Below are positions 1-64,000 of a stretch of DNA of 64,000 nucleotides, in pieces (position 1 is the stretch's first letter; each line of letters opens with the position of its first letter). Under the pieces are notes generated by a model. It ran no database searches, was not told the DNA's origin, and worked only from the letters and a program-made list of their open reading frames with translations. Origin of the DNA: Bugula neritina (lineage: Eukaryota > Animalia > Bryozoa); assembly GCA_964035545.1 (NCBI GenBank), contig OZ037770.1:7048729-7112728 (forward strand). The letters are read 5' to 3'. The position numbers were made by a program, and so were the translations under genes.

Positions 1-3000
1 GTATATTCCAGTGTGTTGCAGGTTCTTTCAATGTGTTGCAGGGTATTTCGATATGTTACAGTGTAATTCAGTATGTTGCAGTATGCTGCAGTATATTTCA
101 GTATGTTGCAGTATATTTCAGTCTGTTGCAGTATAATTCAGTGTGTTGCGGTATATTTCAATGTTTTGCAAAGTATTTCAATATGTACAGTGTATTTCAA
201 GTTTTTACAGTGTTTTTTAGTAGGTTGCAGTATGTTGCAGTATGTCACAGTGTATTTCAGTATGTTGCAGTATCTTGCAGTATATTTCAGTATGTTGCAG
301 TATATTTCGGTATGTAGCTTACGTTTCAGTATGTTACAGTATGTTTCAGTATTTTGCAGTATATTTCACTGTGTTACACTGTATTTCTATATTTTACAGT
401 GTTTTTCAGTAGGTTGCAGTATGTTGCAGTGTATTTCAGTATGCCACAGTGTATTTCAGTATGTTGCAGTGTCTTGAATTGTATTCTAATATGTTGCAGT
501 ATATTTCAATGTGTTGCAGTATATTTCAGTATATTACCGTATATTTAGGTATTTTGCAGTATATCACAATGTGTTCCAGTGTGTTTCAGTATGTTACAGT
601 GCATTTCAGTATGTTGCAGTATGTTGCAGTATATTTCGGTATGTTGCAGGATATTACAGTGTGTTGCAGTAGATTTCAATGTGTTGCAGGATAATTCAAT
701 ATGTTACAGTGTATTTCAGTATCTTACAGTATGTTGAAGTGTATTTCAGTATGTTGCAGTGTTTTTCAGTATGTTGCAGTATCTTCCAGGATATTTCAGT
801 ATGTTGCAGTATATTTCAGTATGTTGCCTATGTTTCAGTATGTTACAGTATGTTTTAGTATTTTTCAGTATATTTCACTGTCTCACAGTGTATTTCAAAA
901 TGTTACAGTGTAATTTAGTATGTTGCAGTATGTTGCAGTATATTTCAGTCTGTTGCAATATAATTAAGTGTGTTGCGGTATGTTTCAATGTGTAGCAAGG
1001 TGTTTCAATATGTACAGTGCATTTCAAGTTTTTACAGTGTTTTTTAGTAGGTTGCAGCATGTTGCAGTATATCACAGTGTATTTCAGTATGTTGCAGTTT
1101 CTTGCGTCATATTTCAATATGTTGCGGTATATTTCAATGTGTTGCAGGGTATTTCAATATGTTACAGTGTATTTCATTCTTTTACAGTGTTTTTCAGTAG
1201 GTTGCAGTCTTCTGCAGTATGTCACAGTGTTTTTCAGTATGTTACAGTGTATTTCATTATGTTGCAGTATGTTACAGTACATTTTCGTATATTACACTAT
1301 ACTTCAGCGAGTTGTGGTGTTTCTCGGTATGCTACAGCGTAATTCAGTATGTTGCAGTAATTTTCAATGTGTTACAGTATTTTTCAGTATAAAACCGTAT
1401 ATTTAGGTATTTCGCAGTATAATCCAATGTGTTGCTGTGTGTTTCAGTATGTTACAGTGCATTTAAGTATGTTTCAGTATGTTGCAGTACATTTCAGTAT
1501 GTTGCAGTGTACTTATGTGTGTTGCAGTATATCCCTGTGTGTTGCAGGTTATTTCATTGTGTTGCAGGGTATTCGATATGTTACAGTGTATTTCAGTATG
1601 TTGCAGTATGTTGAAGTGTATTTCAGTATGTTGCAGTATCTTGCAGTATATTTCGGTATGTTGCTTATGTTTCAGTATGTTACAGTATGTTTTAGTATTT
1701 TGCAGTATATTTCACTGTGTTAAAGTGTATTAACATTTTTTAGAGTGCTTTTCAGTAGGTTGCAGTATGTTGCAGTGTATTTCAGTATGCAACAGTGTGT
1801 TTCAGTATGATGCAGTATCTTGAATTATGTTTCAATATGTTGCAGTATATTTCAATTTGTTGCAGTATATTTCAGTATATTACTGTATATTTAGGTATTT
1901 TGCAGTATATTCCAATGTGTTCCAGTGTGTTTCAGTATGTTACAGTGCATTTCAGTATGTTGCAGTGTGTTGCAGTATATTTCAGTATGTTGCAGGATAT
2001 TTCAGTGTGTTGCAGTAAATTTCAATGTGTTGCAGGGTAATTCAATATGTTACAGTGTATTTCAGTATCTTGAAGTATGTTGCAGTGTATTTCAGTATGT
2101 TGCAGTATATTTCTGTGTGTTACAGTATATTTCAGTGTGTCACAGTATATTTCAGTATGTTACAGTACATTTCAGTATATTACACTATATTTCAGTGAGT
2201 TGCAGTGTATTTCAGTGTGCTAAAGCAAGTTTTCAGTATGTTACAGTGTATTTCAGTATGTTGCAGTATGTTGCAGTATACTTCAGTATGTTGCAGTATA
2301 TTTCGGTTTGTTGCAGCATATTTCAGTGTGTTGCAGTATATTTCAATGTGTTGAAGGGTATTTCGATATGTTACAGTGAACTTCAGTATGTTGCAGTATA
2401 TTTCGGTGTGTTGCAGCATATTTCAGGGTGTTGCAGTATATTTCAATGTGTTGCAGGGTATTTCAATATGTTACAGTGTATTTCAATATTTTACAGTGTT
2501 TTTCAGTATGTTGCAGTATGTTACAGTACATTTTCGCATATTACACTTTACTCCAGCGAGTTGTGGTGTCTCTTAGTACGCTACAGCGTAATTCAGTATG
2601 TTGCAGTATTTTTCAATGTGTTACAGTATATTTCAGTATATTACCGTAATTTGAGGTATTTTGCAGTATTTTCCAATGTGTTGCAATGTGTTTCAGTATG
2701 TTACAGTGCATTTCAGTATGTTGCAGTATGTTGCAGTATATTTCAGTATGTTGCAGGGTATTTCGATATGTTACAGTGTATTTCAGTATGTTGCAGTATG
2801 TTGCAGTGTATTTCAGTATGTTGCAGCGTATTTCAGTATGTTGCAGTATCTTGCAGTATATTTCAGTATGTTGCAGTGTATTTCGGGATGTTGCTTATGT
2901 TTCAGTATGTTACAGTATGTTTTAGTATTTTGCAGTATATTTCACTGTGTTACAGTGTATTTCAATATTTTACAGTGTTTTTCAGTAGGTTGCAGTATGT

Positions 3001-5112
3001 TGCAGTATGTTGCAGTATACTTCAGTATGTTGCAGTATATTTCGGTCTGTTGCAGCATATTTCAGTGTGTTGCAGTATATTTCAATGTGTTGCAGGGTAT
3101 TTCGATATGTTACAGTGAACTTCAGTATGTTGCAGTATCATTCAGTATGTTGCTTATTTTTCAGTGTGTTTTAGTATGTTTTAGTATTTTGCAGTATATT
3201 TCACTGTGTTAAAGTGTATTTCGATATTTAACAGTGTTTTTCAGTAGGTTGTAGTATGTTGCAATGTATTTCAGTATGCAACAGTGTATTTCAGTATGAT
3301 GCAGTATCTTAAATTATGTTTCAATATGTTGCAGTATATTTCAATGTGTTGCAGTATATTTCAGTATATTACCGTATATTGAGGTATTTTGCAGTTTTTT
3401 CCAATGTGTTGCAATGTGTTTCAGTATGTTGCAGTGCATTTCAGTATGTTGCAGTATCTTGCAGTATATTTCAGTATGTTGCAGTATATTTCTGTGTGTT
3501 GCAGTATATTTCAATGTGTTGCAAAGTGTTTCAATATATACAGTGTATTTTAAGTTTTTACAGTGTTTTTTAGTAGGTTGCAGTATGTTGCAGTATGTAG
3601 CAGTGTTTTTCAGTATGTCACAGTGTATTTCAGTATGTTGCAGTTTCTTGCGTTATATTACAATATGTTGCAGTATATTTCAATGTGTTGCAGGGTATTT
3701 CAGTATGTTGCAGTAGTTTTCAATGTGTTACTGTGTATTTCAGTAGTTTACCATATATTTCGGTATCTTGCAGTATAATTCAGTATGTTGCAGTATATTT
3801 CGGTATGTTGCTTATGTTTCAGTATGTTACAGTATGTTTTAGTATTTTGCAGTATATTTCACTGTGTTACACTGTATTTCTATATTTTATAATGTTTTTC
3901 AGTAGGTTGCAGTATGTTGCAGTATGTTGCTGTGTATTTCATTATGTCACGGTGTATTTTAGTATGTTGCAGTATCTTGCATTATATTTTAATGTGTTGC
4001 AGTATATTTTAATGTGTCGAAGTATATTTCAGTATGTTGCCGATTGTTTCAGTGTGTTGCAGTATATTTCACTGTGTTACAGTGTATTTCAATATGTTGC
4101 AGTATATTTCAGTATGTTGCATATGATTCAGTATGTTACAGTATGTTTTAGTATTTTGCAGTATATTTCACTCTGTTACAGTGTATTTCAATATTTTACA
4201 GTGTTTTTCAGTAGGTTGCAGTATGTTGCAGTGTATTTCAGTATGCCACAGTGTATTTCAGTATGTTGCAGTGTCTTGAATTATATTTCAATATGTTGCA
4301 GTATATTTTAATAAGTCGAAGTATATTTCAGAATGTTGCCGATTGTTTCAGTGTGTTGCAGTATATTTCACTGTGTTACAGTGTATTTCAAAATGTCACA
4401 GTGCATTTAAGTATATTGCAGTATGTTGCAATATATTTCAGTATGTTGCAGGATATTTCAGTGTGTTGCAGTATATTTCAATGTGTTGCAGGGTAATTCA
4501 ATATGTTACAGTGTATTTCAGTATCTTGCAGTATGTTGCAGTGTATTTCAGTATGTTACAGTGTATTTCAGTATGTTGCAGTATCTTGCAGTATATATTA
4601 GTATAATGCGGTATATTTTAGTATGTTGCTTATGTTTCAGTATATTACAGTATGTTTTAGTGTTTTGCAGTATATTTCACTGTGTTACAGTGTATTTCAA
4701 TATTTTACAGTGTTTTTCAGTGTATTTCAGTATGTTGCAGTGTATTTCAGTATGTTGCAGTATCTTGCAGTATATTTCAGTATGTTGCAGTGTATTTCGG
4801 TATGTTGCTTATGTTTCAGTATGTTACAGTATGTTTTAGTATTTTGCAGTATATTTCACTGTGTTACACTGTGTCTATATTTTACAGTGTTTTTCAGTAG
4901 GTTGCAGTATGTTGCAGAATGTTGCTGTGTATTTCATTATGTCACAGTGTATTTTAGTATGTTGCAGTATATTGCATTACATTTCAATATGTTGCAGTAT
5001 ATTTTAATAAGTCGAAGTATATTTCAGTATGTTGCCGATTGTTTCAGTGTGTTGCAGTATATTTCACTGTGTTACAGTGTGTTTCAAAATGTTGCAGTGT
5101 TTTTCAGTATGT
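1..5112. repeat. Satellite A, 10-bp-period tandem array (CAGTATGTTG / CAGTATATTT / CAGTGTATTT variants), diverged left part
   Basis: CAGT recurs every 10 bp throughout, with occasional 9-bp units; + strand is strongly T/G-rich; all ORFs here are repetitive MLQYVAVYFS-type translations. Confidence 0.97.
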
Positions 5113-7679
5113 CACAGTTAGTTTAAGGTCATACTTTTCATTTTCTGGCTCTTTGCCAGGTGCTTTATGTTCTATATGAATAATGTTCCACTGATAGCTC
5201 GAACAGGTTGAATGTCACAGGAACAAAAAAAATATGAAAAGATAAAGAAACTTATGTTCTCCAATATACTTTTTTATTTTTTTCAAATGCCAATTCATGT
5301 TTAAGTTATAGCTTGTTGAAAAACATAGTCCCCCTTCCACATTCTTTTCAATTTATACGCTCCTGACTTGTTATTGTGTCTCAATATGTCTTGTATTTGA
5401 GTGCTCGTTAGTCTCGCGTCACTAACTTTGCCTATACTTTACAAGTGCCAGTGCTGCTGGCTCAAAAGCTAAATGTTATAAACTGTCAGCTAAAACCCAA
5501 TCTTGTATTCCTAGGTTGGTTGGCCTAAATAAAACAATAGTCAAATCATGATTTCATGTTTTAAAAATTCACTCTATTCTAACCTGCTGCCTAGCTAGTT
5601 CTATTTTTGATGTATAATTACAAAATTTGTGATACATTTTTTTAGCAACCATGTGATTTATAAAATGCAGTAATGGTACTTATAATATTATATTATTATC
5701 ATTATAATATATTATATAGTATTATGTGTGTTTTTATTATACTGCATAATATCTATTTTATTATTGTTGCTGTGCAAACAAGTGCAATTAACCTAGTTTT
5801 CAAAATGTACATCTGAATTATCAGAATATCAGTTTAGATATTTTCATGCTTTGTAAGGTAAACCTAAAAAAGAGGCTGTATTCTCAAAGTAAAGGGTGTT
5901 GAACTATGAACTATATTAGATTAGCCACTCCGCTACCAAGTGCATCAGTATAATATTATATGAATAGCTCTAATGCTTTGTCTCCGGTGGCTGGCTGCGA
6001 TATGATAACTTGGCCAGCTTCCAAGAGTTTAAAATTGGCGCAATTATTCAAGAGGTTACATACTGCACAGAGCTAGCAGTGATAGTAACCTTGCAGTACT
6101 TATTACAACTGCCAGCATATAAGCTGCATTGTAGAATGCCGTTGGGGTAGGCTAGTAAAACCAAATTCTGCTCTCTAATATACCTTAGACACAATGCAGC
6201 AACATAATTTTTAGTTTCAAATTACATTTGCCACCCTTACATGAGCTGTGGGCTTCATAAAGATTCACATGATTAGAGATTTATGCTATAAGCCCTATCT
6301 GTGCTAGTGTATGATGGAAATAACACACCATTGTCAAAGTTAACTTCAAGTATGTTGTTTTCCAGAAACTCAGTAATGTCCATTTATCTCTCGCATACTA
6401 ATACTTATGTAATAGCATACAGTTTAAGTTTTATTTTAGAGCACATCTGCAAACTCTACAATAAGAGCTTGCTTTACCAGTCTATTTCAGACCTGTTTTT
6501 GTAGCTAGTAATACGCAAGCTACTTATTTTTAAACTATTGGGTTATTTGTTCAAAACCATTAGCTTTCCTAGTAACCCGAGACTATTGCAACAGTTGACT
6601 GCTATCAACATGAATTGACGGCCTAATAATTATAACCAATTTGCGCGCAAAATATTTATGTAATGATAGTTACTCATATAGTGCGGGTTACAAAAATGAT
6701 GACTGCGTGGTCCAGAGGTTAGAGGCGTCAGCGAGGAGTTGGTTAATCATGGTTCAACCCTGTTTCATAACAATTTTTTTTGTTAACTTATGCAAATCCT
6801 ACGCATGTATAATAAATATGGCTATAATTGTAAAGTTTTTTTTAACTTTTGTTCAACAGTAAGACAACATACATGCATAATAATTAGATACTGAACACTG
6901 GACTAAACCTTAAATTGATCTTATAGAATACAATGTACTTAAAATAATCATATGTGAATTAGAGAAACTGAAAGTACACCTGCTGCGCTATAGACAGACC
7001 TTTCCTGACAAGACTGCAAAGTGAAGTGATTCAGCTGAAATTAACTCTGCCAAACAAACAAAGAATTATGTTGTGCTGAGGCATTTTCAATATATTATTG
7101 TAACATAGTGAGATGATTCAGCTAAGTGCTAATGTAAAACAGGGAACATTATATTGGCAGAAATCCAATAGATTGCCAATTTGTGCAAGAGGGTACTATA
7201 TGTTATTGTGATAGCGCAGAGCGGCAAACGTACTAGGAATGTTATAATTAGTCACAGGAGCGTAGCTAGAACCACCATATGAAGAATTTAGAAAATTGCA
7301 GTGAAACTTGCAAAATGGTGTATGTTTTTACCAAATTGTGAAGAGCATAAACAAAATTTCAAAAAACAAAGAAAGTATATTAGAGAAAACATATTAAGGA
7401 ATGTCAAGTTTAACTTTTAAACTTTATAAAATGAATCCCCTGTGCTACAGCAGTGGAACATGGAGGGTGTAAAATTTTACTTATTATGCGACAACTTTCT
7501 CAGAAAATTTTTTATTGAAAAATTAAAAAAGTATATGAAAGAGGAATGCAAGAGCTATCTTTTCATGCAAAATTTGTTAATGTGAGACTAAAACTGTTCG
7601 AGCTATCTCCTGGAAACCGTTTACATATAAGATAAAGCAGTGCCTGAATCTGGAAAGTAACGACCTTAAACTAACTGTG
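5113..7679. mobile_element. Non-autonomous TIR DNA transposon, copy 1 (2567 bp; CACAG termini, 2-bp TSD; CMC/Transib-RAG-like supergroup)
   Basis: Left end CACAGTTAGTTTAAGGTC at 5113 and right end GACCTTAAACTAACTGTG ending 7679 form a perfect 18-bp TIR, imperfect to ~38 bp. TSD GT at 5111-5112 and 7680-7681; removing the element restores the satellite unit cagtatGTtgcagt. Near-identical second copy at 30955-33512. No transposase ORF. Confidence 0.93.
6701..6770 (+). other. tRNA-derived (SINE-head-like) segment with Pol III A/B-box-like motifs, inside transposon copy 1
   Basis: GACTGCGTGGTCCAGAGGTTAGAGGCG (A-box-like TGGTCCAGAGG), TCAGC-GAGGA-GTTGG stem-loop, GGTTCAACCC (B-box-like) at 6751. 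The anticodon loop is only 5 nt and there is no good acceptor stem, so this is not a functional tRNA. Confidence 0.5.
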
Positions 7680-10600
7680 GTTGCAGTATCTTCCAGGATA
7701 TTTCAGTATGTTGCAGTTTATTTCAGTATGTTGCTTATGTTTCAGTATGTTACAGTATGTTTTAGTATTTTGCAGTGTATTTCACTGTGTTACAGTGTAT
7801 TTCAAAATGTTACAGTGTAATTTAGTATGTTGCAGTATTTTGCAGCGTATTTCAGTATGTTGCAGTGTTTTTCAGTATGTTGCAGTATCTTGCATTATAT
7901 TTCAGTATGTTGCAGGATATTTCAGTATGTTGCAGTTTATTTCAGTATGTTGCATATGTTTCAGTATGTTACAGTATGTTTTAGTATTTTGCAGTGTATT
8001 TCACTGTGTTACAGTGTATTTCAAAATGTTACAGTGTAATTTAGTATGTTGCAGTATTTTGCAGCGTATTTCAGTATGTTGCAGTGTTTTTCAGTATGTT
8101 GCAGTATCTTGCATTATATTTCAGTATGTTGCAGGATATTTCAGTGTGTTGCAGAATATTTCAATGTGTCGCAGGGTAATTCAATATGTTACAGTGTATT
8201 TCAGTGTCTTGCAGTATTTTGCAGTATATCTCACTGTGTTACAGTGTATTTCAATATTTTACAGTGTTTTTCAGTAGGTTGCAGTATATTGCAGTATGTT
8301 GCAGTAGACTTCAGTATGTTGCAGTATATTCCGGTGTGTTGCAGTATATTTCAATGTGTTGCAGTATATTTCAGTATATTACCGTATATTTAGGTATTTT
8401 GCAGTATATTCTAATGTCCTCGAGTGTGTTTCAGTATGTTACAGTGCATTTCAGTATGTTGCAGTATGTTGCAGTATATTTCGGTATGTTGCAGGATATT
8501 ACAGTGTGTTGCAGTATATTTCAATGTGTTGCAGGTTAATTCAATATGTTTCAGTGTATTTCAGTATCTTACAGTATGTTGCAGTGTATTTCTGTATGTT
8601 ACAGTATATTTCAGTATATTACCGTATATTGAGGTACTTTGCAGTATTTTCCAATGTGTTGCAATGTGTTTCAGTATGTTACAGTGCATTTCAGTATGTT
8701 GCAGTAGGTTGCAGTATATTTCAGTGTCTTGCAGTATATTTCAATGTGTTGCAAGGTGTTTCAATATGTACAGTGTACTTTAAGTTTTTACAGTGTTTTT
8801 TAGTAGGTTGCAGTATGTTGCAGTATGTTGCAGTGTTTTTCAGTATGTCACAGTGTATTTCAGTATGTTGCAGTTTCTTGCGTTATATTTCAATATGTTG
8901 CAGTATATTTCAATGTGTTGCAGGGTATTTCAGTATGTTGCAGTAGTTTTCAATGTGTTACTGTATATTTCAGTAGTTTACCATATATTTCGTTATCTTG
9001 CAGTATATTTCAGTATGTTGCAGTATATTTCGGTATGTTGCTCATGTTTCAGTATGTTACAGTATGTTTAAGTATTTTGCAGTATATTTCACTGTGTTAC
9101 ACTGTATTTCTATATTTTATAGTGTTTTTCAGTAGGTTGCAGTATGTTGCAGTATGTTGCTGTGTATTTCATTATGTCACTGTGTATTTTAGTATGTTGC
9201 AGTATCTTGCATTATATTTCAATATGCTGCAGTATATTTTAATGTGTCGAAGTATATTTCAGTATGTCGCCGATTGTTTCAGTGTGTTGCAGTAAATTTC
9301 ACTGTGTTACAGTGTAATTCAATATGTTGCAGTATATTTCAGTATGTTGCATATGATTCAGTATGTTACCGTATGTTTTAGTATTTTGCAGTATATTTCA
9401 CTCTGTTGCAGTGTATTTCAATATTTTACAGTGTTTTTCAGTAGGTTGCAGTATGTTGCAGTGTATTTCAGTATGTTGCAGTATATTGAATTAAATTTCA
9501 CTATGTTGCAGTATATTTCAATGTGTCGCAGTATATTTCAGTATATTACCGTATATTTAGTTATTCTGCAGTATATTCCAATGTGTTCCAGTGTGTTTCA
9601 GTATGTTACAGTGCATTTAGGTATGTTGCAGTATATTGCAGTATATTTCAGTATGTTGCAGGATATTTCAGTGTGTTGCAGTATCTTTCAATGTGGTGCA
9701 GGGTAATTCAGTATGTTACAGTGTATTTCAGTATCTTGCAGTATGTTGCAGTGTATTTCAGTATGTTACAGTGTATTTCAGTATGTTGCAGTATCTTGCG
9801 GTATATTTTAGTATATTGCGGTATATTTTAGTATGTTGCTTATGTTTCAGTATATTACAGTATGTTTTAGTGTTTTGCAGTATATTTCACTGTGTTACAG
9901 TGTATTTCAATATTTTACAGTGTTTTTCAGTGTATTTCAGTATGTTGCAGTTTCTTGCGTTATATTTCAATATGTTGCAGTATATTTCAATGCGTTGCAG
10001 GGTATTTCAATATGTTACAGTATATTTCATTCTTTTACAGTGTTTTTCAGTAGGTTGCAGTATTCTGCAGTATGTCACAGTGTATTTCAGTATGTTACAG
10101 TGTATTTCATTATGTTGCAGTATGTTACAGTACATTTTCGCATATTACACTATACTTCAGCGACTTGTGGTGTCTCTCAGTACGCTACAGCGTAATTCAG
10201 TATGTTGCAGCAATTTTCAATGTGTTACAGTATATTTCAGTATATTACCGTATATTCAGGTATTTCGCAGTGTAATCCAATGTGTTGCAGTGTGTTTCAG
10301 TATGTTACAGTGCGTTTGAGTATGTTGCAGTATGTTGCAGTAGATTTCAGTATGTTGCAGTATACTTATGTGTGTTGCAGTATATTCCAGTGTGTTGCAG
10401 GTTCTTTCAATGTGTTGCAGGGTATTTCGATATGTTACAGTGTATGTCAGTATGTTGCAGTATGTTGCCGATTGTTTCAGTGTGTTGCAGCATATTTCAC
10501 TGTGTTACAGTGTATTTCAATATGTTGCAGTGTTTTTCAGTATGTTGCAGTATCTTCCAGGATATTTTGGTATGTTGCAGTATATTTCAGTATGTTGCAT

Positions 10601-13600
10601 ATGATTCAGTATGTTACAGTATGTTTTAGTATGTTGCAGTATATTCCAATGTGTTACAGTATATTTCAGTATATTATCGTATATTGAGGTATTTTGCAGT
10701 ATATTCCAATGTGTTGCAGTGTGTTTCAGTATGTTACAGTGCATTTCTGTATGTTGCAGTATGTTGCAGTAGATTTCAGTATGTTGCACTATATTTCAGT
10801 GTGTTGCAGTATAATTCAGTGTGTTGCAGTATATTTCAGTGTGTTGCAGTATATTTCAATGTGTTTCAGGGTATTTCAATATGTTACAGTGTATTTCAAT
10901 ATTTTACAGTGCTTCTTAGTTGGTTGCAGTATGTTGCAGTATGTTGCAGTGTATTTCAGTATGTCACAGTGTATTTCAGTATGTTGCAGTATGTTACAGT
11001 ACATTTTCGCATATTACACTATACTTCAGCGATGTGGTGTCTCTCAGTATGCTACAGCGTAATTCAGTATGTTGCAGTATTTTTCAATGTGTTACAGTAT
11101 ATTTCAGTATATTACCGTATATTGAGGTATTTTGCAGTATATTCCAATGTGTTGCAGTGTGTTTCAGTATGTTACAGTGTATTTCAGTATGTTGCAGTAT
11201 GCTGCAGTATATTTCAGTCTGTTGCCGTATAATTCAGTGTGTTGCGGTATATTTCAATGTGTTGCAAGGTATTTCAATATGTACAGTGTATTTCAAGTTT
11301 TTACAGTGTTTTTTAGTAGGTTGCAGTATGTTGCAGTATGCCACAGTGTGTTTCAGTATGTTGCAGTCTCTTGCGTTATATTTCAATATGTTGCAGTATA
11401 TTTCAATGTGTTGCAGGGTATTTCAATATGTTACAGTGTATTTCAAGTTTTTACAGTGCTTTTCAGTAGGTTGCAGTATGTTGCAGTATGTTGCTGTGTA
11501 TTTCATTATGTCACAGTGTATTTTAGTATGTTGCAGTATATTGCATTATATGTCAGTTTATGACAGTATATTTTTGTATGTTGCTTATGTTTCAGTATGT
11601 TACAGTATGTTTTAGTATTTTGCAGTATATTTCACTGTGTTACAGTGTATTTCAATAGTTTACAGTGTTTTTCAGTAGGTTGCAGTATCTTGCAGTATAC
11701 TTCGGTATATTTCAGTATGTTGCTTATGTTTCAGTATGTTACAGTATGTTTTAATATTTTGCAGTATATTTCACTGTGTGACAGTGTATTTCAATATGTT
11801 ACAGTGTAATTTAGTATATTGCAGTATGTTGCAGCGTATTTCAGTATGTTGCAGTGTTTTTCAGTATGTTGCAGTATCTGGCATTATATTTCAGTATGTT
11901 GCAGTTTATTTCAGTATGTTGCATATGATTCAGTATGTTACAGTATGTTTTAGTATTTTGCAGTATATTTCACTGTGTTACAGTGTATTTCAATATTTTA
12001 CAGTGTCTTTCAGTAGGTTCCAGTATGTTGCAGTGTATTTCAGTATGAAACAGTGTATTTCAGTATGTTGCAGTATCTTGAACTATATTTCAATATGTTG
12101 CAGTATATTTCAGTATATTACCGTATATTTAGGTATTTTGCAGTATATTCCAATGTGTTCCAGTGTGTTTCAGTATGTTACAGTGCATTTCAGTATGTTG
12201 CAGCATGTTGCAGTATATTTCAGTATGTTGCAGTATATTTCAATGTGTTGCAGGGTAATTAAAAATGTTACAGTGTATTTCAGTATCTTGCAGTATGTTG
12301 CAGTGTATTTCAGTATGTTACAGTGTATTTCAGTATGTTGCAGTATCTTGCAGTATATTTCAGTATATTGCAGTATATTTTAGTATGTTGCTTATGTTTC
12401 AGTATGTTACAGTATCTTTTAGTATTTCGCAGTATAATCCAATGTGTTGCAGTGTGTTTCAGTATGTTACAGTGCATTTAAGTATGTTGCAGTATGTTTC
12501 AGTATTTTGCAGTATATTTCACTGTGTTACACTGTATTTCTATATTTTACAGTGTTTATCAGTAGGTTGCAGTATGTTGCAGTATGTTGCTGTGTATTTC
12601 ATTATGTCACACTGTATTTTAGTATGTTGCAGTATATTGCATTATATGTCAGTATATGGCAGTATATTTTAGTATGTTGCTTATGTTTCAGTATGTTACA
12701 GTATGTTTTAGTATTTTGCAGTATATTTCACTGTGTTACAGTGTATTTCAATATTTTACAGTGTTTTTCAGTAGGTTGCAGTATGTTGCAGTATACTTCA
12801 GTATATTTCAGTATGTTGCTTATGTTTCAGTATGTTACAGTATGTTTTAGTATTTTGCAGTATATTTCACTGTGTTACAGTGTATTTCAATATGTTACAG
12901 TGTAATTTAGTATATTGCAGTATGTTGCAGCGTATTTCAGTATGTTGCAGTGTTTTTCAGTATGTTGCAGTATCTTGCATTATATTTCCGTATGTTGCAG
13001 TTTATTTCAGTATGTTGCATATGATTCAGTATGTTACAGTATGTTTTAGTATTTTGCAGTATATTTCACTGTGTTACAGTGTATTTCAATATGTTACAGT
13101 GTAATTTAGTATATTGCAGTATGTTGCAGCGTATTTCAGTATGTTGCAGTGTTTTTCAGTATGTTGCAGTATCTTGCATTATATTTCAGTATGTTGCAGT
13201 ATATTTTGGTATGTTGCTTATGTTTCAGTATGTTACAGTATGTTTGAGTATTTTGCAGTATATTTCACTGTGTTACACTGTATTTCTATATTTTACAGTG
13301 TTTATCAGTAGGTTGCAGTATGTTGCAGTATGTTGCTGTGTATTTCATTATGTCACACTGTATTTTAGTATGTTGCAGTATATTGCATTATATGTCAGTA
13401 TATGGCAGTATATTTTAGTATGTTGCTTATGTTTCAGTATGTTACAGTATGTTTTAGTATTTTGCAGTATATTTCACTGTGTTACAGTGTATTTCAATAT
13501 TTTACAGTGTTTTTCAGTAGGTTGCAGTATGTTGCAGTATACTTCAGTATATTTCAGTATGTTGCTTATGTTTCAGTATGTTACAGTATGTTTTAGTATT

Positions 13601-16600
13601 TTGCAGTATATTTCACTGTGTTACAGTGTATTTCAATATGTTACAGTGTAATTTAGTATATTGCAGTATGTTGCAGCGTATTTCAGTATGTTGCAGTGTT
13701 TTTCAGTATGTTGCAGTATCTTGCATTATATTTCAGTATGTTGCAGTTTATTTCAGTATGTTGCATATGATTCAGTATGTTACAGTATGTTTTAGTATTT
13801 TGCAGTATATTTCACTGTGTTACAGTGTATTTCAATATGTTACAGTGTAATTTAGTATATTGCAGTATGTTGCAGCGTATTTCAGTATGTTGCAGTGTTT
13901 TTCAGTATGTTGCAGTATCTTGCATTATATTTCAGTATGTTGCAGTATATTTTGGTATGTTGCTTATGTTTCAGTATGTTACAGTATGTTTCAGTATTTT
14001 GCAGTATATTTCACTGTGTTACACTGTATTTCTATATTTTACAGTGTTTATCAGTAGGTTGCAGTATGTTGCAGTATGTTGCTGTGTATTTCATTATGTC
14101 ACACTGTATTTTAGTATGTTGCAGTATATTGCATTATATGTCAGTATATGGCAGTATATTTTAGTATGTTGCTTATGTTTCAGTATGTTACAGTATGTTT
14201 TAGTATTTTGCAGTATATTTCACTGTGTTACAGTGTATTTCAATATTTTACAGTGTTTTTCAGTAGGTTGCAGTATGTTGCAGTATACTTCAGTATATTT
14301 CAGTATGTTGCTTATGTTTCAGTATGTTACAGTACATTTTAGTATTCTGCAGTATATTTCACTGTGTTACAGTGTATTTCAATATGTTACAGTGTAATTC
14401 AGTATATTGCAGTATGTTGCAGCGTATTTCAGTATGTTGCAGTGTATTTCAGTATGTTGCAGTATCTTGCATTATATTTCAGTATGTTGCAGTTTATTTC
14501 AGTATGTTGCATATGATTCAGTATGTTACAGTATGCTTTAGTATTTTGCAGTATATTTCACTGTGTTACAGTGTATTTCAATATTTTACAGTGTCTTTCA
14601 GTAGGTTGCAGTATGTTGCAGTGTATTTCAGTATGAAACAGTGTATTTCAGTATGTTGCAGTATCTTGAATTATATTTCAATATGTTGCAGTATATTTCA
14701 GTATATTACCGTATATTTAGGTATTTTGCAGTATATTCCAATGTGTTCCAGTGTGTGTCAGTATGTTACAGTGCATTTCAGTATGTTGCAGCATGTTGCA
14801 GTATATTTCAGTATGTTGCAGGATATTTCAGTGTGTTGCAGTATATTTCTATGTGTTGCAGGGTAATTAAAAATGTTCCAGTGTATTTCAGTATCTTGCA
14901 GTATGTTGCAGTGTATTTCAGTATGTTACAGTGTATTTCAGTATGTTGCAGTATCTTGCAGTATATTTCAGTATATTGCAGTATATTTTAGTATGCTGCT
15001 TATGTTTCAGTATGTTACAGTATCTTTTAGTATTTTGCAGTATATTTTACTGTGTTACAGTGTATTTCAATATTTTATAGTGTTTTTCAGTAGGTTGCAG
15101 TATGTTGCAGTATGTTGCTGTGTATTTCATTATGTCACACTGTATTTTAGTATGTTGCAGTATATTGCATTATATGTCAGTATATGGCAGTATATTTTAG
15201 TATGTTGCTTATGTTTCAGTATGTTACAGTATGTTTTAGTATTTTGCAGTATATTTCACTGTGTTACAGTGCATTTCAATATTTTACAGTGTTTTTCAGT
15301 GTATTTCAGTATGTTGCAGTTTCTTGCGTTATATTTCAATATGTTGCAGTATATTTCAATGCGTTGCAGGGTATTTCAATATGTTACAGTATATTTCATT
15401 CTTTTACAGTGTTTTTCAGTAGGTTGCAGTATTCTGCAGTATGTCACAGTGTCTTTCAGTATGTTACAGTGTATTTCATTATGTTGCAGTATGTTACAGT
15501 ACATTTTCGCATATTACACTATACTTCAGCGACTTGTGGTGTCTCTCAGTACGCTACAGCGTAATTCAGTATGTTGCAGCAATTTTCAATGTGTTACAGT
15601 ATATTTCAGTATATTACCGTATATTCAGGTATTTCGCAGTGTAATCCAATGTGTTGCAGTGTGTTTCAGTATGTTACAGTGCGTTTGAGTATGTTGCAGT
15701 ATGTTGCAGTAGATTTCAGTATGTTGCAGTATACTTATGTGTGTTGCAGTATATTCCAGTGTGTTGCAGGTTCTTTCAATGTGTTGCAGGGTATTTCGAT
15801 ATGTTACAGTGTATGTCAGTATGTTGCAGTATGTTGCCGATTGTTTCAGTGTGTTGCAGTATATTTCACTGTGTTACAGTGTATTTCAATATGTTGCAGT
15901 GTTTTTCAGTATGTTGCAGTATCTTCCAGGATATTTTGGTATGTTGCAGTATATTTCAGTATGTTGCATATGATTCAGTATGTTACAGTATGTTTTAGTA
16001 TGTTGCAGTATATTCCAATGTGTTACAGTATATTTCAGTATATTATCGTATATTGAGGTATTTTGCAGTATATTCCAATGTGTTGCAGTGTGTTTCAGTA
16101 TGTTACAGTGCATTTCTGTATGTTGCAGTATGTTGCAGTAGATTTCAGTATGTTGCACTATATTTCAGTGTGTTGCAGTATAATTCAGTGTGTTGCAGTA
16201 TATTTCAGTGTGTTGCAGTATATTTCAATGTGTTTCAGGGTATTTCAATATGTTACAGTGTATTTCAATATTTTACAGTGCTTCTTAGTTGGTTGCAGTA
16301 TGTTGCAGTATGTTGCAGTGTATTTCAGTATGTCACAGTGTATTTCACTATGTTGCAGTATGTTACAGTACATTTTCGCATATTACACTATACTTCAGCA
16401 ATGTGGTGTCTCTCAGTATGCTACAGCGTAATTCAGTATGTTGCAGTATTTTTCAATGTGTTACAGTATATTTCAGTATATTACCGTATATTGAGGTATT
16501 TTGCAGTATATTCCAATGTGTTGCAGTGTGTTTCAGTATGTTACAGTGTATTTCAGTATGTTGCAGTATGCTGCAGTGTATTTCAGTCTGTTGCCGTATA

Positions 16601-19600
16601 ATTCAGTGTGTTGCGGTATATTTCAATGTGTTGCAAGGTATTTCAATATGTACAGTGTATTTCAAGTTTTTACAGTGTTTTTTAGTAGGTTGCAGTATGT
16701 TGCAGTATGCCACAGTGTGTTTCAGTATGTTGCAGTTTCTTGCGTTATATTTCAATATGTTGCAGTATATTTCAATGTGTTGCAGGGTATTTCAATATGT
16801 TACAGTGTATTTCAAGTTTTTACAGTGTTTTTCAGTAGGTTGCAGTATGTTGCAGTATGTTGCTGTGCATTTCATTATGTCACAGTGTATTTTAGTATGT
16901 TGCAGTATATTGCATTATATGTCAGTTTATGACAGTATACTTTTGTATGTTGCTTATGTTTCAGTATGTTACACTATGTTTTAGTGTTTTGCAGTATATT
17001 TCACTGTGTTACAGTGTATTTCAATATTTTACAGTGTTTTTCAGTAGGTTGCAGTATCTTGCAGTATACTTCGGTATATTTCAGTATGTTGCTTATGTTT
17101 CAGTATGTTACAGTATGTTTTAGTATTTTGCAGTATATTTCACTGTGTTACAGTGTATTTCAATATGTTACAGTGTAATTTAGTATATTGCAGTATGTTG
17201 CAGCGTATTTCAGTATGTTGCAGTATTTTTCAGTATGTTGCAGTATCTGGCATTATATTTCAGTATGTTGCAGTTTATTTCAGTATGTTGCATATGATTC
17301 AGTAGGTTACAATATGTTTTAGTATTTTGCAGTATATTTCACTGTGTTACAGTGTATTTCAATATTTTACAGTGTCTTTCAGTAGGTTCCAGTATGTTGC
17401 AGTGTATTTCAGTATGAAACAGTGTATTTCAGTATGTTGCAGTATCTTGAACTATATTTCAATATGTTGCAGTATATTTCAGTATATTACCGTATATTTA
17501 GGTATTTTGCAGTATATTCCAATGTGTTCCAGTGTGTGTCAGTATGTTACAGTGCATTTCAGTATGTTGCAGCATGTTGCAGTATATTTCAGTATGTTGC
17601 AGGATATTTCAGTGTGTTGCAGTATATTTCAATGTGTTGCAGGGTAATTAAAAATGTTCCAGTGTATTTCAGTATCTTGCAGTATGTTGCAGTGTATTTC
17701 AGTATGTTACAGTGTATTTCAGTATGTTGCAGTATCTTGCAGTATATTTCAGTATATTGCAGTATATTTTAGTATGCTGCTTATGTTTCAGTATGTTACA
17801 GTATCTTTTAGTATTTTGCAGTATATTTCACTGTGTTACAGTGTATTTCAATATTTTATAGTGTTTTTCAGTAGGTTGCAGTATGTTGCAGTATGTTGCT
17901 GTGTATTTCATTATGTCACACTGTATTTTAGTATGTTGCAGTATATTGCATTATATGTCAGTATATGGCAGTATATTTTAGTATGTTGCTTATGTTTCAG
18001 TATGTTACAGTATGTTTTAGTATTTTGCAGTATATTTCACTGTGTTACAGTGCATTTCAATATTTTACAGTGTTTTTCAGTGTATTTCAGTATGTTGCAG
18101 TTTCTTGCGTTATATTTCAATATGTTGCAGTATATTTCAATGCGTTGCAGGGTATTTCAATATGTTACAGTATATTTCATTCTTTTACAGTGTTTTTCAG
18201 TAGGTTGCAGTATTCTGCAGTATGTCACAGTGTCTTTCAGTATGTTACAGTGTATTTCATTATGTTGCAGTATGTTACAGTACATTTTCGCATATTACAC
18301 TATACTTCAGCGACTTGTGGTGTCTCTCAGTACGCTACAGCGTAATTCAGTATGTTGCAGCAATTTTCAATGTGTTACAGTATATTTCAGTATATTACCG
18401 TATATTCAGGTATTTCGCAGTGTAATCCAATGTGTTGCAGTGTGTTTCAGTATGTTACAGTGCGTTTGAGTATGTTGCAGTATGTTGCAGTAGATTTCAG
18501 TATGTTGCAGTATACTTATGTGTGTTGCAGTATATTCCAGTGTGTTGCAGGTTCTTTCAATGTGTTGCAGGGTATTTCGATATGTTACAGTGTATGTCAG
18601 TATGTTGCAGTATGTTGCCGATTGTTTCAGTGTGTTGCAGTATATTTCACTGTGTTACAGTGTATTTCAATATGTTGCAGTGTTTTTCAGTATGTTGCAG
18701 TATCTTCCAGGATATTTTGGTATGTTGCAGTATATTTCAGTATGTTGCATATGATTCAGTATGTTACAGTATGTTTTAGTATGTTGCAGTATATTCCAAT
18801 GTGTTACAGTATATTTCAGTATATTATCGTATATTGAGGTATTTTGCAGTATATTCCAATGTGTTGCAGTGTGTTTCAGTATGTTACAGTGCATTTCTGT
18901 ATGTTGCAGTATGTTGCAGTAGATTTCAGTATGTTGCACTATATTTCAGTGTGTTGCAGTATAATTCAGTGTGTTGCAGTATATTTCAGTGTGTTGCAGT
19001 ATATTTCAATGTGTTTCAGGGTATTTCAATATGTTACAGTGTATTTCAATATTTTACAGTGCTTCTTAGTTGGTTGCAGTATGTTGCAGTATGTTGCAGT
19101 GTATTTCAGTATGTCACAGTGTATTTCACTATGTTGCAGTATGTTACAGTACATTTTCGCATATTACACTATACTTCAGCAATGTGGTGTCTCTCAGTAT
19201 GCTACAGCGTAATTCAGTATGTTGCAGTATTTTTCAATGTGTTACAGTATATTTCAGTATATTACCGTATATTGAGGTATTTTGCAGTATATTCCAATGT
19301 GTTGCAGTGTGTTTCAGTATGTTACAGTGTATTTCAGTATGTTGCAGTATGCTGCAGTGTATTTCAGTCTGTTGCCGTATAATTCAGTGTGTTGCGGTAT
19401 ATTTCAATGTGTTGCAAGGTATTTCAATATGTACAGTGTATTTCAAGTTTTTACAGTGTTTTTTAGTAGGTTGCAGTATGTTGCAGTATGCCACAGTGTG
19501 TTTCAGTATGTTGCAGTTTCTTGCGTTATATTTCAATATGTTGCAGTATATTTCAATGTGTTGCAGGGTATTTCAATATGTTACAGTGTATTTCAAGTTT

Positions 19601-22600
19601 TTACAGTGTTTTTCAGTAGGTTGCAGTATGTTGCAGTATGTTGCTGTGCATTTCATTATGTCACAGTGTATTTTAGTATGTTGCAGTATATTGCATTATA
19701 TGTCAGTTTATGACAGTATACTTTTGTATGTTGCTTATGTTTCAGTATGTTACACTATGTTTTAGTGTTTTGCAGTATATTTCACTGTGTTACAGTGTAT
19801 TTCAATATTTTACAGTGTTTTTCAGTAGGTTGCAGTATCTTGCAGTATACTTCGGTATATTTCAGTATGTTGCTTATGTTTCAGTATGTTACAGTATGTT
19901 TTAGTATTTTGCAGTATATTTCACTGTGTTACAGTGTATTTCAATATGTTACAGTGTAATTTAGTATATTGCAGTATGTTGCAGCGTATTTCAGTATGTT
20001 GCAGTATTTTTCAGTATGTTGCAGTATCTGGCATTATATTTCAGTATGTTGCAGTTTATTTCAGTATGTTGCATATGATTCAGTAGTTTACAATATGTTT
20101 TAGTATTTTGCAGTATATTTCACTGTGTTACAGTGTATTTCAATATTTTACAGTGTCTTTCAGTAGGTTCCAGTATGTTGCAGTGTATTTCAGTATGAAA
20201 CAGTGTATTTCAGTATGTTGCAGTATCTTGAACTATATTTCAATATGTTGCAGTATATTTCAGTATATTACCGTATATTTAGGTATTTTGCAGTATATTC
20301 CAATGTGTTCCAGTGTGTGTCAGTATGTTACAGTGCATTTCAGTATGTTGCAGCATGTTGCAGTATATTTCAGTATGTTGCAGGATATTTCAGTGTGTTG
20401 CAGTATATTTCAATGTGTTGCAGGGTAATTAAAAATGTTCCAGTGTATTTCAGTATCTTGCAGTATGTTGCAGTGTATTTCAGTATGTTACAGTGTATTT
20501 CAGTATGTTGCAGTATCTTGCAGTATATTTCAGTATATTGCAGTATATTTTAGTATGCTGCTTATGTTTCAGTATGTTACAGTATCTTTTAGTATTTTGC
20601 AGTATATTTCACTGTGTTACAGTGTATTTCAATATTTTATAGTGTTTTTCAGTAGGTTGCAGTATGTTGCGGTATGTTGCAGCATACTTCAGTATGTTGC
20701 AGTATATTTCGCTGTGTTGTAGCATATTTCAGTCTGTTGCAGTATGTTTCAATGTGTTGCAGGGTATTTCGATATGTTACAGTGAACATCAGTATGTTGC
20801 AGTATATTTCAGTATGTTGCTCATGTTTCAGTGTGTTACAGTATGTCTTAGTATTTTGCAGTATATTTCACTGTGTTACACTGTATTTCTATATTTTACA
20901 GTGTTTATCAGTAGGTTGCAGTATGTTGCAGTATGTTGCTGTGTATTTCATTATGTCACACTGTATTTTAGTATGTTGCAGTATATTGCATTATATGTCA
21001 GTATATGGCAGTATATTTTAGTATGTTGCTTATGTTTCAGTATGTTACAGTATGTTTTAGTATTTTGCAGTATATTTCACTGTGTTACAGTGTATTTCAA
21101 TATTTTACAGTGTTTTTCAGTGTATTTCAGTATGTTGCAGTTTCTTGCGTTATATTTCAATATGTTCCAGTATATTTCAATGCGTTGCAGGGTATTTCAA
21201 TATGTTACAGTATATTTCATTCTTTTACAGTGTTTTTCAGTAGGTTGCAGTATTCTGCAGTATGTCACAGTGTATTTCAGTATGTTACAGTGTATTTCAT
21301 TATGTTGCAGTATGTTACAGTACATTTTCGCATATTACACTATACTTCAGCGACTTGTGGTGTCTCTCAGTACGCTACAGCGTAATTCAGTATGTTGCAG
21401 CAATTTTCAATGTGTTACAGTATATTTCAGTATATTACCGTATATTCAGGTATTTCGCAGTGTAATCCAATGTGTTGCAGTGTGTTTCAGTATGTTACAG
21501 TGCGTTTGAGTATGTTGCAGTATGTTGCCGATTGTTTCAGTGTGTTGCAGTATATTTCACTGTGTTACAGTGTATTTCAATATGTCACAGTGTATTTCAG
21601 TATGTTGCAGTATGTTACAGTACATTTTCGCCTATTACACTATACTTCAGCAATGTGGTGTCTCTCAGTATGCTACAGCGTAATTCAGTATGTTGCAGTA
21701 TTTTTCAATGTGTTGCAGTATATTGCATTATATGTCAGTATATGGCAGTATATTTTAGTATGTTGCTTATGTTTCAGTATGTTACAGTATGTTTTAGTAT
21801 TTTGCAGTATATTTCACTGTGTTACAGTGTATTTCAATATTTTACAGTGTTTTTCAGTGTATTTCAGTATGTTGCAGTTTCTTGCGTTATATTTCAATAT
21901 GTTGCAGTATATTTCAATGCGTTGCAGGGTATTTCAATATGTTACAGTATATTTCATTCTTTTACAGTGTTTTTCAGTAGGTTGCAGTATTCTGCAGTAT
22001 GTCACAGTGTATTTCAGTATGTTACAGTGTATTTCATTATGTTGCAGTATGTTACAGTACATTTTCGCATATTACACCATACTTCAGCGACTTGTGGTGT
22101 CTCTCAGTACGCTACAGCGTAATTCAGTATGTTGCAGCAATTTTCAATGTGTTACAGTATATTTCAGTATATTACCGTATATTCAGGTATTTCGCAGTGT
22201 AATCCAATGTGTTGCAGTGTGTTTCAGTATGTTACAGTGCGTTTGAGTATGTTGCAGTATGTTGCAGTAGATTTCAGTATGTTGCAGTATACTTATGTGT
22301 GTTGCAGTATATTCCAGTGTGTTGCAGGTTCTTTCAGTGTGTTGCAGGGTATTTCGATATGTTACAGTGTATGTCAGTATGTTGCAGTATGTTGCCGATT
22401 GTTTCAGTGTGTTGCAGTATATTTCACTGTGTTACAGTGTATTTCAATATGTTGCAGTGTTTTTCAGTATGTTGCAGTATCTTCCAGGATATTTTGGTAT
22501 GTTGCAGTATATTTCAGTATGTTGCATATGATTCAGTATGTTACAGTATGTTTTAGTATGTTGCAGTATATTCCAATGTGTTACAGTATATTTCAGTATA

Positions 22601-25600
22601 TTATCGTATATTGAGGTATTTTGCAGTATATTCCAATGTGTTGCAGTGTGTTTCAGTATGTTACAGTGCATTTCTGTATGTTGCAGTATGTTGCAGTAGA
22701 TTTCAGTATGTTGCACTATATTTCAGTGTGTTGCAGTATAATTCAGTGTGTTGCAGTATATTTCAGTGTGTTGCAGTATATTTCAATGTGTTTCAGGGTA
22801 ATTAAAAATGTTCCAGTGTATTTCAGTATCTTGCAGTATGTTGCAGTGTATTTCAGTATGTTACAGTGTATTTCAGTATGTTGCAGTATCTTGCAGTATA
22901 TTTCAATATATTGCAGTATATTTTAGTATGTTGCTTATGTTTCAGTATGTTACAGTATCTTTTAGTATTTTGCAGTATAATCCAATGTGTTGCAGTGTGT
23001 TTCAGTATGTTACAGTGCATTTAAGTATGTTGCAGTATGTTTCAGTATTTTGCAGTATATTTCACTGTGTTACACTGTATTTCTATATTTTACAGTGTTT
23101 ATCAGTAGGTTGCAGTATGTTGCAGTATGTTGCTGTGTATTTCATTATGTCACACTGTATTTTAGTATGTTGCAGTATATTGCATTATATGTCAGTATAT
23201 GGCAGTATATTTTAGTATGTTGCTTATGTTTCAGTATGTTACAGTATGTTTTAGTATTTTGCAGTATATTTCACTGTGTTACAGTGTATTTCAATATTTT
23301 ACAGTGTTTTTCAGTAGGTTGCAGTATGTTGCAGTATACTTCAGTATATTTCAGTATGTTGCCTATGTTTCAGTATGTTACAGTATGTTTTAGTATTTTG
23401 CAGTATATTTCACTGTGTTACAGTGTATTTCAATATGTTACAGTGTAATTTAGTATATTGCAGTATGTTGCAGCGTATTTCAGTATGTTGCAGTGTTTTT
23501 CAGTATGTTGCAGTATCTTGCATTATATTTCAGTATGTTGCAGTTTATTTCAGTATGTTGCATATGATTCAGTATGTTACAGTATGTTTTAGTATTTTGC
23601 AGTATATTTCACTGTGTTACAGTGTATTTCAATATGTTACAGTGTAATTTAGTATATTGCAGTATGTTGCAGCGTATTTCAGTATGTTGCAGTGTTTTTC
23701 AGTATGTTGCAGTATCTTGCATTATATTTCAGTATGTTGCAGTATATTTTGGTATGTTGCTTATGTTTCAGTATGTTACAGTATGTTTCAGTATTTTGCA
23801 GTATATTTCACTGTGTTACACTGTATTTCTATATTTTACAGTGTTTATCAGTAGGTTGCAGTATGTTGCAGTATGTTGCTGTGTATTTCATTATGTCACA
23901 CTGTATTTTAGTATGTTGCAGTATATTGCATTATATGTCAGTATATGGCAGTATATTTTAGTATGTTGCTTATGTTTCAGTATGTTACAGTATGTTTTAG
24001 TATTTTGCAGTATATTTCACTGTGTTACAGTGTATTTCAATATTTTACACTGTTTTTCAGTAGGTTGCAGTATGTTGCAGTATACTTCAGTATATTTCAG
24101 TATGTTGCTTATGTTTCAGTATGTTACAGTACGTTTTAGTATTCTGCAGTATATTTCACTGTGTTACAGTGTATTTCAATATGTTACAGTGTAATTTAGT
24201 ATATTGCAGTATGTTGCAGCGTATTTCAGTATGTTGCAGTGTATTTCAGTATGTTGCAGTATCTTGCATTATATTTCAGTATGTTGCAGTTTATTTCAGT
24301 ATGTTGCATATGATTCAGTATGTTACAGTATGTTTTAGTATTTTGCAGTATATTTCACTGTGTTACTGTGTATTTCAATATTTTACAGTGTCTTTCAGTA
24401 GGTTGCAGTATGTTGCAGTGTATTTCAGTATGAAACAGTGTATTTCAGTATGTTGCAGTATCTTGAATTATATTTCAATATGTTGCAGTATATTTCAGTA
24501 TATTACCGTATATTTAGGTATTTTGCAGTATATTCCAATGTGTTCCAGTGTGTGTCAGTATGTTACAGTGCATTTCAGTATGTTGCAGCATGTTGCAGTA
24601 TATTTCAGTATGTTGCAGGATATTTCAGTGTGTTGCAGTATATTTCAATGTGTTGCAGGGTAATTAAAAATGTTCCAGTGTATTTCAGTATCTTGCAGTA
24701 TGTTGCAGTGTATTTCAGTATGTTACAGTGTATTTCAGTATGTTGCAGTATCTTGCAGTATATTTCAGTATATTGCAGTATATTTTAGTATGCTGCTTAT
24801 GTTTCAGTATGTTACAGTATCTTTTAGTATTTTGCAGTATATTTCACTGTGTTACAGTGTATTTCAATATTTTATAGTGTTTTTCAGTAGGTTGCAGTAT
24901 GTTGCGGTATGTTGCAGCATACTTCAGTATGTTGCAGTATATTTCGCTGTGTTGCAGCATATTTCAGTCTGTTGCAGTATGTTTCAATGTGTTGCAGGGT
25001 ATTTCGATATGTTACAGTGAACTTCAGTATGTTGCAGTATATTTCAGTATGTTGCTCATGTTTCAGTGTGTTACAGTATGTCTTAGTATTTTGCAGTATA
25101 TTTCACTGTGTTACACTGTATTTCTATATTTTACAGTGTTTATCAGTAGGTTGCAGTATGTTGCAGTATGTTGCTGTGTATTTCATTATGTCACACTGTA
25201 TTTTAGTATGTTGCAGTATATTGCATTATATGTCAGTATATGGCAGTATATTTTAGTATGTTGCTTATGTTTCAGTATGTTACAGTATGTTTTAGTATTT
25301 TGCAGTATATTTCACTGTGTTACAGTGTATTTCAATATTTTACAGTGTTTTTCAGTAGGTTGCAGTATGTTGCAGTATACTTCAGTATATTTCAGTATGT
25401 TGTTTATGTTTCAGTATGTTACAGTATGTTTTAGTATTTTGCAGTATATTTCACTGTGTTACAGTGTATTTCAATATGTTACAGTGTAATTTAGTATATT
25501 GCAGTATGTTGCAGCGTATTTCAGTATGTTGCAGTGTTTTGCAGTATGTTGCAGTATCTTGCATTATATTTCAGTATGTTGCAGTTTATTTCAGTATGTT

Positions 25601-28600
25601 GCATATGATTCAGTATGTTACAGTATGTTTTAGTATTTTGCAGTATATTTCACTGTGTTACAGTGTATTTCAATATGCTACAGTGTAATTTAGTATATTG
25701 CAGTATGTTGCGGCGTATTTCAGTATGTTGCAGTGTTTTTCAGTATGTTGCAGTATCTTGCATTATATTTCAGTATGTTGCAGTATATTTTGGTATGTTG
25801 CTTATGTTTCAGTATGTTACAGTATGTTTCGGTATTTTGCAGTATATTTCACTGTGTTACACTGTATTTCTATATTTTACAGTGTTTATCAGTAGGTTGC
25901 AGTATGTTGCAGTATGTTGCTGTGTATTTCATTATGTCACACTGTATTTTAGTATGTTGCAGTATATTGCATTATATGTCAGTATATGGCAGTATATTTT
26001 AGTATGTTGCTTATGTTTCAGTATGTTACAGTATGTTTTAGTATTTTGCAGTATATTTCACTGTGTTACAGTGTATTTCAATATTTTTTCAGTGTTTTTC
26101 AGTAGGTTGCAGTATGTTGCAGTATATTTCAGTATATTTCAGTATGTTGCTTATGTTTCAGTATGTTACAGTACGTTTTAGTATTTTGCAGTATATTTCA
26201 CTGTGTTACAGTGTATTTCAATATGTTACAGTGTAATTTAGTATATTGCAGTATGTTGCAGCGTATTTCAGTATGTTGCAGTGTATTTCAGTATGTTGCA
26301 GTATCTTGCATTGTATTTCAGTATGTTGCAGTTTATTTCAGTATGTTGCATATGATTCAGTATGTTACAGTATGTTTTAGTATTTTGCAGTATATTTCAC
26401 TGTGTTACAGTGTATTTCAATATTTTACAGTGTCTTTCAGTAGGTCGCAGTATGTTGCGGTATGTTGCAGCATACTTCAGTATGTTGCAGTATATTTCGC
26501 TGTGTTGCAGCATATTTCAGTCTGTTGCAGTATGTTTCAATGTGTTGCAGGGTATTTCGATATGTTACAGTGAACTTCAGTATGTTGCAGTATATTTCAG
26601 TATGTTGCTCATGTTTCAGTGTGTTACAGTATGTCTTAGTATTTTGCAGTATATTTCACTGTGTTACACTGTATTTCTATATTTTACAGTGTTTATCAGT
26701 AGGTTGCAGTATGTTGCAGTATGTTGCTGTGTATTTCATTATGTCACACTGTATTTTAGTATGTTGCAGTATATTGCATTATATGTCAGTATATGGCAGT
26801 ATATTTTAGTATGTTGCTTATGTTTCAGTATGTTACAGTATGTTTTAGTATTTTGCAGTTTATTTCACTGTGTTACAGTGTATTTCAATATTTTACAGTG
26901 TTTTTCAGTAGGTTGCAGTATGTTGCAGTATACTTCAGTATATTTCAGTATGTTGTTTATGTTTCAGTATGTTACAGTATGTTTTAGTATTTTGCAGTAT
27001 ATTTCACTGTGTTACAGTGTATTTCAATATGTTACAGTGTAATTTAGTATATTGCAGTATGTTGCAGCGTATTTCAGTATGTTGCAGTGTTTTTCAGTAT
27101 GTTGCAGTATCTTGCATTATATTTCAGTATGTTGCAGTTTATTTCAGTATGTTGCATATGATTCAGTATGTTACAGTATGTTTTAGTATTTTGCAGTATA
27201 TTTCACTGTGTTACAGTGTATTTCAATATGTTACAGTGTAATTTAGTATATTGCAGTATGTTGCAGCGTATTTCAGTATGTTGCAGTGTTTTTCAGTATG
27301 TTGCAGTATCTTGCATTATATTTCAGTATGTTGCAGTATATTTTGGTATGTTGCTTATGTTTCAGTATGTTACAGTATGTTTCGGTATTTTGCAGTATAT
27401 TTCACTGTGTTACACTGTATTTCTATATTTTACAGTGTTTATCAGTAGGTTGCAGTATGTTGCAGTATGTTGCTGTGTATTTCATTATGTCACACTGTAT
27501 TTTAGTATGTTGCAGTATATTGCATTATATGTCAGTATATGGCAGTATATTTTAGTATGTTGCTTATGTTTCAGTATGTTACAGTATGTTTTAGTATTTT
27601 GCAGTATATTTCACTGTGTTACAGTGTATTTCAATATTTTTTCAGTGTTTTTCAGTAGGTTGCAGTATGTTGCAGTATACTTCAGTATATTTCAGTATGT
27701 TGCTTATGTTTCAGTATGTTACAGTACGTTTTAGTATTTTGCAGTATATTTCACTGTGTTACAGTGTATTTCAATATGTTACAGTGTAATTTAGTATATT
27801 GCAGTATGTTGCAGCGTATTTCAGTATGTTGCAGTGTATTTCAGTATGTTGCAGTATCTTGCATTATATTTCAGTATGTTGCAGTTTATTTCAGTATGTT
27901 GCATATGATTCAGTATGTTACAGTATGTTTTAGTATTTTGCAGTATATTTCACTGTGTTACAGTGTATTTCAATATTTTACAGTGTCTTTCAGTAGGTCG
28001 CAGTATGTTGCAGTGTATTTCAGTATGAAACAGTGTATTTCAGTATGTTGCAGTATCTTGAATTATATTTCAATATGTTGCAGTATATTTCAGTATATTA
28101 CCGTATATTTAGGTATTTTGCAGTATATTCCAATGTGTTCCAGTGTGTGTCAGTATGTTACAGTGCATTTCAGTATGTTGCAGCATGTTGCAGTATATTT
28201 CAGTATGTTGCAGGATATTTCAGTGTGTTGCAGTATATTTCAATGTGTTGCAGGGTAATTAAAAATGTTCCAGTGTATTTCAGTATCTTGCAGTATGTTG
28301 CAGTGTATTTCAGTATGTTACAGTGTATTTCAGTATGTTGCAGTATCTTGCAGTATATTTCAGTATATTGCAGTATATTTTAGTATGTTGCTTATGTTTC
28401 AGTATGTTACAGTATCTTTTAGTATTTTGCAGTATATTTCACTGTGTTACAGTGTATTTCAGTATTTTATAGTGTTTTTCAGTAGGTTGCAGTATGTTGC
28501 GGTATGTTGCAGCATACTTCAGTATGTTGCAGTATATTTCGCTGTGTTGCAGCATATTTCAGTCTGTTGCAGTATGTTTCAATGTGTTGCAGGGTATTTC

Positions 28601-29447
28601 GATATGTTACAGTGAACTTCAGTATGTTGCAGTATATTTCAGTATGTTGCTCATGTTTCAGTGTGTTACAGTATGTTTTAGTATTTTGCAGTATATTTCA
28701 CTGTGTGACAGTGTATTTCAATATTTTACAGTGTTTTTCAGTGGGTCGCAGTATGTTGCAGCATGTTGCAGTGTATTTCAGTGTGTCACAGTTTTTTTCA
28801 GTATCTTTCACTATATTGCATTATATTTCAATATGTTGCAGTATATTTCAGTATGTTGCAGTATGTTACAGTACATTTTTGTATATTACCCTATACTTCA
28901 GCGAGTTGTGGTGTTTCTTAGTATGCTACGGCGTAATTCAGTATGTTGCAGTAATTTTAAATGTGTTACAGTATATTTCAGTATATTACCGTATATTTAG
29001 GTATTTCGCAGTATAATCCAATGTGTTGCAGTGTGTTTCAGTATGTTACAGTGCATTTAAGTATGTTGCAGTATGTTGCAGTATATTTCAGTATTTTGCA
29101 GTGTACGTATGTGTGTTGCAGTATATTCCAGTGTGTTGCAGGTTATTTCAATGTGTTGCAGGGTATTTCAATATTATGTTACAGTGTATTTCAGTATGTT
29201 GCAGTATGTTGCAGTGTATTTCAGTATGTTACAGTGTATTTCAGTATGTTGCAGTATGTTACAGTGCATTTAAGTATGTTGCAGTATGTTGCAGTATATT
29301 CAGTATTTTGCAGTGTACGTATGTGTGTTGCAGGTTATTTCAATGTGTTGCAGGGTATTTCAATATTATGTTACAGTGTATTTCAGTATGTTGCAGTATG
29401 TTGCTGTGTATTTCATTATGTCACAGTGTATTTTAGTATGTTGCAGT
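7680..29447. repeat. Satellite A main array (10-bp period) with higher-order repeats
   Basis: Same unit as 1-5112. Identical or near-identical translated blocks recur at fixed offsets in the ORF track (199, 219, 737, 746, 1553, 2781, 5369, 10543 bp). Confidence 0.97.
14641..20660. repeat. ~2781-bp higher-order tandem repeat of satellite A (about 2.2 near-identical copies; boundaries approximate)
   Basis: Matching ORFs at 14641/17422/20203, 14873/17654/20435, 15571/18352, 16289/19070 and 17105/19886, all exactly 2781 bp apart. Confidence 0.9.
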
Positions 29448-29460
29448 ATCATCATCATTA

Positions 29461-30954
29461 TTAGCTGTCCTTCGTGTCCAAAGCTGACTTCCGGTGAATC
29501 ATGGTCCTCCATTTACTTCTGTCTTTGCTGAGAGATTGCCAGCTACCAATAGGGATCTTCAGGTCTTTTAGATTGCGTTTAACGGTATCTTTGAATCTCA
29601 GTCGCGGCCTGCCAACACCACGGGTGCCTTCTTTCAGTTGTGAATAGAGAATTTGCTTAGGTAATCTAGAGTTATCCATTCGATGCACATGACCAGCCCA
29701 TCTCAGGTTTTTGTGAATGAGTAGTTCATACATGCTGGGTAGATTTGCCTGTGCTAGAGTCTCCTCATTCGAGATGAAATCTCACCACTCCACGTTCAAG
29801 ATCTGGCGTAGATGTCTCATCATATAGGTGTTGAATTTGTGAGCGGCTATCCTGTATACAGGCCAGGCCTCCGCTCCATAGAGCAGAGAGGACAAGACAA
29901 TGGCTCTGTACACTGTACACTTGGTCTTGAATGACAGATCCTTATTGTACCACACTTTGGTCTGTAGTCTGCTGAATGAGATTGAAGCATTGAACATCCT
30001 TGTATGAATTTCTTCATCCATCTTGTTGTTGCACATCACTGTAGACCCAAGATATTTAACCTTATTGACGTTGGCAAGGTCTTCATAATCTATGCAGATA
30101 CTGTCACCACTGTCATGGGCTCCAGGTGCCGGTTGGTAGAGTGTTTCCGTTTTCTCGATATTGATTTTCAGACCAAAAGCTTTGGAAGCTCTGGCGAATC
30201 TGTCGACTAATTCCTGTGCATCGCCATGGCTGTGTGCAACGAAGGCAGTGTTGTCAGCAAACATGAGTTCTCTAACCAATACTTTTTGTGTTCTTGTTGT
30301 TGACTTGTATTGGTTCACATTGAACAGATCAGCTCCAGGTCTACTTTGAATCCAGACGCCTTTATCACAGCTTTCAAATGCGTGCTGTAGAACAGCCGAT
30401 AATAAAATAGAGAATAGTGTTGGAGCCAACACACATCCTTGTTTCACACCATTGTTGACCTGGAACGACTCAGATAACTCCTCCTTCAGCTTGACTGAGG
30501 CCTTCATGTCAGTATGGAGAGCGCTGATAAGATTGGTGAAGTGAATGGGAAAACCGAGTTTCTGTAAGATCTTCCACAGGGTCAACAGTATCGAACGCTT
30601 TGGTGAAGTCAATGAAGACCATGTACAGGGGCATGTTTTTGCTCGATGCATTTTTCCTGTATCTGCTTCAGTGCAAATATCATGTCTGCTGTTCCCCTTC
30701 CACTACGGAATCCACACTGAGTTTCGGGTAGGAAGTTTTCTGCATATGATGTCAGTCTATTTAGAAGGACACGAGCAAAAACTTTACCGGGAATTGAAAG
30801 CAGGGAGATACCTCTGTAGTTACCGCACAGCTTCCGATCACCCTTTGTGAAGATGGTTATAAGTTGGGCATCTTTCCAATCTTGAGGGACTACAGCAGTT
30901 TTCCATGCCTCCTTTATTATCTCATAGAGAGTACTTATTAGTTTTGATAACCTC
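29461..30954 (-). pseudogene. LINE ORF 3' part: reverse transcriptase and C-terminal domain, inactivated
   Basis: Motifs NYRGISLLSIPGKVF, LPETQCGFR, GVKQGCVLAPTLF and KYLGS. Catalytic FADD reads FADN (30250-30261). Frameshifts near 30940 and ~30590-30640; premature TGA at 29782. Confidence 0.9.
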
Positions 30955-33512
30955 CACAGTTAGTTTAAGGTCACACTTTTCATTTTCTGGCTCTTTGCCA
31001 GGTGCTTTATGTTCTATATGAACAATGTTCCACTGATAGCTCGAACAGGTTGAATGTCACAGGAACAAAAAAAATATGAAAAGATAAAGAAACTTATGTT
31101 CTCCAATATACTTTTTTATTTTTTTCAAAAACCAATTCATGTTTAAGTTATAGCTTGTTGAAAAACATAGTCCCCCTTCCACATTCTTTTCAATTTATAC
31201 GCTCCTGACTTGTTATTGCGTCTCAATATGCCTTGTATTTGAGTGCTAGTTAGTCTTGCTTCACTAACTTTGCCTATACTTCACAAGTGCCAGTGCTGCT
31301 GGCTCAAAAGCTAAATGTTATAAACTGTCAGCTAAAACCCAATCTTGTATTCCTAGGTTGGTTAGCCTAAACAAAACAATAGTCAAATCATGATTTCATG
31401 TTTTAAAAATTTACTCTATTCTAACCTGCTGCCTAGCTATAGTTCTATTTTTGATGTATAATTACAAAATTTGTGATACATTTTTTTGGCAACCATGTGA
31501 TTTATAAAATGCAGTAATGGTACTTATAATATTATATTATTATCATTATAATATATTATATAGTATTATGTGTGTTTTTATTATACTGCATAATATCTAT
31601 TTTATTATTGTTGTTGTGCAAACAAGTGCAATTAACCTAGTTTTCAAAATGTACCTCTAAATTATCAGAATATCAGTTTAGATATGTTCATGCTTTGTAA
31701 GGTAAACCTAAAAAAAGAGGCTGTATTCCCAAAGTAAAGGGTGTTGAACTATGAACTATATTAGATTAGCCACTCTGCTACCAAGTGCATCAGTATAATA
31801 TTATATGAATAGCTCTGATGCTTTGTCTCCGGTGGCTGGCTGCGATATGATAACTTGGCCAACTTCCAAGAGTTTAAAATTGGCGCAATTATTCAAGAGG
31901 TTACATACTGCACAGAGCTAGCAGTGATAGTAACCTTGCTATTGACAGTACTTATTACAACTGCCAGCATATAAGCTGCATTGTAGAATGCCGTTGGGGT
32001 AGGCTAGTAAAACCAAATTCTGCTCTCTAATATACCTTAGACACAATGCAGCAACACAATTTTTAGTTTCAAATTACATTTGCCACCCTTACATGAGCTG
32101 TGGGCTTCATAAAGATTCATATGATTAGAGATTTATGCTATAGGCCCTATCTGTGCTAGTGTAGGATGAAAATAACACACCATTGTCAAAGTTAACTTCA
32201 AGTATGTTGTTTTCCAGAAACTCAGTAATGTCCATTTATCTCTCGCATACAAATACTTATGTAATAGCATACAGTTTAAGTTTTATTTTAGAGCACATCT
32301 GCAAACTCTACAATAAGAGCTTGCTTTACCAGTCTATTTCAGATCTGTTTTTGTAGCTAGCATTACGCAAGCTACTTATTTTTTAAACTTTTGGGTTATT
32401 TGTTCAAAACCATTAGCTTTGCTAGTAACCTGAGACTATTGCAACAGTTGACTGCTATCAGCATCAATTGACAGCCTGATAATTATAACCCATTTGCGCG
32501 CGAAATATTCATGTAATGATAGTTACTCATATAGTGCGCGTTTGTAATATCGATGACTGCGTGGTCCAGAGGTTAGAGGCGTCAGCGAGGAGTTGGTTGG
32601 TCATGGTTCAACCCTGTTTTGTTGCAATTTTTTTTATCAACTTATGCAAATCCTACGCATGTATAATAAATATGGCTATAATTGTAAAGTTTTTTTTCAA
32701 CTTTTGTTCAACAGTAAGACAACATACATGCATAATAATTAGATACTGAACACTGGACTAAACCTTAAATTGATCTTATAGAATACAATGTACTTAAAAT
32801 AATCATATGCGAATTAAAGAAACTGAAAGTACACCTGCTGACAAGACTGCAAAGTGAAGTGATTTAGCTGAAATTAACTCTGCCAAACAAACAAAGAATT
32901 ATGTTGTGCTGAGGCATTTTCAATATATTATTGTAACATAGTGAGATGATTCAGCTAAGCGCTAATGTAAAACAGGGAACATTATATTGGCAGAAATCCA
33001 ATAGATTGCCAATTTGTGCGAGAGGGTACTATATGTTATTGTGATAGCGCAGAGCGGCAAACGTACTAGGAATGCTATAATTAGTCACAGGAGCGTAGCT
33101 AGAACCACCATATGAAGAATTTAGAAAATTGCAGTGAAACTTGCAAAATGGTGTATGTTTTTACCAAATTGTGAAGAGCATAAACAGAATTTCAAAAAAC
33201 AAAGAAAGTATATTAGAGAAAACATATCAAGGAATGTCAAGTTTAACTTTTAGACTTTATAAAATGAATCCCCTGTGCTACAGCAGTGGAACATGGAGGG
33301 TGTAAAATTTTACTTATTATGCAACAACTTTCTCAGAAAATTTTTTATTGAAAAATTAAAAAAGTATATGAAAGAGGAATGCAAGAGCTATCTTTTCATG
33401 TAAAATTTGTTAATGTGAGACAAAAACTGTTCGAGCTATCCCCTGGAAACCGTTTATATATAACATAAAGCAGTGCTTGAATCTGGAAAGTAATGACCTT
33501 AAACTAACTGTG
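30955..33512. mobile_element. Non-autonomous TIR DNA transposon, copy 2 (2558 bp), nested in the LINE ORF
   Basis: Same TIR CACAGTTAGTTTAAGGTCA...TGACCTTAAACTAACTGTG. TSD TC at 30953-30954 and 33513-33514. Excision restores the LINE codons GGT ATT CAC CCT GAG GTT ATC AAA (GIHPEVIK). Same orientation as copy 1. Confidence 0.95.
32555..32624 (+). other. tRNA-derived segment (A/B-box-like) inside transposon copy 2
   Basis: Homologue of 6701-6770: GACTGCGTGGTCCAGAGGTTAGAGGCG...GGTTCAACCC. Confidence 0.5.
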
Positions 33513-35089
33513 TCAGGGTGAATACCATCAGAGCCAGGTGATTTCCCTTCACTTAGCATCGAAGTTGCTTTGATGATCTCTTCAATATTTGGGCAATCGT
33601 CCATCCAGTCTTGAATGGGAGCTTGTCTCAGGTTCTCAATGATGTTGTCATCAATATCTGCAGTCTCAGTTAGTAGCTTGCTGAAATGCTCTGTCCATCT
33701 CGCTAGAAGATCTTGTTTTTCTGTCAGGAGTGTGGAGCTGTCACTGGCCAGGAGCTGGTCAGGATGACTCACTCTTGGACCCCAAACAGTCTTCGTGCTT
33801 TGGTAAAAGCCTTTTGTGTCGTTAGTGTCAGCAAACCGTTGCAGTTCAGCAGCTTTTGCCAACCACCAGTCGTTGTTGAGCTCCCTTCATCTTCCTGTGA
33901 GTTTTCTGCCAGCCATTCTATGCTTTGACTTGTTCGAGCGAGTCTTCCTGGTTAACATGTCTGCTCTGGTCTTGTTTCTCTTCTGGATGAGCCCTTGAAG
34001 TTCATTATTATTCTCGTCAAACCAGTCCTCATGCTTCCTGCTGACAGTGCCGAGGTGCACTTTTGACTCTGCATAAACTATCTCTTTGAATGCTCTCCAC
34101 TTAATCTCTACGCCCTCTGGAGCAGAGTTCAGTTTCCCAGCAAGGAACTTTTCCAGTTCTTGTCTTACTTCCTCATTCTTAAGTCGAGAAACGTCCAGCT
34201 TCTGGCAAGGTGTTCTCCCTTTCTTCATTTTTCTCCTCACTCTGAGCTTAGCTTTTGACCTGATCATGATGTGGTCAGTACTGCAATTCGCCCCTCTCAT
34301 CGCCCTTGTGTCCAGAATGTCTGGTAGATCACGTTGTCGTGTGATAACAAAGTCGATGAGATGCCAGTTCTTGCTTCTCGGGTGCATCCAAAAAAACTTG
34401 TGAGCTGGTTTATGCTTGAAGAAGGTGTTGGTAATGCACAGTTGATGTTTACTACAGACTGAGATCAGAAGTTCACGATTGGAGTTCAGGTTTCCGCAGC
34501 CATACTTGCCTACTACACCGGGCCAGGTTGAGTGATCTTGTCCAACCCTAACATTGAAGTCTCCCATGAGTAAGATCTTATCAGCTGCTGGGACTGATCT
34601 TAGAGCCTGATTCAGTTGGTCATAGAATCTGTTGATGTTTTCTTGGCTGTTTGTCACCGTGGGAGCATAGACAGCTATCACAGTGCACCATCGCTCATCA
34701 CACAGAAGAACCCTGAGTGACATCAGTCTGTCGCTTATAGCCTTTGGCTCTTCGATTAGTCTCGAAACAAGTTCGTTCCTGATAGCAAGAGCCACGCCTA
34801 ACTCACTGAGCTCAGATGCAGTTTTGCCACTCCAATAAATGGTGTAGCCTGACTCTTCACGAATGTTACCGGTATCTTTGAATCTGATTTCACTCAGTGC
34901 TGCAATGTCGATGCCATACTTCTGTAGTTCAGATGGAATGATTGCACATCTTCTCTCTGGTTTTGCTGTGTTCTCCCGGTCTAGCATTGTTCGTATGTTC
35001 CATGATGCAAGGTTGAGTTTAGAAATTTGGACCTTTTTATCCTGGGCGACGTTCTGACAGTATGAGTTCATGTTCAGTTTTCTTTTCAT
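33513..35089 (-). pseudogene. LINE ORF 5' part: apurinic-like (APE) endonuclease domain and linker
   Basis: Motifs ASWNIRT, IAALSE, VIAVYAPT, LMGDFN, WHLIDFVI and CSTDH in ORF 33887-35089. Frameshift near 33890. Continues NDWWLAKAAELQ...KSPGSDGIHP up to the transposon insertion at 33512. Confidence 0.9.
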
Positions 35090-35147
35090 GATTCAATCGG
35101 ATTATGCTGACAAGAAGTTTAAGGATACTTAGGGTTTTGACAGTTGC

Positions 35148-36420
35148 TTAAGCACTTTTCAGCACATTTAGGCACATTTAGGCACTTTTAGCACATTTTA
35201 GCACATTTCAGCACTTTTTAGAACTTTTGGGCACTTTTAGCACATTTAAGCACTTTTTAGCACCTTTAGGCATTTTTAACACAGTTAAGCACATTTGGGA
35301 ACTTTTTAGCACATTTGGGCACTTTTAGCACTCTCGAGCACTTTTGTGCACATTTGGGCACTTTTAGCACATTTAAGCACTTTTTAGCACATTAGGTCAC
35401 TTTTAGCACATTTTGCCACTTTTTAGCACAGTCATTTAGGCACTTTTTAGCACCTTTGGGCACTTTTAGGCACATTTAAACACTTTTTTAGCACATTTAG
35501 GCACTTTTTAGTACATTTAGGCCATTTTTAGCACATTTAGGCACTTTTAGCACATTTAGGCTTATTTGGGCACTTTTTAGCCCATTTGGGCACTTTTAGC
35601 ACTTTTGAGCTTTTTTTAGCTTATTTGGGCACTTTTAGCACATTTAAGCACTTTTTAGCCTAGTTAGGCACTTTTCAGCACATTTAGGCACTTTTAGCAC
35701 ATTTAAGCACAGTTTAGCACATTCAAGCACTTTTTAGCCTATTTGGGCACTTTTAGCACAGTTAAGCACATTTGGGCACATTTGGGCTCTTTTAGCACAT
35801 TTTGCCACTTTTAAGCACATTTAGGCACTTTTTAGTACATTTAGGCACTTTTCAGCACATTTAGGCACTTTTAGCACATTTAAGCACATTTTAGCACATT
35901 TAAGCACATTTTAGCACATTCAAGCACTTTTTAGCCTATTTGGGCACTTTTAGCACATTTAGGCACTTTTGGCTCATTTAAGCACATTTGGGTACTTTTT
36001 AGCCCATTTGGGCACTTTTAGCACTTTTGAGCACTTTTCAGCACATTTGGGCACTTTTTAGCCTAGTTAGGCACTTTTTAGCACATTTAGGCACTTTTAG
36101 CACATTTAGGCACTTTTTATCCATTTGGGCATTCTTTGGCACATTTAAGCACTTTTTAGGACATTTGGGCACTTTTAGCACTTTTGAGCTTTTTTTAGCT
36201 TATTTGGGCACTTTTAGCACATTTAAGCACTTTTTAGCCTAGTTAGGCACTTTTCAGCACATTTGGGCACTTTTAGCACATTTAAGCACAGTTTAGCACA
36301 TTCAAGCACTTTTTAGCCTATTTGGGCACTTTTAGCACAGTTAAGCACATTTGGGCACATTTGGGCTCTTTTAGCACATTTTGCCACTTTTAAGCACATT
36401 TAGGCACTTTTTAGTACATT
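35148..36420. repeat. Satellite B, ~10-bp-period array (GCACATTTAG / GCACTTTTTA; ~20-21-bp composite), left block
   Basis: GCAC recurs every 9-11 bp with T3-T5 tracts. Diagnostic variants such as cacagtcatttagg and attaggtcac also occur beyond 48862. Confidence 0.96.
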
Positions 36421-37702
36421 CACAGCATAGTTAAGGTCATCCCCAGCATAAATTCATCTCATAATCTAGTCTCAGTTCCTTTATGCTATTGCTCTGTGGG
36501 CGGCATGCGTATTGCCTACTTGTCATACTTTAGCATGAGGTTGAACAATTACCAGCAAACCATTGCGCTAGTTAGGGCTGCGCTTGTTTCCATTACAACC
36601 ATCACAACAATCTATTGAGCAAGTATGCAAGTGGCAAGCCTCAGCATTACCTTATTATTATTACGGAAGGTCGTTGGTTCATTGTATATGCAATATACTT
36701 TATGCACAATGGAAGATGATTTTCATACAGTTACTTTTTCAACCAGCAATCTACAACTATTTCACATTATGAAAGCAAGCTATATAGATACATCAATGCT
36801 AATTCATTATTTATCCATACAGCTAGTTTAATGAAGTTATTATCAACAGCTATTGAAATGACAATGCAGCCATCATCTAAGTAACTTTTATTGCTGCTCT
36901 ACTAATAGATATTTTAAAAGATAAGAATTTCTCAAAGCATAATGTATCCTGGACTGTACTAAAATATATCTGTTTAATGCCATTGACAATCTCAGAGCCA
37001 AAATTACCTTCATCAACAAAATCTTTCTCTAGTTGCACCTACTACAAGCTAAAAGTGACTTCTCGGTGTTGAATATTACTATCAGTTACATAATTTACGA
37101 GTCCACCCAATTGCTTAGCATAGTAAAGAGACTGGCATAGGTCAGATAGTCATGTGTGTGCGAGATTTTGTTGGTAGCTGTAAAGGGCAGATATGCAGTA
37201 TTTTGAGTGGCTGCTTTGAGTTTAGATGGTTTGGGTAACGGATTTGATTGCTGCAAGTTTCCCACAAAGCTAGTACTATTGCGGTCTCATTGATACTAGT
37301 ATAATAAGCAGTAATCAGCACTCATTGAAGGGAGTTGGAACTATATAAAAAAGGTTAGAACGGTAGCCTGTGCTTCAAATAGTTTATTTGCTTTCTGATG
37401 CATACAGTCTAAACTCTAAAAGGTTCTATTAAGCTTACATGGCTTCGAGCTGAATGTCCAAAAATTGGCCATGAGCTATATATCTTGTTGCTCAACACTG
37501 GAAAATTTATGAGTTTGCAGCCAGTGAACAATCAGGCTACTTTGTACTTAGTTTGTTATCATATAAGCTAGGCTTTTATATACTAACCCAGAGTTAAAAT
37601 TATCAAATATTTTATGTTTTTTAAACTTACCATCTAATAGGAAATGCTAGTTAAGCTAGACATCCGAGTTTGGCTGATGCTATGGTTGCCCGAGTGAAAC
37701 AG

Positions 37703-37750
37703 CTGGGGGAATCCCCCCTAGTGGGAATTCCCCCAGGTTGGGAACCACTG
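37703..37750. repeat. 34-bp GC-rich palindrome followed by a hAT/Charlie-type terminal motif (probable MITE remnant)
   Basis: CTGGGGGAATCCCCCCT|AGTGGGAATTCCCCCAG (37703-37736, 2 mismatches), then GGTTGGGAACCACTG (37736-37750), the reverse complement of the hAT-Charlie-like end CAGTGGTTCCCAACC. No partner end was found. Confidence 0.5.
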
Positions 37751-38096
37751 GTCCAGTTAGACTAACTGACATCATGCTTTCCTGAGTGAAACACCCAAGA
37801 TGAAAAGTTTTAATCTTAGTTAGGCAAGAATTGAGATTTTGAAAAAAAGCCTCCTTAAAATTATTACCATGTTGTTTAAGAACTTATACCATAGGTATAG
37901 AGAAAAGTATGTAAGTTTAATGCAGGTTTACTGATAATTATATGAACAGAGGCAGCGATCAACATTACATTTATGATGTCATTGCTAGTTATTCGCCAGA
38001 GTTGCTGCTATAGTTGGAAGAAGTAAAAACTCCAGCATGCTAACTTATACTGCTGTAAATGAAGAACTCAACAGATTCCATTGTGGCATGCATATT

Positions 38097-40573
38097 TCAT
38101 TTTCTTGGGTCTACAGAAACCTTCAATGGTTCATTCACCCAATGGCCTTCATAGCTGTCAGAAAATGTGAACAGAATAACTAGGAGCTATATACTGCTGG
38201 TTATATACCACACATTATGTAACATAATTTAGGCAGTATTCATGGGGCTAAAACATCTATAGGCTGTATTTATTGTAGGACTTATGACATTCAGGCAGTC
38301 TATTACTATATTAAATTATCTTGCCTGCTAAAACTTAGCACTGAATGGTAAAAGTAATAGGCCGAAGCTTCTAAGTTATGGTTTTTTTACTTTTAATAGG
38401 AGGCTCAACCAAATTTTTTAATTACCAACTATGTTGCACCAGCTATATCTAAAATCAGCTAGGCAAGGCAATTACAAATCCTGTTCACAGCTTCAAGCCA
38501 TTTGCTAATCAGTAACCAACCATTTTAGCTACTTACTGCCATACTGGCCTCAAATTGTTGGTTACACATTTGGTGCATCTTTTCATTGCTTCTGCTTTAT
38601 CAAAAAAATATGGAGCTTTCACCAAAGTGAAAAACCTATTGTTAAACAAAATACTTTCTGGCTGGATATGTATGTATTTGCTGTTAGATTTTGATTGTAC
38701 TTAACTGAGTACTATGAACAAACAGTATCTACACCCGCAGCAATAGTTGGTTAAATATAGAAATGATTCATAATTTCAGTTATCCAGATTCTTAACACAT
38801 GTAAGTTATGTGATTGGGTAGCTTCTATAAAGAAATTGGAGCCTAAATTTAAATAAGGAGCCAATTTTAGCAAAATCTGGTTATATAGAGCCTTGCCATT
38901 GCATTCATTCATTAGAGAACATTCAGTCATGGCAAAAGGCAGCACTTACAATAATCAGTGTGGTTTTCTAACCAACATCTTTTTTGTACATTTCAAATCT
39001 GGGACTGACGTAGAAAGATTTCAGCAAGATTACAACATACTAAACAAATTATCAATAAAGGATTACAATCGAAACAGAAAGCAAACGAGAAGTTACTTAA
39101 TGAAAAATGCCAGTTATTTCAATAAGGATGGAGAGGCAAAAAAGAGGTTTATGTCCTACTTTACACTAGTCAACTTTAAAAAACTTTCACCTGCGGCTAG
39201 ATCACGGCATAGTCTTATGGATTGCTTTGAGTGTTCTATCAAACACAAAGCTGAGTGGCAGCTCAAAATTGGGAATGTGGACATTGCAAAGCCTGCTACA
39301 TCTGAAACCGCAGTCAGGACTCTGAAAGCTGTTCTTGAAAAGACTCCAGAACAAATAACAGGAAAGCTGGTCAAAGAATTTGTAACGAATGTCATTAAAC
39401 CAGCAGAAAAAATTATAAATGAAACAACACATTCTTGCAAACTATTGAAGCCTAAAAGCAACGTCAAGAGGAAATCTATTGCTGCCCAAGACGTTCCAAA
39501 AAAAGTTCGGAGACAAATTATTAAAGCTGCCAATGAAAGCATCTCAAACCAAATTATTAACAATGACTTTTTGGCTCTATATTCTACTAAACAGTCTCAT
39601 TCAGAGTGGGATTTACAGAGGAAGTGCCAATTTGGTGAATTTAGAACCAACAGAAAAAAATCTCATATAGGAAGTTTTAGGAACTACACATTTGATTTAG
39701 AAGTGGTTGAAGCTACATTATCAGTTGGCAACACAACAAATTGGACACAGCTTAGCAAATCTGCTAATTTGAAAAACAAGCATGGTGAAGTTCCAAAAAA
39801 TGCAGGCCAGGTAAGAAAAAGAGGTAGCTAACGTTAATTATAATTGGATTTGTAATAATGATTTATTGAGCTATATAATATTCTGTAAAAGAAATAAACA
39901 TGATAATTTTGAACAAGTACGTTTGCTAATAGTCAAATATAATTTCTAAAATAAACAGTTGTTCACATCAGGTTATGAAAGAATTGGTGAAAAGAAATAT
40001 GAATCGAACGATAGAAAACCAACCAAGAAAGCGAATTTCATGGATAAACTATAAATCTTTAGCACTTAATGTTAAGAGAAAATCATCAGCTGCACAATTG
40101 AAGTTACAAAGGAAAAAAATGATAGACACAGGAGAGGTTGATGTAGGGGAGCTGATAGTTCCGGTGGAATATCATGCACTCAAAGTGCACCCAGATGGCA
40201 CATTGGTGAGTTTGACCTGAGCAGCTCAGTGCAAATACTATGACTGTATATAATTACATACAACAATATTGTAATCCTGTTGTATTTTCAAGGTAAAGAT
40301 TAGAAAGGAAGTATCCGGAAGAAAATTCTCACTTCAGAAGATTAGAGAACATCATTTACATCAAATGATGACTATGAAACTGTTGAGAAACATTAATCCG
40401 AGCAGTATGCCGCTGACTGAGGTTCTTGATTTCCTTGATCGAAATGGTACCTTGATTCTCCTGTTGTTTTACTGATAGTCTTGTAATACCTACAGAAAAA
40501 AAATCAAATTTAGTGAGATGTATAGCAAAAATACAAAGCTGTATTACCAGTTTAATCTTGATAGAAGTATTAC
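38097..40573 (-). CDS. Candidate spliced antisense small ORF interleaved with the transposase gene (contains CxxC; function unknown)
   Basis: Minus-strand GT-AG exons 40573-40548, 40489-40451, 38635-38537 and 38154-38097 join in phase to VILLSRLNWYYKTISKTTGESRFFTLVKAPYFFDKAEAMKRCTKCVTNNLRPVWHYEGHWVNEPLKVSVDPRK*. A possible ATG exon lies at 46308-46282 (MPRQERFLL|gtaagt). No homology recognised. Confidence 0.33.
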
Positions 40574-41467
40574 CTTATAATGAGAGAAAATCATAGTACA
40601 AATATATTATAGTTGACATTATATTCTCAACCTTAATTATCAAAGTTCATTAACTTTTTGATAAATGATGGAGTGCAATAATATGTGCCTTGTGCAGACA
40701 GCACAACCTCATTGATTAGTAACTCTAACAAATTGTATACTTGAGAAAATATTCAAGCATACACTGGTTCAGCTTGTGATGGTGTTATTATAGGTATAGC
40801 AGTGGGAAGCAATGAAGATCCTAGAGAGAGGCTACGCCAGGCTACTCAAACTCGCTATATGGCACTGTGGCACGATCACTCTGATATTGCCGGTAAGTAG
40901 CATAAACTTACACACGTCTCTAAACTTTTACTTTATGCTGAATTCCAAACTAAAACTTTTTATTTATCATAAATCAAATTACTATTATTGCAGGTAAAAG
41001 TCATTATCTGTTTATGGTGTGGTTCTTGTATGATCCGTGCACATATTACACGGATGAAGAATATGTGAAGCTCAACCAAACTGTAAGTTGTGTAATGTGC
41101 ACAGTTAATGTCATTGTACAAGCTGTGCAAAAATACTATTTGTGTAACCCAAAACTTGTACAATTAATCCTTTTTTCACCAGTATTACATATACTTCCAA
41201 TGCCTGTTTCTAACTCAGGAAAAGATAACTAGCATTCAATCAAGAGTTGAGGCACCATATATCTACATACTGGCCAGATCTAGCTCATCAGTTAAAGATC
41301 AGCTGCTTTACGTTCCAACTCGATTGGAAGACATGAAGATGTTAAAGCAACCAATTACTTTGACAGATGGAAGAGACTTTTATGATGTGTTAAGGTTCTT
41401 TTCAGGGGACAACCCTGCAAGGCAGCTAGAAGCAGGACAACAGTGCGGAGGTATATTCGGACAAGAT

Positions 41468-41548
<81 letters not shown>

Positions 41549-44500
41549 CAGTAATAGCATATAATTGTGCATAATCGCTTCTACTGACATATTTTATTTT
41601 TTTTGAAAATATCATTATTTCAGGAATGTTTCCATGCATATGCGGAGTGCAGGATGAACATTTTGGGAATGAAAGTTCACATAATAAAGGTGGCAGCTTC
41701 CACAACTTAGATTCAAGAGTCCAGCACCTCAACAAAACCAAAACATGGAAATCGGGCTTTCATAGTGGAAATATTGCTGTTTTCCAAACTCTCAGGGTAT
41801 GTTGTATATGTGCAACTATATAAATAAGCTTGAAAGTAACTTTTTAGAAAGAATGTACATTTATTAATTTATTTATTGTATTTAAGACTGAAGAACTCAA
41901 AGCAGAACTCCTCAGGAGAAATGTAGCTTTCTCAACTACAGACCAACCGGCACAACTAAAGAAGCTACTAAATGTCAATCTCAAAGGTAGGCAAAGCTGA
42001 TGAACAACTAATTATTCATGTGAGCTTCTCTGGTGGAAGAATTTGGCTATAAAGGGTACATTGAATGTGTGTATGTGCAAGAGTGTAGGCTGCCTATATA
42101 AAGAGGGTAAATATCATTTGTAACTTACCAACAGGTATCAAGAGGCCTCCAGCATTACTTTGCTCAAGAATGGAAAATCCAGTGGATATTTCGCAGTATG
42201 AAATAGCACTGATGGAGCCATTACATGACTTCAAAAATGTAATTAATAGAGTTTTGAAAGAGCTTCCTCATTCTACAGAAGAAAAAGAATTAAAAGTTAT
42301 GCTATCAAATCTAATTTCTGACATAGAAGGTAAACATTATCATTTTGATATAACTGATATTGATGTAAAAGTTTTATAGAAAACAAAATGTATAAATAAA
42401 ATTTAAAATATTGTGGCATGCCAATATAGTTTATAGAAACCTAATGGATAAATTCTAAGAATTTATCTAAGAATTGATGTTAGAGCAGTTATGCAATGAC
42501 AATACAAATTTCCAAATTATATTAGTAGTTCAATGTAGAGAAAATTATAAATGCAGTTGATAATTGAATCTACACAATGCTGAAAAACCAAGATGTTAGG
42601 TAAGAGCTTCTGCCTTTATACAACTGTAACTACCACACTGCATGAGTTCTGCATTTTATTACAGCACAAAACCGGGAAATGAAAGGTACAGAGAGTAGAA
42701 TTAACCTAGTAAAAGTGGCTGTAATGCTAAAACAATTTGAGTTTTCTCCCGATGGCCGGACAATGTATACAATGCTCCTTTCGCTAATTGAGCTACAAAA
42801 ATTGGCATACGCTCTTGATACCCAAAGGACACAGAAGAACATTTTAAGGGCATACAATCATAGTTTTTTATTTGCCATGAGGTGTATACAGTTATTTAAA
42901 GAACCAAAGACATGCAGCAAACGGGCAATGTTTGGCATGCCCTTTCATTGTCTAACGGTTCATTTACCAGAGACCCTGAGGATAGTTTCAGGCCGGTCCC
43001 TGGTAGCAGAAAGTGCTGAAAGGCATTTCCACAAGCTAAGGTACAAGCTGTCATTTGACGGCATATATTTAGGATACTAATATAGTTTGTGAAAAATAAT
43101 TGAATAGTTCAACTTCAATGAAAATAAAAAATGTTTAGTCTCCCAACAACTAATACAACTTCCTAAATTAATTTATTTTGGAGAAATTGCTTTGCGATGC
43201 TCCAGCAGAGAAGCAAATGATATTATTGCCAAGGCAATGTTCAGGGCAGCTGTGGAGAAAAGAGCTGACAGCACATCAGAGAGCAGCATTGCAGTGCAAG
43301 AGAAACAGATAAACCAGAAAATAAGCAGTTCATCAATTACAAAATCTTGTTGTGGATTATATTTGGGACAAAATACTGTTATCTCAACCAAGTAAGTTTT
43401 AATTATAGCTTGGGGTAGGCCTACTTAACATTTCATATGTAAATAACTATATAGCTACAGCAATAATATTGTGACCTCACCAGCAGTTTGTAATGATAAA
43501 GCATATTTATTGTAAGAATGCTTTGATCTCTAGATTTCTAACAACACATAGAACTGCAGCTCTGCACCACTTCAAACGAATAGCAGACTACCTAGAATTG
43601 GGAGAGGGTACGTGGTACACAGTGCGAGAAGGAGCTATAGAGTTCCACGATGGCGATAGCTCTCCCAGTAGCCATGATGCAGGACCTGCATTGGCTCATT
43701 TTCGGTAAATAATATTATTCAAATAGTCAACTGCTTTTATTTTAAGAGACTGATACCTTTTAAAATTTTCAAAGATGTCAGATAAATATATCATTAATAT
43801 TGTTTTTCTGCTAGCTGTTTCTATTTATAAATGCAGCTCCCACGATATGAAAGACATTAACAGCATGTTGGATAATAGCTGGGAATTCTGTGTACGAAAT
43901 AAAAGTTCCTTAAAAATCCCACTTCTCATAGACGAGCAAAGATGTAGTGCAAAAATATTAGGTGGGTAATATTTTAAACATAAGCTTCAATATTCTTTTG
44001 CCTTCTAATATTATTTGCAATACTCTCATAAGGCAGCAATGATGAAAGTTTTGAAAGATCACTCATATTTTGCTAATATAGTTTTTTTATAAACTATTTA
44101 AATATCAAGGTCAGTTTTAAAGTCTATCATCATTAATATTTTTTAAAATTACATCTAGAACAACCAGCAACAAGCCAGATCAAACCTAGTATTGGCATCA
44201 TAATGAAAGAGTTAGAAGACAACAGAAACCCTGCGCACACTGCATCTATTCTGCAACAGGAAACACTCCAACTGGTTAAGGAAGATAGTCTGTCAGCTTC
44301 TTTTGTGTGTGCTGTCCCCTTACTAACAAAAAGTAAGTACTGCAAAAGTAAATGTAGCTGGACTTTGTCATTATAATTATTTAGTTGCTGCAAGTCTAAA
44401 AATTATTAAAATCAATATCTCAAAAAGCTTAACTCAGTATTACGTTTCATAGTTAGATCACAACTATTCAACAACATTTAATACCACTCCGACTGCCATG

Positions 44501-45372
44501 CAAATTGATCTTTCAAATGCATGATATAGACGTAGACTAATTAATGTAAATGAGCAAGTATTGACTTGATCAAAAACTTACAAATTAGCCCCAATAGTCA
44601 TGTCACACTATAATATAAGTATTGGACAGGACTGAGTTTTGCACAACTTGATTTTGTTCATGTATACTGAGAATTGGCATAGCTGAATGTTGACTTGATC
44701 TGAATTTCTGTGACTATATCCAATTTATATTTATTAAAAAATCTTACCTTTAGATTTGACTCCCAAAAGCATGTTAACACCCAGTACAAGCAACAAAATG
44801 CCGGTTAAAAGCTGTAACAAGTCAGTTTCAGGTGAGTCAAGAAAGTCAACAAAGAATCTCACAACTGATCAACTTTAAATCAACAAAATTATTTGTTGCT
44901 AATAAATAATAAATAATTTATGCATGATGCTACATCCTTCGTGGACTCGGCGGTATTTTAGCCAAAAATATTAATTGTTCAACTACAGTATATTAGACTG
45001 ATCGAACTGTTCAACTGCTATTGTGAGTTGTTGCAGATGAGCCTAAACAATTGCTAAAGACAAATGTATATAATTTGTATTTTAGATACTATACGAAGTA
45101 TATGGCCATATAGCACAAGTATATTGGAAGACTTTATCAAAGCTAAAAGAGATTGCAAAGACAAAACGATACTTGCTCACAAAATCAAGTGGAGAGAAGT
45201 GTGCAAGAAAATTAGACCATTTTTAACGCAATTATTAGAGAAACTGATAGAAAAGAACAAAGCTGAAACAATGGAAAAGCTTAAAACAAAAGGACTATTT
45301 GCTCTGGAAGCGGACCCACAAAATTCTTATAAGATAAAATGCATAAATTACTGGTTAAAGCAAATTAGCTAA
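38929..45372 (+). CDS. Multi-exon DDE transposase (~1190 aa) with RAG1-core/Transib/CMC-type signature and SAP-like insert
   Basis: Manually spliced, phase-consistent exons: 38929-39810, 39972-40205, 40293-40446, 40794-40892, 40994-41082, 41219-41450, 41624-41796, 41887-41986, 42135-42329, 42665-43040, 43182-43391 (acceptor reads GG), 43534-43704, 43837-43961, 44159-44332, 44754-44831, 45086-45372. Total 3579 nt with no internal stop. Motifs: HSLMDCFEC, ALWHDHS (D 40874), RFFSGDNPARQLEAGQQCGGMFPCIC (D 41408), EELKAELLRRNV...QLKKLL, EPLHDFKN, FHCLTVHLPE...AESAERHF (E 43018). The last three exons are less certain. Confidence 0.8.
41471..41546. repeat. (TA)38 microsatellite in transposase intron 6
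   Basis: Perfect TA run between the donor at 41451 and the acceptor at 41623. Confidence 0.97.
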
Positions 45373-48300
45373 AAATAATTTAGAACAGCAATTTATGTTG
45401 CTGATTGCAAGTGCGGAGCTGTTTTTAATAAGTTTGACCATCTCCATTATCTCTCATCATTTCCATGCATAGAAATTTAATTTTTTTTAACGAAGTGTTA
45501 TAGAATAACTATAAGTTATTACTTAATAGCTACTGCAGTTATCATAGACAAACTGATGGAGCTCAAATTTAAATTACGTCATGTTAAGTTTAACTCTATA
45601 TTGGGATTTATTATTAAAGTTTTAGGGTGCGCCCGTAAAATTTTATTTATTTTTTTCACATTATAATTGATATTCATATTGTTATAATTTTATAAATATA
45701 AGGATAAAGTTATGACGATGAATGTAAAACAATTGCATATAAAATAATGTGGTGCATACTGGACATCATGATTATGATTATCTAAATAATATAAATATGC
45801 ATCATTGTAACTGCATGTGTAATCATAATGTGTACAACTACAAGTGCAAAATGAAAATAGTGGGCCGAATAATTTATTGATGAGTCAATAGTATTACTAT
45901 TAGTGTTAACTATTAGTATTATTACTTATTGGTTATTAGAATTACTATTAATGTTAGACTTTGAACTAGAAGTTAGTAGTAGTTACTGTTAGTGTTACTG
46001 TTAAAGTCTCTAATTAATATTATTACTGTATTTAAATTTTAGCAGTTGAACGCAACAAAACTTTGAACCACAAAAACAAAAAATTAAATTAAAATTTGAA
46101 AAGCACAAAATACGATAAAACTTGCATACCAGCAAACATAAGTCTTAGTCTTAGTGAGTGAGTCTTTCCTCCGGTGAGCCAGTTTGATTTTCACATTGTT
46201 TAAAAGATAAGGGTTTTTTTTTAATATTTTTCACAACTAAAATAATTTGATTTTCATAGTGAATGAATATATATTACTTACCAGTAAAAACCGTTCTTGT
46301 CTTGGCATATTATGTATGCTAGATATCATTAATCCAGGTCAAGTCTAGCAAAGTCTCATAGCGCCGTACAATTGCAGTAGCTGTACTAGATTTCCTGCAT
46401 CGTAGTAAACCGCAGCTAGAAAGTTGATCACGCAGCACAAGCATGCACAGTTTTAAAGGGGGGGTTGTTGGATTTAACATTTTCAAAAGATAAGGGGATC
46501 TTGCAGTATAAGAAAATTATCTATCAATTCATAATACATCTAAAAACTTAATATGTCTTTAATAAAATAAAATATTCTCTCACCAAGATAGCAAAGAAAA
46601 ATTGTTATACATAAATTTTAATCAAATTCCCCCACCCCTGATATAATACTATATTTAGGCTACCCACTTGAAGGCTGCATGCTGGACAACCAGTCACCTT
46701 CGTGATCTTGATTCAAAATAGTATTATAAAAATAAACTAATTGTGTATACTGCAAGCCGAAAGCATAAATTGCTCAAATAACTTAGAAAGCAAGCTGGCA
46801 ATAACAAATGCTACTGAATACTATTACATACTAATTGATGCAGTCAAATGAAAATATGTTAGGCTATGTTATGTTAAGGTAAAATTCAGGCCTTAGCTGC
46901 ATGCAGTAAATAGATAAATTCTAGCAGAGAACGTACTATCTCTACTTATTTCAAGTTCATATCTACAGTATCACCGCATGCAGATTAGTTTCTGCCAAGT
47001 TTCCTCAACACTGAAGGATCTCATGACTGCAGCTGAGTTAGCAATATTATGCTTGTTGACTAGTTAGAGAGTTTTTTATGACACATTATTTTCATCCTGC
47101 AAACTCTGCCACATTGAAAGGGTTTAATATGACACTGATATTCTTGATGTAAGTGCCTAATTTACTTATCAGTAACAAGTGATTTAGTTGGCCTTCAAGC
47201 TCAAATCATGAGCTCATTTCAGCTAAAAATAGCTGCACCTTGTCACTGCATATATGAATGGCTGCATGGCCACTGCCTCAGCCATCAACTTCTATTGCAA
47301 AACTGCTACGTGCAATATTTATTCATCAATCAGAAACTATACCTATTTTAAGCTACCAGAGTTTTGTTACTATATAAAGAGTTGCCTACTTATAGGTGCA
47401 AAAATAAAAAAGCCTCAATACCTAGTCTAAATTCTTTAATTTTTTAAGAGATTCTAATTTGAGAACAGGTTGATATTTTATGCTGCATCTCACTGCCTAT
47501 AATAGGTCCAATAATTATAGGAAACATATAGGGTTTAATTTCTCAATATCCTCATCACTACACGTACCTCATATACTTGGTATACTCATGAAACTGGTAA
47601 TACGATTTTTATCAAAATTTGACTATATTTTTAAAAATAAAGTTATACAATTACTATTCAATTAGTTAAGAATTTCCTCCAACAACTTTTGTAGAAGCGG
47701 AGGTTTTTTAAAACTTTAAATTAGCAATGCAATAAGCTTGGTTATAAATCTATTATTAGTATAATTTATATTACCTTACAGAACAACAAATTTGCTTTTA
47801 AATCGCGCACAAAAGCTATAAAACTTGGTGGCTACTACATCTCACTAGCATTATAAGGTGCTTAGGTTTTTAAGCTGCATAAACTATAATTGCTAAACTG
47901 TTTTGTGCTAAAAATGTATAGGATACAGAGTATACACTTGCACTCAGCTAGCTTGGGAGCTCTGCAGTAGAACAATGAAATTTTTGTCTCGCTTTGAAAT
48001 GTTTCTGATGTTGCGTTGGGACACTTTGGCTCAGAGGTGTGAAGCTGAAACTCTCAAAAAAAATAATTAGATCAGAAACTGATATTTCAAATATATTTTG
48101 TTTGATTTGTGTCTCTTATGTGTGGTTCTACAGACTTCAAAAACTGCTTCATAACTTTATACAACTAAAATCTAAAATCGGGGTATAGCTAGACTACACA
48201 TTTTACAGCCTCGCAGCTGTAGGCAGTACAGCAACTTTGCAACCACCGAGATTTACTACCCTACAATATTTAGTAACCAGTCTCGTACTATGTAACTGGT

Positions 48301-48520
48301 TTAGCACAGAGATGAACTATAACCCTTTGGTTTAGCGCGCAAACAACATGAATCATAGGTCGCGTGAGCTCCCGGTAATCATTATGATAGCTAGCAGCGC
48401 AGCGCAGCTCTACTGTGTTCAGCCAAGCATGCAGACTAAGGGGAAGCAAAATTTCTAATAAAATCAGTGTATAAATTACATGTTTACACTTATTCTATTG
48501 AAGCTATGCAGAAAATTTGA

Positions 48521-48800
48521 AAAGGTTCCAATAGACAAATATCTTATCACTCCATAACTCAGTTTTTGAAAAAATATATCAAATAGGAATTGAGTTATAT
48601 TTCGGGCACTGAGACCATGTTTTTTTGAGCAAAAATGGGTAAAATCTGGTAGTTTTTCGGGCATAAAAGTACAACAGATGAGACAAATGAAAGTTTTAAA
48701 AAAGGTTCCAATAGAGCAGCAAGAGATATACAACATAGTTTTTGAATTTTGTTTCTAGACTCAAAATTATTCGAGTTATGAGTTGGGCACTGTTTCATAT
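48521..48800. repeat. Degenerate ~180-bp subterminal direct repeat at the right end of the large transposon
   Basis: AAAGGTTCCAATAGA at 48521 and 48701; AGTTTTTGAA at 48561 and 48737; GAGTTAT..GGGCACTG at 48592 and 48773. Confidence 0.7.
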
Positions 48801-48862
48801 ATAATTATAATGGAGCAATGAAATTACTGATTCAGTAGAAGGATGACCTTAATCAAGCTGTG

Positions 48863-51800
48863 TTTAGGCATTTTTTAGCACATTTAGGCACTTTTAGCAC
48901 ATTTAAGCTTATTTGGGCACTTTTTAGCCCATTTGGGCACTTTTAGCACTTTTGAGCTTTTTTTAGCTTATTTGGGCACTTTTAGCACATTTAGGCACTT
49001 TTTAGCCTAGTTAGGCACTTTTCAGCACATTTAGGCACTTTTAGCACATTTAAGCACATTTTAGCACATTTTAGCACATTCAAGCACTTTTTAGCCTATT
49101 TGGGCACTTTAAGCACAGTTAAGCACATTTGGGCACATTTGGGCACTTTTTGGCACATTTAAGCACTTTTTAGCACATTTGGGCTCTTTTAGCACATTTT
49201 ACCACTTTTTAGCACATTTAGGCACTTTTTAGCACATTTGGGCACTTTTAGCACATTTAAGCACTTTTTAGCACATTTAGGCACTTGTTAGCACATTTAG
49301 GCACTTTTCAGCACCTTTACGCACTTTTAACACAGTTATGCACATTTATGCATTTTTTAGCACATTTGGGCACTTTTTGGCACATTTAGACACTTTTCAG
49401 CCTATTTGGGCACTTTTGGCTCTTTTGAGCACTTTTCAGCACATTTGGGCACTTTTAGCACATTTAGGCACTTTTTAGCACATTTATGCAGTTTTTAGTA
49501 CATTTAGGCACTTTTTAGCACATTTAGGCACTATTAGCACATTTAAGCACATTTCGGCACTTTTTGGCACATTTAAGCACTTTTTAGCACATTAGGTCAC
49601 TTTTACCACATTTTGCCACTTTTTAGCACAGTCATTTAGGCACTTTTTAGCACCTTTGGGCACTTTTAGGCACATTTAAACACTTTTTTAGCACATTTAG
49701 GCACTTTTTAGTACATTTAGGCATTTTTTAGCACATTTAGGCACTTTTAGCACATTTAGGCTTATTTGGGCACTTTTTAGCCCATTTGGGCACTTTTAGC
49801 ACATTTTACCACTTTTTAGCACATTTAGGCACTTTTTAGCACATTTGGGCACTTTTAGCACATTTAAGCACTTTTTAGCACATTTAGGCACTTTTTAGCA
49901 CATTTAGGCACTTTTCAGCACCTTTACGCACTTTTAACACAGTTATGCACATTTATGCATTTTTTAGCACATTTGGGCACTTTTTGGCACATTTAGACAC
50001 TTTTCAGCCTATTTGGGCACTTTTGGCTCTTTTGAGCACTTTTCAGCACATTTGGGCACTTTTAGCACATTTAGGCACTTTTTAGCACATTTATGCAGTT
50101 TTTAGTACATTTAGGCACTTTTTAGCACATTTAGGCACTATTAGCACATTTAAGCACATTTCGGCACTTTTTGGCACATTTAAGCACTTTTTAGCACATT
50201 AGGTCACTTTTACCACATTTTGCCACTTTTCAGCACATTTGGGCACTTTTAGCACATTTAGGCACTTTTTAGCACATTTATGCAGTTTTTAGTACATTTA
50301 GGCACTTTTTAGCACATTGAGGCACTATTAGCACATTTAAGCACATTTGGGCACTTTTTGGCACATTTAAGCACTTTTTAGCACATTTGGGCACTTTTTA
50401 GCCATTTGGGCGCTTTAGGCACAGTTAAGCACATTTGGGCACATTTAACCACATTTGGGCATTTTTTGGCACATTTAAGCACTTTTTAGCACATTTGGGC
50501 TCTTTTAGCACATTTTGCCACTTTTTAGCACATTTAGGCACATTTTAGCACATTCAAGCACTTTTTAGCCTATTTGGGCACTTTTAGCACATTTACGCAC
50601 TTTTGGCTCATTTAAGCACATTTGGGCACTTTTTAACCCAGTTGGGCACTTTTAGCACTTTTGAGCACTTTTCAGCACATTTGGGCACTTTTAGCACATT
50701 TAAGCACTTTTTAGCCTAGTTAAGCACTTTTTAGCACATTTAGGCAATTTTAGCACATTTAGGCACTTTTTATCCATTTGGGCGTTTTTTGGCACATTTA
50801 AGCACTTTTTAGCACATTTGGTCACTTTTAGCACATTTGAGCACTTTTTAGCACATTTGAGCAGTTTTTAGTACATTTGGGCCCTTTTTAGCACATTTAG
50901 GCATTTTTTAGCACATTTAGGCACTTTTAGCACATTTAAGCACATTTGGGCACTTGTAGCACATTTAAGCGCATTTGGGCACTTTTCAGCACATTTCGGC
51001 ACTTTTTGGCACATTTAAGCACTTTTTAAGACATTTGGTCACTTTTAGCACATTTGAGCTTTTTTTAGCACATTTAAGCAGTTTTTAGTACATTTAGGCA
51101 CTTTTTAGCACATTTAGGCACTATTAAGCACATTTAAGCACTTTTAGCACATTTAAGCACATTTGGGCACTTTTTAGCCCATTTGGGCACTTTTAGCACT
51201 TTTGAGCACTTTTCAGCACATTTGGGCACTTTTAGCACATTTAAGCACTTTTTAGCCTAGTTAGGCACTTTTTAGCACATTTAGGGACTATTAGCACATT
51301 TAAGCACATTTGGGCACTTTTTAGCACATTTAGGCACTATTTAGCACATTTAGGCATTTTCTAGCCTATTTGCGCACTTTTCGCACTTTTGAGCACTTTT
51401 CAGTACATTTGGGCACTTTTCAGCCCATTTAGGCACATTTCAGCACGTTTGGGCTTTTTTAGCACATTTAAGCACATTTTGCCACTTTTTAGCACATTTA
51501 GGCACTTTTTAGCACATTTAGGCACTTTTTAGCCCATTTGGGCACTTTTAGCACTTTTGAGCACTTTTCAGCACATTTGGGCACTTTTAGCACATTTAAG
51601 GACTTTTTAGCACATTTAGGCACTATTAGCACATTTAAGCACATTTGGGCACTTTTTAGCACATTGAGGCACTATGAACACATTTAAGCACATTTGGGCA
51701 CTTTTTAGCACATTTAGGCACTTTTTTAGCCCATTTGTAGCACTATTAAGACATTTAAGCACATTTGGGCACTTTTTAGCACATTTAGGCACTTTTTAGC

Positions 51801-54800
51801 CCATTTGTGGCACTTTTAGCACATTTGAGCACTTTTCAGCACATTCGGGCACTTTTAGCACATTTAAGCACTTTTTAGCCTGTTTATGCACTTTTCAGCC
51901 CATTTAGGCACTTTTCAGCACGTTTGGGCTTTTTTAGCATATTTAAGCACATTTTGCCACTTTTTAGCACATTTAGGCACTTTTTAGCACCTTTGGGCAC
52001 TTTTAGGCACATTTAAACATTTTAGAACATTTAGGCACTTTTTAGTACATTTAGGCATTTTTTAGCACATTTAGGCACTTTTAGCACATTTAAGCATATT
52101 GGCACTTGTAGCACATTTAAGCACATTTGGGCACTTTTCAGCACGTTTCGGCACTTTTTGGCACATTTAAGCACTTTTTAACACATTTGGTCACTTTTAG
52201 CACATTTGAGCCTTTTTTAGCACATTTAAGCAGGTTTTAGTACATTTAGGCACTTTTAGCACATTTAGGCACTATTAGCACATTTAGCACTTTTAGCACA
52301 TTTAAGCATATTTGGGCACTTTTAGCCCATTTGGGCACTTGTAGCACTTTTGAGCACTTTTCAGCACATTTGGGCACTTTTAGCACATTTAAGCACTTTT
52401 TAGCCTAGTTAGGCACTTTTTAGCACATTTGGGGGACTATTAGCACATTTAAGCACATTTGGGCACTTTTTAGCACATTCAGGCACTATTTAGGACATTT
52501 AAGCATTTTCTAGCCTATTTGGGCACTGATCGCACTTTTGAGCACTTTTCAGTACATTTGGGCACTTTTAGCACATTTAAGCCCTTTTTAGCACGTTTAT
52601 GCAGTTTTTAGTACATTAGGCACTTTTTTTCGCACATTTAGGCACTATTAGCACATTTAAGCACATTTGGGCACTTTTTGCACATTTAAGCACTTTTTAA
52701 CACATTTATGCAGTTTTTCGTACATTTAGGCACTTTTTAGCACATTTAGGCACTATTAGCACATTTAGGCACATCTTGGCACTTTTTGGCCCATTTACGC
52801 ACATTTTAGCACATTTGGTCACTTTTAGCACATTGTGCCACTTTTTAGCACATTTAGGCTTTTTTAGCACCTTTGGCACTTTTAGGCACATTTAAACAAT
52901 TTTCAGCACATTAAGGCACTTTTTAGCCCATTTGGGCACTTTTTAGCACTTTTAGGCACTTTTTAGCCCATTTGGGCACTTTTAGCACTTTTGAGCACTC
53001 TTACGCACATTTGGGCACTTTTAGCACATTTGGGCACTTTTAGCACTTTTGAGCACTTTTCAACACATTTGGGCACTTTTAGCACATTTAAGCACTTTTT
53101 AGCCTAGTTAGGCACTTTTTAGCACATTTAGGCACTATTAGCACATTTAAGCGCATTTGGGCACTTTTTAGCACATTTAGGCACTATTTAGCACATTTAG
53201 GCATTTTCTAGCCTATTTGGGCACTTTTCGCACTTTTGAGCACTTTTCAGCACATTCGGGCACTTTTAGCACATTTAAGCACATTTTGCCACTTTTTAGC
53301 ACATTTAGGCACTTTTTAGCACATTTAGGCACTTTTTAGCCCATTTGGGCACTTTTAGCACTTTTGAGCACTTTTTAGCACATTTGGGCACTTTTAGCAC
53401 ATTTAAGCACTTTTTAGCCTAGTTAGGGACTTTTTAGCACATTTAGCACTTGTAGCACATTTAAGCACATTTGGGCACTTTTCAGCACATTTCGGCACTT
53501 TTTGGCACATTTAAGCACTTTTTAAGACATTTGGTCACTTTTAGCACATTTGAGCTTTTTTTAGCACATTTAAGCAGTTTTTAGTACATTTAGGCACTTT
53601 TTAGCACATTTAGGCACTATTTAGCACATTTAAGCACTTTAGCACATTTAAGCACATTGGGCACTTTTTAGCCCATTTGGGCACTTTTAGCACTTTTGAG
53701 CACTTTTCAGCACATTTGGGCACTTTTAGCACATTTAAGCACTTTTTAGCCTAGTTAGGGACTTTTTAGCACATTTAGGGACTATTAACACATTTAAGCA
53801 CATTTGGCACTTTTTAGCACATTTAGGCACTATTTAGCACATTTAGGCATTTTCTAGCCTATTTGGGCACTTTTCGCACTTTTGAGCACTTTTCAGCCCA
53901 TTTAGGCACTTTTCAGCACGTTTGGGCTTTTTTTAGCACATTTAAGCACATTTTGCCACTTTTTAGCACATTTAGGCACTTTTTAGCACATTTAGGCACT
54001 TTTTAGCCCATTTGGGCACTTTTAGCACTTTTGAGCACTTTTCAGCACATTTGGGCACTTTTAGCACATTTAGGCACTTTTTAGCACATTTAGGCACTAT
54101 TAGCACATTTAAGCACATTTGGGCACTTTTTAGCACATTTAGGCATTTTTTAGCCTATTTGGGCACTTTTCGCACTTTTGAGCACTTTTCAGCACATTTG
54201 GGCACTTTTAGCACATTTGAGCACTTTTTGCACATTTAAGCAGTTTTTAGTACATTTAGGCACTTTTTAGCACATTTAGGCACTATTAACACATTTATGC
54301 ACATTTGGGCACTTTTTAGCACATTTAGGCACTTTTTAGCCCATTTGTGGACCTTTTAGCACATTTAAGCACTTTTTAGCCTGTTTATGCACTTTTCAGC
54401 ACATTTTGCCACTTTTTAGCACATTCAAACACTTTTCAGCACATTTAGGCACTTTTAGCACATTTAAGCACATTTTAGCACATTCAAGCACTTTTTAGCT
54501 CATTTGGGCACTTTTAGCACATTTAAGCACATTTTAGCACATTCAAGCACTTTTTAGCACATTTGGGCACTTTTAGGCACATTTAAACACTTTTAGCACA
54601 TTTAAGCACTTTTTAAAACATTTAGGCACTTTTTAGCACATTTAGGCACTTTTAGCACATTTAAGCACATTTTAGCACATTCAAGCACTTTTTAGCACAT
54701 TTAAGCAGTTTTTAGCACATTTAGGCACTTTTTAGCACCTTTGGGCAATTTTAGGCACATTTAAGCATTTTTTAGCACATTTAGGCACTTTTTAGTACAT

Positions 54801-57800
54801 TTAGGCACTTTTTAGCACATTTAGGCACTTGTAGCACATTTAAGCACATTTGGGCACTTTCAGCACATTTCGGCACTTTTTGGCACATTTAAGCACTTTT
54901 TAAGACATTTGTCACTTTTAGCACATTTGAGCTTTTTTAGCACAATTAAGCAGTTTTTAGTACATTTAGGCACTTTTTAGCACATTTAGGCACTATTTAG
55001 CACATTTAAGCACTTTAGCACATTTAAGCACATTGGCACTTTTTAGCCCATTTGGGCACTTTTAGCACTTTTGAGCACTTTTTAGCACATTTGGGCACTT
55101 TTAGCACATTTAAGCACTTTTTAGCCTAGTTAGGGACTTTTTAGCACATTTAGGGACTATTAGCACATTTAAGCACATTTGGGCACTTTTTAGCACATTT
55201 AGGCACTATTTAGCACATTTAGGCATTTTCTAGCCTATTTGGGCACTTTTCGCACTTTTGAGCACTTTTCAGCCCATTTAGGCACTTTTCAGCACGTTTG
55301 GGCTTTTTTTAGCACATTTAAGCACATTTTGCCACTTTTTAGCACATTTAGGCACTTTTTAGCACATTTAGGCACTTTTTAGCCATTTGGGCACTTTTAG
55401 CACTTTTGAGCACTTTTCAGCACATTTGGGCACTTTTAGCACATTTAGGCACTTTTTAGCACATTTAGGCACTATTAGCACATTTAAGCACATTTGGGCA
55501 CTTTTTAGCACATTTAGGCATTTTCTAGCCTATTTGGGCACTTTTCGCACTTTTGAGCACTTTTCAGCACATTTGGGCACTTTTAGCACATTTGAGCACT
55601 TTTTGCACATTTAAGCAGTTTTTAGTACATTTAGGCACTTTTTTAGCACATTTAGGCACTATTAACACATTTATGCACATTTGGGCACTTTTTAGCACAT
55701 TTAGGCACTTTTTAGCCCATTTGTGGACCTTTTAGCACATTTGAGCACTTTTCAGCACATTCGGGCACTTTTAGCACATTTAAGCACTTTTTAGCCTGTT
55801 TATGCACTTTTCAGCACATTTTGCCACTTTTTAGCACATTCAAGCACTTTTTAGCACATTTGGGCACTTTTAGGCACATTTAAACACTTTTAGCACATTT
55901 AAGCACTTTTTAAAACATTTAGGCACTTTTTAGCACATTTAGGCACTTTTAGCACATTTAGGCACTTTTAGCACATTAAGCACATTTAGCACATTCAAGC
56001 ACTTTTTAGCACATTTAAGCAGTTTTTAGCACATTTAGGCACTTTTTAGCACCTTTGGGCACTTTTAGGCACATTTAAACATTTTTTAGCACATTTGGGC
56101 ACTTTTTAGTACATTTAGGCACTTTTTAGCACATTTAGGCACTTTTAGCACATTTAAGCACATTTGGGCACTTGTAGCACATTTAAGCGCATTTGGGCAC
56201 TTTTCAGCACATTTCGGCACTTTTTGGCACATTTAAGCACTTTTTAAGACATTTGGCCACTTTTAGCACATTTGAGCTTTTTTTAGCACATTTAAGCAGT
56301 TTTTAGTACATTTAGGCACTTTTTAGCCTAGTTAGGCACTTTTTAGCACATTTAGGGACTATTAGCACCTTTAAGCACATTTGGGGACTTTTTAGCACAT
56401 TTAGGCACTATTTAGCACATTTAGGCATTTTCTAGCCTATTTGGGCACTTTTCGCACTTTTGAGCACTTTTCAGTACATTTGGGCACTTTTCAGCCCATT
56501 TAGGCACTTTTCAGCACGTTTGGGCTTTTTTAGCACATTTAAGCACATTTTGCCACTTTTTAGCACATTTAGGCACTTTTTAGCACATTTAGGCACTTTT
56601 TAGCCCATTTGGGCACTTTTAGCACTTTTGAGCACTTTTCAGCACATTTGGGCACTTTTAGCACATTTAAGGACTTTTTAGCACATTTAGGCACTATTAG
56701 CACATTTAAGCGCATTTGGGCACTTTTTAGCACATTTAGGCACTATTTAGCACATTTAGGCATTTTCTAAGCCTATTTGGGCACTTTTCGCATCTTTGAG
56801 CACTTTTCAGCACATTTGGGCACTTTTAGCACATTTGAGCACTTTTTGCACATTTAAGCAGTTTTTTGTACATTTAGGCACTTTTTAGCACATTTAGGCA
56901 CTATTAACACATTTAAGCACATTTGGGCACTTTTTAGCACATTTAGGCACTTTTTAGCCCATTTGTGGCACTATTAACACATTTAAGCACATTTGGGCAC
57001 TTTTTTAGCACATTTAGGCACTTTTTAGCCCATTTGTGGCACTTTTAGCACATTTGAGCACTTTTCAGCACATTCGGCACTTTTAGCACATTTAAGCCCT
57101 TTTTAGCACGTTTATGCAGTTTTTAGTACATTTAGGCACTTTTTTTTGCACATTTAGGCACTATTAGCACATTTAAGCACATTTGGGCACTTTTTGCACA
57201 TTTAAGCACTTTTTAACACATTTATGCAGTTTTTCGTACATTTAGGCACTTTTTAGCACATTTAGGGCACTATTACCACATTTAGGCACATCTTGGCACT
57301 TTTTGGCCATTTAAGCACATTTTAGCACATTTGGTCACTTTTAGCACATTGTGCCACTTTTTAGCACATTTAGGCTTTTTTTAGCACCTTTGGGCACTTT
57401 TAGGCACATTTAAACAGTTTTCAGCACATTAAGGCACTTTTTAGCCCATTTGGGCACTTTTAGCACTTTTAGGCACTTTTTAGCCCTTTTGGGCACTTTT
57501 TAGCACTTTTGAGCACTTTTACGCACATTTGGGCACTTTTAGGCACATTTGGGCACTTTTAGCACTTTTGAGCACTTTTCAACACATTTGGGCACTTTTA
57601 GCACATTTAAGCACTTTTTAGCCTAGTTAGGCACTTTTTAGCACATTTAGGCACTATTAGCACATTTAAGCGCATTTGGGCACTTTTTAGCACATTTAGG
57701 CACTATTTAGCACATTTAGGCATTTTCTAGCCTATTTGGGCACTTTTCGCACTTTTGAGCACTTTTCAGCACATTCGGGCACTTTTAGCACATTTAAGCA

Positions 57801-60800
57801 CTTTTTAGCCTGTTTATGCACTTTTCAGCCATTTGACATTTTTCAGCACGTTTGGGCTTTTTTAGCACATTTAAGCACATTTTGCCACTTTTTAGCACAT
57901 TTAGGCACTTTTTAGCACATTTAGGCACTTTTAGCACATTTAAGCACATTTTAGCACATGTAGGCGCTATTAGCACATTTAGGCACATTTGGGCACTTTT
58001 TAGCACATTTAGGCACTTTTTAGCACATTTAGGCACTTTTTAGCCCATTTGGGCATTTTAGCACTTTTGAGCACTTTTCAGCACATTTGGGCACTTTTAG
58101 CACATTTAAGCACTTTTTAGCCTATTTAGGCACTTTTTAGCACATTTAGGCACTTTTTAGCTCATTTGGGCACTTTTTAGGCCATTTAGGTACCTCTTAG
58201 CGCATTTAGGCACTTTTCAGCACATTTAGGAGTTTTTAGCACAATTAAGCGCATTGGGCACTTTTTAGCACATTTCGACATTTTTTGGCACATTTAAGCA
58301 CTTTTTTCGCACATTTGGGCACTTTTAGCGCATTTGAGCACTTTTTAGCACATTTAAACACTTTTCAGCACATTTAGGCACTTTTAGCACATTTAAGCAC
58401 ATTTTAGCACATTCAAGCACTTTTTAGCTCATTTGGGCACTTTTAGCACATTTAAGCACATTTTAGCACATTCAAGCACTTTTTAGCATATTTAAGCAGT
58501 TTTTAGTACATTTAGGTACTTTTTAGGACATTTAGGCACTATTAGCACATTTAAGCACATTTGGGCACTTTTTGGCACATTTAGGCACTTTTTAGCACAT
58601 TACGCACTTTTTAGCCCATTTGAGCACTTTTAGCATTTTTGAGCACTTTCCAACACATTTGGGCACTTTTAGCACATTTGAGCACTTTTGGCACATTTAA
58701 GCAGTTTTAGCACATTTAGGCACTTTTTAGCACATTTGGGCACTTTTCAGCATATTTAGGCACTTTTACCACATTTAGGCACATTTAGGCACTGTTTGGC
58801 ACATTTAGGCACATTAAAGCACTGTTTAGCACATTTAGGCACTTTTAGGCACTTTCCAGCACATTTGGGCACTTTTAGCACATTTTGGCACTTTTTAGCA
58901 CATTTGGGCATTTTTTAGCACATTTAAGCACTTTTCAGCACATTTAGGCACTTTTAGCACATTTAGGCACTGTTTATCACATTTAGGCACTTTTAGGCAC
59001 TTTCGAGCACAGTTGGGCACTTTTAGCACATTTAGGCATATTTATGCACTTTATAGCACATTTGGGCATTTTTCAGCACATTTAGGCACTTTTTAGCACA
59101 TTTAGGCACATTTAGGCACTTTTTAGCACATTTGGGCACTTTTCATCACATTTAGGCGCTTTTAGCACATTTAGGCACATTTGCGCACTTTTTTGCACAT
59201 TTAGGCACTTTTTAGCACATTTGGCACTTTTCAGCACATTTAGGCACTTTTAGCACATTTAGGCACATTTAGGCCACTGTTTAGCACATTTAGGCACTTT
59301 TAGGCACTTTCCAGCACATTTGGGCACTTTTGGCACATTTAGGCACTTTTTAGCACATTTGGGCACTTTTCAGCACATTTAGGCACTTTTAGCACATTTA
59401 GGCACATTTAGGCACTTTTTAGCACATTTGGGCACTTTTCAGCACATTTAGGCGTTTTTAGCACGGTTAGGCACATTTAGGCACTTTTTAGCACATTTGG
59501 GCACTTTTCAGCACGTTTAGGCGCTTTTAGCACATTTAGACACATTTGCGCACTTTTTTGCACATTTAGGCACTTTTTAGCACATTTGGGCACTTTTCAG
59601 CACATTTTGGCACTTTTAGCACATTTAGGCACATTTAGGCACTGTTTAGCACATTTAGGCACATTTGGGCATTTCTTAGCACATTTAGGCACTTTTTAGC
59701 ATATTTAGGCACTTTTCAGCACATTTAGGCACTTTTAGCACATTTAGGCACATTTAGGCCCTGTTTAGCACATTTAGGCACTTTTAGGCGCTTTCCACCA
59801 CATTTAGGCACATTTTAGCACATTCAAGCACTTTTTAGCCTATTTGGGCACTTTTAGCACATTTACGCATTTTTGGCTCATTTAAGCACATTTGGGCACT
59901 TTTTAACCCAGTTGGGCACTTTTCAGCACATTTGGGCACTTTTAGCACATTTAAGCACTTTTTAGCCTAGTTAGGCACTTTTTAGCACATTTAGGCACTT
60001 TTAGCACATTTAGGCAGTTTTTATCCATTTGGGCGTTTTTTGGCACATTTAAGCACTTTTTAGCACATTTGGTCACTTTTAGCACATTTGAGCACTTTTT
60101 AGCACATTTGAGCAGTTTTTAGTACATTTGGGCCCTTTTTAGCACATTTAGGCATTTTTTAGCACATTTAGGCACTTTTTAGCCATTTGGGCGCTTTAGG
60201 CACAGTTAAGCACATTTGGGCACATTTAAGCACATTTGGGCACTTTTTGGCACATTTAAGCACTTTTTAGCACATTTGGGCTCTTTTAGCACATTTTGCC
60301 ACTTTTTAGCACATTTAGGCACTTTTAGCACATTTGGGCACTTTTAGCACTTTTGAGCACTTTTCAGCACATTTGGGCACTTTTAGCACATTTAAGCACT
60401 TTTTAGCCTAATTAGGCACTTTTTAGCACATTTAGGCACTATTAGCACATTTAAGCACATTTTAGCACATTCAAGAACTTTTTAGCACATTTGGGCACTT
60501 TTTAGGCCATTTAGGTACTTCTTAGCACATTTAGGCACTTTTCAGCACATTTAGGAGTTTTTAGCACAGTTAAGCACATTTGGGCACTTTTTAGCACATT
60601 TCGACATTTTTTGGCACATTTAAGCACTTTTTAGCACATTTGGGCACTTTTAGCGCATTAGAGCACTTTTTAGCACATTTAAACACTTTTCAGCACATTT
60701 AGGCACTTTTAGCACATTTAAGCACATTTTAGCACATTCAAGCACTTTTTAGCTCATTTGGGCACTTTTAGCACATTTAAGCACATTTTAGCACATTCAA

Positions 60801-63800
60801 GCACTTTTTAGCACATTTGGGCACTTTTAGGCACATTTAAACACTTTTAGCACATTTAAGCACGTTTTAAAACATTTAGGCACTTTTTAGCACATTTAGG
60901 CACTTTTAGCACATTTAAGCACATTTTAGCACATTCAAGCACTTTTTAGCACATTTAAGCAGTTTTTAGCACATTTAGGCACTTTTTAGCACCTTTGGGC
61001 AATTTTAGGCACATTTAAGCATTTTTTAGCACATTTAGGCACTTTTTAGTACATTTAGGCACTTTTTAGCACATTTAGGCACTTTTAGCACATTTAAGCA
61101 CATTTGGGCACTTGTAGCACATTTAAGCACATTTGGGCACTTTTCAGCACATTTCGGCACTTTTTGGCACATTTAAGCACTTTTTAAGACATTTGGTCAC
61201 TTTTAGCACATTTGAGCTTTTTTTAGCACATTTAAGCAGTTTTTAGTACATTTAGGCACTTTTTAGCACATTTAGGCACTATTTAGCACATTTAAGCACT
61301 TTTAGCACATTTAAGCACATTGGGCACTTTTTAGCCCATTTGGGCACTTTTAGCACTTTTGAGCACTTTTCAGCACATTTGGGCACTTTTAGCACATTTA
61401 AGCACTTTTTAGCCTAGTTAGGGACTTTTTAGCACATTTAGGGACTATTAGCACATTTAAGCACATTTGGGCACTTTTTAGCACTTTTAGGCACTATTTA
61501 GCACATTTAGGCATTTTCTAGCCTATTTGGGCACTTTTCGCACTTTTGAGCACTTTTCAGCCCATTTAGGCACTTTTCAGCACGTTTGGGCTTTTTTTAG
61601 CACATTTAAGCACATTTTGCCACTTTTTAGCACGTTTAGGCACTTTTTAGCACATTTAGGCACTTTTTAGCCCATTTGGGCACTTTTAGCACTTTTGAGC
61701 ACTTTTCAGCACATTTGGGCACTTTTAGCACATTTAGGCACTTTTTAGCACATTTAGGCACTATTAGCACATTTAAGCACATTTGGGCACTTTTTAGCAC
61801 ATTTAGGCATTTTCTAGCCTATTTGGGCCCTTTTCGCACTTTTGAGCACTTTTCAGCACATTTGGGCACTTTTAGCACATTTGAGCACTTTTTGCACATT
61901 TAAGCAGTTTTTAGTACATTTAGGCACTTTTTAGCACATTTAGGCACTATTAACACATTTAAGCCCATTTGGGCACTTTTTAGCACATTTAGGCACTTTT
62001 TAGCCCATTTGTGGACCTTTTAGCACATTTGAGCACTTTTCAGCACATTCGGGCACTTTTAGCACATTTAAGCACTTTTTAGCCTGTTTATGCACTTTTC
62101 AGCACATTTTGCCACTTTTTAGCACATTCAAGCACTTTTTAGCACATTTGGGCACTTTTAGGCACATTTAAACAGTTTTAGCACATTTAAGCACTTTTTA
62201 AAACATTTAGGCACTTTTTAGCACATTTAGGCACTTTTAGCACATTTAAGCACATTTTAGCACATTCAAGCACTTTTTAGCACATTTAAGCAGTTTTTAG
62301 CACATTTAGGCACTTTTTAGCACCTTTGGGCACTTTTAGGCACATTTAAACATTTTTTAGCACATTTGGGCACTTTTTAGTACATTTAGGCACTTTTTAG
62401 CACATTTAGGCACTTTTAGCACATTTAAGCACATTTGGGCACTTGTAGCACATTTAAGCGCATTTGGGCACTTTTCAGCACATTTCGGCACTTTTTGGCA
62501 CATTTAAGCACTTTTTAAGACATTTGGTCACTTTTAGCACATTTGAGCTTTTTTTAGCACATTTAAGCAGTTTTTAGTACATTTAGGCACTTTTTAGCAC
62601 ATTTGGGCACTATTTAGCACATTTAAGCACTATTAGCACATTTAAGCACATTTGGGCACTTTTTAGCCCATTTGGGCACTTTTAGCACTTTTGAGCACTT
62701 TTCAGCACATTTAAGCAGTTTTTAGCACATTTAAGCACTTTTTAGCCTAGTTAGGCACTTTTTAGCACATTTAGGGACTATTAGCACATTTAAGCACATT
62801 TGGGGACTTTTTAGCACATTTAGGCACTATTTAGCACATTTAGGCATTTTCTAGCCTATTTGGGCACTTTTCGCACTTTTGAGCACTTTTCAGTACATTT
62901 GGGCACTTTTCAGCCCGTTTAGGCACTTTTCAGCACGTTTGGGCTTTTTTAGCACATTTAAGCACATTTTGCCACTTTTTAGCACATTTAGGCACTTTTT
63001 AGCACATTTAGGCACTTTTTAGCCCATTTGGGCACTTTTAGCACTTTTGAGCACTTTTCAGCACATTTAGGCACTTTTAGCACATTTAAGGACTTTTTAG
63101 CACATTTATGCACTATTAGCACATTTAAGCACATTTGGGCACTTTTTAGCACATTTAGGCACTATTTAGCACATTTAGGCATTTTCTAGCCTATTTGGGC
63201 ACTTTTCGCACTTTTGAGCACTTTTCAGCACATTTGGGCACTTTTAGCACATTTGAGCACTTTTTACACATTTAGGCAGTTTTTAGTACATTTAGGCACT
63301 TTTTAGCACATTTGGTCACTTTTAGCACATTTGAGCACTTTTTAGCACATTTGAGCAGTTTTTAGTACATTTGGGCCCTTTTTAGCACATTTAGGCATTT
63401 TTTAGCACATTTAGGCACTTTTTAGCCATTTGGGCGCTTTAGGCACAGTTAAGCACATTTGGGCACATTTAAGCACATTTGGGCACTTTTTGGCACATTT
63501 AAGCACTTTTTAGCACATTTGGGCTCTTTTAGCACATTTTGCCACTTTTTAGCACATTTAGGCACTTTTAGCACATTTGGGCACTTTTAGCACTTTTGAG
63601 CACTTTTCAGCACATTTGGGCACTTTTAGCACATTTAAGCACTTTTTAGCCTAATTAGGCACTTTTTAGCACATTTAGGCACTATTAGCACATTTAAGCA
63701 CATTTTAGCACATTCAAGAACTTTTTAGCACATTTGGGCACTTTTTAGGCCATTTAGGTACTTCTTAGCACATTTAGGCACTTTTCAGCACATTTAGGAG

Positions 63801-64000
63801 TTTTTAGCACAGTTAAGCACATTTGGGCACTTTTTAGCACATTTCGACATTTTTTGGCACATTTAAGCACTTTTTAGCACATTTGGGCACTTTTAGCGCA
63901 TTTGAGCACTTTTTAGCACATTTAAACACTTTTCAGCACATTTAGGCACTTTTAGCACATTTAAGCACATTTTAGCACATTCAAGCACTTTTTAGCACAT
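48863..64000. repeat. Satellite B main array with higher-order duplications, runs off the window end
   Basis: Same GCAC(A/T)TTT.. unit. Repeated blocks at offsets of ~607 (49314/49921), 1375 (54012/55387), 6289 (55387/61676) and 3243 bp (60131/63374, 60471/63714). Confidence 0.97.

Follow-up and report, generated by a model that had tools for sequence, protein, structure and literature searches.

A stretch of 64,000 nucleotides from the genome of the bryozoan Bugula neritina (contig OZ037770.1, hereafter the window) contains a segment that a sequence-only reading had taken for a CACAG-ended transposon encoding a RAG1/Transib-like transposase. The locus raises the question of what kind of element this is, and of whether its resemblance to RAG1 reflects a particular relationship with RAG/Transib. 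The analysis described below indicates that the segment (window positions 36421-48862) is very probably a cut-and-paste DNA transposon from a multi-copy family of the CMCT clade, which comprises CACTA/EnSpm, Mirage, Chapaev and Transib, and that this copy is both intact and autonomous. The element belongs to this known supergroup and does not represent a novel type, and its likeness to RAG1 is that of a deep architecture common to the whole clade and is no evidence for a special RAG/Transib relationship.

Ends, target-site duplication and copies in the genome

The 12.4-kb element is bounded by imperfect terminal inverted repeats of 22 nt, each beginning with CACAG, at 36421..36442 (plus strand) and 48841..48862 (minus strand, with the element ending in ...CTGTG); the two matched in inverted orientation at 19 of 22 positions, the left repeat was kept in 20 other copies, and the right one was likewise recognized in other copies. 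The edges were set by blocks of a satellite with a 20-bp period, which break off at 36420 and restart at 48863. The flanks read ...ACATT on the left and TTTAGGC on the right, and the satellite unit was ACA-TTT-RGGC in 334 of 337 units, i.e. with three T at the insertion site; because both flanks together have five, two T were duplicated (TT at 36419..36420 and 48863..48864). Of the 20 other copies, which were retrieved together with flanking sequence, 19 had a perfect duplication of 2 bp that differed in sequence between copies, and none had one of 3 bp, so that the 2-bp length held for 20 of 21 pairs overall, and an AT/AT duplication was found in a sibling family. Both the CACAG-type ends and the TT duplication claimed in the sequence-only reading were thus confirmed. 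That reading had also taken a 2-bp duplication beside a RAG-like core as one possible mark of a poorly described lineage, but a duplication of this length is not anomalous: the CMCT clade is characterized by 5′-CA..TG-3′ termini and target duplications of 2-5 bp (PMC12730594), and the CACAG...CTGTG ends and 2-bp duplication of this family (in the window, 19 of the 20 other copies and the sibling) agree with both.

Each end had at least 40 matches in the genome, and the majority of the end-bearing copies were non-autonomous derivatives of 5.3-5.4 kb in which no more than the first 1.4 kb or so and the last 1.7 kb or so of the element are left. In the window, the regions held in common with them are 36421..37861 (plus strand; 72-89% nucleotide identity to copies L026, L040, L033 and L044), which is presumed to comprise a cis-acting end plus promoter/5′UTR, and 47154..48862 (plus strand). 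A search for arrays of subterminal repeats found none, and none of the ORFs of at least 70 codons in the interior of one non-autonomous copy had an obvious meaning. On another contig, a second copy 99% identical to the element was damaged by a 3.5-kb insertion and a gap of about 50 bp in exon 10; identity of this degree between two copies points to recent movement. The sibling family was represented by at least five copies of equal score, with 70% identity over exon 10 and about 70% identity at the protein level. A domesticated single-copy gene was ruled out by the ends, the duplication and the many copies.

Transposase gene and its homologues

The predicted gene consists of 15 coding exons with GT-AG borders, together 3468 nt or exactly 1156 codons, each exon being open in phase, with a start ATG at 38929 and a TAA after 45369. 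The exons correspond to 15 blocks conserved at the protein level with the 70%-identical sibling element and having canonical GT-AG edges, the borders being selected by homologue consensus. Since the longest single ORF in the element is at most 324 codons, the gene is, as had been claimed, not visible as a single reading frame; the 16 exons and approximately 1190 aa originally proposed were correct as to an intron-rich gene but differed slightly from the present counts.

All exons are on the plus strand. Sibling, homologues and borders together supported exon 1 (38929..39810; 294 codons, the N-terminal region with an H-x-L-x2-C-x2-C motif), exon 2 (39972..40205) and exon 5 (40994..41082), whereas exon 3 (40293..40446), whose donor is the least certain border, was based on the sibling and homologue consensus, and exon 4 (40800..40892; WHDHS, with the first catalytic Asp codon at 40874-40876) on homologues and borders. 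Exon 6 (41219..41450; GDxPARQ, with the second catalytic Asp codon at 41408-41410), exon 9 (42135..42329; RPPALL and EPLHD motifs) and exon 12 (43534..43704; a conserved C-terminal domain) were defined by the sibling and homologues. An (AT)n microsatellite occupies 41466..41546 within intron 6. Exon 7 (41624..41796) carries C-x-C, with Cys codons at 41635 and 41641, both invariant in 11 full-length homologues; exon 8 (41887..41986) encodes a SAP-like helix-extended-helix segment, identified through a SAP match in a homologue; and exon 10 (42665..43040), supported by homologues, contains H-x4-H (codons 42946 and 42961) and E-x2-E (43009 and 43018). The remaining exons, namely 11 (43206..43391), 13 (43837..43961), 14 (44159..44332; conserved with the sibling family only, acceptor uncertain) and 15 (45086..45372, including the TAA stop), were drawn from the sibling and borders. 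The residues on which the RAG1 comparison had been built, i.e. Asp of WHD and of SGD, both Cys of CIC, both His and both Glu, were all found at the positions originally assigned to them, and exon arithmetic gave the same spacings as claimed, 99 aa between the two Asp and 18 aa from the second Asp to the first Cys, close to those of D600, D708 and C727 in RAG1 (PMC4914335).

Searches with the window's protein were run one exon at a time. Collinear full-length homologues of the exons were found in Argopecten, Mytilus and Branchiostoma and as intronless metagenomic ORFs; exon 10 retrieved 426 homologues at E<=1e-3, while a word-indexed protein search returned just eight relatives. In 11 full-length homologues W-x-D, G-D, C-x-C, LHD, H-x4-H and E-x2-E were invariant, and across 51 sequences the His of H-x4-H and the Glu of E-x2-E were invariant or nearly so, the second Glu (43018) being the presumed catalytic one. 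The D, D, E triad, invariant in the 11 homologues, is present in the window. Members of the CMCT clade have such a triad on an RNase H-like fold, with C(2)C after the second Asp and H(3-4)H before the Glu (PMC12730594); the present family agrees in the triad and in its H-x4-H, and it has a Cys pair at the corresponding place, 18 and 20 residues past the second Asp, but spaced C-x-C in 11 of 11 members. The insertion domain also holds a SAP-like segment, a further difference from the clade. The Pfam SAP model matched homologue P0143 at the position equivalent to exon 8 (E 3.7e-6) and the family profile matched the SAP domain 1zrj weakly (E 0.21); the window's own exon 8 had no Pfam SAP match. 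The homologue alignment and the Pfam SAP result show that the C-x-C, the N-terminal motif (given as HSxxxCxxC in the sequence-only reading) and the SAP-like insert are real family features. Inverted ends were also searched for near homologues in two metagenomic contigs, amphioxus and scallop, and none was convincing, so that CACAG ends with a 2-bp duplication are shown in the Bugula neritina genome only.

Fold of a homologue and likeness to RAG1

AlphaFold was used to predict the fold of a natural intronless homologue, P0052, which shares about 35% identity with the protein encoded in the window. The model of residues 400-1011 had a pLDDT of 92.7 and an RNase H-like fold; its first strand contains Asp 41, the equivalent of the exon 4 Asp, while Asp 142 comes just past a strand and Glu 430/433 begin a helix. 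Together with the invariant D, D, E and Cys/His residues, this homologue fold bears out the assignment to the DDE transposases of the CACTA/Mirage/Chapaev-Transib-RAG supergroup. The best 49 matches in a Foldseek search of the PDB were all RAG1, BbRAGL or HzTransib. VIA-align placed 378 residues of the model (2-473) onto RAG1 576-1004 with a Z of 15.2, the other scores being 12.9 for HzTransib, 12.2 for BbRAGL, 11.0 for the P element and 5.5 for Hermes. The likeness to these best solved structures (RAG1, amphioxus ProtoRAG RAG1-like and HzTransib; PDB 6xnx, 6cg0, 6b40 and 6pqx) runs from the RNase H domain through the zinc-binding insertion into the first part of the C-terminal domain, but at about 13% identity and with no sequence-level match. 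They differ from the present family in having a 5-bp duplication, not 2 bp, and the SAP-like insert is found here; moreover, neither a nonamer-binding nor a dimerisation domain is clearly recognizable in the N-terminal 400 residues here. For the homologue, a model of the N-terminal 420 residues was of modest quality (pLDDT 73), with fold matches at noise level (Z <=5) that included the DDBD of RAG1/Transib and helix-turn-helix domains.

Among predicted structures the nearest to the P0052 model were Transposase_21+DUF4218 (TM 0.55 by query over 404 residues, with an rmsd of 4.6), Plavaka, and unnamed cnidarian and arthropod clusters; plant CACTA (Transposase_21 + DUF4218), Plavaka and unnamed animal clusters matched equally or better, and the ten matches listed included no RAG1 cluster. 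A feature search of the core also placed Transposase_21 just above RAG1. To our knowledge, no CACTA/Mirage/Chapaev-type transposase structure has been solved, RAG1 and one Transib being the only structural windows on the clade, and a ranking of PDB matches therefore cannot separate RAG/Transib from CMC. The term "RAG1-like core" is therefore true of the fold and the supergroup only: that part of the original claim stood, but no specific closeness to RAG1/Transib is shown, predicted CACTA and Plavaka structures matching as well or better.

Relationships within the clade and implications

Pfam searches with ten exon pieces, the 11 full-length homologues and more distant relatives gave no match other than SAP; the Pfam CACTA, DUF1258, Plavaka and RAG1 models had no match at E up to 5 in the 11 family members; scans of the B. 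neritina genome with PF13960, PF02992, PF12940 and PF06869 found nothing; and the family profile, compared with PDB sequences, matched no transposase, with neither RAG1 nor Transib appearing at E up to 10. CACTA/EnSpm elements resemble the present one in providing the nearest predicted structures, in being long and intron-rich, and in having plentiful non-autonomous derivatives; a 2-bp duplication is common to their animal members. They differ in that Transposase_21 and DUF4218 were unmatched here, both in the 11 family members and in the genome, in having termini of CACTA or CCC in place of CACAG, and in their TnpA-like second gene, for which no counterpart was found here. Mirage of Caenorhabditis has a 2-bp duplication and CAC-type ends, and the duplication length fits; DUF1258 (PF06869), the partner of Transposase_21 in nematode and arthropod clusters, was unmatched. 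Chapaev and Chapaev3 have CAC...GTG termini, animal hosts and CMC motifs in common with this family, but Chapaev was ruled out by its duplications of 3-4 bp (PMC4079192).

There is a slightly better than even chance that Repbase, Dfam or RepeatPeps already lists the family under animal EnSpm/CACTA, Mirage or a similar CMC group, in which case the element would simply be its representative in a new species. Homologues occur in the heavily curated genomes of Branchiostoma, Mytilus and scallop, with clusters in Cnidaria; in the published CMCT tree, Branchiostoma, Crassostrea, Nematostella and Hydra are already represented by EnSpm families, some of them on very long branches; and the duplication length agrees with that of Mirage as well as with the 2 bp known in animal CACTA elements (PMC4298943). 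However, typical animal and fungal CACTA clusters carry the Pfam Transposase_21 domain that this family lacks, the C-x-C in place of C-x2-C is invariant, and animal TRC-type CACTA elements begin with CCC, not CAC (PMC4298943).

Because no Pfam model covers the family, it may instead be a poorly described lineage. We consider it possible, but rather doubtful, that it represents an unnamed deep animal CMCT lineage near the split between CMC and Transib/RAG1, marked jointly by the lack of a Pfam model, the invariant C-x-C, the SAP-like insert and a non-specific 2-bp duplication, with the window copy being natural, intact and probably active.

It is improbable that the family is the specific sister of Transib/RAG1, with its stagger changed from 5 to 2 bp, and that it thereby bears directly on how the V(D)J recombinase arose. 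In favour of it, CACAG at the element ends equals the RSS heptamer in its first five bases; RAG1 is the best solved-structure match, ahead of the P element, and a feature search with exon 10 alone listed a RAG1_ZnH2 cluster at 0.91. Weak N-terminal matches on the DDBD of RAG1, HzTransib and BbRAGL (Z 3.9-4.8) are within noise, and there are reports of Transib relatives whose duplications are 3 bp or TA (10.64898/2026.08.26.747230). Against such a sister relationship stand the non-discriminating PDB ranking, the equal or better predicted CACTA/Plavaka matches, the place of Transposase_21 above RAG1 in the core feature search, the score of HzTransib below that of RAG1, the Pfam RAG1 model without match in homologues and genome, and the duplication of 2 bp, not 5. 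The element, unlike RAG1/ProtoRAG, also has no RAG2-like partner gene, and a RAG1/RAG2-type two-gene transposon was ruled out by the absence of this second gene. Finally, it is most unlikely that the model of the gene is artefactual or that the copy is dead, its blocks being transposase relics left intact by chance, for although the sole near-identical copy is damaged and exons 3/4 and 14 have uncertain borders, 15 exons open in phase with a whole codon number and a stop at the end would hardly survive decay, all family-invariant residues are kept, the ends and duplication are intact, and the two 99% identical copies indicate recent movement.

For an autonomous CMCT transposon, the 15-exon gene would encode a DDE transposase of about 1156 aa with an RNase H-like core, a large helical insertion between the second Asp and the Glu, in which C-x-C ... 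H-x4-H would stand where RAG1 has its zinc-binding Cys/His, and a putative SAP-like DNA-binding segment. By analogy with RAG1, Transib and CACTA biology, the enzyme may bind the CACAG-initiated inverted ends and subterminal regions, excise the element by nicking followed by hairpin formation on the flanking DNA, and integrate it with a 2-bp stagger to give the 2-bp duplication; the 5.3-5.4-kb non-autonomous copies may be mobilised by the same enzyme or by that of the sibling family. Zinc binding, like transposition activity and hairpin chemistry, is an inferred property of the predicted transposase.

With its coding sequence spread over 15 exons, the family escapes both Pfam and ORF finders, and its homologues in molluscs and amphioxus are annotated only as 'uncharacterized protein'; it is therefore probably under-annotated in marine invertebrates. 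The CMCT clade is very large, structural knowledge of it rests on RAG1 and one Transib, and we know of no CACTA/Mirage/Chapaev-type transposase that has been biochemically reconstituted. The element is naturally intact and its ends are defined, its genome offers many non-autonomous substrates, and a homologue yields a confident RAG1-like model; it is therefore a practical starting point for asking whether the formation of hairpins and a zinc site split into Cys and His parts go back to the ancestor of all CMCT transposases. If the family is indeed an unnamed deep lineage, it could provide an experimentally tractable outgroup for the origin of the zinc-binding insertion domain and hairpin chemistry of RAG1.

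Element ends, target duplication and genomic copies

The 22-nt termini of the 12.4-kb element at 36421–48862 were inverted repeats identical at 19 of 22 positions, each starting with CACAG. Tandem Repeats Finder showed that a 20-bp-period satellite ended at 36420 and restarted at 48863, which are the edges claimed for the element. The flanks read ...ACATT/element/TTTAGGC; since the corresponding satellite string had three T in 334 of the 337 units and five T were present at the insertion, TT had been duplicated. The inverted ends and TT duplication described in the sequence-only reading thus held, and the transposon at 36421–48862 was confirmed. Upon searching the 216-Mb genome with 400 nt of each end, at least 40 matches per end were obtained. 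The termini were identical in kind in all 20 copies fetched with flanks, 19 of which had a perfect 2-bp duplication (TT, AC, TA, TG, GA, CA, GG, AA or TC); no 3-bp duplication was found among the 20. The sole copy with unequal flanking dinucleotides, TT versus TA (L025, G000:C8:6644314–6649845), is most simply read as carrying a point mutation acquired after insertion.

Satellite DNA made up about 43 of the 64 kb of the window (69–5112, 7680–29447, 35148–36420 and 48863–64000), in two families of 20-bp period whose units resemble CAGTATGTTGCAGTATATTT and TTTAGCACATTTAGGCACTT; the transposon lay inside the second. Between the two families was a non-satellite stretch (29500–35100) of higher G+C, 0.36–0.41. 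Flanks similar to the first satellite were seen in at least 9 of 20 other copies examined; the transposon family either targets satellite arrays or accumulates in them.

Most copies measured 5.3–5.4 kb and resembled the element in its outer parts alone, about 1.4 kb at the 5′ side and about 1.7 kb at the 3′ side; they are therefore non-autonomous derivatives. The copy on contig C4 was 99% identical to the element; a 3.5-kb insertion and the loss of about 50 bp inside exon 10 make it defective, which leaves the window copy as the sole intact member detected in this subfamily. The element is an autonomous transposon with non-autonomous partners. A sibling autonomous family, with CACAGGA ends, an AT/AT duplication and about 70% protein identity to the element, was located at G000:C1:13964138–13975150 (L045/L046) and in four other places. 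At least five of its copies tied in score and had 70% identity across exon 10, so this family may have been active more recently. Two non-autonomous copies with both flanks identical, 50 kb apart (L035 and L036, G000:C106:177073–182648 and 127022–132597), do not reflect two insertions but a segmental duplication or a duplicate in the assembly. Near the 3′ end of the element, a short segment including an exact 16-mer occurred twice about 180 nt apart (48520–48570 and 48700–48746), which may be a repeated binding site of the subterminal region or no more than a local duplication.

Transposase gene and its homologues

No ORF longer than 324 codons was found within the element. Translated comparison with the sibling element of contig C1 (about 70% protein identity) revealed 15–16 collinear conserved blocks on the + strand, every one flanked by canonical AG and GT sites of compatible phases; for exons 6 and 8, with two possible acceptors each, the choice followed the consensus of full-length homologues. 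The predicted gene (38929–45372) had 15 exons totalling 3468 nt, exactly 1156 codons, from ATG at 38929 to a TAA after 45369. All exons were open in their own predicted phase, the window protein being searched exon by exon and reading continuity across exons being checked by arithmetic only. The multi-exon gene with open exons proposed earlier was therefore retained, with slight revision of its counts (16 exons, about 1190 aa). That reading had placed D40874, D41408, E43018 and both the Cys and the His pair correctly, and its spacings of 99 and 18 aa were reproduced. Intron 6 contains an (AT)n microsatellite, about 80 nt long (41466–41546), that swamps inverted-repeat searches of the element.

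With exon 10 (144 codons) as the query, 426 proteins were detected at E ≤ 1e-3 among 1.84 billion representatives. Full-length homologues (905–1356 aa), annotated as uncharacterised throughout, came from Argopecten irradians, Mytilus species, Branchiostoma lanceolatum and intronless ORFs of metagenomic contigs, and were collinear with window exons 1, 2, 4–10 and 12. The motifs W-x-D, G-D-x-P-A-R-Q, C-x-C, E-P-L-H-D, H-x4-H and E-x2-E were invariant in 11 of them. Pfam gave no family match to the full-length homologues except SAP, which matched the homologue P0143 (E 3.7e-6) at the place equivalent to window exon 8, and the family profile found no transposase among PDB sequences. No recognisable inverted ends were present within 10 kb either side of the full-length homologues in B. 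lanceolatum (L053, OV696689.1) and A. irradians (L054, CM084276.1), which may represent decayed copies, elements of great length or domesticated genes.

Predicted fold and position in the CMCT clade

Residues 400–1011 of P0052, a natural intronless homologue about 35% identical to the window core, were folded with a 51-sequence alignment (pLDDT 92.7, pTM 0.93). In the model, the first Asp is part of the first long strand, the second Asp comes straight after a strand, and a helix starts at the Glu pair; an insertion of about 270 residues, helical in structure, lies between these catalytic elements. The predicted layout is that of an RNase H-like transposase. The 49 best Foldseek matches in the PDB were RAG1, amphioxus RAG1-like and HzTransib (best E 4.8e-7). 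VIA-align gave Z 15.2 over 378 residues for RAG1 (model 2–473 to RAG1 576–1004), 12.9 over 337 for HzTransib, 12.2 over 374 for the amphioxus RAG-like protein BbRAGL, 11.0 over 285 for the P element, 8.6 over 215 for ISCth4 and 5.5 over 251 for Hermes. The alignment end points, which are range ends and not residue pairs, place the family D, D and E within a few residues of RAG1 D600, D708 and E962, and bring its Cys pair close to C727/C730 and its His pair close to H937/H942 (roles in PMC4914335). The homologue model is thus consistent with the RNase H fold and triad proposed from the sequence. For the N-terminal 420 residues, the model was of modest quality and all fold matches stayed at noise level.

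Any member of the CMCT clade would match RAG1, RAG-like proteins or Transib first, because only these members have solved structures. The nearest predicted clusters in the ESM Atlas were plant CACTA (Transposase_21 plus DUF4218; TM 0.55, 404 residues, rmsd 4.6), Plavaka, Transposase_21 of Mucoromycota and arthropods, and unnamed clusters of cnidarians and basidiomycetes; RAG1 clusters did not occur among the ten matches listed. When the core was compared by language-model features, a cnidarian cluster with SAP that is probably of this very family scored 0.96, Transposase_21 0.90 and 0.89, RAG1 0.88 and Plavaka 0.86. The family sits inside the CMCT clade, about as distant from CACTA as from RAG1. 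The sequence-only reading was thus right on fold and supergroup (RAG1 Z 15.2) but overstated the RAG/Transib specificity, which the evidence did not show, CACTA and Plavaka being among the nearest predicted structures.

The Transib duplication is usually 5 bp, and the sequence-only reading overstated the oddity of the 2 bp observed here. Animal CACTA (TRC) elements make 2-bp duplications (PMC4298943), and a 2026 preprint, arguing that duplication length is labile, describes relatives of Transib whose duplications are 3 bp or TA (10.64898/2026.08.26.747230); therefore, finding 2 bp with a transposase of RAG1 fold is no categorical surprise. The TRC elements differ in having CCC starts (PMC4298943) and Transposase_21, which is absent from the present family. 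Chapaev was ruled out by its 3–4-bp duplication (PMC4079192) versus 2 bp here. Of the features defining the clade (PMC12730594), the DDE triad, the H(3–4)H motif, CA..TG termini and a duplication within 2–5 bp were all found, whereas the Cys pair is C-x-C and not C(2)C.

The element has defined ends, a 2-bp stagger and intact catalytic and zinc-motif residues. By analogy with the structures of RAG1 and Transib and with the biology of CACTA, the element ends would be bound by the N-terminal and SAP-like parts and zinc by the C-x-C and H-x4-H pairs, nicking would be followed by hairpin formation on flanking DNA, and integration would occur with a 2-bp offset. The published CMCT tree contains EnSpm families of Branchiostoma, Crassostrea, Nematostella and Hydra, some branches being very long. 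More likely than not, the lineage already carries a name in a catalogue such as Repbase or Dfam, and it is rather unlikely that the element stands for a deep branch of the clade still without a name; it is a further member of the known CMCT clade.
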